Assembly (NCBI GenBank): GCA_020137815.1
Contig: CM035360.1
Span: 3,286,001 to 3,350,000 of the forward strand
Length of the DNA: 64,000 nucleotides
Origin: Hormiphora californensis
Lineage: Eukaryota; Animalia; Ctenophora
Direction: 5' to 3'
In this document: piece after piece, positions 1 to 64,000 of the stretch
How positions within the stretch are numbered: position 1 is the stretch's first letter
Layout of the letters: each line of letters begins with the position of its first letter
The notes under the pieces: generated by a model
The model's database searches: none
Told to the model about the DNA's origin: nothing
Seen by the model: the letters and a program-made list of their open reading frames with translations, nothing else
Program-made: the position numbers and the translations under genes

Positions 1-16
1 GGTTGACTGGATAATA

Positions 17-250
17 ATGGCTATCGAGGGAATGTTTCCTCAACAATGCTCAGCATGTAACCAGCTAGAAAGAGGATCCACGCCGAAACTTCGATGTGCA
101 AGCTGTGGAGGTGGTGGTCACAACTGTGGCCAGGTAATGTCCCACCAAGCCCTGACCGTGCTGGGCTTCGTGTGGGTTTGTTTCGGATGTATTAAGAACT
201 TCAAAGTTGAAACCTTATCTGGAACTGACGGAGAGGCTGAACCACTCCCA
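17..250 (+). pseudogene. LINE ORF1 fragment (PHD-like finger)
   Basis: C-x2-C...RCASCGGGGHNC...WVCFGC has the same pattern as the ORF1 PHD-like domains at 27158 and 39271. Confidence 0.6.
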
Positions 251-367
251 AGCGGGTCTAGTGAGATCTGTTAGGTGGTCTCGAGCTGATTTGGTGCGGG
301 TGCATTCATTCAGCATGTGCCACTCATCTTGGATGATGGGATCGAAGAATGGGAGGGCACGCAGAAG

Positions 368-531
368 GGCAGGTCGGAAGAATCTCGACACCGAAATATA
401 TATGTATTTCAAATACATATGTATTTCAAATACACATGTCTATTTCAACTGAAATATATATGTATGTATTTCAAATATATATGTATTTCAAATACATATA
501 TATTTCGGTGTCGAGATTCTTCCGACCTGCC
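368..531. mobile_element. Small palindromic MITE
   Basis: TIRs GGCAGGTCGGAAGAATCTCGACACCGAAATATATATG; end motif shared with the GGTAAGTCGGAAGAA elements at 10455 and 14390; no TSD seen. Confidence 0.75.
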
Positions 532-689
532 GGTCAGGTACAGGTAAAGACAGAGTTCTCACCAAACTCCAGTCGAAGAGGAGACGAATCAACCGAAGAA
601 TAGCAAAACTTCTAAAGAAAGGATCAAGCCGTTCGGAAAAGGCCTAGTTCCTCCAGACCCAGTAAGGTATTCAGCGATCCATCTCAGGT

Positions 690-1137
690 AAAGGTAGAGG
701 ACGCCCTTCTAGGTATCGAGGAGCAGACAGAGGAGCTGACCGACATTACCTTCACACCGGCAGATATTGAGGAAGCGCTTGCAGAATTGAAACCACACTC
801 AGCGTCACCCAAAGATGGAATTCCAGCTCTCATATTAAGGGAATTTCGAAGCTATTTAGCCTACCCCCTGTGGAGACTGTGGACAGAATCCTTTGCTGAG
901 GGAAACATTCCGGAGGAGTTGAAGAGACAGCAGATAGCCCCTATCTTCAAGAAAGGAAACAAAAGTATAGCTGAGAACTACCGACCGGTAGCACTGACCA
1001 GCCACGTGACCAAAACCTTCGAACGAGTGGTGTGCAAGGAGATAACTGAATTTGTTGAGTGGCAAGGTATTCTAAACAACGAACAACACGGATTCAGATC
1101 AGGACGTAGCTGCCTTACTCAACTACTTGAACACTAT
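690..1137 (+). pseudogene. CR1-group LINE RT fragment, left part
   Basis: PIFKKG..ENYRPVALTSH..QHGFRSGRSCLTQLLEHY; the frame resumes at 8755. Confidence 0.9.
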
Positions 1138-1148
1138 TATATATATAT

Positions 1149-1429
1149 CACTGCGCTGGCAAGCGCAAAGGTGGCCCCATCCCATCCCCCCAAAAACTTT
1201 TCCCGAAAAAGTGGGCCCGCTTGCCAACAGCGTAGATATAACAATTTTGAAGTTTTAGCCCATTTTGGCACTTTTCGACCCCTCCTAACTCCGGAACCAG
1301 ATGAGCTAGGAGGCTAAAATTTGGTACTAAGAAGCTTCACATAGACCTCTACTTACGGTAAAAATTTGAAGTTGCTAGCTCATTCCGGTCGCAAGTTATG
1401 ACACCACCCCCAAAACAGAAAATTCAGTG
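1149..1429 (+). mobile_element. ~280-bp non-autonomous element with CACTG..CAGTG ends (second copy 5084-5361, opposite strand)
   Basis: Two diverged copies in the window, each abutting (TA)n. Confidence 0.7.
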
Positions 1430-1453
1430 TGGCGAGAGATAGATATATATATA

Positions 1454-2104
1454 CCGCGAGTGCACATATCACTCCCGCTGTGCGCGACCATTTGCACGCT
1501 GAAATATGCACTGTGCTTCCGCGGGAGCGTGCAGATATAGAGGTAGCGGGATATAAGTGAGAAAAGTGTTTTTACACCTTATTCACACACAAACACACAG
1601 AATATGACTGACAAGGTACTACACGACACAAAGTCTGTCAAATTACACTCACTCTCCCTCTTTCTCTCACTAATTACCCCCTTATCACGTTTTGTTGTTT
1701 GCTATTTCCAAGAATTCCAATCTCCCTCTCTCGCATCTCTCTCTTTATCTCTCTCTTCTTTTCACTGTTTGACCTTGTTTCCCTTGTGTGTAACCGGTGT
1801 AGTAGTGTCTGTTAGTATTTTTGGGTTTGTTTTTGCTTAGTTTGTACCTTGTTTTGTCACATCTCTCTGTGTGTAATCACCCAAAATTAGGATTGTTTTG
1901 CTTGTCATGTGTTTTCTCGCGGAATATATACTCAATAACGTCCTGCACGGCATGTGCAAGCGCTCCTATATCGCACTCGTTTCACTCGTGCAATATAGAT
2001 GTGAAATGCACTCCAGCTCCGCTGTCGTGCATTTCACCTCCATATACGCTCTGCAGTGCAGAGCGTATATGGCGCGCTTGCACTGCGTGCAGAACGTTAT
2101 GTAC
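1454..2104 (+). mobile_element. ~650-bp interspersed repeat flanked by (TA)n (second copy 8009-8657)
   Basis: Near-identical direct copy at 8009-8657; both copies bounded by TA runs. Confidence 0.8.
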
Positions 2105-2110
2105 TATATA

Positions 2111-3217
2111 CCGTGTGGCCCAAATTAAAGGGAGGGTACGTTGGCCTTCTTTTCACCCAGAAGTTTAATTTCAATCACTCTGATATTTTGACACAATGTC
2201 TGCATGGTTACTCATTCGAGGAATCCGAAGTTTCAGCCCTCTGGATAAAAGTTCATTTTTTTCGACCGAATGAACATTGAATGAACACCAATATGGGACC
2301 ATATTTCGGTACCAAAGTTTCATAAATTTGTTTGGCTATCGATTTCCTTTCGAATGGGACCAGTTTGAGCTTAATTGGATCACCACAAGAATCACAGTGA
2401 TCCGTTTTCTAAGCCTAGGGTAAGTCATGTGATCCCCATCAAATTATGACGTGTTAGCAAGAGAGCTTACATTTTAACGAATGCTGTATCGGTACACCAT
2501 CCTCATTAGCAGACGTGATACGTGATACTCGACCGTTACACCTGCTTATTGGCACTTAGTAATGACGCTATCGTCTAAATGGGGGTCACATGACCAGACC
2601 TAGGGTTAGATAACTAGACACTGTGTCTCTTGTGGTGGTCCAATTGAGCTCAAATTAGTCGCGTTTGAAAGGAAATCGATACCCGAAGGCGACTGTGAAA
2701 TTCCGGTTCCAAAAAGCATTCCTGTTTTCAAGTTCATTCAGGATTCATTTCAGTCGGAAAAATGAATTTTAAGATAGAGAGCTTAAATTCCGGCTAACAT
2801 CAAAATTGATCAAGTGTAGTGGCCGTACAGATTTTTAGCGCCTGAATTTACCGATTTCTGGTCAAAACAGGTCAAAATCGATGTTTGGTAAAAAATATCA
2901 TCTTTAAATAACTTATTTCACCCACTAAACTTTATTCAATTTTAATAAAAATTCAGATTGCCATTTGTTGATACTTGCTCTATTGTATGGCGGTTTTTTA
3001 AATAATAAAATCGAATTTAATCAAGAGAAAACCTCAAAAAACCCGAAAAACGAAAAATTTAGTTCATTAATGAACTTTCAACTTTTATGATTTGAAACTT
3101 CGGATTCCTCGAATGAGTACCCATGCAGACATTGTGTCAAAATATCAGAGTGATTGAAATTAAACTTCTGGGTGAAAAGAAGGCCAACGTACCCTCCCTT
3201 TAATTTGGGCCACGCGG
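2111..3217. mobile_element. TIR element, TA-flanked (Tc1/mariner-like, non-autonomous)
   Basis: ~130-bp TIRs CCGYGTGGCCCAAATTAAAGGGAGGG, with TA on both sides. Confidence 0.8.
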
Positions 3218-3243
3218 TAGATAGATAGATAGATAGATATATA

Positions 3244-5053
3244 TAGACGCTTCACTGTGTAACACTTGTAGCCCGAACCATACTAGTAAGCGACTTGAAC
3301 CAAGTTTTATCCGTTAGCAAATCGTTCGGGGCATGCATTAGTTAAGGTTTCGAGTGAAAATGTCCTCTATGACGACCGTAATGACGTGACAAAGTGACGT
3401 CATTGAAAATTCTCAGACCAAATATTTTCAAACGCCCCTAACACCCTCAAGACGTATTTTGATTCCTGATTTGACAGAAAATCGTTAGAGGCAAATTGTC
3501 TGAACTTTCAGATACTATATAGTGATTTTCTCTAACTTGTCATTTTTAGACCTTAAAACGCGTCGGAACTCAAAAATTTGATGTGAAAATCTACACAAAA
3601 ACTCACATTTCGTGCAATAACTTCAGTTCTTGACTACTGCTGCCTTTAAAACTTTTCACACGTTTAGTGCTTCATCGGCCAAATAGTCTGTCATAATTTT
3701 TTACGTCGTCGTGACGTCACATGTGACGTCACGACGTCAAAACGACGTTGAATTTTGAAAATTTCGTCAAATCAGCTTCCTACATCCCAGGATACATTTG
3801 AATTACATTTGAACACTTTAGTTGACAATTATCTTAGTTGTTTGAGGTCATAAATGACCTCAAACGACCAAAAAAAGAGTACAAATTTAGAGCAAAAACT
3901 AATTGAAATTAGTTCGCCAGAAAGGTGATCCATTTTGAACTTACTCCTTAATTTCCGTCACCTTTGAGTTGAAGGCGGAAAAGTTTACGGATACCTCAAT
4001 GTCTTTGAAGCCTCAATGTCTTTGAAGCCTCAACTCAAAGAGTGACGGACCGAAAAAGGAAAGGAAGGGGAAGGGCAAAAGGGGCATCGCGGGCGGTGCG
4101 AACGAAGGGTTCAAGTTAGTGGTGCCAAAGTATTAGAGAGAGTAGAGAAGAAGAGAGAGTATAATAATATATATATAAGCCAAAAACTAATTGAATAATT
4201 GTGGCGGGAAAGGTGACCCACTACACCTTTTGCTACTAAGGGTATCACCACGAATCCAATCCCGGACAAATCCCAAATCTCCCATCTCTCTCCCACCCTC
4301 TCTCTCCCCCCCTCCCCTCCCTCTCTCTCTCCTCCACCAATCCACTCACACATTAATCACCAATCCTGATCCCGGCAGCAGGCAAAGGTGTAAGTGGGTC
4401 ACCTTTCCCGCCAACTAATTTCAATTAGTTTTTGGCTAATTTAGGTCCCTTTTTGGTTTCTAATCGCAGCATGACATTATTTCATGATGTAATATTGTCG
4501 AAATGATGGTTATATGAGAAATGAGACGTATTTTGTGAAAATCGTTTTTAGACGTCATAATGACGTCATTGACGTAATTAGTGACGTCGTAACGACGTAA
4601 TTGCATCACGATAATTTTAAGCAATACCCAAAGGAGCTTGTAAAGTTTCATTGACCACAGTGGTCAGGAAAGGGAGTTTTTGTTCGAAAAACGTTCAATT
4701 TGCTGAATTTTTCGTCAAATTTCTTCCGACGCGATTAAAGGGCTCAAAATGATAAGCTACGAAAATTCGCTATATAGTATCTGAAAGTTCAGACGATTTG
4801 CCGGTAACGATTTTTCGTCAAATCAGAAATCGGAACACGTCTTCAGGGTGCTAGAGGCGTTTGAAAAAAGTTAGTCGGTCTCGCGCAATGACGTCACTCG
4901 TGACGTCATTGCGCGCGTCATAGGTAAGTGGAGAGTCGCCACCCAGATGGGTACATGCACAGACAATTATCTGTCGAATGCCGCTTGGTTTAAGGTCGTA
5001 CGATGTCTGGTTCGTCTCAAACTGGGACCAAACGGAAGGTAACAAAGCGTCTA
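3244..5053. mobile_element. Degenerate foldback element
   Basis: Ends TAGACGCTT..AAGCGTCTA; diverged inverted arms at about 3380-3930 and 4400-4920. Confidence 0.6.
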
Positions 5054-5358
5054 TCCATGTATATATCAACCTAGTTATCCCCACACTGAATTTTCTGTTT
5101 TGGGGGTGGTGTTATAACTTTTGAACAAAATGAGCTAGCCAGTTGAAATTTTTACCATCGATAGAGGTCTACAAGAAGCTTCTAAGTACAAAATTTCAGC
5201 TTCCTAGCTCTTCCGGTTCGGGAGTTATGGCATGTCAAAAAGTGCCAAAATGGGCTAAAAGTATGAAATAACTATATATACGCTGTGAGCAAGCGGGCCG
5301 TTTTTGGGGAAATTTTTTTCGGGGGATGGACGGGGTCACCTTTGCGCTTGCCAGCGCA

Positions 5359-5394
<36 letters not shown>

Positions 5395-5458
5395 GAAGAG
5401 GAAGAGAGTCCGAGCTCGAGGTAGTGTGTATGTGAAGAAGTAAGACGAGGGGTTAATA

Positions 5459-5502
5459 AAACACAACTAGTTTCATCAGTCAATCTGAATCCTCAGGTGT
5501 TT
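5459..5502 (-). ncRNA. Minimal type I hammerhead ribozyme (Penelope-type)
   Basis: AAACAC-CUGAGGA-U-UCAG/AUUGA/CUGA-U-GAAAC-UA-GUU-GUGUUU: stem I, stem II, catalytic core and palindromic stem III. Confidence 0.75.
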
Positions 5503-7918
5503 GCACGTGCAAACCAGGTTGGCTTCCCTGGTAACAGTGCTGGCGCTAGAGTGTCACCCAACCATCCCATCAGTGGAGACACGGTCGGACAAGCTCTCTA
5601 AATTCTTGTTCGACCACCTCTCGGTGATGGTGTGATCCTTGATCACACTTAAAAATGGGGAAAATTTTGAACTTAGTGTCTAAATTCGAGGCACATCTTC
5701 TGATATGTTTGGAGACTTGGAGCTTTCCATTCTCGATATTGTTGATGTGGGAGCGGTGGAGATTCATTCGTTCACTGAGGGTTCTCCCTGTTTCTCCAAT
5801 ATATTCTCCTCCACATCCGCTACAGACTATCAGGTAAATCAGGTCTTTGCTTTTGCAGCTCATCGTGTGGTTTCTGGTGAGTACAGAAGGTTTGGTGGCT
5901 GTCTGCGTGCGGCAATTATCTTTGTTGGCATGTTCGCAGTGGTATGTTTGAGGTTCATACACGCCTGTTTTAGACGTATGGCTGGGTCTACTATAGTAGG
6001 GTTGTAGGTACTGGTAAAGATTATCTGGTCTCTTGGAGCTGCTTCTTTTTCTTTTGTTTGGAGCAGTGTTTTTCTTTCCAGTGACCCAGCTTTGTTGATA
6101 GCATCACCAATTAGTTTTTCTGGGTATCCTCGGCGTTGGAGTTTTGGGCGGAGTTCAGCGAGTCTTTTGGCCTTTAGTTCATTGCTGGATACGATCGTGG
6201 CGGATGTGGAGGAGAATATATTGGAGAAACAGGGAGAACCCTCAGTGAACGAATGAATCTCCACCGCTCCCACATCAACAATATCGAGAATGGAAAGCTC
6301 CAAGTCTCCAAACATATCAGAAGATGTGCCTCGAATTTAGACACTAAGTTCAAAATTTTCCCCATTTTTAAGTGTGTGTTGTGTGTGTGTTCAGTACCTC
6401 CCGTCGTTCCACCCCATGCTGAGGTTATTGATGACCCCTCAGCCGGCCCGTTACTGACCTCACTCCTTGCCAGATGACCCCCACACGCAGGGTCACTGTC
6501 GGTATGATTCCACTTAGATTCCACTGGTTTCCCAGCAGTCTCTTTATGGTACCGCAAAAGGAGCATGCGAGTCTGTGTCGGATTTGGCACGGAGAAATCT
6601 TTCCCCGCAGACATGTGATGGGACTTACCGTCCAATTGGTTGGTCTTTGGTTACCACTGTCACGACAACTGTGGAAGTAGGTGATTTGCCGGATATCATT
6701 GATTACCTATCAAGGGATTAAATGCTTATCTTTACACCAAGGGTCTTGTAGTCTAAGCTAGCTAGTAATGTATTCACAAGTACGACCCAAGGGTCCGGTC
6801 AGGCGATGTTGCCATCGCCGGGTGGCCAGGTTATAGATTAGTTGCTGTAAAACAACGTCTATGGTTGTCCCTGAGTGCATTTGACCAGTATCAGTTCACT
6901 CAAGGCTTCGCGTAATTAATGCGAGGGGTCTCAGTGTAAGCGTGTCTGCTATTTGAATAAGGGTACCATTGTTTAAGTGTCCCAAACTGTAATGGGCTTT
7001 TCCCTGACTACTAAAGGGTCTTTCAGATTTGTAGGTTTGTCACTTGCCTTGTTTTGGGGTGTGCGTGTCTGAGGCTCGGTGATTTGTTGTAGGTGTGGAG
7101 ATCACGCATGTGCGGAGCTTGGGATTAGGGGGGGGGTAGGGTGTGTCTGAGGAGTCTAGAACTTGGGCTTGGAACTGTGCGCGCAGTTTGTTCGGCCTGG
7201 GTCGGACTTTGTTCACCATGGCGTTTTCGCGCGTTACGTTTGAAGTAGTGGTAGGGTAAGTTATTTTGTGTCTAGATCTGTTTTTTGGAACAAATAGGGT
7301 GTGGGGGTTAAATAGGCAGAGGTTTTTAGGTGCAAATTTGGGCAGGGGTTCCCCAGGGGCGACCAGCCCCTACTTGGTTATTACTGGGTTTATCTCTGCC
7401 CTGTCATAAAGACAGCCATGGGCAAGAGAGCTGTTTTGCAGGCGACAGCAACCGGGTCGACGGGCAGAGCCCTCAGGGGTTGCTGTATATAGCGGGGTTG
7501 ACGTGAGTCAGAATCCAGAAGTTGTCTGGACGTCCGTAGTCATTTAGCCGTCACTCTCTCAGAACTCTCTCTAACTCGCTCACCCACTCTCTCTCTCCCT
7601 TAACAGATTGACGTTACCAGGATGGACCACGCGGAGGTGGACTGAATCGGACTTGTTATGTGAGAGGTGGAAGTTACCAGCAACGACACAAGCAGAAGCC
7701 CCCACGGCGCGGAAAACACCGCAAGAGCCTCCACTACACACATCCCATAACCATTACCATCCCATTTTTTAAGTGTGATCAAGGATCACACCATCACCGA
7801 GAGGTGGTCGAACAAGAATTTAGAGAGCTTGTCCGACCGTGTCTCCACTGATGGGATGGTTGGGTGACACTCTAGCGCCAGCACTGTTACCAGGGAAGCC
7901 AACCTGGTTTGCACGTGC

Positions 7919-7962
7919 AAACACCTGAGGATTCAGATTGACTGATGAAACTAGTTGTGTTT
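7919..7962 (+). ncRNA. Minimal type I hammerhead ribozyme (second copy)
   Basis: Same motif as 5459-5502, on the + strand. Confidence 0.75.
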
Positions 7963-8653
7963 TATTAACCCCTCGTCTTACTTCTTCACATATATATATA
8001 TATATATACCGCGAGTGCACATATCACTCCCGCTGTGCGCGACCATTTGCACGCTGAAATATGCACTGTGCTTCCGCGGGAGCGTGCAGATATACAGGTA
8101 GCGGGATATAAGTGAGAAATGTGTTTTTACACCTTATTCACACACAAACACACAAAATATGACTGACAAGGTACTACACGACACACAGTCTGCCATTTTA
8201 CACTCACTCTCCCTCTTTCTCTCACTAATTATCCCCTTACACGTTTTGTTGTTTGCTATTTCCAAGAATTCCAATCTCCCTCTCTCGCATCTCTCTCTTT
8301 ATCTCTCTCTTCTTTTCACTGTTTCAAACTATCAGACCTTCTCTCCCTTGTGTGTAACCGGTGTAAAGTGTATTTTTGTGTAGTTTTGCTTAGTTTGTAC
8401 CTTGTTTTGTCACATCTCTCTGTGCGTAATTACCCAAAATTATGATTGTTTTGCTTGTCATGTGTTTTCTCGCGGAATATATACTCAATAACGTCCTGCA
8501 CGGCATGTGCAAGCGCCCCTATATCGCACTCGTTTCACTCGTGCAATATAGATGTGAAATGCACTCCAGCTCCGCTGTCGTGCATTTCACCTCCATATAC
8601 GCTCTGCAGTGCAGAGCGTATATGGCGCGCTTGCACTGCGTGCAGAACGTTAT

Positions 8654-9508
<855 letters not shown>

Positions 9509-9583
9509 TAGGTTTGGTAGAGACGTTTTTGAAAATTTTGCATTGAGCTCCTTCAAATTGAAAGCTTTACTACAGCGCAGGAC

Positions 9584-10403
9584 TATGGCGGTGCATGAGT
9601 GCACGATGAAATTTTCAACAAAAACATGAAAAAAAGAAAAAAAATGAAAAAGAAAAAAATAAAAAATTTTAAAAAATGAAAAAAACGATTTTTGAAAATT
9701 TTGTGTGCACTCATGCGCCGCGTGAACGGCTCAAAAGTGCACGGTAAAAAAATTGTTCCATTTTTTTGACAAATGTTCATTTGCCTCAAATGTTGTTTTT
9801 AGACGTCGTCCCACCGTCCGCCAAGGTTGACACGTCGTCTAGACCGAGGCTGTACCCGTCTAGACGTGTTTTACCCCAGATGGGCTTGAGATGGAGTCAA
9901 ATGGGCTTGAGACGGGTTGAAATGAGCTTGAAATGGGCTAGAAACGGGCTCGAAACAGGCTTGAGATGGGCTTGAGACGGGCTACTCGTAAAACGCAAGT
10001 CTTTAGCCTATTTCAACCCGTCTCAAGCCTCTTTCAAGCCCGTTTCGAGCCCATTTCAAGCCCATTTCAACCCGTCTCAAGCCCATTTAACTCCATCTCA
10101 AGCCCATCTGGGGTAATACACGTCTAGACGGGTACAGCCTCGGTCTAGACGACGTGTCAACCTTGGCGGACGGTGGGACGACGTCTAAAAACAACATTTG
10201 AGGCAAATGAACATTTGTCAAAAAAATGAAACAATTTTTTTACCGTGCACTTTTGAGCCGTTCACGCGGCGCATGAGTGCACACAAAATTTTCAAAAATC
10301 GTTTTTTTCATTTTTAAAAATTTTTTCTTTTTTTCTTTTTCATTTTTTTAATTTTTTTCATGTTTTTGTTGAAAATTTCATTGTGCACTCATGCACCGCC
10401 ATA
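9584..10403. mobile_element. Foldback MITE with TATGG..CCATA ends (IS3EU-like termini)
   Basis: Near-perfect ~380-bp inverted arms; no TSD recovered. Confidence 0.8.
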
Positions 10404-10454
10404 TATGTCTCATGAGACGTTAGGGTTAGGGTTAGGGTTGGGTTTACGGTTGGG

Positions 10455-11396
10455 GGTAAGTCGGAAGAACCTGTCCGTTCCTCTCATGAGCGCTCATGAG
10501 TGTATCATGAGTGTGTCATGAGTGTATCATGAGTGTATCATGAGCGCTCATGAGACGTTTTTCGGTGTTGCAACGTCTCATGAGCGCTCATGAGTGTATC
10601 ATGAGTGTGTCATGAGTGTATCATGAGCGCTCATGAGTGCTCATGAGAACTTGCTCATGAGCGCTCATGAGACATATGTCTCATCCCATCTCTGTTTCAA
10701 TGTCTCATGAGCGCTCATGAGACGTTTTGACCTACATGTGCTCATGAGTGTATCATGAGACATGTCTCATGAGACATATGTCTCATGAGACGTTAGGGTT
10801 AGGGTTAGGGTTGGGTTTAGGGTTGGGCTAGGGTTAAGGCTTTCCTTTAGGTCTAGGGACCCGTAGAGGGTAGGGCTAGGTCCAAGCCTATGGGTCAACC
10901 CTAACCTTATCCCTACGGGTCCCTAGACCTAAAGGAAAGCCCTAACCCTAGCCCAACCCTAAACCCAGCCATAACCATAACCCTAACGTCTCATGAGACA
11001 TATGTCTCATGAGACATGTCTCATGATACACTCATGAGCACATGTAGGTCAAAACGTCTCATGAGCGCTCATGAGACATTGAAACAGAGATGGGATGAGA
11101 CATATGTCTCATGAGCGCTCATGAGCAATGTCTCATGAGCACTCATGAGCGCTCATTATACACTCATGACACACTCATGATACACTCATGAGCGCTCATG
11201 AGACGTTGAAACACCTAAAAACGTCTCATGAGCGCTCATGATACACTCATGACACACTCATGATACACTCATGAGCGCTCATGAGACGTTGAAACACCTA
11301 AAAACGTCTCATGAGCGCTCATGATACACTCATGACACACTCATGATACACTCATGAGCGCTCATGAGAGGAACGGACAGGTTCTTCCGACTTACC
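10455..11396. mobile_element. Foldback MITE family A (TCATGAG-rich arms, TTAGGG-like core), copy 1
   Basis: TIRs GGTAAGTCGGAAGAACCTGTCCGTTCC; supplies the empty-site sequence for the insertion in copy 2. Confidence 0.9.
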
Positions 11397-12016
11397 TATT
11401 TTCCTATATTGACTCATTATAAATTGTGAAGTTCATATTCATAAAAAGGACGTCCATGATTTTTGGTCAGTTTTTACCCCCTCCCAGCTCCCTCCCTAAG
11501 TTGGTGACATTGACACCTGAGTGAGATCGAGGTCTCGCAGCGACCGAGATCGATCTCACATACAGGTGTCCGCTCCGTTATTGATTTTAAGGAACTTTTT
11601 CAAAAACCCGGCTGCAAGGAACTACTGAACCGATTTGCATCTCGTTTGTTGCTCCTGGCAGATAATTGTCTCTAGTTTTACGGAAAATACCCGCGAGTAT
11701 CAGCATTTGAGGAATAGTGGGTCAAAATTGACGCAAAAACATGAGCAATTCTTTAAAGACCTGGTCAGGAGAGAGAAGAGAGAGGGAGAGAGTTATAACT
11801 CTCTCCCTCTCTCTTCTCTCTCCTGACCAGCTTAATGATGAAGTCCCCGGTAGTGTTATATGGGTGACTGCGTCACCAACTGACCAGCATGGCTTTAGAT
11901 GTTACCGCTCTAACACATTGAGCTAAGCACTATAAAGAAGACTTCTTACACTAACCAAATGGTATAAATATGCGAGAATATCCCCTCCAAATCAGTACTC
12001 ACAACTACTAATTGTC

Positions 12017-12837
12017 ATGAGGTTTACTTGTCTTCTTCTTGTTACCCTGTTAGGGCTCTTTGCCCCTGCCGTTGAGGCTTGCAGAGTCCAGCACTTGGGA
12101 TGCTGGAACGATAAGCCTCAACGGGCAATTCCTCACAGGCTAGGAAACTTTGGAGGGGACATTGTGCGCACATGTGGTGAACACGCCAAACGCAGGGGTA
12201 TGTAATAAAGTCGGACCCCGATTTAGTAGTGACATCCTCGGGGAAAAGGTTTTATCCACTAAATCGGGGTGTCCACTAAATCGGGGTCAAATACTGTTAA
12301 TTTCCTATATCGGGGGAAGATAAAGATAAAGATTATCCTACCACTAAATCGGGGTGCCACTAAATCGGGGGCCACTAAATCGGGGTCCGACTGTGTAAGC
12401 TTTTTTTTCAAGTTTAGTGGAAAACTTCAACCTCTTAGCCACCCCTTTGTTACATACTGATATGCTACCGAAATTTATGATTTCCAATGTAATTTCTACT
12501 ACTAGTTTTTTCTATACAGTCGGACCCCCATTTACCGGGGTTCTGCCCGGTTCTGCCCGGTATATCGAGGATATCAAATACTGTTAGTTTCCTACCTATA
12601 TCAGGGAAAGATTATCCTTCCAGAAAATCGGGGTCCGACTGTAGTAGCTAGTTTTCAATTTCATGCTAACAAACGTATTTAACCTCAGGGTGGAGGGTGT
12701 TTGCGGTTCAAAATGGTAATGAGTGTTGGAGTGGACCCCACGCTGAGAGAAGTTACAGGAAGTATGGACCAACTAACAGATGCAAGCACGGAAAGGGAGC
12801 CGGCTGGGCCCAAGATGTCTACCATCTACACTGTTAA
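12017..12837 (+). CDS. Secreted WSC-like single-domain protein, 109 aa (exons 12017-12197, 12689-12837)
   Basis: Signal peptide; GCWND..C...AKRRG|WRVFAVQNGNECWSG..YRKYG..C..GKG.GWAQDVY. The GT-AG intron keeps the frame, with a CTAAC branch site. TATAAATA near 11963. Confidence 0.85.
12207..12643. mobile_element. Two short TACAGTCGGACCCC MITEs in the intron (related copies at 51094-51236 and 63848)
   Basis: TIRs CAGTCGGACCCC..GGGGTCCGACTG, mostly TA-flanked. Confidence 0.75.
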
Positions 12838-13350
12838 TTGTGAATCAATTAATAATTTAGAAATTTGGGTTTCAAGTTGTCTAACAAACTGTGTGTTTAT
12901 TTGAATTTGATGAACGAGGCGGACAAAGTGTCCAGATGACGGTAGCTAATCGCTGGGTCGATCAAGATGACGCGACACCCATACCGATTACTATTTTCAA
13001 CAAAATAAAACATCCATTACATAAATCACCTCCACATATTTTGCACTTATAGTTCCAAAGAAAAGGGCGTGCGAATAGAGGGGCACGGCGTGCCCACCAT
13101 ATTTTCCATCAATTTCTCACAGTGCTGCTTGCAGTCAAAATACGGTAACGCAAAATACAGTAAGGAGACGCGCACGGTGCATAAAGCGCGGCAAAAAGTT
13201 CATGTGTCGAGCACGTACTAGCGCCCTGATTGGTCACGGTTGCGCGTCGTCTTACTGTATCTTCATTTTCCATTACCGTTTTCCCACTACAAGCGACCGT
13301 GTCATTCTACCGATTTCATCAAAAAGAGCCATGAGGCTATAACTTATAGT

Positions 13351-14082
13351 ATAAGCATACTGATCGTGATGATCATAATCAGGTCAGTGTGTGGAGATTT
13401 TGATGTTCACCATCAAAGAAGCGCACACACTGATGGTTAATGGTTATCAACATGATGGAGGCTTGATGCATCATCATGATCTCAAACCATGTTCACGTTT
13501 GATCATCATAAACCATAGTGTGCGCACGTTTGATCATCATTAACCATGCTCAACTTGCTGGAACTTGCCTTTTGATCATGATCATCATGAACAGTGTGCT
13601 CAGCATGATGATGATATCTCCCCCTTAGCGAGTCGCGCGCTTTGAGAGGCTGTTGCATATCACGTGACCTGTACAACAGCCTCTCAGAGCGTGCGAATTC
13701 ATACCACGTGGTACATATCACATGACTACTGCAGTGCAGCCCTCCATAAGATCAGAACGTGCGCACACTTGCAGGCGATGATGATCATCATCCAACTAAA
13801 GAGACGGCTCCAGGGCCAGCTCTTACGTGATGATCATAATGTTCCGCACACTGCAGTTTTTTGCAGATGATGATGATCAAATTAACCATGAGCACACTTC
13901 ATCTTTTTAACTGATTATGATCATCACGATCAGTATGCTTATAGCCTTAGAGACGGCTCAAGGGCCAGCTCTTACGTGATGATCATAATGTTCCGCACAC
14001 TGCAGTTTTTTGCAGATGATGATGATCAAAACCATGAGCATACTTCATCTTTTGAACTGATCATCACGATGAGTATGCTTAT
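13351..14082. mobile_element. ATGATC-rich TIR element with a duplicated right end
   Basis: ATAAGCATACTGATCGTGATGATC recurs inverted near 13920-13942 and again near 14060-14082. Confidence 0.6.
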
Positions 14083-14824
14083 GTCAGTCTGAATGTTGGC
14101 AGCAACATTAAATTTCAAGGTGACTTCCTACCAGTACCATATGAACTGAAGGAAGGTTAGAATTCGAAATACACGTAACGTTTGGTGACAGTGACACCTA
14201 ATGCGAGCGAGATTGAGATATCATGTGTGCGAATCAGACAGGTAGCAATGGTACCAAACGTGTGCCTACGTTCTAGCGAGATCAGAGTATTTTCAAATAT
14301 TTTAAATTGCCTAGACAGAATTGAGTTATTTGAGGTATTGATTCCTCCTTTTGATCGATTTCCCAGTGGTATCCACCATTATCCAATCTGGTAAGTCGGA
14401 AGAACCTGTCCGTTCCTCTCATGAGCGCTCATGAGTGTATCATGAGTGTGTCATGAGTGTATCATGAGTGTATCATGAGCGCTCATGAGACGTTTTTAGG
14501 TGTTTCAACGTCTCATGAGCGCTCATGAGTGTATCATGAGTGTATCATGAGTGTGTCATGAGCGCTCATGAGTGCTCATGAGACCTTGCTCATGAGCGCT
14601 CATGAGACATATGTCTCATCCCATCTCTGTTTCAATGTCTCATGAGCGCTCATGAGACGTTTTGACCTACATGTGCTCATGAGTGTATCATGAGACATGT
14701 CTCATGAGACATATATCTCATGAGACGTTAGGGTTAGGGTTATGGTTGGGTTTAGGGTTGGGCTAGGGTTAGGGCTTTCCTTTAGGTATAGGGACCCGTA
14801 GAGGGTAGGGCTAGGTCCAAGCCT

Positions 14825-17488
14825 TACGGTGGCTGATTCACGCCAACTTTTTTAATAGAAAAAATCGATAGAAAAAAAAGAAGAAAAAAAGATTCAAAGA
14901 AAAAAAAAACACAAAAAATATTTTGGCGTGAATCAGCCACCACTCATGGCTGATCTCCGCCAACGTTTCACAAAAAAACGTTGGCGTGAATCAGCCACCC
15001 CATGGCTGATCCACGCCAAGTAACGTGTTTCGACCTAGAACTCACTAGAGGCAAGCCAATTCCGGTTGTACATCCTAGGTATAGGCCTCCTGAACATGAA
15101 AAACCAAAATGTCAGTCTCAATTGTTTGGGCGAGGTGTGTAATTAGCCCCTAATTGATTGGTAATTGAGCATAAGGAGAAAAACGCTGTATCTACCCTTA
15201 GGAAAGGAGAAGAGACACAATTAAGGGCACCAAAGTGTTCAGTGTCCTCGCATTAGTGGGGGTAGGTGCCAGAATTAAGTCTCTATCTCATCTGGTTAAT
15301 TAGATAATTGGATAATTAGGTATGCCGTTTTTAGGCTATACGGCTATAGCCACTTAGAAATGGTTTAGAGACTTTTCATTGGTGCTATTTTGTAGGCAAT
15401 GGCCAAGTTAAGGGGGGTCGACGTCGGACTTTTAAGCTCTATCTTCAGCTGTTTAGCCGTTATTTGGCTTTAAAGGTGCTCAAAATCGGGCTTTTTACCG
15501 TTTTTTGCTAATTTTGAGCACCTTTAAGGGTACACCTGGCGTTTTTTATCATCGAGTGCCCAACCAAATGACTTCACCAGGGTTTAGGCCATACAAAATG
15601 GACCTCAAATATGCAATTTTAGCCCTAAAGTCGAATTCGTATTTTTGCTACAGCCTATTTTCAAAGTGGCGTTTTTTCAATTTTTGTTGGAATTTTTAAC
15701 CTCGGGACCACTTTTTTTGAGATAGAAACATTAAATTCTTGGAATTTGAAGAGAATATAAAGGTAAATAAGCCTAAAGAAGGATTTTTGAAATGGAGCTT
15801 ATTTCTGGCCATGAGAACGGTTTACTTTTTTGCGTCTTTGACACGCTGGCTGAGAATGTTCCCATGCTTCATTAGAGATGAAAATCTGGAAATAGTTGCT
15901 CATAACGATTATCTATGTGGCCCAAAAATTTTGGAACTTTTCCGCCAAAGATGTGGTGTACAGAGCTTGTTTTGTGAAACCCGTCTTTTTGAAAAAGAGG
16001 GAAATTCCCTGTATATCAAAAACGGATGATCGTAGAGACCTGCGACCAAGCTTAATCGATTCAGAAGGTCCGATTTTGGGGGGGTCTTCTGAGAGACATT
16101 TTGCTCCTACTCCAACCGTTTTTGCTGTAACTGCGAAAAAGGTATCAGCAAGTAAGGGGGAAATCAGCCCGAAGCAAGCTACTGGAATAGGGTTGTTCCC
16201 CCTTTTCATAGAATTGGTTTTTTGCAGTTACAGCAAAAACGGTTGGAGTAGGAGCAAAATGTCTCTCAGAAGACCCCCCCAAAATCGGACCTTCTGAATC
16301 GATTAAGCTTGGTCGCAGGTCTCTACGATCATCCGTTTTTGATATACATGGAATTTCCCTCTTTTTCAAAAAGACGGGTTTCACAAAACAAACTCTGTAC
16401 ACCACATCTTTGGCGGAAAAGATCCAAAATTTTTGGGCCACATAGATAATCGTTTTGAGCAACTATTTCTAGATTTTCATCTTTAATGAAGCATGGGAAC
16501 ATTCTCAGCCAGCGTGTCAAAGACGCAAAAAAGTAAACCGTTCTCATGGCCAGAAATAAGCTCCATTTCAAAAATCCTTCTTTGGGCTTATTCTCCTTTA
16601 TATTCTCTTCAAATTCCAAGAATTTAATGTTTCTATCTCAAAAAAAGTGGTCCCGAGGTTAAAAATTCCAACAAAAATTGAAAAAACGCCACTTTGAAAA
16701 TAGGCTGTAGCAAAAATACGAATTCGACTTTAGGGCTAAAATTGCATATTTGAGGTCCATTTTGTATGGCCTAAACCCTGGTGAAGTCATTTGGTTGGGC
16801 ACTCGATGATGAAAAACGCCAGGTGTACCCTTAAAGCCAAATAACGGCTAAACGGTTGAAGATAGAGCTTAAAAGTCCGACATCGACCCCCCATAACTTG
16901 GCCATTGCCTTCAAAATGGCACCAATGAAAAGTCTCTAAACCATTCCTAAGTGGCTTATAGCCATATGGCCAGCAAACGGCTATGTGCATACTTAATTAT
17001 CCAATTATCTAATTAACCAGATGAGATAGAGACTTAATTCTGGCACCTATCCCCACTAATGCGAGGACGCTGAACACTTTGGTGCCCTTAATTGTGTCTC
17101 TTCTTCTTTCCTAAGGGTAGATACAGCGTTTTTCTCCTTATGCTCAATTACCAATCAATTAGGGGCTAATTACACACCTCCCCCCAAACAATTGAGACTG
17201 ACATTTTGGTTTTTCATGTTCAGGAGGCCTATACCTAGGATGTACAACCGGAATTGGCTTGCCTCTAGTGAGTTCTAGGTCGAAACACGTTACTTGGCGT
17301 GGATCAGCCATGGGGTGGCTGATTCACGCCAACGTTTTTTTGTGAAACGTTGGCGGAGATCAGCCATGACTGGTGGCTGATTCACGCCAAAATATTTTTT
17401 GTGTTTTTTTCTTTGAATCTTTTTTTCTTCTTTTTTTTTCTTTCGATTTTTTCTATTTAAAAAAAGTTGGCGTGAATCAGCCACCGTA
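14825..17488. mobile_element. Foldback element with TACGG..CCGTA ends and a 6-bp TSD (IS3EU-like)
   Basis: TSD AAGCCT at 14819-14824 and 17489-17494; the empty site GGTCCAAGCCTATGGG is present in family A copy 1. Confidence 0.9.
15528..16830. mobile_element. 1.3-kb foldback with TTAA TSD and GG ends (Kolobok-like), copy 1
   Basis: TTAA-GGGTACACCTGGCG..CGCCAGGTGTACCC-TTAA; second copy at 46329-47632. Confidence 0.92.
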
Positions 17489-17927
17489 AAGCCTATGGGT
17501 CAACCCTAACCCTATCCCTAACGTCTCATGAGACATATGTCTCATGAGACATGTCTCATGATACACTCATGAGCACATGTAGGTCAAAACGTCTCATGAG
17601 CGCTCATGAGACATTGAAACAGAGATGGGATGAGACATATGTCTCATGAGCGCTCATGAGCAAGGTCTCATGAGCACTCATGAGCGCTCATGATACACTC
17701 ATGACACACTCATGATACACTCATGAGCGCTCATGAGACGTTGGAACACCTAAAAACGTCTCATGAGCGCTCAAGATACACTCATGATACACTCATGACA
17801 CACTCATGATACACTCATGAGCGCTCATGAGAGGAACGGACAGGTTCTTCCGACTTACCTCCAATCTCCTACCGTGTTACCGGTTGCCATGCTACGCAGT
17901 CTGTCCGACGTCCGTTCGGTCCTTTAA

Positions 17928-19218
17928 GGGGGGGGGGGGTGACACGTAACACTTTGTAACATGTAACACGCACAAAAAGTTTTCTGCACATGTTACAAAG
18001 TGTTACATATTTTATATGGCTTAACCCTTTGGGGACGATAAGCCCCCTGTCGACAAAATTCTCTAAAACTTTCTGGAGACACTTACTTTGAACCTACTTG
18101 AACGCAGGAAAAGGAATTTTGGTTCTACCACCTGTATTTCTATTGGGTCACCTGTGACCCAATCGTCCCCTAACGCTAAAACAAGAATTGAGATTTCGCA
18201 GCTATTTTGCCCCATAACTCGAAAACCGCTCATTTTAGGCCCTATGTTTCTTCATAACACTTATATAAACCCGGCCATTCTGCACATTTTGCACACCCTA
18301 TGGACCTCTCTATCTCATCTGTAGCCGATTTTAGAATTTCAAAATTGGCCGAGATGAAAAATTTTATGAAGGAGCACGGATCTCAAAAATTTTTTCATCG
18401 ACTCCCTATGATGTTGAGATAACAATAATGGAGTCGGTTAGTCGCTAGCACCTGTTTAAAAAATGCCGTTTTAGACATTTATCGGCGGCCATTCCTTTAG
18501 AAATGCTCGTAAAATCCAAATTTCTGTTTTAGCGTTAGGGGACGATTGGGTCACAGGTGACCCAGGACTTTGAAGGCCTCTGAGAGGCACAAAATTTGTA
18601 ATATCACCCTGAAACTTTACCCCGGGGTAAAATACACCCTTTTCTTCCATTTTCCAAGTCCATTTTAAGCATACTCGTACCAATTTTGAGATATGGCCAT
18701 TAAACTACCCATTTTGCCTACCAAATGCACTGTTTTAGCCCTGTTTTCTGAAGCCGACAACTTCAGAGGCTCAAAACGACCTCAAAATGGTAGAAAAATG
18801 TATGTTTCAACACTGGAAACAACTTAAAACTTTCAAACATGATCTATAAAGACGCTAAATGGGTTCAAAGTACTGGGTCACCTGTGACCCAATCGTCCCC
18901 AAAGGGTTAAAACCGGTCCGTACACCCGATTTTGAGCTGATATGTTGTATAAAACACCATGAAACAGTGTCTTAGGTTCAGCCAAATACAAATACGTAAA
19001 ATTTATTTCAGTATTTTACGCTAAAAAAAAAATTTTTGGGCACTCTTTGTAACACTTTGTAACACTTTGTAACAATTTGTAACACTTTGGAACACTTTGT
19101 AACAATTTGTAACACTTTGTAACAATTTGTAACACTATGTAACACTTTGTAACATGTAACGTGCACAAAAAATTTTCTGCACATGTTACAAAGTGTTACG
19201 TGTCACCCCCCCCCCCCC
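17928..19218. mobile_element. TIR element with poly-G ends and TTTGTAACAC/A subrepeats
   Basis: G-run-TGACACGTAACACTTTG inverted at both ends; hosts a piggyBac-like MITE. Confidence 0.75.
18025..18906. mobile_element. piggyBac-like MITE (second copy 20277-21240, opposite orientation)
   Basis: TTAA-CCCTTTGGGGACGAT..ATCGTCCCCAAAGGG-TTAA in both copies. Confidence 0.9.
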
Positions 19219-19297
19219 TATTTCCCAGATCTCAGTATGGGTTCCGGAAGCATCAGAGCTGTCTCACCTGTAGTTGAATCAACCGGCTTCGTTGGTT

Positions 19298-21940
19298 TAG
19301 TAGAGTCGATAACTACATCGACCTCTCCCAATTGTTCCAGTTTTTGTCACATCTGTTTGGAGCCTCGACACGACCTCTAAACAGGTGTTACTTTTTCACA
19401 AACTGTTTTCATCTTGGTGTAATCAGCAGTTGAAATGTTGCTGATCATAACAAAAACCTGACTAAATTTTTTCAACTTGGGGTAAAACCATGGGTGTCAA
19501 AAGTTAGCTCTAGGTCCCCTGAGTAACCATCCGGAGACTCTAAGAGATATTTCAAGCCGTTCTCCCGTAATCATTAATCCCGGTGGAGAAAAAAATACAA
19601 TGCGGACGTACGTGAGCGCTGGCAGGCTGTTTACATGTTATTGTATGTCTCTCACTCTCTCCGGAAAAACCGCACGTGCGGTTGCGCCGCGCGAGATAAC
19701 TCTTTCTCAAGGGGGAGAAAAGAGAGAGACGCACATTAAAGTAAGAGTGGCGCGCCGTGTTTTCTCACAAAAATTAGTGGATGAACGGGGAGTACCACCA
19801 GGACCATTGGTACGGTATCGAAAATTTCCAATTCTGTCTCGTTCATTAGTTATGACGTAATATGTTCATTATTTAAACTTTTATAAAATTGCTCTTCAGA
19901 AAAATCCGTGCATTGTGGATTGAAATGGATGCTTGCATCGTGTTCAGCGTCAAAAAATAGCCGGGGTACCAAATTTTGGTGTCTCTACCTTGTCTGTGAC
20001 ACGAGATATTGACAAATATAAAAAACGACCAAAATGGGTGAGAGAGAGTTTGTTATCTTTGGGTGCTAGTTGTTTGTGCGCGCCACCCAACTGTAACAAA
20101 CTCTCTTTCTCTCACTTTGGTCGTTTTTGATAATTGTCGATATCTCGCGTCACAGACAAGGTAGAGACACCAAAATTTGGTACCCCGACTATTTTTTGAC
20201 GCTGAACACGATGCAAGCATCCATTTCAATCCACAATGCACGGATTTTTCTGAAGAGCAATTTTATAAAAGTTTAACCCTTTGGGGACGATTGGGTCACA
20301 GGTGACCCAGTACTTTGAATCCATTTAGCGTCTTTATAGATCATGTTTGAAAGTTTTAAATTGTTTCCAGGGTTGAAACATACATTTTTCTACCATTTTG
20401 AGGTCGTTTTGAGCCTCTGAAGTTGTCGACTTCGGAAAACAGGGCTAAAACAGTGCATTTGGTAGGCAAAATGGGTAGTTTAATGGCCATATCTCAAAAT
20501 TGGTAAGAGTATGCTTAAAATGGACTTGGAAAATGCAAGAAAAGTGTGTATTTTACCCCGGGGTAAAGTTCCAGGGTGATATTGCAAATTTTCTGTCTGG
20601 CGGCGCCAGACCCCAATTTGATTCAGTGCGCTCAGATGGGTCGCGGCGCCAGACAGCAAATTTTGTGCCTCTCAGAGGCCTTCAAAGTGCTGGGTCACCT
20701 GTGACCCAATCGTCCCCTAACGCTAAAACAGAAATTTGCATTTTACGAGCATTTCTAAAGGAATGGCCGCCGATAAAAGTCCAAAACGGCATTTTTTAAA
20801 CAGGTGCTAGCGACTAACCGACTCCATCATTGTTATCTCAACATCCAAGGGAGTCGATGAAAAAAAATTTGAGATCCGTGCTCCTTCAGAAAATTTTTCA
20901 TCTCGGCCAATTTTGAAATTCTAAAATCGGCTACATATGAGATAGAGAGGTCCATAGGGTGTGCAAAATGTGCAGAATGGCCGGGTTTATATAAGTGTTA
21001 TGAAGAAACATAGGGCCTAGAATGAGCGGTTTTCGAGTTATGGGGCAAAATAGCTGCGAAATCTCAATTCCTGTTTTAGCGTTAGGGGACGATTGGGTCA
21101 CAGGTGACCCAATAGAAATACAGGTGGTAGAACCAAAATTCCTTTTCCTACGTTCAAGTAGGTTCAAAGTAAGTGTCTCCAGAAAGTTTTAGAGAAGTCT
21201 GTCGACAGGGGGCTTATCGCGATATATCGTCCCCAAAGGGTTAAATAATGAACATATTACGTCATAACTAATGAACGAGACAGAATTGGAAATTTTCGAT
21301 ACCGTACCAATGGCCCTGGTGGTACTCCCCGTTCATCCACTAATTTTTGTGAGAAAACACGGCACGCCACTCTTATCCTGCATTTTCGGAACGTGTTCGT
21401 CTCAACACTGCGCGTCGCTGACTGTACCAAACCCGGGCGAACAAGCTAACAATAGTGCAATTACATGCGTGCGATGTACTATATCGCATGGAAGTTCACT
21501 ATTGTTAGCTCGCCCACCCGGGTTAGCTCGATCACCCGCGACGCGCAACGTTGAGACGAACACGCTCCGAAAAGAGAGCATTACTTTAACGTTATACATT
21601 AAAGTTGAGGTTGTAGGCAATTGCACGTACGTCCATACTCAAATATGTGCTCTACCGGGATTAATGATTACAGGAGAACGGCTTGAAATATCTCTTGGAG
21701 TCTCCGGATGGTTACTCAGGGGACCTAGAGCTAACTTTTGACACCCATGGTTTTACCCCAAGTTGAAAAAAAATAGTTCGGTTTTTGTTATGATCAACAA
21801 CATTTCAACTGCTGATTACACCAAGATGAAAACAGTTTGTGAAAAAGTAACACCTGTTTAGAGGTCGTGTCGAGGCTCCAAACTGATGTGACAAAAACTG
21901 GAACAATTGGGAGAGGTCGATGTAGTTATCGACTCTACTA
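19298..21940. mobile_element. Foldback element with TAG..CTA ends and a 3-bp TSD (Academ-like)
   Basis: ~280-bp TIRs TAGTAGAGTCGATAACTACATCG; TSD GTT. Confidence 0.85.
19740..21585. mobile_element. Foldback with TTAA TSD and AG..CT ends (Kolobok-like), nested in 19298-21940
   Basis: TTAA-AGTAAGAGTGG..; the right TIR is split by a 205-bp MITE (21376-21580, TTA duplication). A fragment recurs at 44785-44850. Confidence 0.8.
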
Positions 21941-22809
21941 GTTGTAGTGATTCTCATAATGAAAATCATATGAGAAGTGTCTGAGATAAAACGCTTAACT
22001 TATCTTTAATAATGCACTTAATCAATTTACACTTACTTATTTTCATGAAAATGAAATTTCATACATCTCCCAAAAAAACTGTCCATGCCATTAGGTACTA
22101 TTCTTATATTACTGAAAATTAAAACGGGGTCTTGCGACTCTGGCAGAGATACTCCAACTTTTGTTGGTATATAATGGATGATCCGAATTTAGCCTCCCAT
22201 GCAGATCCTCATCCGTATTGCCCGCGCGTATTATACTTTAACCCAGGACGTTTCCGGCAAATAAAAACTCGTGCGCCACCCAGGGGTGTGACAACTTCAA
22301 AAAATCCGACTTTAGCTTGTCGTATTCGTACCACATTGGCACATTATACCACGGTCAGTCACGGTAGTCACAACTCCGATAACAGAGTTATAACTCTGTT
22401 ATCGGAGTTGTGACTATATATGGGCGGCCCAGTTAGTGTTATAGGGCTAGGAACCTTACCACTAGGCCTAGGGGTTAACCGGGTTAACCTTATAGTAAGG
22501 AGTAATCCCAGCCCTACACCTAACCAAAAGGTGTAGGGATTAATCCTTATTCCTTACCCTAAGGGCTAAGCTTAACCCTAATCATATCAGGGGTGTAGGA
22601 ATGATTTTCAAAGTGGAGGGGCGAAGTCACGTGAGGGAAACTCTAACTGAATGGACGTGCAGTAATGGCAGCCCATCAACTGGAAAACTCTAACTGATAA
22701 TGGGAGCCATCACTCTGGGCGCACCAGGATTTGCCACATTCTGCTTGTAAAAGAGGCGCGATGACAAACACACGGACATGGTCGCACGTTCTGTCCATCA
22801 TTCCTTCCA

Positions 22810-24190
22810 TCCAGTTAGAGTTTTACCGTTGATGGGACACCATTACTGCGTGTCCATTCAGTTAGAGTTCCCCTGACAAATTATAGCGCTGGCCAGCGCC
22901 CGCAATTTTTTTGGAGAGCATGATTAAGTCACATGCATCATCACATTGGGCGGAGCGACAGCGGAGCCCAAGAAAAATTTTAGGTTTTTTAGCCAAACAT
23001 TCAGTCATTTGGGAGTGTTGATTATCGATTTCAAGCTAGCTGTCTTCAATTTTTTCCATACAGATTGAGTCGGTGTACAAAGTTAATACATGCCTCAATA
23101 CGTCTAACTGAGTGGGATTGTGTGAATGCAAGGGACGGCCCAATACCCAAAAAAGAGAGCGAAAATATTGGGATTGGGTTGCCCTATCTGTGACCTGGTG
23201 CTCCAATTTGATTTATAATTATATGGTGCTCATTGGATAGATAAATTCAACCCAAACAAAATGGCTCACTCTCGGTAAATTAGAGTCCTTAATTCATTAA
23301 TGAACGTGCAAATAGTTCATGAATGAAAAATGATATTTTGAATAAAAAACTCATAATTTGCAAAAAGTTACCAAGGAATTGTTCCAGCATGTTCCCTGCA
23401 TAGTTTGTTTTTGCACAACTATCTCCGTTTCGGCGGTACGTCTCGTCCCCCGCGCTCATAATTTATAGGCCACCCACTTATTGCAAGAAGATGTATATAA
23501 TATGAATCATATTATGAGAGTTTGTGTTGCCTGGCTAGACTGTGTTTCGGGCGCCCCGCCCCAGAATCACAAATGTAAAGGGAGGGTTAGAACATAACAA
23601 AGTTTGTGCATGTATTATAGTAATGTAGTTAGAGGTGGAACCTGATTGGAACGAGGGTTCTATGTATGTGACTGACTCTCATGCAGAGCCCTCAATATAC
23701 TGCACAACAACACAATCCCCTTAATTCCCTTTATTATTTTGTCGTGATTAGTTAGCATAAGAGAGAAAGAGAGAGAGGGAGAGGGATTGTGCAAACGTAA
23801 AACTCGGCATCCTTTTTACCCCAACCATTGAAAAGTCTTGCGCTGACGTGGCATCTGCATAGAGGGCCCGGGCATGCCTAATGTACTGCCTACAGAGAGA
23901 ATACAGAGAAAGAACCATCACTGTGGTCCATTATCAGTTAGAGTTTTACTGTTGATGGGATCCCATTAATGGGATGCCATTCAGTTAGAGTTTCCCCTTT
24001 CCCCTGAAAAATTATAGCGCTGGCCAGCGCCCGCAATTTTTTTGGAGAGCATGTTTAAGTCACATGCACCATCACATTGGGCGGAGCGACAGCGGAGCCA
24101 AAGAAAAATTTTAGGTTTTTTTAGCCAAAAATTCAGTCATTTGGGAGTGTTGATTATCGATTTCAAGCTAGCTGTCTTCAATTTTTTCCA
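22810..24190 (+). repeat. ~250-bp direct repeat pair (22810-23058 and 23935-24190)
   Basis: CAGTTAGAGTT..ATTATAGCGCTGGCCAGCGCCCGC..GCTAGCTGTCTTCAATTTTTTCCA occurs twice. Confidence 0.8.
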
Positions 24191-24207
24191 TTGAGTCCTG
24201 TCTGGGA

Positions 24208-24550
<343 letters not shown>

Positions 24551-24576
24551 ACTCTTTCTCCTCCAGCTTGTACCAG

Positions 24577-24957
24577 TAGCACTGGGGGACGGGAAGTGTG
24601 TTTTTGGCATCAAAACTACCAGAAGGAATTTTTTGCTGGTGCTGAGACTTTGCTAAAATGTTTTTTGGGTATTTTCTATGTCAATTCCAAAGTTTTATGA
24701 TGATTGAATGTCTTTTTCGATGTCAAAATTTCGAAAAAAGTGGCTGGAAAGACTCAATTTTTGCCGTTTTTGAGCCGTTTCCGAGCCTTTCCAGCCACTT
24801 TTTTCGAAATTTTGAGTCCGAAAAACATATTCAATCATCATGAGACTTTGGAATTGACATAGAAAATACCCAAAAAACATTTTAGCAAAGTCTCAGCACC
24901 AGCAAAAAAATTCCTTCTGGTAGTTTTGATGCCAAAAACACACTTTCCGGGGTGCTA
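24577..24957. mobile_element. Palindromic MITE
   Basis: ~170-bp inverted arms; TAGCAC..GTGCTA outer ends. Confidence 0.75.
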
Positions 24958-25016
24958 GAGCTCCGAAAACACCGGGAACCTTGAATGAGGGTATAGAATA
25001 GTCCAAGTATGAAGTT

Positions 25017-25361
25017 TCATGACCTAATCTTGTCAACTTTTTTCTGGGTGAAGCCCAACGCTTGTAAAGATCCAAAATGAACACCCTGTACAAGCGGTGT
25101 CCTAAGATTTCCCGGAACTTGTGGAACTTGAACTGCTTTTAAGTACCGGACGTATCCAGAAAACTGTCGTTGGTTTGAAGGAGTGTACATTCCCAAGGGG
25201 GAAGGGGAAGTGGTGGCCTGGTTATCGATGTCAAAGAGAGGGACACTGAGATTTGGCGTGTCCCCGAAAAGAATTTTCCCTTTGCCTGCGGCTGGTACCA
25301 GATAAAGCTGTGTCCCATCAGCCATCAGGAGAGTTGCACAAAGAACAATTAACAGCTTCAT
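25017..25361 (-). CDS. Candidate small secreted protein, 114 aa, no recognised family
   Basis: ATG start, signal-peptide-like MKLLIVLCATLLMADG, TATAAA about 45-50 bp upstream, non-repetitive sequence. Confidence 0.45.
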   Translation of the reverse strand: MKLLIVLCATLLMADGTQLYLVPAAGKGKILFGDTPNLSVPLFDIDNQATTSPSPLGMYTPSNQRQFSGYVRYLKAVQVPQVPGNLRTPLVQGVHFGSLQALGFTQKKVDKIRS

Positions 25362-25711
25362 TTTCAGTGGATACTGCAGGTGTTCCTTCGGCGTTGGATG
25401 GTTGGTTTATAAAGGAGGCTCATGGAAATGTGTCAACCTATACAAATCCCCGTGGTGCCCCATTTTAATCAGCTCATTTTGCGGATAAATTATGGGCTTT
25501 ACTTTGATCGGTGAGTACTGGATATGCAGTAAATGGTTGACCTCATTGAATAAATAATGACTAATCATTTGTCCTGTAGCTGTTAAGCTCGGAGTTTTTA
25601 TTAGTAGTACAAGTAAAGCTGGGGCGATCGTACCGATCGCAATTCAAATCGAGGGATCTGTTTCTGCATTTTTTTCTGTCTCTGTCTCTGTCTCTGTCTT
25701 TGTCTCTGTCT

Positions 25712-26033
25712 TAGAAAGGGTGAATCACATATATTCTAATCCATTAGAAAGGATGAATCACCTATCATAATCCATTAAAAAGGGTGAATCCCATATCCTA
25801 ATCCATTAGAAAGGGTGAATCACATATCCTAATCCATGAACAAGGGTGAATCACATATCCTAATCCATTAGAAAGGGTGAATCACATATCCTAATCCATT
25901 AGAAAGGGTGAATCACATATCTTAATTCATTAGAAAGGGTGAATCACATATTCTAATCCATTAGAAAGGGTGAATCACATATCCTAATCCATTAGAAAGG
26001 GTGAATCACATATCCTAATCCATTAGAAAGGGT
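25712..26033 (+). repeat. 31-bp minisatellite, about 10 copies
   Basis: Unit CCATTAGAAAGGGTGAATCACATATCCTAAT with no spacers. Confidence 0.95.
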
Positions 26034-26037
26034 AAAT

Positions 26038-26398
26038 CGACTTGACTTACTTGACTTAGGGCGGCTTCCGTGTCCGTCTGTCTATCAGTCTGCCAAAGCT
26101 CCCGGTTTTGCATTACCTCCTTTATCTCGTTGTCGGAGGCAAGACCAGTATCGTCCCTGATTTGCTTAAGGAAAGTCTTCTGGGGCCTTACCCTGCTACG
26201 ATTCCCTCTGTCCGGCTCCCAGAAAAGAAGCTGGTGAGCAGTAAGCTCGGGATGGCGCTGTATATGACCAGCCAGCCTTAATCTGCGAGCACGAACAGTG
26301 ACAAATGTCCTGGGAATATTCAATATTCTGATAGACGTCCTCATTCCGCACCTTGTCCCACCAATTGATACCTGCAGCGCCATTCTCAGCATGTTAAA
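26038..26398 (-). pseudogene. RTE-like LINE 3' fragment
   Basis: RRLRLAGHIQRH..LLFWEP..G.RSR.RP..T..Q...D...R..W, followed by a (YAAGT)n tail. Confidence 0.7.
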
Positions 26399-26629
26399 GT
26401 CGGATTTTTTCATCAAGGGACAGGGGGGTCTTTTTGACCTTATTTCAAACGCGCATATCTCCGGTTCCTGATGAGATGGAGACTTGAAATTTGGAGGTTG
26501 GAAAGATCATGCCAAGTTCTTCATAACCTCCAAATTTCAAGTCTTTATCTTACCAGGAACCGGAGATATGCGCGTTTGAAATAACGTCAAAAAGACCCCC
26601 CCCTGTCCCTTGATTAAAAAATTCGACTA
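26399..26629. mobile_element. Palindromic MITE
   Basis: Arms TCAAGGGACAGGGGGGTCTTTTTGAC.. and ..GTCAAAAAGACCCCCCCTGTCCCTTGA. Confidence 0.75.
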
Positions 26630-27113
26630 TACTATGACATCCATCCAGGATCACGTCGTCACACTGACGGTAGGGTGTCACGTATTTCCGTCAAATTTGC
26701 ATTCGATATAGTTAGATGTATTTACCTCAACGTGAAATGTGTCAACCTAAACATTTCCCGTGGTGCCCCATTTTAATCAGCTCATTTTGCGGATAAATTA
26801 TGGGCTTTACTTTGATCGGTGAGTACTGGATATGCAGTAAATGGTTGACCTCATTGAATAAATAATGACTAATCATTTGTCCTGGAAAGCTCGGACAGTA
26901 AATATTTGTTGAGCATCGTCGTCCTCGAGTACTCTACTTATTAAAGCTGCCAACACTAGGCGTCTTGATGTGAAAAAATAAGTAAAAAATTAAAAAAGAG
27001 CCCCCTAGATCGATCGTTAGACTAGACCTTCTTCTTGGTCCTGATGGTTCGGAAATCACTCGTACTGCTTCCTGGAATCAGCGCGGTCGCCGCGGAAAAT
27101 CTCGATGATATGC

Positions 27114-27157
27114 GAGTTTCAAACTTTTCAACACTACTTTAAACAAATTAATTTGAG
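27114..27157 (+). other. Spliced-leader exon copy at the 5' end of LINE A
   Basis: GAGTTTCAAACTTTTCAACACTACTTTAAACAAATTAATTTGAG. 41 nt are identical to 39307-39347(-). It matches my recollection of the Pleurobrachia SL, which is unverified here. Confidence 0.85.
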
Positions 27158-27178
27158 GTGCGGCATCCTCCACCTCAA

Positions 27179-30110
27179 ATGATTTCAGAAGATATGTCCT
27201 CTACAAATACAACTGAGGAACAACTGCGGATAATCTCGGAGCTGGTAGCTGAAGCGGATACCCCTGTCAAGGAGGTGCTCCAAGCCTATGATCCTGAGTT
27301 AACCTATGAGGAGATGCTACCGAAGATCGAAACACTCCCTGTAAGTGACCTAGAGGCTACTGCAGCTTTCCTCGGACAAGAGGTGACATGTGTGACTGGA
27401 GCGAAAAAATACCACTCAGAGAGAACACTGTCAGACTGGATTATCATGAGGACTGAGGCTCTCTTTCCCCAAACATGTAGAGAGTGTAGTGAATCCTACA
27501 CGGTGAAAAGGACTGATACACCCCCTGTTCGGTGTAACTATTGCGATGCTGGACTTCACAACTGTGCGGCTATCCGTGCTGAAGCTGGGAACAAAACCAA
27601 CACAAGGAGCCGAATATGGATGTGCAACGACTGTGTCTCAAAACATACTATTGAGAGGTTCAACAGTCACCTACCTGAGGGAGGTCCTCCAAACCCTACT
27701 CTTAATTCAACTCGACGCAGTTCAAATAGAGAGGTATTGGACAGAAGGACCAGTCAGCCTGCTGGCGGACGGAACGATCTTGCTGGCAGAAGGAATAATG
27801 GCCCACCTACCGGTGGAGATACAGGTGCGGCATCCTCCACCTCAAATGATTTCAGAAGATATGTCCTCTACAAATACAACTGAGGAACAACTGCGGATAA
27901 TCTCGGAGCTGGTAGCTGAAGCGGATACCCCTGTCAAGGAGGTGCTCCAAGCCTATGATCCTGAGTTAACCTATGAGGAGATGCTACCGAAGATCGAAAC
28001 ACTCCCTGTAAGTGACCTAGAGGCTACTGCAGCTTTCCTCGGACAAGAGGTGACATGTGTGACTGGAGCGAAAAAATACCACTCAGAGAGAACACTGTCA
28101 GACTGGATTATCATGAGGACTGAGGCTCTCTTTCCCCAAACATGTAGAGAGTGTAGTGAATCCTACACGGTGAAAAGGACTGATACACCCCCTGTTCGGT
28201 GTAACTATTGCGATGCTGGACTTCACAACTGTGCGGCTATCCGTGCTGAAGCTGGGAACAAAACCAACACAAGGAGCCGAATATGGATGTGCAACGACTG
28301 TGTCTCAAAACATACTATTGAGAGGTTCAACAGTCACCTACCTGAGGGAGGTCCTCCAAACCCTACTCTTAATTCAACTCGACGCAGTTCAAATAGAGAG
28401 GTATTGGACAGAAGGACCAGTCAGCCTGCTGGCGGACGGAACGATCTTGCTGGCAGAAGGAATAATGGCCCACCTACCGGTGGAGATACAGGGTCGGACG
28501 AGTCACCCCCTCCCTGCCGACGGACCTCCCTGCCGACGGGTCGGCAGGGAGGTCATTCGGCAGGGAGGGCGGGATATGGGGGTATAATGTCCTACGTGCC
28601 GACGAAATTGGGATGAGATCGCCGTCGGCACGTAGGACATTATACCCCTATTTTCTGCCCTCCCTGCCGACGGACCTCCCTACCGATCGGCAGGGAGGGC
28701 CGTCGGCAGGGAGGACATTTTACCCCTCCTTTTACCCTCTGTGCCGACGGTCGGCAGGGAGGACATTTTACCCCTCCTTTTACCCTCTGTACCGACGATC
28801 GGCAGGGAGGACATTTTACCCCTCCTTTTACCCTCTGTACCGACGATCGGCAAGTAGGGCCGTCGGCAGGGAGGACATTTACCCCTCCTTTTCAGCCTCA
28901 CTACCGACGATCGGCAGGGAGGACATTTACCCCTCCTTTTCACCCTCTGTGCCGACGAAACCATAACCCAAACCATCGCCCTAACCATCACCCTAACCAC
29001 CGCCCTAACCACCGCCCTAACCCTAACCCTAACCCTTACCCTAACCCTTACCCTAACGATACTCAGAGGAACAATACACAGTGAACTCTTCGTATTTGGC
29101 CTGCCGGCCAAATTCTCGAGCTCACAGAAGGAGTGAAACGCCCTCCCTACCGATCGTCGATACAGAGGGTAAAAGGAGGGGTGAAATATCCTCCCTGCCG
29201 ATCGTCGGTACAGAGGGTGAATAGGAGGGGTAAATGTCCTCCCTGCCGAATACTCTCTCGGAGTCAGTTTTCGGCAGGGAGGGCGGAATATAGGGGTCAA
29301 ATGTCCTACGTGCCGACGGCGATCTCATCCCAATCTCGTCGGCACGTAGGACATTATACCCCTATATCCCGCCCTCCCTGCCGAATGACCTCCCTGCCGA
29401 CCCGTCGGCAGGGAGGTCTGTCGGCAGGGAGGGCGGGTACCGGGTCGGACACGGAGGTTTGTAAATTCTACCTGCAGAGGAGATGCCGACACGGCAAAAA
29501 CGGAACCGCCAGGGTTGGAAACAGAACCTGCCCAAAAGCCCACCCCACCCTGTGTAAAAAGTTCTGTAACTATGGAACCATGAGGAGATTTGGATGTAAT
29601 ACTGAAAATTGCAACCTATCTCATCCTCCCCTCTGTAAGAACTCAGAGTTACGTCACCAGTGCTTTAAACAAAACTGCATGAAGCAACATCTAAAAGATA
29701 CTCAGCGGAGCCCGCCTTTTAGAGTTGATGAAGCACCCCGGAACACTGGTTTAAATGCTCGGAATGATCGTGACAGAAACCAATCCTCTCGGAGCAGGGG
29801 TGTAAACCAAGCACCTCCAAATGAACCAGGAATCTGGTCGTCTGAGCCAACTAGGGATAGGATACCAAGCAGATCCCAATGGCCTCAGGATCAGAACAGG
29901 GGCACGAGGCCTGACCCAGACCCGGCTTTTTTAGACGCCATCATCGACCGTCTCAGGGACTCTATAGCCGGGATAGTGAGGATGGAAATGAGGAATCGCC
30001 CGGAGCGGGAGCCCGACCAACAGCACTACAGCTCCCAGCCGACCCAACTCCCTCCAGGAATGGGCAACACATACAGTCCTCATCATCAGAGGGACAGACG
30101 GTCTTACTAA
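27179..30110 (+). pseudogene. LINE A ORF1 (PHD-like plus CCCH fingers), disrupted
   Basis: Aligns with the intact ORF1 of LINE B. Broken by a 667-bp tandem duplication and a MITE at 28500-29441. Confidence 0.88.
28500..29441. mobile_element. MITE with a 9-bp TSD (MuDR/Merlin-like)
   Basis: TSD GGGTCGGAC at 28491-28499 and 29442-29450; CCCTGCCGAC subrepeats; CCCTAA core. Confidence 0.85.
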
Positions 30111-30151
30111 ATACAGCAGGACCCTCAGTTCCCAGTAATCTCTCAAAACTG

Positions 30152-33121
30152 TTGCTTCTAAACGCCCGTAGCCTGAACCCGTCTGCGGGCAGTGAGGCAA
30201 GGTTCAAACTGGAGAACTTGAAGGACACCATTATGAACTCAAATATTCCTGTCATGGCTGCAGCCATCACGGAAACTTGGTGGCGGGCAGAATACTCGGA
30301 CGCACAGGTTAATATTCCTGGTTTTTCTGTCATCCGCAGCGATCGGGAAGGTAGGGTTGGGGGTGGCTGTGCCCTCTATCTCCACTCATCGGTGACCCCT
30401 TCCGATCAGATCACATTTTCAGATGAAAGCAACAGTGTTGTGGCGGTATACATTCCAAACATGAACTGTATTATCTCGTCAGTATACAGGGCTCCCACAG
30501 TGCCTGTGAACCTAGTTCTTGGGATTTTGGAGGAATTTATCTCACGTCACTCGTGTGAAGATTGTCCTCCAGATGTGTTTACGCTTGGTGACTTTAACAT
30601 GCCTCAGGTAAACTGGACATCAGTATCAGCGGATCAGGGAAATGCTCTGGTTGACTTTGCTGAGAGAAATTTCCTTACCCAGTTGGTTACAGAGCCTACT
30701 AGAGGACGGAACATTTTAGACATTGTACTTACAAACAGGGTGGATTATGTTTTTGACACCGATGTATCAGCCACCCAGATGTCGGACCACTCCATGGTGT
30801 CTTGTGTCCTCGGAATCGGGATCCACCAGTCCAAAACAGAACGTACAGCAGCTGGAAAAGGATTCAAGGCCCTTGACTACCACAACGCAGATTTTACTGC
30901 TGCAGGAGAGGAGCTGAGCAGTATTGATTGGGACACACTCCTATCCTCTTGTATTTCAGACGATGATGGCCACTCAATTGTGCAGTGTATCAGAGAGAAG
31001 ATACTAGAGGTATTTGAAAAACACAGCAAGAGAAAGAGGTTTGGTACCCAGAGAAAGAGAGATCCCTACCTGAGAAGACTGAAAAGGAGGCAGAAAAAGC
31101 TGAACTCTCGGATGAAACTGGCCAAGCAGAGATGCTCACACCAGTCCCTCATCGATAAACTCGAACGCAAGATAGACAAGACAGCCGATAAGATTAAGGC
31201 GTACTTGTTAGGCCTGCTGGAAGTAAAGGAGAGGAAAGCCATTGACACTATCAAATCAAATTCACGGTTTTTCTGGTCCTTTGTCAACAAGCACCGAAAA
31301 ATCAAATCGAGTGTGGCTCCACTCCTGAGACCTGATGGTACAGTGACTGATGACCCTCTGGAAAAGTCAAATATTCTCCAGTCGCAATATGTAGGAGTAT
31401 TCAGTGATCCGTCCATGTGCTCGGTTGAGGAGGCTATCAAGGACATTCCTTCTACGACCTGCACGCTAGATGAACTTGACTTCACCCCTGGTTGTATTGA
31501 AGCTGCACTGGCTGAATTGGACCCCTACGCTGGAGCACCTTCAGATGACATACCTGCGGTTATACTATCAAAGTGCCGGAAACAGCTAGCATACCCACTT
31601 TGGTTGCTCTGGAACCGTTCATTCACTGAGGGTGTTGTACCAGGTTGTCTCAAACGGCAACAGGTGACCCCAATTTTCAAAAAGGGTTCAAAGATGGAGG
31701 CTAAAAACTATCGCCCTGTTGCCCTCACATCCCATATGATAAAAACTTTTGAAAGGGTTGTGAGGAACAAAGTTGTGGATCACCTGGAGGGAAATGGAAT
31801 CTTCAATGATGGTCAGCACGGCTTTCGGAGAAATAGGAGTTGTCTGACCCAACTTTTGAACCACTATGACAACATCATGCGTGAACTGAATAACGGTCTG
31901 GAAGTGGATGTTGTTTATTTGGATATGGAGAAGGCGTTCGATAAAGTCGATATCAAGGCTTTATTGGGCAAGCTTGAGAAGTATGGTATACGTGGAAGAC
32001 TTCTCCGCTGGATAAGTGACTTTCTTTCAGCTAGAATACAGACAGTAGTGGTGGATGGAGTTCAGTCTCGGCCGGAACTCGTCATTAGTGGAGTCCCCCA
32101 GGGCACTGTTCTTGGCCCGCTTCTGTTCTTGGTTTATATGATAGACATTGAATCACTTCTTGCTGGAACAGTCCTAACTTTTGCAGATGACTCCAAGCTG
32201 TGGAAAGCGATCAGGTCACTCAACGACAGAGATAACCTGCAGCTGAGTCTTAATGAATTTGGACGTTGGGCTTCAGACAACAATATGTCACTCCATCAGG
32301 ATAAGTTTGAGGTGATAAATTATACACTTCGCTCCACCCAACTCCTGAGGGAGCTTCCTTTCTCCACTGACAATTATCTTTACAATGGTCCCGGAGGCGA
32401 GGCAATATCACCAAGTTTCACTGTGAGAGATCTAGGGGTCCTTGTATCTGCAGACTGCACTTGGTCAGAACACATAGGCAGCATTACTGCCAAGGCTAGA
32501 CGCATGAGTGGCTGGGCACTTAGTGTATTTCGGGATAGATCCGATGATACTATGCTAACGTTACTGAAGTCCATCATTAGGCCTCAGGTGGAGTACTGTT
32601 GTCCATTATGGAGCCCGGTGAAAAAGTCCGATATCGCCCTGGTTGAAGAGGCTCAGAGACACTTCACACGTAGGATTGAGAGCTGTTCCGGCATGGGGTA
32701 CTGGGATCGGCTCCAACATCTTGGTATCTTGTCCCTCCAGCGGCGTCGTGAGCGATACATGATTATCCATGTCTGGAAGGTTCTTCATGAGGTAGTTCCA
32801 AACGGCACGGGTCTCCTGTTTACTGAGCACACCCGTCTTGGTACCAGAGCATTGGTCCCCCGTTACAATTACCTCGCTCAAAAATCCATATCTGGCCCTT
32901 ATGACTCATCATTCGGTGTTAGAGGAGCACAGTTGTGGAATTCCCTACCCCGTGCAGTGAGAGAGGCAACATCACTGCTCGAGTTGAAACAGTCCCTTGG
33001 GTCCTACTTAACCACCATCCCCGACCAGCCACCTGTCCGCGGTTACCGGGTGGAGCACAGTAACTCCTTGATTGATTGGAGAAATGACCCCAGTGTGTTT
33101 AAAGAGATGGGCGACTCATAG
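30152..33121 (+). CDS. LINE A ORF2: APE endonuclease plus reverse transcriptase (frame open from 29915)
   Basis: LNARS, ITETW, GDFN, SDH; NYRPVALTS, QHGFR, GVPQG, FADD; no internal stops. Confidence 0.95.
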   Translation: MLLNARSLNPSAGSEARFKLENLKDTIMNSNIPVMAAAITETWWRAEYSDAQVNIPGFSVIRSDREGRVGGGCALYLHSSVTPSDQITFSDESNSVVAVYIPNMNCIISSVYRAPTVPVNLVLGILEEFISRHSCEDCPPDVFTLGDFNMPQVNWTSVSADQGNALVDFAERNFLTQLVTEPTRGRNILDIVLTNRVDYVFDTDVSATQMSDHSMVSCVLGIGIHQSKTERTAAGKGFKALDYHNADFTAAGEELSSIDWDTLLSSCISDDDGHSIVQCIREKILEVFEKHSKRKRFGTQRKRDPYLRRLKRRQKKLNSRMKLAKQRCSHQSLIDKLERKIDKTADKIKAYLLGLLEVKERKAIDTIKSNSRFFWSFVNKHRKIKSSVAPLLRPDGTVTDDPLEKSNILQSQYVGVFSDPSMCSVEEAIKDIPSTTCTLDELDFTPGCIEAALAELDPYAGAPSDDIPAVILSKCRKQLAYPLWLLWNRSFTEGVVPGCLKRQQVTPIFKKGSKMEAKNYRPVALTSHMIKTFERVVRNKVVDHLEGNGIFNDGQHGFRRNRSCLTQLLNHYDNIMRELNNGLEVDVVYLDMEKAFDKVDIKALLGKLEKYGIRGRLLRWISDFLSARIQTVVVDGVQSRPELVISGVPQGTVLGPLLFLVYMIDIESLLAGTVLTFADDSKLWKAIRSLNDRDNLQLSLNEFGRWASDNNMSLHQDKFEVINYTLRSTQLLRELPFSTDNYLYNGPGGEAISPSFTVRDLGVLVSADCTWSEHIGSITAKARRMSGWALSVFRDRSDDTMLTLLKSIIRPQVEYCCPLWSPVKKSDIALVEEAQRHFTRRIESCSGMGYWDRLQHLGILSLQRRRERYMIIHVWKVLHEVVPNGTGLLFTEHTRLGTRALVPRYNYLAQKSISGPYDSSFGVRGAQLWNSLPRAVREATSLLELKQSLGSYLTTIPDQPPVRGYRVEHSNSLIDWRNDPSVFKEMGDS

Positions 33122-33275
33122 AAATGTGTTTTGCTTTTCATTGTCATTTGGCTGATACATATAACCTGCTGACTTTCCATGTCATCTGAGTGTTGGCTCC
33201 TTTTGAGCTAAAGCTTTGTGTACAATACTAAATTTATTTACGAATGTTTACGAATGTTTACGAATGATGATTTGC

Positions 33276-33690
33276 GAGAGGTACACTATGATTCTTGTGT
33301 GGAAAGTGTACAACAATGAGATACCCAACAGTACTGATATGTGTTTCGTCGACAGGCACCGCTCGGCGCTCTGACCCTAGAGCTGTCGTCCCTCGTCCCC
33401 TCAATACTCGTACGAGGCTCAACGATCTAACCTATATGAACAATCATTTGCGGTACTGGGGGCAAGGTTGTGGAACACTTTGCCTCGATCTGTAAAGGAG
33501 GCCCCAACTCTTTATCAGTTCAAATCTCAGCTAGGTAGTTTCCTCTCTACCATTCCGGACTGTCAGGCCAATGCTCTGACCATGCAGTTCTCGCGCGCTG
33601 TCAGGCCAATGCTCTGACAGATTCCGGATACACCCCCCATCAGCGGTTATCCTGCTCAAGCAAACAGCAACTCAATACTAGAGTGGTGTC
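33276..33690 (+). pseudogene. Old CR1-group 3' fragment
   Basis: ERYTMILVWKV..GARLWN.LP..IPD.P remnants. Confidence 0.65.
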
Positions 33691-34170
33691 CATGATGCGT
33701 GTTAGTGTGTTATGTGTCGCTGTGCTGTGAGTGTACTGAGTATTGACTCTTTTTAGGAGGTTTATCTTTTAACTTTTTAAATACTAGCGCACCCATTGGG
33801 TGCGCCTCAAGTAAGGGTTTTTTGCCCCTTTGAACGTGAAAAAAACGGTTGCCATGGCAACTGAATTGGTAACTATGGGGACTGGCATGTTGTTGGGCAC
33901 GTCGCGCCCCCCATGTTCGCAGGCAAGGCATGTTGAAATTCATTCGAAAATATCAAAAAACTTCCACTGGAACTTCAGAAAGTGTGAATAACAGCTTTAC
34001 AGCTTTCGTCATATGAAGTGTTTTATGAAGGAGCAGCCTGTCGCTTAGATACCGCCTAACGAACGACCATCACTTCGACGTTCATCTCCAAATTATAATA
34101 GAGATCCTAAGTGTTACGCAAATTTATGAATTTGAATTTGAATTTGAATTTGTTGAGGTGTAAAGTTTAT

Positions 34171-34318
34171 GAGGCCCCTCGGAAATGTTCAAGTCATGCA
34201 CAATCAAGTCACGCCCACCAATCACAGCGCAGAACGCGCGAAGCACTCCGCGTGTTCTGAGCTGTGATTGGTGGGCGTGACTTGATTGTGCATGACTTGA
34301 ACATTTCCGAGGGGCCTC
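34171..34318. mobile_element. 148-bp palindromic MITE with GAG..CTC ends and AT flanks (a split second copy spans 34506-42462)
   Basis: Near-perfect hairpin. The second copy's left end is at 34506 and the remainder at 42342-42462. Confidence 0.8.
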
Positions 34319-34964
34319 ATTATATTGTGTTTATTATATATTGTGTTTATTATATATTGTGTTTATTACTACGCGCACTTGCAACAGATTTCAAACATCG
34401 CGCGGCGCAATATTTGCGCGTTTACCGCGCGCGCACAAAAAACTAAAATCCAAGGCCAAGCTCGAATTTCGGAAATAAAATTTTTTGATCGAAATTTTTT
34501 ATGATGAGGCCCCTCGGAAATGTTCAAGTCATATTGTTTTGGGAAACTTGTATGGAAATCCCTCGCCGCTTTACGTCGGATCCTGTGTGATAATGAGTGA
34601 TGAAGGCAGCACTCAAGGCTGCCCCAGTGCGATGGCGATGTACAGCCTCGGAATTCTCCCCCTTATCAACCTGGCTGATATGGGTGACATCATACAGTGT
34701 TGGTACGCTGATGATGCCAACGCTGCAGGAAATCTGACAGGTCTCTTGGACTGGTTCTCGCTAGTGCAGACACAGGGACCGGCATTTGGTTACTTCGTAA
34801 ATCCTGAAAAGTGTAACCTGATTGTTCATTCATAACATTCATAAATAAATTAAGCATTGTACACAAAGTTTCAGCTCAAAAAGAGCTAACACTCAGACAC
34901 CAAAAGGAATCGGGTTTTAATGGGCAGCCAAACAACATAGAAAAGCAAAACACCCCTGAATGAT

Positions 34965-37900
34965 TTACTCTCTGAAAACACTCGGATCGTTTCTCCAATC
35001 CAACAGGGAGTTACTGTGCTGAACACTATACCCACGAACCGGTGGCTGGTCAGGGATGGTGGACAGATATTTACCGAGCGACTGCTTTAGCTCGAGTAGG
35101 GAAGCTGAAGATCTCACTACCCGAGGCACTGCATTCCATAACTGAGCTCCTTTTACGCCGAATGATGAGTCATAGGGGCCAGAGATGGATTTTTGGGCCA
35201 AGTAGTTATACCGAGGGATTACCGCTCTGGTGCCAAGGCGTGGGTGCTCTGTAAACAAGAGACTCGTACTGTTTGGTACTACCTTATGCAAGACCTTCCA
35301 GACGTGGATAATTGTATATCGTTCTCGGCGCCGTTGAAGGGACAGGATTTTGAGGTGATGGAGTCTGTCCCAGTAATTCATGCCCGAACAACTCGCGATC
35401 CTGCGGGTGAATTGTCTCTGTGCCTCCTCAACCAGTGCAATATCTGACTTTTTGACAGGGTTCCATAGGGGACAACAGTATTCAACCTGGGGTCTGACGA
35501 TGGATTTGAGTAGGGTTAGCATGGTGTCATCCGATCTATCCCGAAACACACTAAGTGCCCAGCCACTCATCCGACGAGCCTTAGTCGTGATGCTGCCGAT
35601 ATGCTCCGACCATGCACAGTTAGTTGAAACAAGGACTCCTAGGTCTTTGACAGATTCGCTAGGGGATATCGTTTCGCCTCCAGGCCCACTGTAGGAGTAG
35701 TTTTCATTGGAGAATGGCAGCTCTCTTAACAGTTGGGTGGAGCGAAGAGTATAGTTCATAACTTCAAATTTGTCCTGGTGTAGGGACATGTTGTTATCTG
35801 TCGCCCAACGTGCAAACACAGCTAGACTTTTCTGGAGATCCTCTCTATCATCCAATGACTTGATTGCCTTCCACAGCTTGGAATCGTCTGCGAAGGTGAG
35901 GACTGTGCCAGAAAGAAGTGTCTCTATGTCTATCATATAGACTAAAAACAACAAGGGACCAATAACTGTACCCTGTGGGACACCACTGATGACCAATTCC
36001 TCCCGAGACTGAGCACCATCTACCATCACTGTTTGTACTCTTTCTGAAAGGAAGTTGTTGATCCAACGGTGTAGCTGTCCCCGAATACCGTATTTTTCCA
36101 ATTTTGCCATCAAGACCTTGACATCGACTTTGTCAAAAGCCTTCTCCATGTCTAAATACACAACATCCACTTCGTGTCCGTTATTCAGTTCTCTCATGAC
36201 ATTATCGTAGTGGTTTAAGAGTTGAGTCAAGCAGCTTCTGTTCCTCCGGAAACCATGCTGGCCATCGTTGAAGAGCCCATTTCCCTCCAGATGATCGACA
36301 ACTTTGTTTCTTACAACTCTCTCAAATGTTTTAATCATGTGGGAGGTGAGTGCGACAGGCCGATAATTTTTTGCCTCCATTTTGGATCCTTTCTTAAACA
36401 CGGGTGTTATATATTGGCGTTTAAGGCATGTTGGTACGACACCCTCATGGAAAGAACAATCCCAAAGTAACCATAAGGGGTATGCCAACTGTTTCCGGCA
36501 CTTGGACAGTATAACCGCTGGTATGTCCCCTGGTGGTGCTCCAGCGTAAGGATCTAACTCAGCCAATGCATCCTCAATACAGCCGGGAGTAAAATCAAGA
36601 TTGTCCAGTGCGATGGTCGTAGAAGGAATATCCTTAGTAGCCTCCTCGGCCGAACACTTAGCAGGATCGCTAAATACCCCCACATACTGTGACTGAAGAA
36701 TGTTTGATTTCTCCAGGGGATCATCGGTAACTGTGCCATCAGGTCTTAGGAGTGGGGCCACACTAGACTTGATTTTCCGATGCTTGTTTACAAATGACCA
36801 GAAAAACCGTGGATTACATTTGATAGTGCCAATAGCCTTTCTCTCTCTTCCTTCCAGAAGCCCAAGGAGGTGAACCTTTATCCTATCACCAGTCTTCTCA
36901 ATTTTACGGTTAAGCTTATCAATCAGGGACTGGTAGGAACATCTCTCCCTAGCAAGTTTTAACCGGGAGTTCAACTTTTTCTGCCTCCTTTTCAATCGTT
37001 TCAGATAGGGATCGCTCTTCTTTAAATTGCTAAAAACCTTCTGTTTAGAATGCTTTTCGAACACGCCTAGAACAATCTCTGTAATACATTGGACATAGGC
37101 GTGGCCGCCATCTTCCATGTCATATGGAGCTAAGTGTTCGTCCCAGTTTATAGCGTCTAGCTCCTCACGTGCCCCGGTGAAGTCAGCATTGTGGTAATCA
37201 AGTGCCTTGAACCCTCTAGCAGCTCGTTTGCAGTCTGACTTAGCCTGTTTCAGCCCAACTCCCAGAATGCAAGAAACGAGAGCGTGGTCAGACATTTGGG
37301 TCGCCGTTACATCCATGTCGAGGACATAGTCCACTCTATTCGTAAGAACAATGTCCAAGATACTCTTACCTCTCGTGGGCTCCGTCACTAGTTGGGTAAG
37401 AAAATTTTTCTCAGCAAATTCAACCAGGGAGTTACTCTGGTCGGTTGGAAGATTTGACCAGTTTACATGGGGCATATTGAAGTCACCTAGCACAAAAACC
37501 TCAGGCGGACAATCACCGGAGGAATGGCGTTGAATAAACTCCTCCAGGATTCCGATGACTTGGAGTGGGTTTGATGTGGGGGCCCTGTAAACTGTTGCAA
37601 TAACGAAGTTTGAGTTAGGAATGTAGACTGCAACGACACTATTACAGTTATCTGAGAAAGCAACCTGATCAGAGGGGGACAAGGATGAATGAAGATATAG
37701 GGCACAGCCACCCCCCACCCTGCCGTCCCGATCACTGCGTATAATAGAATAACCGGGGATACCCACCTGGGCATCTGAAAATTCAGCCCGCCACCAAGTT
37801 TCAGTAATGGCTACGGCCATGGCAGGAATATCAGAGTTGCAAATAGTGTCTTTAAGATTCTCCAGCTTGTACCTTGTTTCGCTACTTGCACTCGGGTTTA

Positions 37901-38204
37901 GACTGCGAGCATTTAGCAGCATAAGTTTGGAAAGGTTGCTGGGAACTGAGGGTTTCTCGGAAGCTAATACGACCGTCTCCCCCTCTGCTGATGAGGGCTG
38001 AAGGTGTAACCTGTTCCTGCTGGCAGTTGAGCCGGTTGGGTGTGTTGGGAGTATAACTGGTCTGGAAGTAGAACTGGTTCTGGCTCTGGACGATTCCTCA
38101 TCTCCGTTCTCACTATCCCGGCTATTGAGTCCCTCAGCCGGTCGAGGACTGCCTCTAAAAAAGCAGCATCTGGTCCAGGTCTCTGATTCTGAGACTGGGA
38201 CCAT
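34965..38204 (-). CDS. LINE B ORF2: APE endonuclease plus RT
   Basis: Same motifs as LINE A ORF2; overlaps ORF1 in the -1 frame. Confidence 0.95.
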   Translation of the reverse strand: MVPVSESETWTRCCFFRGSPRPAEGLNSRDSENGDEESSRARTSSTSRPVILPTHPTGSTASRNRLHLQPSSAEGETVVLASEKPSVPSNLSKLMLLNARSLNPSASSETRYKLENLKDTICNSDIPAMAVAITETWWRAEFSDAQVGIPGYSIIRSDRDGRVGGGCALYLHSSLSPSDQVAFSDNCNSVVAVYIPNSNFVIATVYRAPTSNPLQVIGILEEFIQRHSSGDCPPEVFVLGDFNMPHVNWSNLPTDQSNSLVEFAEKNFLTQLVTEPTRGKSILDIVLTNRVDYVLDMDVTATQMSDHALVSCILGVGLKQAKSDCKRAARGFKALDYHNADFTGAREELDAINWDEHLAPYDMEDGGHAYVQCITEIVLGVFEKHSKQKVFSNLKKSDPYLKRLKRRQKKLNSRLKLARERCSYQSLIDKLNRKIEKTGDRIKVHLLGLLEGRERKAIGTIKCNPRFFWSFVNKHRKIKSSVAPLLRPDGTVTDDPLEKSNILQSQYVGVFSDPAKCSAEEATKDIPSTTIALDNLDFTPGCIEDALAELDPYAGAPPGDIPAVILSKCRKQLAYPLWLLWDCSFHEGVVPTCLKRQYITPVFKKGSKMEAKNYRPVALTSHMIKTFERVVRNKVVDHLEGNGLFNDGQHGFRRNRSCLTQLLNHYDNVMRELNNGHEVDVVYLDMEKAFDKVDVKVLMAKLEKYGIRGQLHRWINNFLSERVQTVMVDGAQSREELVISGVPQGTVIGPLLFLVYMIDIETLLSGTVLTFADDSKLWKAIKSLDDREDLQKSLAVFARWATDNNMSLHQDKFEVMNYTLRSTQLLRELPFSNENYSYSGPGGETISPSESVKDLGVLVSTNCAWSEHIGSITTKARRMSGWALSVFRDRSDDTMLTLLKSIVRPQVEYCCPLWNPVKKSDIALVEEAQRQFTRRIASCSGMNYWDRLHHLKILSLQRRRERYTIIHVWKVLHKVVPNSTSLLFTEHPRLGTRAVIPRYNYLAQKSISGPYDSSFGVKGAQLWNAVPRVVRSSASLLELKQSLGKYLSTIPDQPPVRGYSVQHSNSLLDWRNDPSVFRE

Positions 38205-39262
38205 TGGACTCCACTCGACACCCTCGCCCTACTGGGTTCACTTGACCAAGGTCCTGCATCAGGTGCTTGGTTTTGACCTGTGGTTCGTGATTGGGCTGAA
38301 GGGATTCTTTCACGGCGGTTCCTCTCATTTCCAGTCCCACGTGATGTTCCTTCTCCAGGCCTAGTCCTCAGGGTGTCCTTCAAGTGATGTTTGGTACAGC
38401 TCAGTTTATAACACTGGTGCCGTAACTCGGAATTCTTACACAGTGGAGGATGGAAAAAGTTACATTCAGTGTTCTGGCATCCAACGCTCCTCATAGATCC
38501 ATAGTTGCAAAACTTTTTGCACAGTGTAGGGTGAGATTTGGGACAAGATCTGCCACTAACTAGCTTCGTCCCATCTCTCCCGTGTCTGCACCTCCTTTGC
38601 AAATAAAACCTACACACTTCGTTTCCTGGAACACCCCTCTCTCCCTGTTCCGCTGGGTCCGGTAGGTCCTCTCGTTCCTCTGCAGTTCTACTGATGTGCC
38701 TTCCCAGGATCTGCTCTCGGTTTGAACTACGTCTGGTCGAGTTATGACTAGGATCTGGACCACCGTCAGGTAGATGGCTAGTAAACCTTTCCAGAGTTTG
38801 TTTACCGAGGCAAGGGGAGCACACCCAAATTCGGCTTTTGATAGCAGTGCTGCTGGCCTCTTCTCGTATCTTTGCACAGTTGTGCAGACCGCCACCACAG
38901 ATGAAGCACCGAGCAGGGGGATTTTCATTTCTCTTCACGGAATACTTTTCGGTACACTCGCTGCATGTTTGGGGACCAAATCCCTCTATCCGCATGATGA
39001 TCCAGTCAGCCAGGGTTGTTACTGAATGGTATTTCTGCACTCCAGACGCCACACATCTAACCTCTTGGCCAAGGAAGATAGCAGTTGCCTCCAGATTACT
39101 AGCTGGGATAGCCTCCAGTTTGCTGAGGTTTTCCTCATAGTCCAGAGAAGGGTCATAAACTTCAATAACCTCCTTAACCGGTGTTCTGGCATCCTCTTTC
39201 AGCTCAGAGAGTACAGCAGCAAAGACGGCTGGATCTGTGTCATTAGCATGGTCCATTGCCAT
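37964..39262 (-). CDS. LINE B ORF1: PHD-like plus tandem CCCH zinc fingers
   Basis: CSEC..CFIC...HNC..WVCSPC; CRFYLQRRCRH..CPKSHP..CKKFC..CNFFHP..C..C..CTKHH. Confidence 0.9.
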   Translation of the reverse strand: MAMDHANDTDPAVFAAVLSELKEDARTPVKEVIEVYDPSLDYEENLSKLEAIPASNLEATAIFLGQEVRCVASGVQKYHSVTTLADWIIMRIEGFGPQTCSECTEKYSVKRNENPPARCFICGGGLHNCAKIREEASSTAIKSRIWVCSPCLGKQTLERFTSHLPDGGPDPSHNSTRRSSNREQILGRHISRTAEEREDLPDPAEQGERGVPGNEVCRFYLQRRCRHGRDGTKLVSGRSCPKSHPTLCKKFCNYGSMRSVGCQNTECNFFHPPLCKNSELRHQCYKLSCTKHHLKDTLRTRPGEGTSRGTGNERNRRERIPSAQSRTTGQNQAPDAGPWSSEPSRARVSSGVQWSQSQNQRPGPDAAFLEAVLDRLRDSIAGIVRTEMRNRPEPEPVLLPDQLYSQHTQPAQLPAGTGYTFSPHQQRGRRSY

Positions 39263-39306
39263 ACTAGACACTACAGTGGAATATTTGAAAACGCACGGGC
39301 GCGCGC

Positions 39307-39347
39307 CTCAAATTAATTTGTTTAAAGTAGTGTTGAAAAGTTTGAAA
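39307..39347 (-). other. Spliced-leader exon copy at the 5' end of LINE B
   Basis: TTTCAAACTTTTCAACACTACTTTAAACAAATTAATTTGAG, identical to 27117-27157. Confidence 0.85.
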
Positions 39348-40619
39348 GTTGTTAAAGAAGAACATTTGGAAGAGGCACGGGAGCTATTCAAAGATGTAGG
39401 TGTCAAGATTACATCGGCCGGAGCTCGCCACCTCGGTGCTGCAATTGGAATGGAGTCATACAGAGCGGAATATGTATCGGAAAAGGTAGCAGAGTGGGCT
39501 GCAGCTCTTATGAATCTCGTAGACGTTGCAAAGACACACCCACACCTCGCATACAGCAACTTCGTGAGAAGTTTTAAGTGTAAGTGGGGATATCTACAAC
39601 GAACCATCCCTGACATCGGCCCTCTATTCCAGCCTATCGAAGACATCATCCGGCACAAGTTCATCCCTCTAGTCGTTGGAAAACATGTGTCTGATCTTGA
39701 ACGGAGAGTCCTGGCTCTGCCGATAAGGATGGGTGGTTTGGCAATTGAAGACCCGACGGAAGCTGCAAAACACCAATACAGCAGCTCGAGGTTCATCAAC
39801 ACCCCACTCGTTGAATTGATCCTTTCAGACGGGTCTGAAGGCGGCACCATAGCAAATGTAGAGTCCTGTGCAGCTAAAAACAAAAAGGAGTGTGAAGAAG
39901 CCGCTCAAGAACGGGCTGAGCTTGAGCTGAAATCGATAGTGTCTGAGGCAGATGATCGCCTGAAACGGGCACTGGAGCTTAACTCTGAACAGGGATCTTC
40001 AAGCTGGTTATCAGCCAGACCACTCAAACACCTTGATCATGAGTTTAACCAGAGGGAATTTGTTGATGCCATTCGTCTAAGATACGGCTTTCATTTCTCG
40101 GATCTTCCTTCCAAATGTGGATGTGGGGCTGACAATAATGCAGACCATGCCCTAATCTGCAAGGTTGGTGGGTTCGATATTTGGAGACACGATCATCTGA
40201 GGGACACCATGGCCGAGTTGTTCAGGTATGCAGGATTGAAACCGGTGAATACAGAACAGCTGCTTCTTTTTTTTATCGGGAAAAACATTTAAACCGAAAA
40301 TTATAAAAGCAAATAGTTTCGTCAAATATCTGTCGTCCTCCGGCTCAGGGCTCAACCAACGTGGCTTGAACGCCACCATGACAGGTCACACCCAACACTA
40401 CCGTGTGAAGGACATACATTTCCTGTCAGTGCCAACACCAGGGACGATGCCCGAATGGACATAGTATGCCGAGGTCTATGGCGGGATATGGAGGCATCCT
40501 ACCTCGATGTGCGGGTGTTTCACCCTAATGCTCCCTCCTACCAGAAAACATCAATCGCTCAGCTACACAGAACTCACCAGAACCAGAAGAAAATGGCCTA
40601 TTTGAGGAGGGTTCTAAAC

Positions 40620-41750
40620 CCTGTACTCGACCTGAAAGAATGCCTCTCAAGTGCAGACTCGATGTCTTTTGCCGATGACACTAAGCTGATCCAGGCTATC
40701 CAGACCCTTCTTGACCAAGTGGAACTTCAAGAGGACATCAAAAATGTTAGTCAGTGGTCGTCCAATAACAACATGAGGCTTCACGAGAAGAAGTTTCAGC
40801 TAATGATATACCCCCTAGGCAAGTCCCAGTTGCTTAGGGAGCTACCTTTCACGTCTGAAACCCTGAGCTATGTTACGGAAGCAGGTACGACTGTGGAACC
40901 TGAACAGCACGTAAAGGACCTCGGTGTATGGTTGTCGGCGGATGGTACATGGACTTATCACATCAATGACATCGTTAGGAGGGCCAACCGGATTGCGGGA
41001 TGGATTCTGAGCGTGTTCAGATGTAGATCTCAGGAGGTATTACTGACTCTATACAAGGCCTTGGTTCGTCCCATTCTAGAGTACTGCTGCTTGGTTTGGT
41101 CACCGTCCAAGGTAGCTGACATCCAGGCGCTGGAGAACGTTCAGCGAGCGTTCTTAAGAAAGATCTATGGGATGAATGAGCTGACCTACTGGGAGCGGTT
41201 GGAGACTCTGAAAATCATGTCCCTTCAGAGGCGACGCCAGAGGTACGAGCTTATACATGTCTGGAAAATCTATCATGGACTAGTACCTAACTGTGTAGGA
41301 ATGGAATTCCAGACAGGCCGCTTGGGGATACAGGTCAAAACGCAGAAGTATCCTTATTGGGCTGATAGGAGGCGAGCTACCCAGCTGTTCAACTCGTTCA
41401 GTTACAGGGCTCCTCAGTTGTGGAATAAACTGCCCCGAGAGGTGACCCTTTGTGAAACATTGGCAGGGTTTAAGGCTAGCCTGGGTTCTTTCATGAAGGA
41501 GTACAAGGACAGGCCTCCAGTGAGAGGGTACCCCACGGTCCCGAATGACTTCAGTCAGGCGGCGAAATCTTAGCTGTGTGTGATTTTGCTGTGTGTGATT
41601 TTGCTGTGTGTGATTTTGCTGATGACTGACCACATGACGGGGCGATTCGATTTTAATATTTTGAGTTAAGACTTGACAAGGAGGACCCACTCGCTGGGAA
41701 ATCCGCACGCGTTTAGATTGTGTAAATTTAATTTGATTTGATTTGATTTG
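40620..41750 (+). mobile_element. 5'-truncated CR1-group LINE inserted in the CRE endonuclease domain
   Basis: FADDTKL..VKDLGV..LEYC..LQRRR..PPVRGY, with an (ATTTG)n tail. The CRE frame reads VLN|VEQ across it. Confidence 0.88.
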
Positions 41751-42193
41751 ACGTAGAGCAGGGTAGCTTCACTCCTCTTGTGTTTGCTACTTCAGGAGGC
41801 TTCGCACCAGAGGTTAAACGAGTTCTGGAATGCGTTGGACACAAAATCTGCTCCAAGCACCAAGAAGGACTCAGTGAGACGATGTCTTTTATAAGACAAA
41901 AGCTCAGATTTAGCCTGTTGAGATCAACCTTAGTAGCATTGAGGGGCACTAAGAGGCGTGTGGTACCATTTATGCCGAGCGAAATTGATTTCAGAGTGAC
42001 GTAATTTATTCTGTGTTTACCTTTATAAATCGCTAGGGACGTGCGTGGTGTACCAGGAGTGGTGAATTATGCAGCCATTCTTTATTGTGTCTCTACCTCT
42101 TTTCTCCGTGTCCTAACACAATATACCTATGGTACACCCGCACACGTGTTCCTTTTTCACTCTGATTTCTCTTTTCTGTTCAAAAAAAAAAAG

Positions 42194-42233
<40 letters not shown>

Positions 42234-42819
42234 ATATGCGCATATTATTAAATCTAAAAATGTATACATTGCATTAACTCAACATATACGCCCCTTTTTG
42301 TGGCGCATATTATATTATAAGGGGACTGCAACGTATGCCAAGCACAATCAAGTCACGCCCACCAATCACAGCTCAGAACGCGCGGAGTGCTTCGCGCGTT
42401 CTGAGCTGTGATTGGTGGGCGTGACTTGATTGTTCATGACTTGAACATTTCCGAGGGGCCTCATGAGATTTTGTGAAATTTCCTACGGTCAATTCATGCC
42501 CCACTAGACAGAGACTTAAAATTTGTTATGTAGAAATAACTTCTTACAATACAAATTTCAAGTCACTGTATCATCAGGGAGTGGAGCCATGACCGTGGGA
42601 AATTCCACCAAAACCAAGTGACGGTCCGCGGTCGAGTCTTTTTAGTATCGTATCAGTCGTTATCAGTTTCGTATCACATCTAATCGCTCTGACTGTGACC
42701 GTTACTTGCTGCAGTTTTCTAGAACAATCTCTACATCAATGTCCAATCCAGACCCCCTTTCCTTGATGATGAGAATCCTTGTTGAGAGGAGTTATAGGCC
42801 CGGCATGCCATGGCCTATG

Positions 42820-43800
42820 AAGTTGAATGATGACAAGTTTGAAGTTCTGCAATACTCAATAAAACCCTGCTCCTAAAGCAGTTGCCATTCTCCCAGGAAC
42901 TCCAGACATACTACACACCAAAGGGTCTTACAATTGAACCCAAACCCTGTGTCCGTGACTTAGGAGTTCAGCTCCTAACAAACGACCTTTCTTGGGAAAA
43001 CCAAATAGGAAAAATGACGTCGGATGCCCGAAAAATGAGTGCTTGGGTTTTAAGAGCCTTCAAAACAAGAGACAAAAGGACAATGACTATCCTTTACAAA
43101 AGTCTTATTCGCAGCAAATTAGAATACTGCTGCCCACTCTGGGACTCACCAAAAATCTCGAATATCCAGAATGTTGAAGCGATTCAAAGGAAGTTTACAA
43201 AACGGATCACTGGAATGGGAAACGTAAACTACTGGGAGCGTTTGAAAATCCTAAACATCCTCTCCCTTCAACGCCGCCGGGAGCGCTATACCATTGTCAT
43301 GATGTGGAAAATGGCCAATGAAAAAGCCCCCAACAATATTGGCATTCGCTTTTACAACTATACCCGACTTGGAAAAAAGGCAGAGATCCCTACATGCCCC
43401 ACAAACACCCAGAAATCGGTCCAGACGAAGCACCACAACTAGTGGAAGCTCTTACGGTATTCCCACGACCGTGGGAAAAGAGAGATAGATAGAAATACTA
43501 AGAGAGAGAAATTCCTCTCTCTTAGTATTTCTATCTATCTCTCTTTTCCCACGGTCGTGGGAATACCGTAAGAGCTTCCACTAAACTCGTTTTCAAGTAG
43601 AGCGACACGGTTATGGAATACCCTCCCCAGCGAAGTGAACTCAGCGGAAGATTTGGACTCATTCAAGATACTTCTGGGGAAATGGCTGAAGAGATTCCCG
43701 GATCGTCCCCCGGTACTCGGATACCAAAAACAGAACAACAATTCAATATTGGACTGGATACGGAATGTTTCCAGGGAGGGGGAGGCTCTGTAAGGAACTG
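42820..43800 (+). pseudogene. CR1-group LINE 3' fragment split by a MITE
   Basis: VRDLGV..LEYCCPLW..LQRRRERY..LWNTLP. The MITE at 43440-43583 has TAG..CTA ends and an AAC TSD. Confidence 0.85.
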
Positions 43801-44166
43801 ACACCGGTGTAGGATCTACACAAAGACAATACCAAGATACCAAGATGCCTACAAGGTTGAGGATTTTGCTCGATCTGTGTATGGAGACAAGCGTAAAGAT
43901 GTTGATCATATTGGTATGTACTCTAAAATGCTTAAAAATGCCAAAAATGAGTAAATTGGCATACTTTGACCGCAAATATCCACAAAGTCAGAACAGTTAG
44001 AGATAGACCCTCAATTTCTTCACAACTCTTAGACTAACTTTTTATTCTGAACAAAATGGCACCAGTGAAAAGTCTCTAAACCACTCCAGAGTGGCTATAG
44101 CCATATGGAGGCCCGAAAACGTGTTGCGACGCGCACCCTACGGCTTGAAATTTAGTGCTTTATAAT

Positions 44167-44703
44167 GATAAAATCAGCTAAAAACGGTACCAAAATTGCT
44201 TGAAACGGGTTATAGACGGTATCAGACGGGTATCAGACGGTATTCGTATCGAAAAGTTGTTAAGACGATATTTGAAACTGAATCGCGAGATTTTGCTTAC
44301 AGCTTAGGCGTTGTTTAGACGGTACGTTTACCGGTTTCAGTTGAGACGTTGTTTAGATGGTACGTTCATCGATTTTCCTTTAGACTGCGTTTAAACGTAC
44401 TTTTAGAACTCCGTCTGAGTTACAGACGGGGTTGTAAAAGTCCGTCTCAACGTCTGGACTCTGGTACAATTTTCAGACGTGCCGTCTTAACTTTGAACGG
44501 ATACTGTCTAGAGACCGTCTAGACACTGTCTAGATACCGGGACGGTACCGTCTAGAGACCGTCTGATACCGTCGCAACACCGTCTGCTACCGTCTATAAC
44601 CCGTCTGGCGTCTGATACTGTCTAAAACCCGTCTATAACCCGTCTGATACCGTCTATAACTCGTTTCAAGCAATTTTAGTACCGTTTTTAGCTGATTTTA
44701 TCA
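44167..44703. mobile_element. Foldback with AGACGG subrepeats
   Basis: TGATAAAATCAGCTAAAAACGGTAC.. is inverted at 44660-44703. Confidence 0.7.
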
Positions 44704-45268
44704 AACCCCGTCTAGACGGTATACCGTCTAGACACCGTCTAGTCAGCGTTACGACGCCGTATGCGGCAAATGAGAAATTGCCTCCTAGTGGTACTCCCCG
44801 TTCATCCACGAAATTTTGTGAGAAAACACGGCACACCACTCTTACTTTAAGGAGCCAAAAAATAGGGTAGCAATCCTTAGTAAACACACGAAGTCGGTTA
44901 GTTGCATTAGACTGTTTTTGTCTGTTTACAGTCATGGACCTGTAAATGCCACTAAGAGAGGCGCTACTTACAGACTGTTTGCAGTCTGTAATATAAAGGT
45001 CTGTAAACGATTCACAGACCTTTACAAATCTGTAAACAGTCTGTAAGTAGCGCCTCTGAAAGTAGCGCCTCTGTAAGTAGCGCCTCTGTAGCATTTACAG
45101 GTCCATATTGTATTTGACCGGGATTTGACCGTAAATAGACAAAAACAGTCTGTAAATTGCAATTCACAGACTTCGCATGTTTAAAGCTGAAAGACAAATT
45201 AAATACAGAAATTTCAATCAATTTAAACATTTAATTGATTAGTTGATTTAATTTAATTAATTAGTTGA

Positions 45269-45883
45269 TTAAGCCATAGGGGCCTCACAGACGATCCTTT
45301 GCGGATCCTTACAATTCATATGATGGTACTTCCACCTCCATTCATTGTGGTTCCTATAACTCACCATGCAGGGCATAGAGTGGTTGTTGACATTCCGTCC
45401 AGGGTGCACCTTGACATTCAACTTCTGCTGAATTTTCCTCATATCCTCTCCACTAGCGGTGTAAAAATCTGCGACGTTGGTGCTTTGTCCTTTACTGTTA
45501 CACACAGTTCCGAGATAGTACCAGGTGTTATGTCTCATCACGTTCTGTTCCACCCATTTGTACTCCTCTCTATCGTTAGGTTGCCAGTTGTGCGCCTGGT
45601 TCCTGTTACAAAACTCCTCACCATCCTTCCAGTTCTTGTGCCCAGCCTCAAAATAACACTTTTTATTCCACTCTTTCCATCCTCCTTTGCACTGGGGCTG
45701 TCCTTGGTCAATTCTGAACTGGGGGGACCAGTTTCCAAGGTGACGAAAACGGCAGGTTGTGGGAACAGGCCGTACATAGTATCCCTTAAAGTCACCGCCT
45801 CCGCCGATATCCTTGCCGTAATCCGTGCAGATGACATTAGCAGCGGAGGTAACTCCGAAAAGGAGAACAAAAAAGAGCAACAT
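45269..45883 (-). CDS. Secreted C-type-lectin-like domain protein, 204 aa, intronless
   Basis: Signal peptide; C..GW....KCY....W..GE.FC..A..E...V..WYYLG..C..W..C....VCE. Confidence 0.85.
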   Translation of the reverse strand: MLLFFVLLFGVTSAANVICTDYGKDIGGGGDFKGYYVRPVPTTCRFRHLGNWSPQFRIDQGQPQCKGGWKEWNKKCYFEAGHKNWKDGEEFCNRNQAHNWQPNDREEYKWVEQNVMRHNTWYYLGTVCNSKGQSTNVADFYTASGEDMRKIQQKLNVKVHPGRNVNNHSMPCMVSYRNHNEWRWKYHHMNCKDPQRIVCEAPMA

Positions 45884-46057
45884 GGTAAGTCACTCGTGAG
45901 GCTAAACTATTACAACTTGAACTAAATTATAATTGTATGTTATAATTATGTGGCATACCGGCATCCTTTTGTTGGTCGGCATCCTTTTAACCCCAACCAC
46001 GATACAGTGTTGTTCAAAAGTCTTGTGCTGACGTGGCATCTATAGAGAGAAAGAAAA

Positions 46058-46152
<95 letters not shown>

Positions 46153-46328
46153 GCAAACGTATTGCACTCGGCATGCTTTAAACCCAGACCACGACTCAGT
46201 GTTATTCAAAAGTCTTGAGCTGACGTGGCATCTGTATTTATGCTGATAGAGAGGAAAATAATGCGGACAACAAAAAAAAAGAATTCGACGCCAATTTTCG
46301 GACAACAACTCACTTTCGACGTGTTTAA

Positions 46329-47632
46329 GGGTACACCTGGCGTTTTTCATCATCGAGTGCCCAACCAAATGACTTCACCAGGGTTTAGGTCATACAAAAT
46401 GGACCTCAAATATGCAATTTTAGCCCTAAAGTCGAATTCATATTTTTGCTACAGCCTATTTTCAAAGTGGCGTTTTTTCAATTTTTGTCGGAATTTTTAA
46501 CCTCAGGACCACTTTTTTTGAGATAGAAACATTAAATTCTTGGAATTTTAAGAGAATATAAAGGTGAATAAGCCCAACGAAGGATTTTTGAAATGGAGCT
46601 TATTTCTGGCCATGAGAACGCTTCACTTTTTTGCTTCTTTGACACGCTGGCTGAGAATGTTCCCATGCTTCATTGGAGATGAAAATCTGGAAATAGTTGC
46701 TCAAAACGATTATCTATGTGGCCTAAAAATTTCGGAACTTTCCCGCCAAAGATGCGGTGTACAGAGCTTGTTTTGTGAAACCCGTCTTTTTGAAAAAAGA
46801 GGGAAATTCCCTGTATCTCAAAAACGGATGATCGTAGAGACCTGCGACCGAGCTTAATCGATTCAGAAGGTCCGATTTTGGGGGAGTCTTCTGAGAGACA
46901 TTTTGCTCCTACTCCAACCGTTTTTGCTGTAATTGCAAAAAACCAATTCTATGAAAAGGGGAAACAACTCTATTCCAGTAGCCTGCTTCGGGCTGATTTC
47001 CCCCTTACTTGCTGATACCTTTTTCGCAATTACAGCAAAAACGGTTGGAGTAGGAGCAAAATGTCTCTCAGAAGACCCCCCCAAAATCGGACCTTCTGAA
47101 TCGATTAAGCTTGGTCGCAGGTCTCTACGATCATCCGTTTTTGAGATACAGGGAATTTCCCTCTTTTTCAAAAAGACGGGTTTCACAAAACAAGCTCTGT
47201 ACACCGCATCTTTGGCGGGAAAGTTCCAAAATTTTTAGGCCACATAGATAATTGTTTTGAGCAACTATTTCCAGATTTTCATCTCCAATGAAGCTTGGGA
47301 ACATTCTCAGCCAGCGTGTCAAAGAAGCAAAAAAGTGAAGCGTTCTCATGGCCAGAAATAAGCTCCATTTCAAAAATCCTTCGTTGGGCTTATTCACCTT
47401 TATATTCTCTTCAAATTCCAAGAATTTAATGTTTCTATCTCAAAAAAAGTGGTCCTGAGGTTAAAAATTCCGACAAAAATTGAAAAAACGCCACTTTGAA
47501 AATAGGCTGTAGCAAAAATATGAATTCGACTTTAGGGCTAAAATTGCATATTTGAGGTCCATTTTGTATGACCTAAACCCTGGTGAAGTCATTTGGTTGG
47601 GCACTCGATGATGAAAAACGCCAGGTGTACCC
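46329..47632. mobile_element. Kolobok-like foldback, copy 2
   Basis: TTAA TSDs; same family as 15528-16830. Confidence 0.92.
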
Positions 47633-47642
47633 TTAAAGTTAA

Positions 47643-48111
47643 AGTGAGAGTGGACCGAATCAGAATTGCACAAGTTTGTTGTAGGTAGTAGAGATTAGCT
47701 TTCTGAGCATTTTGCGTTTTTGTCGCTCAAAATCGACCCACCCATCACTGAGATATTTTTGTTATGTTGGGAGAACTCCTGTTTAATCAGTATGTATAAA
47801 ACAGAATAGAAATAATCGTGGTGTTTTACTAACACATTCTGAATATAAGCAGCGAGGTTGACATGTCCATGCACAGAAGCAGGGCAATGCAAGCCATCAT
47901 ATTAACAATTTAAAGAATGTGTTAGTAAAACACAAGGATTGTTTCTATCCTGTTTGATAAATATTGATCCAGCAGAAATTCTCCCAACATAACAAAAATA
48001 TCTCATTGATGGGTGGGTCGATTTTGAGCGGCAAAAACGCAAAATGCTCAGAAAGCTAATCTCTACTACCTACAACAAACTTGTCCAATTCTGATCCGGT
48101 CCACTCTCACT
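47643..48111. mobile_element. MITE with TTAA TSD and AG..CT ends (Kolobok-like)
   Basis: TTAA-AGTGAGAGTGGACC..GGTCCACTCTCACT-TTAA. Confidence 0.85.
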
Positions 48112-48192
48112 TTAATCAACATTTTACAAAAGTAAAAGAAGGGTAAAATTTTGGAAAACTAAACCTATGCTCTAAGAATTGAACTCTCATTT

Positions 48193-48828
48193 TCAATACA
48201 AAAAGCTATCTCCATAGTCCTCTACAGACAGTTCAACAAGAATGAGCCTGTAAAACGTAGTAAAATAACTGATTCTATATTCCTCATCATCATTTCGATC
48301 TGGAACAACGTTTTGTCGGCACAATGGGCACGTTCGATATCGGAATTTATCCAGCCACAATTTGAGGCATGTCCTACAGAAGTGATGGCCACACGGAAGG
48401 GATGAGACAAGGACGAACCGTTTCATGCTCTCCATGCATATGGGACAGTCTGCATCATCTTCCTTCACCCAGAGGATACCGAGTCCGTTAAAAAGTCGGA
48501 GAATGCTTTGTGTGATCTTCACTGTACAGTACACCCCACTCAGGAGGATTACTAAGGAAACGAAGAAGAACTCTGGGTATGTTAGAGTGAAGTGTTGGAC
48601 AATGACCACCTTGTTCTGGGAAAATGTACAGGAGTAATTAGCACTGTGGAGAAGCCTCGTCCGAAAGTCATAGTACTGGGAGAAAATTGAAGCTGAGGAA
48701 GAGGAGGGGAGGTTCCTTTCTGTAGTTGAGATGAGTGATTTGGACATGAACAATACTGCAAGGATGTTTATGTAGAGGAGAACGAGAGAGCAGGTACAGA
48801 TAATTGGGCCGATGCCACCACTAAACAT
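48193..48828 (-). CDS. Membrane-associated C3HC4 RING finger protein
   Basis: Two hydrophobic segments, then CPIC..LPCGHHFCRTC..W..CPLCR; splice acceptor near 48891. Confidence 0.8.
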   Translation of the reverse strand: MFSGGIGPIICTCSLVLLYINILAVLFMSKSLISTTERNLPSSSSASIFSQYYDFRTRLLHSANYSCTFSQNKVVIVQHFTLTYPEFFFVSLVILLSGVYCTVKITQSILRLFNGLGILWVKEDDADCPICMESMKRFVLVSSLPCGHHFCRTCLKLWLDKFRYRTCPLCRQNVVPDRNDDEEYRISYFTTFYRLILVELSVEDYGDSFLY

Positions 48829-49621
48829 TTAGCATTGGTGTCATAGCGGGATGTTGGCGAGAGAAAGGAAACTTTCTGTGTAGATCTGTCCTACAAGAAT
48901 TGGGGGAGGGTGTTACAACAATTTTAAACATACATTCGAAATTCTTGCTCCTTATCAAACTTTTCAAAACTAGGATATGCTTTGCATTCTGTCGCCGAAC
49001 ATTTCAAATCGCGTAATAGCGTCAGTTTCAACCCCAAAGACTAACTAGAGCGTCTTACAACGTATCGTAGTAGCAAATTTATAAGCTAAAAACAGTAAAT
49101 CAATCACTTGCTCTCCTCTCTCTCTCCCTCTATAAATAGTAAATCAGCTGAAAATCATTTGGAAATAATTTGTCTTGCTAGACCCTGTTTCCCACGCCAC
49201 GCCCGGAAACCTCTTTTACAAATGTAAAGGAGGGATAACATTAGAACATATAAAAAGGGAATCCATGTGAATTATAACTAAAATAGGTGTTTATTTAATA
49301 ATTTAATAATTTAATAATTTAACTAACTACATAATAAAAATGATAAATTATAAAATCAATAACCCATATACAGCTGTTCAAGCCACGTGCCTTTCTCCAT
49401 CTAAACAGAACACCTAATACAATTACACATCGTCATCGTGACGTATATTTTGTATACATTTTCTAACAGGAGCATGTAGCTAGCGGGGCGTGGTAGATAC
49501 AACTAACATATTATACACGCAGTACTGCATCATGACGATAATTCAGAAATGATCTTTCGCCACGTGTCGCTCTCCCTATCACTTTCTCTCTATCTCTCCC
49601 TCTCTTTTTCTCTCTCTCTCT

Positions 49622-49695
<74 letters not shown>

Positions 49696-51414
49696 TTCAT
49701 TCTTTGTGGCATGTGGCCAGCTGCAGTGTACACGTGTGACGTCACACAGAGCATGTATTAAGTGTAAATGTGGTGTACAACCGATCAGTATTAATTTACA
49801 TTGTGTACTAAGTGGTTAAAAACGATAATTAATAATTATTATTGTATGCTCTGTACAAATAATTTACAGACGGCCTTAACTAACCAACACCAATGCATGG
49901 CGTATTATTTCACCTTGTTCGTTGCCAGACTGGTAGTACCTGTGATGTGACAATAACTACTACGTGTTACTAAATGTGTTACTAAATGGTAACCATTCAC
50001 TTACTCCCTCACCTTCCTCCTCCCCCATACACGTCATATTATGTAATCACGGCTGGGGGTCTAACATCTTACTGATTGGGCTGTATAAATGAGAAAGAGA
50101 GAGAGATAGAAAGAGAGAGAAAGATAGAAAGAGAGAGAGAGAGAGAGAGATGGAGGGATAGAAATGTAGTTGTTATGGCAACTTAGTGTATTGACAGACT
50201 ATATTCTATAATATGACTATTACTCGCGAGTACACGACAGATCTGCACACATAACAATGTACATTAAGAGAGTATCAACCAAGATGAATTAGCGACCAAA
50301 TATATTTGTTCCTAAAGACCAAATATTTGTTCCTAAAGACCAAACAAATTAGCAAGAAATATATATTTATCGGGAGGCCTGACAACAGCTATAACCCCGT
50401 AGATGTCATAAGAAATATATCTAGATCTGTAAGATTATAATATACGCCCTACACATGCCAATGCTACACTATTATAGCTACATAATATATGATGCAGAAT
50501 TATTATATGCGGGCTAGGCACAACATCCCCCCTCTCTATCTCTATCTATCTCCATCTCTATTTCTCTATCTATCTCCCTCTCTATCTTCCGCTGGACTCT
50601 TCCTCTCCCTATGATATGTGCGTTACATTCGCGGGCGACCCCCTAACATAGGACGGACCACTCCTAATCTAGCAAAGTCCGGTTCTAATGAATAAACTAT
50701 TTTGAGCTATGAGAAAGTGCAATATTCCAGAAATCCGCTCACTGCGTTACCTGTTATGTGTTTAAAAAGCACTGAAAACGCGATAGCTACTGTGAAAAAT
50801 AAATAACACTTGTTGTTATGTTGCACAATGTAGCCCATTGTGGGTTGTGCTTTCACAAAACACAAAACCACAGAAATAACACAGTTGCGAAGACATGAAA
50901 TAGAGCTATAGTGTGTAGTCAATTATAGTCATGCGAACAAGAGAATGTGAGTTGCAGAATTGTCATTGTTCTCAAAACAATATTATATGGCATACTTACG
51001 ACCTACGTCCAACATTAGGAAACAATGTGCAGCATGTATCATGATGCAGATGTATTGGTCTGCTGTGTGTACTGTGTGTGAACATGTACTTAGTACAGTC
51101 GGACCCCGATTTAGGGACACCCTCGGGGGAAAGGCTCTTGTCCACTAAATCGGGGTCAAATAAGGTTAATTTCCTATATCGGGGGAAAAAATCCTGTCCC
51201 TAAATCGGGGTGCCACTAAATCGGGGTTCGACTGTACATTGTATTATCGGTAAAAATAAACTACATTCAGTATAATAAAAAAGACAGTTACCTAAAGTGC
51301 GGTAATATAAGGTTGGGCGCTCGTTGGGGGTATGAGAATCACTGTGTTTCTTTTTCTGATGACGCCCACCTTAGGAAATAGAAATCCCTGGCTTAATTCT
51401 TGCTACCCCCCACC

Positions 51415-51670
51415 GGCCACCCATGCTAACCCACCCTTGCTAACCCACCCTTGCTAACCCACCCTATGGTAACCCACCCCATGCTAACCCACCCCATGCT
51501 AACCCACCCATGCTAACCCCCCCATGCTAACCCACCCCATGCTAACCCACCCATGCTAACCCACCCCATGCTAACCCACCCTATGCTAATCCACCTCATG
51601 CTAACCCACCCTTGCTAACCCACCCCATGCTAACCCACCCCATGCTAACCCACCCCATGCTAACCCCCAC
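51415..51670 (+). repeat. 14-15-bp minisatellite
   Basis: (CCATGCTAACCCACC)n. Confidence 0.9.
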
Positions 51671-51819
51671 TATTCCACTAATTCTAACTAACTAACTATT
51701 TCTCTTATTAGCGCAACATTACCCCATTAATTAATTCTAACTAACTATTTCTCTAATTAGCGCAACATTATCCCATTAATTAATTAATTAACTTCCTCCA
51801 ATTAGCGCACCATGTACAG

Positions 51820-54800
51820 ATGTTGCCTCAACAGCTTCCTCTCAACCTTTCATCCAAACCGCGCCTAATCGTCAACAGGTAATTTGGGCACACTGCCAAA
51901 CCTCGCCTAATCGTCAACAGGTAATTTGGGCACACTGCCAAACCTCGCCTAATCGTCAACTGCAACAGGTAATTTGGGCACACTGCCAAACCTCGCCTAA
52001 TTGTCAACAGGTAATTTGGGCACACTGCCAAACCTAATCGTCAACAGGTAATTTGGGCACACTGCCAAACCTCGCCTAATCGTCAACAGGTAATTTGGGC
52101 ACACTGCCAAACCTCGCCTAATCGTCAACAGGTAATTTGGGCACACAGCCAAACCTCGCCTAATCGTCAACAGGTAATTTGGGCACACTGCCAAACCTCG
52201 CCTAATCGTCAACAGGTAATTTGGGCACACTGCCATCGAGGGGGGGGGGTAGTAATATTTTCGTGATTCCTAATGCCCATACTAACATTTTGCGTCGAAA
52301 TAGCCTAAATATTTGGTTGGAATAATGAGAGCTCAGAGCTCAGGTCTCAATAAATGAATTTATTTCTCTGTTTGTCCTATTTTAACCGGGATTTGTTTTA
52401 ACACTCCCTCACAAGGAGAGAGCAAGGCAAGCCGGGATATAATTCTTGAGTTCATGTGTTGAATATGAATGTATGTGTTTGCTGGCTATAAAATGTTTGA
52501 CCCATTCCAGGTATTTGGTGTCTAAAAAGATTGGAAATGGGACTTTTGGAACCGTCTATCTGGTTGAGGACAACTTCAGAAATAGGGAAAAGTGAGTTTG
52601 GAAAAGTTTATCAAGTTTTTGGTAATGAAATTCCCCCTCTGCGCTAGCTCACGGAGGGGTAATAATATCGCTTGTACGGCGGGAAAAAAATTCCTGTGTC
52701 CAAACTACAAAACAGAAAGTTCTAATTTTTTGAACATACCGAGGAAATTGTCTGAGCTACCATTACATACCGGAATTTTTCGATATTTTGGCCATTAACA
52801 CTGTTTTTGTTTTTGGAAAACTATGAAGATGCTGGAATTTGGCTACAAAAACCTTCAGAAATGTGCAAAATGCCATTCCAAAGGTATTAGAGGTGGATTC
52901 ATTGATAACTAAGCTATAGTCGAGTCAGAAAAAATTCCACAAGATTGGAATTTTATGCCCATATAAGGAGTTATGCGACACACCTCTGTTGTTAAACATG
53001 CGGTGTAATCGCTACCGGTCGTTACTTTCTGTAGAATTCAGGTCCTGGTTACTATACAAACTAGTACCATACGTTTTAGATAGGTTTTAGACAAGTTTTC
53101 GATAACTTTTTATGAGAAGGTCCCGTAAATTTTCATTTTTAGGTAGGCGGTATTGTCACCCCTATATGCAATAATAGGGGTGACTTCGTAACCAAATCAA
53201 GTTTAGATATAGATTGGTAGTTGTACCGTGTCCCAATTGTACTTCTTTCTCCCACTAATAATAAAATATTACAATCAAACAATCACACAATACAATCACA
53301 CAGTGCAATCACACAATACAATCACACAATACAATCACACAATACAATCACACAATACAATCACACGATACAATCACACGATACAATCCCTGCAGGAAAG
53401 TTATGAAGGAGATATGTATTGGTGAGATGAATGACAGTGAGACACAGAGTGTTGACAGAGAGGCCAACTTACTCTCAAAGGTACTCTTATTGGAGAGATA
53501 TTGAAAACTCTGGGCTTATATTTTGACATCTGATACTGAGCCCTCGGTGTCGGTTTGTTGTTTGCTTCTCAGTTCTGAGTGTCTCAGTATCAGACGGTCG
53601 ACACTGACTAACAAACTGGTGCTGCGGCAGTCTCTCAAAGTTCAAGCGTGCACGCGCGAGCTATTGCTGGTTTTAATGCGCGCATTGATATTAAAGCACT
53701 TAATGTCAGCGCTTTGTGCGCCAAAGTCTCTTTCGAACATACTTACCACCTGCTCAACATTTGGTTGCATTTGGTAGTTATTGACACACCAACTAACCGC
53801 TTTGTATGTTTCAGTTAAACCACCCTAATATCGTGCGAATGTTTGAGAGCTTTGTCAACGAGGATTCCTTTTACATTGTCATGGAATTTTGTGAGGTATG
53901 TTTCTGGGACATTGCCAACTAAAATTGTTGTTGTCTTGGTGACCCCTTTCAAAGTACTTCCCCTCCTTCATACGGTAATTATCATACCATCACTTCTATT
54001 TTATTATTTCAGTTGGGTGATCTAGACAGAGAGTTAAAGGAGTGGAAGAATCGGAACACGACAGTACCTCAGGATCAAGTTTTAGACTGGTTGGTTCAGC
54101 TGATACTCGCTGTTCAATACATCCACTCTCAGAAGATGCTTCATCGCGATCTCAAGTGCAAGAATGTGTTTCTGACGGAAAATAAAACTGTTAAAATCGG
54201 TACGTGCCATTTTATGGACAGATCTGGTTCTCTTTGCATTGTTCGACCCTTTATCTCTTTGAACAAAAAAGGCTCTCTTTTTCCTTCCTAACTATAGGTT
54301 TACAGATTAAACCTTATTTTCTCACAATCGCTAACACCTCTCTGTGTGCAACAGGTGATTTTGGTATATCCCGGATTCTCACCTCTACCGAGTACGCTAG
54401 CACGTTCACAGGGACACCCTACTATATGAGTCCTGAGGTCATTAAACACGATGGTTATGGCAGTAAATCAGATATTTGGTAAGTCATTTGGTTAGTCATT
54501 TGGTTAGTCATTTGGTTAGTCACTTGGTTAGTCATTTGGTTAGTCATTTGTTTAGTCATTTGGTTAGTCATTTGTTTAGTCATTTGGTTAGTCATTTGGT
54601 TATCAGATATTTGGTAAGCAGAACATTTTGAATTTTCTTCGAAAATCCGAGCACTAGATTAGGTGTTATTAGGGTTATTTCCCTGTGATGAGATAGTAGT
54701 AACCCACCTTGTCTAAACATGTTTTGTGTCAGTGGAGTCAAGAGTCAGAGGACCCTGATCTCCACTCTGCCCCTTTTTTGGATCATCCCCGACCCCCGTA

Positions 54801-57038
54801 CTACCATTTGCCACTCCCTGTTTGGCAAGGGAGGGGTTACAGGTTACTTTGTTGCCAAACTCCCTGTACACACTACACACCATGTATCCTGTATATTACC
54901 CCCATCCTACAGGTCCCTCGGAGTGATCCTTTACGAGATGTGTGAGCTAAAAAGGGCATTTGAGGGCAAGAACTTGATGAGTGTAATGATGAAGATTATT
55001 CAGGGGAACCGTCCCGTTATAACTGGGGACAGAGGCCAGCTTGGAGAGTTGTTTAACAAGTAAGTTGTAGAGGGCAAAGACCACACTTGCTAGTGTAGTG
55101 ATAATATTATGTGGACAGACCTCTCTCCTTTACCAGTTTATATTCTAAGAACACCCAAAAGTACTTCCAAACCTACTCAGCATACCAAATAAGTTTCCCA
55201 GAGATAACATCTCCCCCCTAATCCAGGATGCTGTGTCAAGATCCCCACCAGCGACCATCTTCCTCCCAACTCCTCCTGGAGCCCATCATCTCCTCCCACC
55301 TCTCTGTCCTGAGGAAGCGACTCTACCAACAGAAGAGGGAACGGAGAGCTAGTAGTGCCAGCTCACATGCGAGTAGTGAGAATAGTAACCTTGGTAACCA
55401 TGGTAACGTAGCAGCAGGATTTGGAGGTTGTAGGAAGATGACTGCTCGAGAAAGAATGCGGTGAGTTATAAGTATTTAATAATATGGCCCCGGGTCGCTT
55501 GCCAGCGCTGTGTGTGTTTATACCTATTACTCATTACATTATCCCCACCAAAGATTGGAGAAACAGCGGCGAGCAGACGAGGACGCGGAGCAGCTACGGC
55601 ACCTAGCAACCGAGAACTACGCAGCTAACCGGGCGAGGACAGCAGCTAGAAAGGAGAGGGAGGCAAATCGGCCGAATATCCTCAGACAGGGTACACCTTC
55701 CCTCGAGATAAAGGGAATAAAACCAGGTTAGAGTTGCTAATCAGTGAACATGACAACTATATTTTTTTGTAGGAAAAGTGGTTTTGTTAAACGGTTTGCT
55801 AAATAGTCCAAACTAACTAGAAATAATCTCTCCTTCCAGAGTCTGTGCGGAACCACGATAGCCCCCGGCAGTCCCCCAAAAGTAGGGGCAGCGGTAGTGG
55901 CGGCATAACTGCGATCCACCCGGAACCCTCCCGGAAACGGGTATCTAGTCCTAAAATCCACCAGAACCGAACCGAGGTTGATAGACAATTGGAGGCCATT
56001 GAACGGTCCTTAGAACTCGCTCAGGCAGAGTCGCTCTCTAAGGCGATTAGAGAGAACCAAGGATCAGTTCCAACAAATGGTAACACACCACCACTTCCTC
56101 CTGATGGGGATTCAGATGAAGATGAGATTAGATCCTCCTTATCATCCTCTCCATCCTCCTCAACGCAATCCATTACAACACCCCTATTGGACCCTCTGGA
56201 TGATCAGGACCCACTTGACCCGCTAATATCCACTCTCTCGTCCTCAATCTCAACACTAAACAGGGGAGCCTTCCTAGCAACTGGAGCCCCCCAACCAGAA
56301 TTATCTGAAGACGAGGAGGGGGAGGAGGAGGGGAGCGTGTTGTTTGAAACTGCTAATGATGAGTGTGTGTTGGATATTAGTGGGTTGGAGATGACTAATG
56401 TTAGTTTGATACCTGAGAGCGAGGAAGATGCCAATACTTTCTACTCATTTGAGGAATTCGACGAGGAGGGAGGAGAGAAGATCAGAGCTGCTGTGATAAA
56501 GGAAGAGGAGAGGAAGAAAGAGAGGGATGTAGAGAGGATCTTTAAAAGGAGCCCAAAAGCAGTACGGAAGAAGGATAAACTTAATCGGAGTCTACCTACC
56601 ACTGCCACGGCACACGATTTAGCGATAACAGACCTCTCATTTGAGTCAGATCATCACCAACAAAACCGTTCACTTGGGAATCTCAGCAGTAATAATCTTC
56701 TCAATGTTTCCTCATCCGATCATCTCAATACATCTACTGCATCCTCAGTCAAATCAGATTACACCAAATCATCATCCACGGTTATACTCCGTAGTGACCG
56801 GATACGAACACTCAGACAGAAGTGCCAACACAAGTTGGGCATGGACATGTTTCATAAGATCCACAATTATCTGGGTGAGGCGAGATTTGGGGAGGAGGTA
56901 GTACCAGAGGAGGTTATAGTTGGTAATCTGAGACAGTGGGTACCTGATCTCGTGTCAGATTGCTTCCTGGTAGATCAGCTGATATATCTGGAGAAACAGG
57001 AGTTGCTAGCACGAAGTGCAGCAGTGATGTGTGATTGA
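51820..57038 (+). CDS. NEK11: NIMA-related kinase NEK11 (exons 51820-51878, 52511-52591, 53396-53480, 53815-53895, 54013-54199, 54355-54478, 54913-55059, 55227-55460, 55554-55690 or 55727, 55840-57038)
   Basis: GNGTFGTV, KVMKEI.IGE, HRDLKCKNVFL, DFG, FTGTPYYMSPE, MTARERMRL and the C-terminal SDCFLVDQLIYLE match NEK11. All introns are GT-AG with consistent phases. Confidence 0.92.
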
Positions 57039-57338
57039 GAGCATTTTGAAGTGTAGTTACCATAGCAACGGCCAACGGTGAAAACATTTTGAAGTGTAGT
57101 TACCATAGCAACGGTGAGAGCATTTTGAAGTGAAGTTACCATAGCAACGGTGAGAGCATTTTGAAGTGTAGTTACCATAGCAACGGCCAACGGTGAAAAC
57201 ATTTTGAAGTGTAGCCACCATAGCAACGGTGAAAACATTTTGAAGTGTAGTTACCATAGCAACGGTGAGAGCATTTTGAAGTGAAGTTACCATAGCAACG
57301 GTGAGAGCATTTTGAAGTGTAGTTACCATAGCAACGGT
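57036..57338 (+). repeat. 36-bp minisatellite starting at the NEK11 stop codon, 8 units
   Basis: TGAGAGCATTTTGAAGTGTAGTTACCATAGCAACGG. Confidence 0.95.
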
Positions 57339-57514
57339 GGGAAAAGGTGGTTCAGCCTTCTCACTTTTACTGTTTACAGTAATCTCTTGAATTGTGATAT
57401 ATCAGCTGCCGGAGAGAGATTGTTTTTAAGAGAATTCAGTACTCTGAGAACTATGTTTCACTAGTATAGGCACTAGGGTGTGGTTATATCTGGAAAGGGC
57501 CGATCCAGTTTGTA

Positions 57515-59090
57515 CAAGGTGGGCCACGGATTGTTGGTAAGGGTTAGCGAGGTGTGCCGTCAAAACGGTGATAGTTGTGAAAATAAAAATTACGGGAGCA
57601 CTCTGGATCAATTTCTTGGTAACTTTTTCCATAATTTTTTGTCTAAAATTCGAAAATTCATTTTTCATTCCTTCATTCATTTGTCGTTCATTTATGATGT
57701 GAGCATCCTAATTTTCCATCATTATGTTATTTTTCTTTGGCTTGAATTTATCTTTCCAATGAACACCATAAAAATGAAATTAAAGCTCCAGGTCACGTTG
57801 CAGTTGAGAAAATGCTCATGCATGATTTTGGCTCTTCCTGCGACTTTCAATGAGCTGTATCACCGTGATAATCACGGCTCCCTTTTGTTCAATCTTTTTA
57901 AAAATTTGGGTGAACATTGGATAAAAAAGATCTTTGCTCACAAGAAAAATCAAGGTTGAAACTCAAAGTTCATTTTTCATTTTTGGTAGTTCATTCCACT
58001 CATTCAGGAACCAAAATCTCTAAAGTGATGAAAATTTTTGGGTTTTGTTTGGCCCATGCTCTGCTATGTCTGAGAGGTGTAGTAGCGTGTTTCCTGGCTA
58101 GTTTGTGGGTGTCCATGTGATCATGATGATACCTGACACCTTCTTTGGGCCATAATTAAGAGATTTTCTCAAATTCAAGCATGTGATTTGGGTTTTCTGT
58201 GATTGATATCGTGTAACAATGTTATGAGATCCCATAGCACCTCAAAAATGATGATTAGTTCAATGAAATGGGTTAATTTATGATTGAAATTGTTCGTTTT
58301 TGTTGAATTTGTCATCGGTTTAAATCTTTTCAATCATAAATCAACCCATTTTGTTGAATCAATAATTATTTTAGGGGTGCTATTGGATCTCATAACATTG
58401 TTACACGATATCAATCACAGAAAACCCAAATCACATGCTTGAATTTGAGAAAATCTCTTAATTATGGCCCAAAGAAGGTGTCAGGTATCATCATGATCAC
58501 GCTACACCCACAAACTAGCCCGGAAACACGCTACTACACCTCTCAGACATGGCAGAGCATGGGCCAAACAAAAGCCAAAAATTTTCATCACTTCAGAGAT
58601 TTTGGTTCCTGAATGAGTGGAATGAACTACCAAAAATGAAAAATGAACTTTGAGTTTTAACCTTGATTTTTCTTGTGAGCAAAGATCTTTGTTTATCCAA
58701 TGTTCACCCAAATTTTTAAAAAGATTGATCAAAAGGGAGCCGTGATACAGCTCATTGAAAGTCGCAGGAAGAGCCAAAATCATGCATGAGCATTTTCTCA
58801 ACTGCAACGTGACCTGGTGCTTCAATTTCATTTTTATGGTGTTCATTGGAAAGATAAATTCAAGCCAAAGAAAAATAGCATAATGATGGAAAATTAGGAT
58901 GCTCACATCATAAATGAACGACAAATGAATGAAGGAATGAAAAATGAATTTTCGAATTTTTGACAAAAAATTATGGAAAAAGTTACCAAGAAATTGATCC
59001 AGAGTGCTCCCGTAATTTTTATTTTCACAACTATCACCGTTTTGACGGCACACCTCGCTAACCCTTACCAACAATCCGTGGCCCACCTTG
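57515..59090. mobile_element. 1.6-kb foldback with TA TSD (Tc1/mariner-like)
   Basis: TA-CAAGGTGGGCCACGG..CCGTGGCCCACCTTG-TA; arms of about 780 bp. Confidence 0.9.
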
Positions 59091-59170
59091 TACATACACG
59101 AGATATTATCGGTAGAATTTGTTGATCAGTAAGGGGTGACTCAACAAGGGGGAATTGTGTTTCTTCGGAC

Positions 59171-59279
59171 CAGGAACCGACCGAAACAAGTAAACAACCA
59201 ATCAGAACTCGTTATTTACGTCTCGTTACTGGTTATCAGCCAATCAGGGACCAGTATTTCCTGATTCGGTCGGTTCCTG
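59171..59279. mobile_element. 109-bp hAT-like MITE (further copies 62490-62598 and partial 59947-60036)
   Basis: CAGGAACCGACCGAA TIRs; 8-bp TSDs CTTCGGAC/CTTCGGGC and GTGGAAAC. Confidence 0.88.
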
Positions 59280-59704
59280 CTTCGGGCTCAAGAAGTTATA
59301 TAATTGTAGTTGGTAGCCCAGTTGATATAGAACTAATGACAGAGTTAATTTATGTTTTTGTGTTGTCCAGAGATTTATATTTTCCTTATAACGATAAGCA
59401 GTCAATTAGTTACTAATTAGCAGTTAATTGGCAGTTGATTAGTTACTAATTATCCGTCACCTAGCAGTTAATTAGTTACTAATTAGTTACTAATTAGCAG
59501 TTATCTAATACGTTGTACAGATCTGTATATATATATATTGATTATCGTGGTGTGTAAACATGTGTGTTCATTTTATCCCGCTTCGTTTGACTACATCAGT
59601 ATAAAACACGAGTTTTTAATTAAACATAGCCCCATCCTCCCCCTTTTCGAAATCTGCCACCTCCCTGTCCTCCATCCAAATCTAACACTTTCACCACTGC
59701 TAGT

Positions 59705-62471
59705 ATGAGTACAACTACAATAACAGTCAGTGAAACAAGCTACCTCAAAGAGGGACTGGAGGCTCTGGGATGCCCCTACATCTCTGCTCTTGATGGGGAA
59801 TCTGTTAAAGACCTTCTATTCAGGTACTTTACCCAATCTAACCCTCTTATTGTGTGTGCTGCCACTCTTTCAAATCACCAGGGATAGTCTGTCTACAATA
59901 ACAGTCAGTGAAACAAGCTATCTAAAGGAGGGACTGGAGGCTACTCCAGGAACCGACCGAATCAGGAAATACTGGTCCCTGATTGGCTGATAACCAGTCA
60001 CGTGACCTAAATAACGTGTTCTGATTGGTTGTTTACTCCCATTCCCCCACTTTACAGGCCAGGTGAGGCGAGGACAAGAAATTTAACATGGTTGGTCAGC
60101 CAGATATCACCTCACATTGACAGGGAACTCAACACCACTGCTGTTAATGCTGCTACTGTGAAGGATAGTAAAATGCAGCGGTGAGTGTGATATATTGGCC
60201 CCTGACCCTATTCGGCATTCGCATTTCTTCAAATAAGAGCTGTCAGGCCAATGCTCTGACCACAGTTCTCGTGTGCTCCGCGTGCAGAACTCATTTGAGA
60301 GAAATGAGAATAGGGTCAGGCCAATGCTCTGACAGAATAAGAGCATGCGCTGTCAGAGCATTGGCCTGACCCTATTCTCATTTCTCGGAGCGCACGAGAA
60401 CTGTGGTCAGTATTGTATTGGCCTGACAGAGCAATGAGCATGCGAGAACCATGCGGTCAGAGCAGCGGTGAGTATTGGCCCCTGAGTCCTGGCACTGCTC
60501 TCCTTGTGTCTGTCAGGTCAATGCTCTGACAGAGGTACTGTAAGGATAGATTATACGTCATCCTATTTGTATTATGATTTCAGTCTATTGATTAATTTCG
60601 ATCTAATTTCAGTTTACTAAAGGTATGTTCCACAGTGGGGTTGTGCGGGAAGAATGACTACGAATTGGTTCAGGGAACATCATCCGTTAAATCTCAAAGC
60701 AAACTTTACCATCTTCTGATTGATATGCTGGTATGTGTTGGAACAAATGAGAAACATTTAATATTTAATTGCACTTTACTTGCACCTTACTTGCATTTTA
60801 TAGTATAGGATATGATGAAGGGGTGATCCATGCCGTTTATAAACATAAAATTGCGAGGGAGAGGGATCCCGGACTAGACATTCTGTACCATTACCCCATC
60901 TTGATTGATGTTTTACCAACTCTCCCCCTCTAGACAGTCCGAAATGAGAAAGCCCGAGATGTGGAGTTAACAGCGGACCAAAACACTACAAACCTCTGCA
61001 ATAATACCTCTCGGCACTGCTACAACCTGGTGGACTCTCTGACGTCATCAGTAGCCTACCAGGACTTATTTTCAACCAAGATAAACCTCTTTCCACCGAG
61101 TCTTGTGTGCTTTAACCAGGATACAGTGGGAGGGAAGAAAAGTTTGCCTGCACTGGGTAAACTAAAGGTGCGTTAGTTTTGACATTGCATTAATTAATCA
61201 ATTAATTCGGTTCGTTAATTTACTCATTTCAGTCCAGGGAAACTCATAAATGTCCCCTTTATGCCCCCCAATACCTAGATCCCAGAGACATAAAGATCTC
61301 TAAAAACGCTCACCATACTCTGGCAAGCTCCATTTTGACAGCTCCCAAACCTCTACAGGAGCGATCAGAGAAACTGTTAGCAGATCTAGACGAACTGAAC
61401 GAGAAACTATCAGTCCTGGTATCGAGCCAAGCCCATTATGAAGAACTGGAACCGGAGAGAGTTGATGCTCACAGGCGGACCCTCCGGAATACAATGGGTA
61501 CCCTGACTCAGATAATTGGGACATTTGGAACGTGTTACACGGAGGATTTCAAACAGTGGAATGATCGACCCCAAATACGGCTAAATGATATTGGTGAGTG
61601 AACCAAACGGCAAACCCTGTACCGGTTTTATGTAAAGCAGCTTAGCTGCCACATACAAGTGGTGATTTCTGGTAGCACTCTAGGTTTCTAGCACTCCCCC
61701 CACTAATAGACTGTCCCTAACACCCCCTCCCCTCTACTACAGGACCGCTCTCCCCCTAACCCCCTCCCCCTACTACCGCTCTCCCCATATCCCCGTCCTC
61801 CTACTACAGGACCGCTCTCCCCCTAACCCCCTCTCCCTCTATTAGACTCTCCCCCTAACCCCCTCTCCCTCTATTAGACTCTCCCCCTAACCCCCTCTCC
61901 CTCTATTAGACTCTCCCCTTAACCCCCTCTCCCTCTATTAGACTCTCCCCCTAACCCCCTCTCCCTCTATTAGACTCTCCCCCTAACCCCCTCTCCCTCT
62001 ATTAGACTCTCCCCCTAACCCCTCTTCCTATATTAGACTCCCCTAACCCCCTCCCCCTACTACAGGACCGCTCTCCCCCTAACCCCCTCTCCCTCTATTA
62101 GACTCTCCCCCTACCCCCTCTCCTCTACCACAGGACCGCTCTCCCCTAACCCCACCTCTACTGCTAGACTCCCCTAACCCCCTCCCCTCTACCACAGGAC
62201 CGCTCTCCCCCTAACCCCCTCTCCCTCTATAAGACTCTCCCCCTAATACTCCCTCCCCTCTACCACAGGACCACTCTCCAAACAGCTCGATCACCAGCTC
62301 ACCAAGGTACTGGATCTGCTAGACAAGGTACAGGGGTTCAACACTAACGTGGAATTCATCCAGAGTTTGGAGGTGAACAAGGACCTGGCACCCGTGTTGA
62401 CACAGAGTGAGGTGTGGGGGCTGAGTGAGAGGGTAAAGACATTGCGGGAGCAACTTGAAGTTACGTGTTGA
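59705..62471 (+). CDS. HAUS7: HAUS augmin-like complex subunit 7 (exons 59705-59823, 60058-60180, 60613-60730, 60934-61167, 61359-61593, 62269-62471)
   Basis: LEALGCPYI..LLFRPGEAR...LTWL..GLC...D.ELVQG....Q....L.D..F...Y..D....RP...L...GP follows the HAUS7 pattern; splice phases are consistent. Confidence 0.78.
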
Positions 62472-62939
62472 GGGAATTGAGGTGGAAACCAGGAACCGAC
62501 CGAATCAGGAAATACTGGTCACTGATTGGCTGATAACCAATCACGTGACCTAAATAACGAGTTCTGATTGGTTGTTTACTTGTTTCGGTCGGTTCCTGGT
62601 GGAAACTGTTTCTCGGAGCATTTCCTGAAGACTTGTCAAATGAGACTTTGGCTGGGTAATTGTGAGCTGTTGGGCATCTTTTGAAGGGTGAAGTTCTAAT
62701 ATAATTAGCTTGTAAGGAGATAATTGTAATACGGTGCTAGTTAGGGAATCTGATCCAGTAAATTACTCAATTTTCATTGACAGCAATACAGCAGCGGAAC
62801 AATTAATTGCAATAATCAGCTCGAATTAGTAATTAGGAACATGGATCCCAAAGCTAAAACATTACTACCTAAAGTTCTTATCCAGTAGTATATCCGGGTG
62901 CTTTTTGTAAGTTGGCCCATTATAATTCAAATCCCTCTT

Positions 62940-63795
62940 TCAGCCCTTCTTTTTAAGAAAGTCTCTCAAAAGTTCGCTACACTGTCTCTCCAGGAGACCC
63001 AGTTCCTTTCCCTTTTCCCTGATGGTACATTTCCATGTCTCCCGATACTCCTCGTAGTTAGATGCCATCTCAGTTATGTCATCCTGCATCTTCCTCTGGT
63101 GTACCAGTAGTCTATCTACCTGGGGGTAGGTGGGGTTAGGGGTTGTACTAGCAGTCTATCTACCTGGGGGTAGGTGGGGTTAACTAGGGGGTTAGGGGTT
63201 GTACCAGCAGTCGATCTACCTGGGGGTAGGTGGGGTTAACTAGGGGGTTAGAGGTTGTGCTAGCAGTCGATCCATCTGAACGGGGTGGTGGGGTTAACTA
63301 GGCCGGGGGTTAGGGGTTGTACTAGCAGTCGATCTACCTGGGGGTAGGTGGGGTTAACTAGGGGGTTAGGGGTTGCACCAGCAATCGATCTACCTGGGTG
63401 TAGGTGGGGTTAACTAGGGGGTTAGGGGTTGTACTAGCAGTCTATCTACCTGGGGGTAGGTGGGGTTAACTAGGGGGTTAGGGGTTGTACCAGCAGTCGA
63501 TCCATCTGAACGGTTAGGGTGGTGGGTTAGGGGTTGTAGAGCTGTAGTCTGTAGAACTGCCTTTGGTCAAAGGGCCAGACAGGAACAGAAGTGGGGATGG
63601 GGTAAATGGTATATTGTATCAGCAAGGCGGGTAAAAGGCCGGAGTTAGGAGTTAGGTTAGAATTGAGATCGTGACAAACCTGCGACTTCCCTGACCCAAT
63701 AATTACCTGATGATGAAGTGTCTTCATTCTACCAGCTGTGACTGCCACTCTGCTATCTGGCACTGTCCCCTCACTAAATATTTCCCCAATATATC
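62940..63795 (-). CDS. 3' exons of an unidentified gene with a coiled-coil C-terminus (last exon 62940-63119; preceding exon about 63680/63707-63795)
   Basis: CCCCCAG acceptor, then 60 open codons VDRLLVHQRKMQDDITEM..LKKKG*. The upstream exon is bounded by TTTCAG and GT. Confidence 0.6.
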
Positions 63796-64000
63796 TGAAA
63801 GGGTGTATGGGTATAACACATGGTGCATGGGTATAACACATGTCACATACAGTCGGACCCCGATATATACCGGGCAAAATCCGTACAAAAATAATACATT
63901 TTGGGCATTAAACTCAGAAGAAATCAATTTGATAACTTTCTTGGAAATCGCGTGAGACTGTACAGCTGCAGCTATAGGGTATATGCAATACTAAAATGTA

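Follow-up and report, generated by a model that had tools for sequence, protein, structure and literature searches.

Spliced-leader heads on two ctenophore LINE retrotransposons and their probable origin from trans-spliced RNA

Two related LINE retrotransposons, A and B, in a 64,000-nucleotide stretch of Hormiphora californensis DNA (the window) begin with the spliced leader (SL) that the animal carries on its own mRNAs. The leader lies inside the target-site duplications (TSDs), ends at the SL donor, comes without SL-gene promoter or intron, and is absent at empty sites, which makes copying from trans-spliced RNA likely. We consider it highly probable that LINE RNA was trans-spliced with the host SL and then reverse-transcribed to near the cap. 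The initial annotation had proposed the same; the leader identity and the empty sites support the proposal, while the order of events in it, trans-splicing before reverse transcription, is one that we infer.

Leader heads of LINE A and LINE B

The initial annotation described an identical 41-nt core opening both LINEs within their TSDs. The core is indeed exact at 27117-27157 (+) and 39307-39347 (-), the TSD positions enclose it in both elements, and a window search allowing up to 3 mismatches found no further copy; none of 100 shuffled windows held a match. Past the leader the two sequences do not align, as had been stated: in a global alignment the first 40 nt agree at 22/40 positions, within the 12-25 of most unrelated pairs. 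A and B had also been called clearly diverged; they are diverged but related rather than remote, with ORF2 81% identical and the DNA 73.5% identical, and at this divergence the chance of 41/41 identical bases is p ~3e-6.

The features of LINE A are the following.

27104..27116, +: left TSD, 13 bp, by sequence comparison
27114..27157, +: spliced-leader head, 44-mer, by identity to the published leader; core 27117-27157
27158..27824, +: 5' UTR (21 nt) and N-terminal part of ORF1, ATG at 27179
27825..28491, +: second duplication copy, without leader, breaking ORF1
28500..29441, strand undefined: insertion (~940 bp) in ORF1 with long inverted repeats
29454..30110, +: C-terminal part of ORF1, 60% identical to residues 215-432 of B ORF1
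29915..33121, +: ORF2 frame, stop to stop, open, with APE endonuclease and reverse transcriptase (RT)
33237..33266, +: 3' tail, three copies of a 10-nt unit, from the sequence
33266..33278, +: right TSD, by sequence comparison

All 44 bases at 27114-27157 equal the published H. californensis leader (PMC8527503), in agreement with the earlier identification as a pleurobrachiid ctenophore SL. The TSD of A was described correctly as 13 bp with one mismatch overlapping the leader start. Its copies agree at 12/13 positions and are the sole two window sites within 1 mismatch of that 13-mer; the last 3 bases of the left copy are the first 3 of the 44-mer, so that a 10-bp reading is possible too.

ORF1 of A is disrupted twice. 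A perfect tandem duplication of 667 bp begins at the leader junction, with 27158..27824 as its first copy and 3-nt microhomology at its joint. Back-splicing was considered as the origin of this duplication and rejected, as no placement of the joint yields both a GT donor and an AG acceptor. The second lesion, the ~940-bp insertion, is flanked by 9-bp direct repeats (28491-28499 and 29442-29450) and is likely a non-autonomous DNA transposon. The homology of A's ORF2 to B begins near 30164.

LINE B lies on the opposite strand, within an older element.

34533..34826, +: left piece of the older RT/RLE-type element hit by B
34822..34826, +: TSD TTGTT, copy at B's 3' end
34827..34844, -: 3' tail, two copies of a 9-nt unit, from the sequence
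34965..37922, -: ORF2, 985 aa, no internal stop, APE endonuclease and RT
37964..39262, -: ORF1, 432 aa, Cys/His-rich, no internal stop
39263..39306, -: 5' UTR, 44 nt; its first AG ends 36 nt past the leader (39271)
39307..39347, -: spliced-leader head, 41-nt core
39349..39353, +: TSD, copy at B's 5' end
39354..41995, +: remains of the interrupted RT/RLE-type element on the right side, up to about 40691 and again at 41747-41995

The annotated TTGTT is a TSD, but the leader does not abut it directly, one extra base (39348) intervening. The ORF1 start codons follow the leader after 21 nt (A) and 44 nt (B), as reported. The description of both LINEs as full-length fits B, which is intact; A has both ends, yet its ORF1 is broken.

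A and B are APE-type LINE retrotransposons. In both, PF14529 (APE endonuclease) and PF00078 (RT) score above cut-off, ORF1 lies upstream, a 3' repeat tail and a TSD are present and there is no LTR; the endonuclease is an N-terminal APE domain, not a restriction-like one. For ORF1 the profile matches were FYVE_2 at E 0.015, below cut-off, and an Atlas lead to zf-CCCH at 0.82. Searches of the PDB returned only L1, R2 and group II intron RTs, which does not place the clades, and no relatives of B's ORF2 were found in viral contigs. Judged by motifs, A and B are putatively CR1-like and four of the metagenome loci discussed below (L004, L005, L008, L017) putatively L2-like; the ORF2 tree, built by a quick method, separates two lineages only. 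The likeness to CR1 and L2 of the Jockey superfamily consists in two ORFs, APE and RT, a Cys/His-rich ORF1 and short tandem-repeat tails, and PHD-type ORF1 is found in both CR1 and L2 (PMC4120745).

The element interrupted by B, whose right side is broken by further insertions, is presumably CRE-like, judged from motifs. Removal of B had been said to restore the frame of a CRE host; the name is motif-based only, and the frame is indeed colinear with relatives. Compared across the insertion site with 51 of them, the RT frame shows no gap in 28, a one-residue gap in 21, and the other 2 are outliers. Sequencing runs were mapped for B only, using 4 of the 22 listed (3 DNA, 1 RNA-labelled). An empty-site joint, 34821 to 39349, which skips 4527 bases (the element and one TSD), was recovered in 3/3 DNA runs from two organisms. 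In none of these runs do the empty sites hold the leader, contrary to the case raised by the initial annotation in which empty-site alleles already contain it. A long contig from run X1 over the 5' part of B reaches 10 letters into the leader and was not counted as a bridge. In the RNA-labelled run X22 there was cover on the leader only, the absent cover over the body of B being uninformative either way.

The leader in host RNA, SL RNA genes and other elements

The leader is on 56% of H. californensis Iso-Seq reads and has 718 genomic copies according to PMC8527503. A leader missing from host mRNA 5' ends and SL RNA genes, the other counter-case raised beforehand, is not what we found, as both carry it. 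An exact 33-nt search of metagenomes gave 18 leader matches: 2 SL RNA genes, 6 host-type ORFs and 10 element-like ORFs. The SL RNA genes lie in one locus (L012), where two copies alternate with 5S rRNA and the unit measures 778 bp. In each, the leader exon is followed by a GT donor, which structure prediction places in the 3' arm of the first hairpin (z -2.76). A U-rich stretch, a candidate Sm site, is present downstream. The six host-type matches stand at contig starts before non-LINE ORFs, 4/6 of which are named by Pfam (cathepsin, CCT, PSD13, CDC37); from their layout these contigs appear to be RNA-derived. An Rfam search of the window gave no match, and the leader was absent from the genome-contig and viral-contig collections searched.

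By ORF2 homology, seven of the ten loci with element-like ORFs are LINEs, falling into two lineages 23-26% alike in ORF2; six of the seven belong to one lineage, in which the four long ORF2s share only 23-26% identity with those of A and B. It is important to stress that the search could recover leader-bearing loci only and that leader identity among them is by construction, owing to the exact 33-nt match demanded, so that the comparison of A with B is the only unbiased one. Aligned with the SL gene, all 12 heads (A, B and the ten loci) cease to match no more than 2 nt from the donor, and none extends beyond the start of the exon. Nine begin within the first three bases of the exon, and most are short of 1-8 of its first bases. 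None of the 12 has a second leader behind it, and no SL-gene upstream or intron sequence was matched in the flanks. Three loci (L002, L005, L017) have identical first bases behind the leader, which indicates a junction fixed in that lineage, and related elements have common 5' UTR motifs there.

The flank before the leader is at most 17 nt in 4 of the 10 element-like loci, which could be RNA-derived or cut at the contig end. Among the 6 metagenome copies with at least 38 nt of flank, none has a recognisable host gene behind the leader. In L004, L005, L008, L009 and L015 only 6-7-nt matches at chance level were seen, and no convincing TSD.

Origin of the heads

In the mechanism that we propose, the host spliceosome would add the SL exon to LINE RNA, and the element's reverse transcriptase would afterwards copy this RNA down to the last few bases before the cap, trans-splicing thus preceding target-primed reverse transcription. 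A weaker claim, which we regard as somewhat more probable than not, is that the cycle repeats and a fresh leader replaces the old one each round. Since the AT-rich leader of a new copy ends in AG, any transcript that crosses it could be spliced again at this last AG. The old leader would then be exchanged for a new one, with no tandem remnant. Transcription may start by host read-through or at a promoter belonging to the element. SL-less master or source copies may exist, for instance among 259 loose contig ends beyond those compared.

The alternative that survives best, although we judge it unlikely, is that one or a few captures of the leader took place and that the head is now inherited as part of the element, like the heads of SINEs. 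Selection would then maintain it for a promoter or translation function, without any refreshing by splicing. From DNA alone a refreshed leader and a conserved one look the same, and the 5' UTR motifs shared behind the leader could be internal promoters. In nematodes the SL exon can serve as a promoter element, a role for which our literature search found no support. A fixed head would however require the leader to have been captured separately, and each time exactly at the donor, by two or more lineages that are 23-26% alike, and A and B keep 41/41 bases while the next 40 nt fail to align. The loss of 1-8 first exon bases would, moreover, be expected to accumulate without renewal. In one contig from run X5 the leader is fused immediately after the first AG in the 5' UTR of B, which is what splicing to a second acceptor would produce and points weakly to repeated splicing. 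This joint comes from a single contig in 1/3 DNA runs, has a short side of 27 letters and a 2-nt ambiguity, and was obtained with likeness set to 88; a microhomology deletion fits it too.

Much less probable is that the reverse transcriptase jumped from LINE RNA to SL RNA or to a leader-bearing mRNA. U6-L1 chimeras arise by such template switches, and the duplication in A, with a microhomology joint and starting at the leader junction, could come from a template jump. Leader-bearing RNA is also abundant (the 56% of reads in PMC8527503). Jumps should vary in position, whereas all 12 junctions lie at the 3' end of the exon and share no more than 2 nt with the SL intron, and the junction is fixed in the lineage of L002, L005 and L017.

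NeSL, CRE, SLACS and CZAR are RLE non-LTR elements that insert into SL genes, and like them A and B are non-LTR elements touching SL sequence in DNA. The SL genes here are tandem and multicopy, and a CRE-like element adjoins B. Targeted insertion into SL genes is nevertheless refuted for A and B by their flanks and has hardly any probability left: the leader is part of the insert and is enclosed by the TSDs, the flanks match neither the upstream nor the intron sequence of SL genes, the empty sites lack the leader, and the endonuclease is APE, not RLE.

An assembly artefact joining leader reads to LINE ends, a caveat also raised for Schistosoma (PMC5832876) and applicable to repeat contigs in metagenomes, which can be chimeric and whose TSDs here are unmatched, has an equally negligible probability given two independent insertions with TSDs, an empty-site joint that removes exactly the element, its leader and one TSD, and the same layout in independent metagenome assemblies.

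Known systems and significance

Flatworm parasites have 597 genomic loci of SL fragments beside LTR and LINE elements, with six TE fusions, and it was proposed in passing that such loci derive from trans-spliced retrotransposon RNA (PMC12582326, PMC5832876). In the available parts of those papers, however, the leaders are partial and set aside as by-catch, and no analysis of TSDs, empty sites or junctions is reported, whereas here near-complete leaders lie inside the TSDs of two-ORF LINEs and were compared with empty sites and the SL gene. We found no ctenophore report of leader-headed LINEs in the literature searched on leader and retroelements, ORF1 types and SL promoters.

In dinoflagellates, trans-spliced RNA is reverse-transcribed, integrated and re-spliced at an AG of the old leader (PMC3229502, PMC3942190). 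There the cargo is host retrogenes and the internal AG leaves tandem relics, whereas the cargo here is an autonomous LINE and relics are seen in 0/12 heads. In Hydra, about 30% of TE Iso-Seq reads carry an SL, which makes TE RNA a trans-splicing substrate in an animal; the available part of that report concerns RNA and does not describe leader copies in integrated DNA (PMC12220107).

LINEs must rebuild a defined 5' end every round, and most copies end truncated. Known solutions include the ribozyme of R2 and the promoter of L1. L1Tc has an internal promoter and an HDV-like ribozyme at its 5' end (PMC1874656, PMC3185411, PMC3383444). These elements also rebuild a defined end each round, but here it would come in trans from the host spliceosome, which would make trans-splicing part of the LINE life cycle with no promoter needed at the tip. 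It is possible, and we suggest it tentatively, that several unrelated ctenophore LINE lineages and ORF1-only derivatives share a promoter-independent cycle, in which the leader that a copy received at its origin serves as acceptor, transcription is by host read-through, and SL trans-splicing restores cap and 5' end in each round. Besides internal promoters and ribozymes, LINEs would then have a third way of solving the 5'-end problem, and many of the 718 Hormiphora leader copies would mark full-length retroelement insertions.

Leader heads may explain the hundreds of genomic leader copies, which the available part of PMC8527503 does not tie to transposons, and they offer a simple marker for full-length insertions. 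They are also a warning: because of leader matches in genomic DNA, too many SL genes are counted and spurious first exons are drawn in. With its chromosome-scale genome and Iso-Seq data, this ctenophore allows a direct test of the case. In the DNA runs mapped here, leader-bearing contigs run into many unlike sequences on both sides, with 15-23 contigs per side and run and an agreement of 0.40-0.44.

LINE A and LINE B in the window

The 41-nt core, that is, the part of the spliced leader (SL) common to LINE A and LINE B, is found in two exact copies in the window and in none of 100 shuffles. The two elements are arranged as follows:

27104–33278 (+): LINE A, with the full 44-nt leader at 27114–27157 and the core at 27117–27157
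27104–27116 and 33266–33278: target-site duplication (TSD) of LINE A, outside the core, 12 of 13 bases agreeing
34822–39353 (−): LINE B, with the core at 39307–39347 (−) and a 5-bp TSD outside it; one extra base lies between TSD and leader

The two TSD copies of A are the sole near-matches of this 13-mer within the window. The initial annotation, which had placed an identical 41-nt leader inside the TSDs of both LINEs, is confirmed on this point. Both elements have an ORF1 followed by an ORF2 with APE endonuclease and reverse transcriptase (RT) domains, and both end in a short tandem-repeat tail. Of the two LINEs described as full-length, B is intact (ORF1 432 aa, ORF2 985 aa). A has both ends but is not intact, since an exact tandem duplication of 667 bp and an insertion with inverted repeats disrupt its ORF1. 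The duplication (27158–28491) begins at the leader junction, with 3-nt microhomology; a reverse transcriptase that jumped templates, tandem duplication at a later time or faulty assembly may have produced it. The insertion (28500–29441), flanked by 9-bp direct repeats and with telomere-like repeats near 28960–29040, is likely a non-autonomous DNA transposon. As to the claim that the sequences do not align behind the leader, the first 40 nt agree at 22 positions, no better than most unrelated pairs. A and B are related elements (73.5% DNA identity, 81% in ORF2); leader identity of 41/41 at this divergence has p ~3e-6.

Leader identity and other leader-headed elements

The 44-mer of A is identical at every position to the published Hormiphora californensis leader (PMC8527503), and the head of the LINEs is indeed the ctenophore SL. 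The available part of that report gives the leader on 56% of Iso-Seq reads and in 718 genomic copies, and draws no connection there between these copies and transposons. The named relatives of ORF2 are from Mnemiopsis and Bolinopsis, which makes a pleurobrachiid ctenophore the very likely host.

Metagenome contigs scanned for an exact 33-nt stretch of the leader yielded 18 matches at 17 loci. Two matches are SL RNA genes (locus L012), with a GT donor behind the exon and within the first predicted hairpin. They alternate with genes for 5S rRNA, the repeat unit being 778 bp, and supply a ctenophore SL gene for comparison. Six matches open their contigs and precede non-LINE ORFs, four of these encoding named host proteins. 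The leader stands ahead of host-type ORFs, at what are probably mRNA 5' ends, and is the exon of SL RNA genes, in keeping with the annotated identity. In L012, which is perhaps from another species, C and not G precedes the first A of the exon, so that the G opening the published 44-mer may derive from the cap; in A, this G is indistinguishable from the TSD.

The leader also heads elements other than A and B. Of the 18 matches, ten precede element-like ORFs, and seven of these are LINEs by ORF2 homology. One (L010) belongs to the lineage of A and B. A second lineage comprises L002, L004, L005, L008, L011 and L017; its four long ORF2s are only 23–26% identical to A and B and separate from them in a tree of 20 rows built by a quick method, including 14 of the 120 relatives listed. 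Since the scan was exact, leader identity in these loci is no evidence; what counts is the sequence behind the leader. The other three (L009, L014, L015) have a single ORF and no ORF2 within the contig. L015 (467–1656) has a leader, a single ORF and, at its end, an AAT tail, its protein falls within large ctenophore clusters, and together with L009 it is a candidate ORF1-only non-autonomous element. Six loci have at least 38 nt of flank and are therefore surely genomic: four LINEs and two with an ORF only, none ahead of a recognisable host gene. A TSD was not found in the five metagenome loci searched, perhaps because of collapsed repeat contigs. The ORF2 of L005 carries an in-frame Gly-rich tandem repeat between its endonuclease and RT regions.

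Target of LINE B, leader junctions and proposed mechanism

LINE B sits within an older element of RT/RLE type, RLE being another endonuclease type, and splits it into two pieces that are colinear within one residue with 49 of 51 relatives, and exactly with the four closest. All three DNA sequencing runs compared, from two organisms, contain a contig joining 34821 to 39349, so that one TSD copy is missing together with the element and its leader. An empty site already containing the SL had been named as one observation that would contradict trans-splicing; the joint lacks it in each run. These contigs may come from further members of the interrupted family instead of from an allele; in either case, the target of B is without the leader, and the leader arrived together with the element. 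Two runs (X1, X5) also contain, at 34764–39349, a variant of the interrupted element with 21 other letters for 34765–34821, likewise without B.

In all 12 heads (A, B and the ten element-like loci), the match to the SL gene ends at most 2 nt from the donor and never extends beyond the exon start; nine start within the first three bases of the exon. A second leader was found in none of the 12. In the DNA runs, leader-bearing contigs lead, in either direction, into many dissimilar sequences.

The simplest chain, proposed from the DNA and in our judgement very probable, is that the LINE would be transcribed, trans-spliced at an acceptor just upstream of ORF1, and copied by target-primed reverse transcription ending a few bases short of the cap. 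The leader has an AT content of 77% (vs 56% for the window), and its last two bases are AG. If a transcript runs across a new copy, it could be re-spliced at this AG, which would renew the leader without a relic, and we lean towards such re-splicing for each new copy. The main rival, in which the leader was captured once and then retained as a fixed head, is considered unlikely. Template switching as the source of the leader fits poorly and is very improbable, while insertion into SL genes and assembly error, equally poor fits, are barely credible.

Leader-headed LINEs are a real feature. In the available parts of the papers, integration of trans-spliced retrotransposons is briefly suggested as the source of partial leaders at 597 flatworm loci (PMC12582326) and, with an assembly caveat, for six Schistosoma loci (PMC5832876); leaders are present on TE transcripts in Hydra (PMC12220107), and dinoflagellate host genes are recycled via trans-spliced RNA (PMC3229502). 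Our literature search, on leaders together with retroelements, found no ctenophore report of leader-headed LINEs. The case described here offers base-pair evidence, empty sites and two LINE lineages, in an animal.

Minor observations

Several sequences resemble second acceptors. TTTYAG immediately follows the leader in L009, L010 and L015, L014 aligns as though joined just after it, and these four loci have a short C-rich 5' UTR motif in common. A has TTTCAG at 27183–27188, 26–31 nt behind the leader and upstream of a second in-frame ATG. In X5, a single contig, its short side 27 letters, puts the leader directly after the first AG of B's 5' UTR, 36 nt downstream; this fits use of a second acceptor and, equally, a 2-nt microhomology deletion. 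In run X11, one contig (39309–39347) doubles back inside the leader after 7 intervening letters, and looks like two leaders, inverted or tandem.

The window also contains the following:

2–262, 616–1317, 8446–9491: LINE pieces related to B; the 5' end of the first (from 2–262) lies beyond the window
33276–33686, 40611–41573, 42855–43757: LINE pieces related to B, all of them 3' parts that lack ORF1 and leader
48193–48828 (−): reading frame encoding a RING finger, which may be an exon of a host gene or else a retrocopy
15522–16836 and 46324–47638; 10403–11396, 14390–14824 and 17501–17864; 18021–21940: several multicopy elements that are palindromic or have long inverted repeats

Follow-up and report, generated by a model that had tools for sequence, protein, structure and literature searches.

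In the window, the 64,000-nucleotide stretch of Hormiphora californensis DNA analysed here, a DNA copy of the host's trans-spliced leader (SL) stands at the start of two full-length APE-type LINEs (copies A and B), and in both cases it belongs to the inserted cDNA. Since these LINEs open with a leader copy, they were copied from spliced messages. We infer, with a probability of roughly 0.45, that the parents of new copies are leader-bearing copies themselves and not rare leader-less masters, and it is plausible that the resident leader acts as a splice site for a promoter-free restart.

Two LINEs headed by the spliced leader

The leader of copy A is located at positions 27114-27157 on the plus strand (GAGTTTCAAACTTTTCAACACTACTTTAAACAAATTAATTTGAG), terminates in ...TTAATTTGAG and abuts the element body without a gap. 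Copy B lies on the minus strand; its leader (39307-39347) comprises 41 nt, with the first 2-3 nt missing and a single additional C in front of it at 39348. Searching with a 24-nt SL probe and at most 3 mismatches, we found two matches in the window, at 27134-27157 (+) and 39307-39330 (-), and matches in 0 of 100 shuffled controls. No stacked or relic leader was found with this probe at the window LINEs. The initial annotation had placed the leader exactly at the element junction, single and not stacked, and had assigned it to the retrotransposed cDNA; all of this held, as copy A matches the published H. californensis leader at 44/44 positions, each element in the window carries one leader, and the target-site duplications enclose the leader in both copies.

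The SL/body junction of copy B was also found in contigs of three independent DNA-type runs, and an assembly artefact as the source of the junction was therefore rejected. The junction contigs were 46 nt and 856 nt long in run X1 and 50 nt in X8, with 0 other letters in each; the 856-nt contig runs unbroken from the body of B into the leader, and X8, a run labelled as another organism, contained the identical junction. One copy of family B has a 5'-truncated leader with a 14-nt deletion.

Copy A is enclosed, with leader, body and tail, by a 13-bp target-site duplication with 1 mismatch, of which the 5' unit (GATGATATGCGAG) is located at 27104-27116 and the 3' unit (GATGATTTGCGAG) at 33266-33278 (+). 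The last 3 nt of the 5' unit (GAG) are also the first 3 nt of the leader and may be assigned to either. After a 5' UTR of 21 nt (27158-27178), ORF1 starts with an ATG at 27179. Its N-terminal part (27179-27823, 215 codons) is homologous to the N-terminus of B ORF1 (58% amino-acid identity, dN/dS 0.14), and its C-terminal part with Cys/His-rich motifs (29442-30110) shows 66% amino-acid identity to B (dN/dS 0.11). Between the two parts, ORF1 is interrupted by an extra segment of 1618 nt (27824-29441), which starts with element positions 1-667 repeated in tandem at 100% identity, the repeat setting in precisely at the SL/body junction (27156-27825 equals 27823-28492, 670/670 bases), followed by GC-rich palindromic repeats. 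The joint from 27823 to 29442 was detected in one contig of X1 and one of X5, indicating that other copies exist without this segment. ORF2, encoding the APE endonuclease and reverse transcriptase (RT) identified by Pfam domains, extends over 29915-33121; the frame is open from 29915 and the first ATG is at 30233. The 3' UTR and a short tandem-repeat tail, (TTTACGAATG)n, occupy 33122-33266. When joined, both flanks of copy A form one older LINE reading frame (...KISMICE followed directly by RYTMILVWKV), and the flank at 33276-33686 aligns to residues 961-1070 of B ORF2. A joint from 27115 to 34370 was considered as the empty site of copy A and rejected, being a paralogous arrangement of the host repeat.

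Copy B, read on the minus strand, has a 5' UTR of 44 nt (39263-39306), an uninterrupted ORF1 of 432 aa (37964-39262), an overlapping and uninterrupted ORF2 of 1079 aa with APE and RT (34965-38204), and a 3' UTR with tail (34827-34964, ...TTTATGAATGTTATGAATG). Its target-site duplication reads TTGTT on the plus strand, at 39349-39353 on the 5' side and 34822-34826 on the 3' side. The empty-site joint from 34821 to 39349 was present in X1 and X5, with a 5-bp duplication of which 4-5 letters fit either side. Copy B is antisense to the retroelement that it interrupts, and its flank is the RT region of this other retroelement. The 5' UTR holds an internal acceptor-like sequence, ...CCACTGTAG, with its end at 39271. 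In a sister copy, detected as a joint from 39270 to 39307 in one X5 contig, the leader stands directly after CCACTGTAG, 36 nt further in, indicating that UTR-containing precursors were trans-spliced at more than one site.

The position of the leader inside the duplications means that it belongs to the inserted cDNA, and is neither an SL RNA gene nor the insertion target. As expected of retrocopies of a trans-spliced mRNA, both elements carry at the 5' end the SL exon of the organism itself, which stops exactly at the donor boundary and is enclosed, along with a 3' tail, by a duplication. The true SL RNA gene was found on marine metagenome contigs (L088 and L089, in tandem on one contig), where the leader continues into GTAAGCTGAG... 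(GTAAGC...) and is accompanied by an Sm-like site, CCUUUUGG, with a fold z of -4.1. The leader in A and B stops exactly at the exon (splice-donor) boundary of this gene, and no SL intron follows. Beyond it copy A reads GTGCGG and copy B GCGCGC, both running on into their own UTR and ORF1, and we rejected both as SL RNA genes: A has the GT but enters ORF1, and B has GC. An SL RNA gene would have a GT donor behind the leader, with an Sm site and stem-loops in a short RNA of about 100-130 nt.

Exo_endo_phos, Exo_endo_phos_2 and RVT_1 were found in ORF2 of both copies, and the ORF1s gave no Pfam family. Both tails are 9-10-nt tandem repeats. LINEs of the CR1/L2 group contain APE and RT, possess two ORFs and end in short tandem repeats rather than in poly(A). 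Copies A and B have in common with them APE and RT, two overlapping ORFs and the repeat tail, of which the tail alone points to the clade, ORF1 being without a Pfam family. A leader-capped 5' end was not described as a CR1/L2-group feature in the literature that we found. Both full-length LINEs of the window bear the leader, and the five remaining LINE pieces are 5'-truncated. The remaining long ORFs of the window comprise transposon pieces, a single C-type lectin ORF and a single RING ORF, and none of them adjoins A or B.

Leader identity and divergence of the LINE lineages

The bodies of A and B share 73.5% identity over 3838 nt and 65.7% over 645 nt, and their UTRs are unalignable. Synonymous divergence was high, with dS of 1.85 and dN/dS of 0.07 for ORF2, and dS of about 2.2 and dN/dS of 0.11-0.14 for ORF1. 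By these values the two copies are anciently diverged and under purifying selection. The leaders are identical at all 41 of 41 comparable bases. At pS of about 0.69, the chance of 0 changes in 41 neutral sites is about 1e-21, so that the leader must be renewed by trans-splicing in each round and is not inherited. Thus both earlier proposals, that the leader stays identical while the bodies diverge and that a fresh leader is supplied every generation, were supported.

Among marine metagenome contigs we found five further SL-headed LINE lineages, and the leader is carried by at least seven deeply diverged LINE lineages. Four of them (L028, L039, L043 and L065) have ORF1s 45-61% identical, APE in the ORF2 starts, and a perfect leader whose junctions fall at homologous positions to within 1 nt; the fifth, L082, is leader-bearing with an A/B-like ORF1 N-terminus. 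The initial description of almost no 5' UTR applies to A (21 nt) and B (44 nt) but fails for the four related metagenome LINEs, whose UTRs are 145-188 nt long. A short UTR is compatible with an internal promoter within ORF1, which we counted against recycling.

The leader was located at the contig end in 111 of 121 metagenome loci, heading 111 mRNA-like contigs, and in these as in the X20 contigs it is fused to many unrelated mRNA bodies. Of 8 leader occurrences in DNA-type metagenome contigs, 4 stand at the start of LINEs, and SL RNA genes account for only 2. The 5' ends of the leaders vary by 0-3 nt among copies, as expected for independent cDNA ends. A relic leader downstream of the leader was found in 0 of 121 metagenome loci; the scan gave one extra match, which lies in L072 on the upstream side of the leader and reflects chance similarity of AT-rich sequence, not a relic. 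The leader probe gave 0 matches in viral contigs, and 0 of the 121 loci matched the window genes, with short repeats only. Two presumed RNA runs give no measure of expression: the contigs of X20 cover the leader and not the LINE bodies, and X17 yielded contigs of low depth on the ORF2s of both copies, as well as some contigs in which the leader is internal.

Parents of new copies and the acceptor site

An upstream promoter of a LINE is not copied, and keeping a working 5' end is a central problem of its life cycle. If leader-capped copies reproduce, host SL trans-splicing would solve this problem for the element. Copies A and B arose by reverse transcription of LINE mRNA trans-spliced by the host, which brought a leader of 41-44 nt into the inserted cDNA. 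In the cycle that we propose, transcription would originate outside the element and read into leader-bearing copies, and the read-through transcripts would be trans-spliced anew at, or just downstream of, the AG of the resident leader. If the cycle is promoter-free, the transcript would be cut at the resident AG and receive a fresh capped leader, regenerating the same mRNA and fixing the 5' junction over millions of years. LINE proteins show cis-preference, which together with purifying selection makes a translated, leader-capped RNA the likeliest template for copying.

We counted in favour of this recycling that the position of the SL/body junction is kept across deep divergence, and against it that ORF1 of copy A is broken, that copy B is antisense to its host retroelement and that A and B sit among transposon debris with no evident host gene. 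Contig L082 consists of 351 nt of flank, then the SL, then the LINE. In its assembly 62 of 63 leader matches stand at contig ends and L082 is the one exception; being the only contig there with flank before the leader, it probably represents read-through RNA, which would favour recycling, but it could be DNA carry-over.

As a candidate acceptor, the resident leader has both favourable and unfavourable features. A functional 3' splice acceptor would show a pyrimidine at -3 before the AG and, upstream, a U-rich tract lacking AG. Between its second base and the terminal AG, the SL is free of AG and of G altogether, which we counted for recycling. The 40 nt upstream of the AG are free of AG and G, with pyrimidines at 23 of 38 positions, but the site reads TTTGAG with G at -3, and this was counted against a self-acceptor. 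In studied eukaryotes G is the rarest base at position -3 of 3' splice sites. No ctenophore acceptor consensus was found in the SLIDR paper or in the H. californensis genome paper (PMC8527503). The sole alternative acceptor that we saw uses TAG, which also counts against the resident GAG. Use of the resident GAG as the acceptor is put forward tentatively. A leader encoded in the genome and one newly added by splicing have the same sequence. We are more doubtful of a further step, in which ctenophore LINEs would have given up their own promoter, the carried leader serving as an outron-like, AG-free tract and trans-splicing replacing the promoter.

An explanation that the initial annotation had raised in outline, and to which we give appreciable, though not leading, weight, is that each family depends on a few leader-less masters, which carry a promoter of their own and an outron whose terminal acceptor lies at element position 1; the bulk of master mRNA would be trans-spliced, and leader-capped insertions would be dead ends. 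Such masters would follow the usual LINE pattern of an internal 5' promoter. The G at -3, which makes the resident leader a poor acceptor, speaks for it, and the two acceptors of family B, 36 nt apart, fit an upstream outron as well as they fit recycling. Contig depths suggest few copies per family, among which a rare master could be missed, although depths are not copy numbers. On the other side, the leader caps both full-length window copies and 5 of 5 metagenome LINE loci, so that an unseen master would be required in each of at least seven lineages. No SL-less upstream context was found at the B junction in X1, X5 and X8 among the 24 loose-end rows listed, an absence limited by the loss of rare variants from contigs. 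Seven of nine extra genomic-type copies were found with the leader as probe, which cannot reveal leader-less masters. With cis-preference, moreover, dead-end progeny would dominate, yet long-term purifying selection is seen. We regard leader-bearing copies as the somewhat likelier parents.

The integrated leader, alone or with the element start, might instead act as promoter or initiator, and would then be inherited or occasionally replaced. We consider this improbable. The start of the SL RNA gene reads ...CAGCAGTTTC, which we take to look like an initiator and counted in its favour. An inherited leader would decay, however, and the leaders are perfect across lineages at dS of about 2; their 5' ends show no progressive loss, and the upstream promoter of the SL gene is lost in retrocopies. 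A promoter role has been proposed for the retroposed dinoflagellate leader (DinoSL), where it would explain single rather than stacked leaders (PMC6050394).

A template switch by the reverse transcriptase, from LINE RNA onto SL RNA and with no trans-splicing of the LINE RNA, is very improbable. U6/L1-type chimeras of this kind are reportedly known for mammalian L1. After such a switch, copying would begin at the 3' end of the SL RNA and take in the intron GTAAGC..., but only the exon is present; it ends exactly at the donor boundary and is joined to one and the same position of the element in separate copies under two organism labels. A site-specific LINE inserting into SL RNA genes, the leader being target DNA, would account for a LINE adjoining leader sequence and has a negligible probability, since the duplications enclose the leader, copy A is flanked by an older LINE and copy B by the RT region of another retroelement, no SL intron follows the 3' ends and the endonuclease is of the APE type; for both copies such insertion was refuted by the empty-site joint.

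Comparison with known systems

NeSL-1 of nematodes and SLACS, CZAR and CRE of trypanosomatids have SL RNA genes as their insertion targets and encode an endonuclease of the restriction-like type. Like copies A and B, they are LINEs beside spliced-leader sequence. In contrast, A and B are of the APE type, with the leader inside the target-site duplication and with unrelated targets. Leader-capped LINE copies in an animal genome are undescribed in the literature that we found, and Derelle et al. (2010), outside this search, may bear on the point.

In Hydra, about 30% of Iso-Seq reads from transposable elements are leader-bearing according to PMC12220107. As here, transposon transcripts of a non-bilaterian animal undergo SL trans-splicing. 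The Hydra finding concerns RNA, whereas in H. californensis the genomic copies themselves bear the leader at their 5' ends.

The H. californensis genome paper counts 718 leader sequences, given as spliced-leader loci or shared first exons (PMC8527503). They represent the same 44-nt sequence, scattered genome-wide, that heads A and B, and some of these 718 loci are 5' ends of LINE retrocopies. The presence of retrotransposon 5' ends among them affects gene models and SL gene counts. If leader-capped copies reproduce, this may also help to explain how promoter-less "nested" ctenophore genes become separate mRNAs in a compact genome.

A close parallel is offered by the DinoSL-relict retrogenes of dinoflagellates, regarded as "recycled" processed cDNAs (Slamovits and Keeling 2008, as cited in PMC6050394). 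As in A and B, a DNA-encoded leader marks copies of trans-spliced mRNA, and according to the same source re-expression with a new leader has been proposed and the retroposed leader is said to help survival. The DinoSL retrogenes are host genes, whereas A and B are autonomous LINEs in an animal. DinoSL relics are truncated and stacked because an acceptor AG lies inside DinoSL; relics of this stacked, 5'-truncated type were found in none of the window LINEs and in 0 of 121 metagenome loci, and here the leader is single and complete, so that it would be re-used only at the terminal AG. If leader-capped copies do reproduce, they would constitute an animal counterpart to the mRNA recycling of dinoflagellates.

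Occurrence of the leader and its gene

The sequence at 27114-27157 was GAGTTTCAAACTTTTCAACACTACTTTAAACAAATTAATTTGAG, the same 44 nt that the Hormiphora californensis genome paper prints as the trans-spliced leader, carried by 56% of Iso-Seq reads and occurring 718 times in the genome (PMC8527503). This window sequence is the genuine leader of the organism and is distinct from the SL RNA gene. With a 24-nt leader probe (at most 3 mismatches), we found two matches in the window, at 27134-27157 (+) and 39307-39330 (-), and none of 100 shuffled controls gave a match. The two matches lie one each in LINE copies A and B, so that the leader was single and unstacked, as the initial annotation had described. 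In the X20 sequencing-run contigs the leader was fused to many different bodies. Scanning of metagenome contigs with its last 22 nt revealed at least 121 loci; in 111 of the 121, among the matches listed, the leader lay no more than 30 nt from a contig end and was followed by unrelated coding sequences.

Two tandem SL RNA gene copies (L088 and L089), about 778 nt apart, were found in one 1,945-nt metagenome contig. The gene contained the leader followed by GTAAGCTGAG... (GTAAGC donor), the Sm-like site CCUUUUGG and three predicted stem-loops (folding z = -4.1). Since the gene reads ...CAGCAGTTTC, the SL RNA probably starts with AGTTTC, and we infer that the additional 5' G in cDNA-derived leaders is cap-templated.

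The leader was encoded internally at 53-95 of L072, whose downstream ORF showed a single sub-cutoff Pfam match, and at 145-186 of L086, also upstream of an ORF; leader-tagged retrogenes are one possibility for both, other mobile elements another. Directly 3' of the leader, L072 and the LINE locus L082 carried a canonical acceptor-like TTTTAG or TTTCAG. The leader match of L067 was rejected as a palindromic assembly artefact.

Insertion of leader-headed LINE cDNA

Copy A (+ strand, from 27114) comprises the leader, a 21-nt UTR, ORF1, an ORF2 with Exo_endo_phos, Exo_endo_phos_2 and RVT_1 domains, and a (TTTACGAATG)n tail ending at 33266. Copy B (- strand) has a 41-nt leader (39347-39307) preceded by one additional C, a 44-nt UTR and overlapping, uninterrupted ORF1 (432 aa) and ORF2 (1,079 aa), and its tail ends at 34827. 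Both full-length LINEs in the window were leader-headed, and the five other LINE pieces were all 5'-truncated.

The leader is a component of the inserted cDNA, because the copy B duplication encloses it and the copy A repeat flanks the element. The empty site of copy B was present in contigs of the DNA-type runs X1 and X5, where 34821 joined directly to 39349 and 4-5 letters fit either side; the 5-bp target-site duplication, TTGTT, encloses leader, body and tail. An assembly artefact at the copy B leader junction was ruled out, since the junction occurred in short contigs of three runs. Around copy A, GATGAT[A/T]TGCGAG was present at both 27104-27116 and 33266-33278, its terminal GAG being also the first three bases of the leader and assignable to either; the flanks together form one older LINE frame (...KISMICE/RYTMILVWKV).

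Copy B was inserted in the RT region of another retroelement on the opposite strand. The pieces of this retroelement, 34560-34826 and 39354-40292 (+), contained a YADD-type RT motif, and the frame read across the insertion site (...NLIV/KEEHLEE...); Pfam searches of the pieces tested gave no family.

ORF1 of copy A was interrupted by 1,618 nt at 27824-29441, absent from other copies (27823 joined to 29442 in X1 and X5). The first part of this segment is a tandem repeat (100% identical) of element positions 1-667, starting exactly at the leader/body junction (ACAG/GTGCGG vs GAG/GTGCGG), followed by GC-rich palindromic repeats (arms 28508-28826 and 29126-29433) and a 48-nt tandem unit. The common AGGT[G/T]CGG microhomology suggests an origin by template switch or unequal exchange; alternatively, the segment may have arrived by splicing onto the AG of the resident leader.

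Between the two tails, a long near-perfect hairpin (TGAGGCCCCTCGGAAATGTTCAAGTCATGC...) occupied 34150-34330, adjoined by very high-depth repeats at 33745-34228. Large inverted-repeat, foldback-like elements (15522-16836, 46324-47638 and others; arms up to 851 nt, 96-98% identity) were found across the window. The only evident host-type ORFs encoded a C-type lectin domain and a RING finger (45272-45889 and 48196-48828, both - strand), each at least 6 kb from copy B.

Renewal of the leader in diverged LINEs

Copies A and B shared 73.5% identity over 3,838 nt and 65.7% over the ORF1 N-terminal region, and their UTRs could not be aligned. With dS of 1.85 and dN/dS of 0.07 in ORF2, and dS of about 2.2 with dN/dS of 0.14 and 0.11 in the two ORF1 parts, both lineages remained under selection for working proteins despite saturating divergence. 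The initial annotation had held that the leader is identical while the element bodies diverge, and this was borne out: all 41 of 41 leader bases agreed, for which we calculated a chance of about 1e-21 at neutral sites (pS about 0.69).

Five further leader-headed LINE lineages were found in marine metagenomes. Four of them (L028, L039, L043 and L065) form a third group, family C, in which the leader precedes a 145-188-nt UTR and a CCHC-type ORF1, and the start of ORF2 is APE-type. Their ORF1s were just 45-61% identical to each other, and all four had a perfect leader whose junction with the UTR was at homologous positions to within 1 nt. The earlier statement that such copies have almost no 5' UTR is thus correct for A and B, but not for family C. 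The fifth, L082 (family D), had a perfect leader and an ORF1 N-terminus similar to A and B. The 5' end of the leader varied by 0-3 nt among most copies (9 nt in L086), the pattern expected of independent cDNA ends. These LINEs derive from trans-spliced mRNA, and the leader was renewed in each round, not inherited.

The copy B junction (region 38950-39420) was surveyed in X1 and X5 (one organism, two samples), X8 (another organism label) and X17. At the body start (39306), none of the 24 loose ends listed of 100 led into any other upstream sequence. An 856-nt X1 contig ran unbranched from the body to 10 nt inside the leader. In X8, the junction recurred unchanged in a 50-nt contig, and a 299-nt contig extended to the leader despite 27 differences. 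A family-B subfamily sharing the first 18 UTR bases and the leader was present in X1, X5 and X8. In one X5 contig the leader was joined to 39270, leaving out 36 nt that terminate in CCACTGTAG. The parent mRNA of this sister copy had been trans-spliced at an internal TAG; UTR-containing precursors therefore exist, and their splicing uses more than one site.

Another family-B copy (one X1 and two X5 contigs) had a leader 5'-truncated at CTTTTCAAC and lacking 14 internal nt. Its loose ends fell at 39307-39317 and the copy lies elsewhere in the genome; on the element strand it read TTGGACCCCTAGG and then the remnant. The X1 and X5 contigs agreed for the 22 letters listed upstream of the join, covering 13 nt of flank, and then diverged, which could reflect either two alleles or inheritance of the defective leader along with part of the parental flank.

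Parents of new copies and known systems

The initial annotation proposed a promoter-less cycle, in which the terminal AG of a resident leader is its own trans-splice acceptor. From after its second base up to that AG the leader contains neither AG nor G, with 23 pyrimidines in 38 bases, so that, for any branch point within the leader or shortly upstream of it, the terminal AG would be the first one reached. The resident site reads GAG, and 3' splice sites of studied eukaryotes use G at -3 less than any other base, though ctenophores may differ; the only alternative acceptor observed was TAG. We consider the use of the resident GAG as acceptor possible, though less likely than not. Re-splicing at flank AGs should give leader-spacer-leader copies, and none was found in the window or in nine genomic-type metagenome loci. 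Re-splicing at downstream AGs should erode the UTR; copies A and B, whose UTRs are short, and the sister copy with its leader 36 nt further in fit this pattern, but family C, with UTRs of 145-188 nt, does not. In the source assembly of L082, which otherwise resembles RNA, 62 of 63 leader matches, among those listed, were at contig ends; L082, the sole contig with flank (351 nt) before the leader, is probably read-through RNA, and may instead be DNA carry-over.

Leader-bearing copies are favoured as the reproducing form, with a probability of roughly 45%, given their breadth, the conserved junction, the failure to find masters and the cis-preference that LINE proteins show. The parents of new copies might instead be rare leader-less masters with their own promoter, a somewhat less likely explanation; most extra copies were retrieved through the leader itself, so that such masters could have been missed.

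Our literature search turned up no account of LINE copies capped by a leader in animal genomes. In Hydra, a leader is present on about 30% of the Iso-Seq reads from TEs (PMC12220107). Dinoflagellate retrogenes contain DNA-encoded leader relics that are re-spliced, and a promoter role has been suggested there for the retroposed leader (PMC6050394).

Follow-up and report, generated by a model that had tools for sequence, protein, structure and literature searches.

The NEK11 locus and its repeated donor

The analysed window, a 64-kb stretch of DNA from the ctenophore Hormiphora californensis, is animal DNA that consists mostly of transposons and holds a few compact genes. Two long retroelements, judged LINE-like from their sequence, carry at their start a copy of the ctenophore spliced leader (SL) printed in PMC8527503. 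The first has the full 44 nucleotides (27114-27157, plus strand), and the second has the last 40 nucleotides in identical form (39307-39346, minus strand). A literature search for SL-headed retroelements found nothing. The arrangement suggests retrotransposition of SL-trans-spliced element mRNA, which might explain many of the dispersed SL copies in ctenophore genomes.

One of the compact genes is NEK11, on the plus strand. Its first coding exon (51820-51878) has 20 codons, the last of which is split AG|G. Coding exon 2 (52511-52591), located by tblastn with the Mnemiopsis leidyi protein P0002, encodes the glycine-rich loop, and intron 1 is 632 nucleotides long. When spliced from 51820 onwards, the model can be aligned with P0002 beginning at its residue 1 (79% over 332 amino acids), and the ten-exon model is open for 789 amino acids, compared with 788 in P0002 (61% overall). 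With the NEK11 kinase exon as query, two M. leidyi proteins were found at 87%. Among the Atlas clusters closest to P0002, the first two are named Nek11 and the third is named Nek4. By this homology, 51820-51878 is the first coding exon of ctenophore NEK11. M. leidyi has a shorter annotated NEK11 isoform (P0001), which starts at Met58 and has neither the glycine loop nor the region of the catalytic lysine.

Directly before the start codon, TRF reported a 49-bp array of 2.7 copies (51688-51813, plus strand), which repeats an acceptor-like site (51805/51806). This upstream site suggests that 51820-51878 is not the first piece of the transcript, and 51805/51806 may serve as an acceptor in cis- or trans-splicing. 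In ctenophores, mRNAs commonly receive an SL by trans-splicing (PMC8527503). Further downstream, a high-copy inverted-repeat (MITE-like) element lies inside intron 2 (52618-53195), and a 36-bp array of 7 copies (57036-57339) begins at the NEK11 stop codon and occupies the proximal 3′ UTR. In a contig of a second DNA sample (X5), exon 2 apparently leads to exon 3 without the MITE-like element, as judged from the matching depth and the record length, and with a 13-base gap in a 13-bp array.

The end of exon 1 is repeated many times. TRF reported a minisatellite at 51854-52235 (plus strand; period 42, 9.1 copies, 92% matches, score 654), whose unit joins the last 25 nucleotides of the exon to the first 17 nucleotides of the intron. 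There are nine identical donors, with GT at 51879, 51921, 51969, 52011, 52048, 52090, 52132, 52174, and 52216. Their spacings are 42, 48, 42, 37, 42, 42, 42, and 42 nucleotides; one unit has a 6-nt insertion and another has a 5-nt deletion. These two indels aside, the copies differ from the common unit by 0-1 substitutions, which fits a young array, and the exonic copy is one synonymous base apart from the intronic copies. A 31-base core of the unit has 8 matches in the window, each with at most three mismatches and all within the array, while none of 100 shuffles reached 8 matches. A 3-nt microhomology is common to both edges of the array.

All nine donor choices were translated. The frame stays open only with the authentic donor (51879-51884, plus strand). 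The eight pseudo-donors (51921-52221, plus strand) are identical to this donor, are each preceded by CAG, and all lead to a stop at codon 21, with nine exons downstream of this stop. The sequence-only reading of this junction had made its case depend on 51820-51878 being an exon, which passes by the alignment to P0002 from residue 1. Its nine tandem copies are borne out by TRF and the unit table, and its in-frame TAA past the first donor lies at 51880-51882.

Some other causes of the array were considered. An assembly artefact was set aside, because the units have private substitutions and indels and because the second sample covers the array. An origin of the unit from a transposon was rejected, since the 5′ portion of the unit consists of conserved NEK11 codons and the unit is found nowhere else in the window. 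A hairpin cause is not supported, as folding of the DNA gave a low stability (−3.3 kcal/mol over 51 nucleotides, calculated without a shuffle control).

Arrays at neighbouring splice junctions

Is the array at exon 1 an isolated case? As had been noticed from the sequence alone, similar arrays exist at junctions of three neighbouring genes, NEK11 counted. Four junction-spanning arrays were found, at two NEK11 donors and at two acceptors. The second NEK11 array (54474-54619, plus strand) has 12-bp units in 10.8 copies and extends from the donor of exon 6 (54479) and closes with another copy of the exon terminus together with its donor (54614). In the next gene (gene 2), an array of approximately 32-bp units (61722-62279, plus strand) found by TRF repeats the acceptor 62268/62269. 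This junction is supported by P0003, a model from a related species to which gene 2 is 91% identical; an intron of gene 2 that was placed with P0003 is 191 nucleotides long. In gene 3 on the minus strand, whose exon structure was modelled from phase-matched open frames only, TRF found a 56-bp array of 6.5 copies (63119-63505) that repeats the acceptor 63120/63119. Pfam, PDB, and Atlas gave no name for gene 2 or gene 3, and homolog, PDB, and Pfam searches with gene 3 were blank. I take gene 2 to be HAUS7-like and gene 3 to be SMARCE1-like. Upstream acceptors lead to an earlier stop in all of the units tested in the gene 2 array (6 of 14) and in 7/7 units of the gene 3 array.

Several other features of this region were observed. 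P0003 carries the exon corresponding to 62269-62405 three times in tandem, which is either a whole-exon duplication in that species or a prediction artefact. A displaced copy of approximately 49 nucleotides of the first exon of gene 2 lies inside the first intron of the same gene (59895-59943). It is followed by a short dispersed repeat, which is also present near 59175-59280 and 62490-62600. In gene 3, the exon starts with GT, so that in most units of the 63119-63505 array a copy of the real acceptor precedes a GT that resembles a donor. Judging from this arrangement, ratchet-type splicing would be more plausible for the gene 3 array than for the NEK11 array. The arrays at 51420-51666, 61722-62279, and 63132-63502 are strongly strand-skewed and C-rich, with CTAAC or telomere-like CCCTAA words, and their G-rich strand might favour slippage.

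The placement of the arrays was compared with a geometric null on de-expanded introns, with an array defined as a TRF row of period 10 or more and 2.5 copies or more. The 15 introns contain 7 such arrays, of which 4 span a junction. The null predicts 1.20 (P 0.014), or 1.39 once the intron-2 transposon is removed (P 0.024). Exclusion of the focal array leaves 3/6 against 0.91-1.06 expected (P 0.04-0.06). All three intronic arrays with units of at least 30 bp span a junction. The cut-off dropped five shorter or lower-copy TRF rows, four of which are not junction-spanning, and the arrays at 53279-53388, 60764-60800, 51420-51666, and 57036-57339 in or around these genes are also without a junction. 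The roughly threefold excess over geometry suggests that the placement may not be purely random, but it is a post hoc hint from seven arrays in a window chosen for the feature. Thus, of the earlier proposal that a recurring mechanism amplifies splice junctions, the recurrence stands; the enrichment is no firmer than this hint from a tiny sample, and the kind of array has already been described. Literature searches found no genome-wide enrichment study of junction-spanning arrays.

Contigs from 4 of 22 runs were compared over 51200-57400. The RNA contigs of X10, X12, and X22 have zero depth over exon 1 and the 42-bp array, and hence are uninformative on the donor choice there. A contig of X22 (possibly RNA), 86% identical, covers NEK11 exon 2 and then nine exon-3-like letters. 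In a metatranscriptome contig of X10 (depth 3), 54477 is followed directly by 54912, and the shorter arm of the match has 36 letters. In this one contig, the junction uses the first donor of the 12-bp array and not the duplicate at 54614. In the second DNA sample, X5, contigs over the 42-bp array reach summed depths of 17,944 and 8,172, and those in the flanking bins 584 and 167. This sum is no measure of copy number; it shows that the array is present in this sample and gives a weak hint of longer alleles. The small word shares of runs X7-X20, which probably reflect the intron-2 transposon, were not used. An exact 31-base scan of metagenome contigs gave no matching stretch. A protein-based scan for orthologous NEK11 DNA yielded 3 loci from 96 candidates, one with a C-terminal match at 41% and two with kinase-domain matches at 27%, none of which was informative on intron 1.

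Known counterparts and a probable neutral origin

Repeats across splice junctions are known from human and amphioxus genes. In IVS7 of human F7, a 37-bp VNTR has 5-9 copies, its first unit lies across the exon-intron boundary, and the most upstream donor alone is used (PMC1557585). The same article cites junction VNTRs in CBS IVS13, 6-16 intron 2, LMNB2, and PDGF, and the use of two pseudo-donors besides the authentic donor in 6-16 and CBS. In amphioxus, tandem duplications of either exon-intron boundary, called mirages, leave splicing undisturbed, are length-unstable, and are of unclear origin (PMC3087553, PMC3902484). They occur in the genes for Adh3, the globins BflGb6 and BflGb9, troponin C, and PGBD5. 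The NEK11 array has both anatomical marks of these systems: a head-to-tail unit lies across a real exon-intron boundary, and the donor recurs within the intron while its outermost copy is the authentic one. Thus, it is a ctenophore instance of a described kind. Literature searches, in which subscription journals were sparsely covered, found no ctenophore mirage.

The systems differ in detail. The F7 and NEK11 arrays both have a first unit across the exon end and donor and identical intronic pseudo-donors, with units of 37 and 42 bp in 5-9 and 9 copies, respectively. In contrast, the F7 unit includes 4 exonic nucleotides against 25 in the NEK11 unit, and the latter ends in CAG|GT and carries an in-frame stop directly behind the donor. 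For F7, both the use of the first donor and the polymorphism in length have been shown, whereas for the NEK11 array the former is likely and the latter weakly hinted at. With the amphioxus mirages, the ctenophore arrays share duplications on the donor or acceptor side, several of them per gene or neighbourhood, with units of tens of bases (10-72 bp in Adh3). Normal splicing is kept in amphioxus where checked, and length and somatic instability are reported for Adh3. The present case is from a ctenophore. The AGGT sites of UBC and VCX3A (PMC10809524) and recursive sites (PMC10156609) resemble the NEK11 array in that units end in AG|GT and the excision of unit multiples is geometrically possible. 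However, the UBC units are coding and their excision alters the protein, whereas the NEK11 units are intronic, their excision would leave the mRNA the same, and the sites are without a pyrimidine tract.

The NEK11 array is an apparently young junction-spanning minisatellite of this known kind. It is probably neutral, and the choice of the first donor probably makes it tolerable. Most likely, slippage first duplicated a short piece across the junction, and the duplication then expanded to nine copies; the 3-nt edge microhomology is as would be expected of slippage or of end-joining duplication. By analogy with F7, the spliceosome would take the most upstream donor. Since this donor alone keeps the reading frame intact, the array is likely tolerated, and slippage of the DNA has probably left the extra copies behind without harm. 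Some leakage is plausible, because human 6-16 and CBS use two pseudo-donors too, and any mis-spliced NEK11 RNA would decay. The array probably survives because additional copies fall on the intron side. Junction arrays probably recur because ctenophore introns are short (about 100-700 nucleotides here) and repeat-prone; a duplication of 30-60 nucleotides would often straddle a junction in them. The RNA contig with first-donor use at the 12-bp array, the weak pseudo-acceptors described below, and the non-spanning arrays nearby speak for this neutral reading, while the excess of junction-spanning arrays speaks against it.

Splicing function and mutational bias as alternatives

The sequence-only reading had seen in each unit a branch-like motif with an acceptor abutting a donor, and had proposed recursive splice sites or NMD-coupled decoy donors. 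CTAAT and CAG|GT are indeed present in 9/9 units. However, CTAAT forms Leu-Ile codons (the Mnemiopsis equivalent is Val-Ile), CTAAY occurs 7 times in 3,404 coding bases, and the real donors of the 15 modelled introns also follow AG (7/15) or CAG (4/15). On codon and exon positions, the apparent branch and acceptor are Leu-Ile codons and an ordinary exon-end CAG. Could the units still work as dual-specificity sites? Splicing from donor 1 to an internal CAG would then regenerate a donor, or a leftover would be re-spliced, and the array would be self-correcting. Every unit ends in AG|GT and the array has a single other AG, steps of three units have normal intron size, and PMC10809524 reports splicing at tandem AGGT dual sites of human UBC and an 8.4-fold enrichment of AGGT dual-site introns in tandem repeats. 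Nevertheless, such recursive use is improbable. With a weight matrix built from 15 real acceptors (15 introns modelled in three genes), 7/8 internal sites of the array lie between −2.4 and −3.1 bits, while the real acceptors have a leave-one-out median of +1.2 bits. The remaining site, in the unit with the 6-nt insertion, reaches +0.9 bits and is comparable to a real acceptor. The common unit scores below 14/15 real acceptors, with one of the 15 as low, and 18/87 decoy YAGs score as high as it does. The marks of a functional upstream acceptor, a pyrimidine tract in the minimal Y5+N0-4YAG motif (PMC10156609), are absent from all nine units, yet this motif test is weak because only 6/15 real acceptors pass it. 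In addition, a 42-nt step is less than half of the shortest intron (93 nucleotides, n=15), and an intron of 632 nucleotides does not need stepwise removal. The branch distance was dropped from the case against recursive use, because one real acceptor here also lies at 11 nucleotides; a published filter (PMC10156609) permits 10-60 nucleotides. Regulated decoys, which would send NEK11 pre-mRNA to nonsense-mediated decay with the copy number tuning expression, are less probable still. NMD coupling is formally possible, because every one of the eight downstream donors, identical to the real one, gives a premature stop ahead of the later junctions, and pseudo-donors are used in human 6-16 and CBS (cited in PMC1557585). 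However, the stop is part of the donor itself (G-TAA), and therefore selection is not needed as an explanation; a stop directly behind the donor is also what renders a neutral duplication tolerable. The near-identical copies bear no trace of old conservation, and the donor choice in F7 is strictly the first (PMC1557585). Thus, with its branch-like motif in coding sequence, an ordinary exon end, and a poor acceptor score, the unit lends no support to a recursive or decoy function of the NEK11 array.

The main alternative concerns the mutational origin. The array may be neutral while duplications arise preferentially at exon edges through a mutational bias. One such process would be template switching at the point where the conserved homology of the exon gives way to divergent, indel-rich intron haplotypes. 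This is possible but rather unlikely. It would account for the junction-spanning excess (4/7 against 1.20-1.39 expected, and 3/3 for the longer units), and two further arrays abut coding edges (51688-51813 and 57036-57339). Non-coding indel heterozygosity is high in Hormiphora (PMC8527503), and the mechanism of mirages was called unclear by Ebner et al. (PMC3087553). On the other hand, the sample is seven arrays in a window picked for the feature, the P value is 0.04-0.06 when the focal array is removed, and four of the five TRF rows below the cut-off are non-spanning. If the bias were real, mirages would be truly junction-enriched in ctenophores and other highly heterozygous marine animals. 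A combined version, which I also regard as doubtful, is that ctenophores make junction minisatellites at about three times the geometric expectation through an exon-edge process, and that AG|GT-ended arrays persist by re-splicing repair of wrong-site use. Mirages would then be a genome-wide feature as old as the earliest-branching animals, and they would continually supply new introns.

On the best reading, that of a neutral minisatellite tolerated by first-donor choice, the NEK11 array adds a clear case to a known oddity and extends mirages to ctenophores. With nine identical donors, it offers a natural experiment on how splice sites are chosen in an animal of an early-branching lineage. Should the local excess at junctions extend to the whole genome, it would be relevant to how mirages originate and to the gain of introns through tandem duplication.
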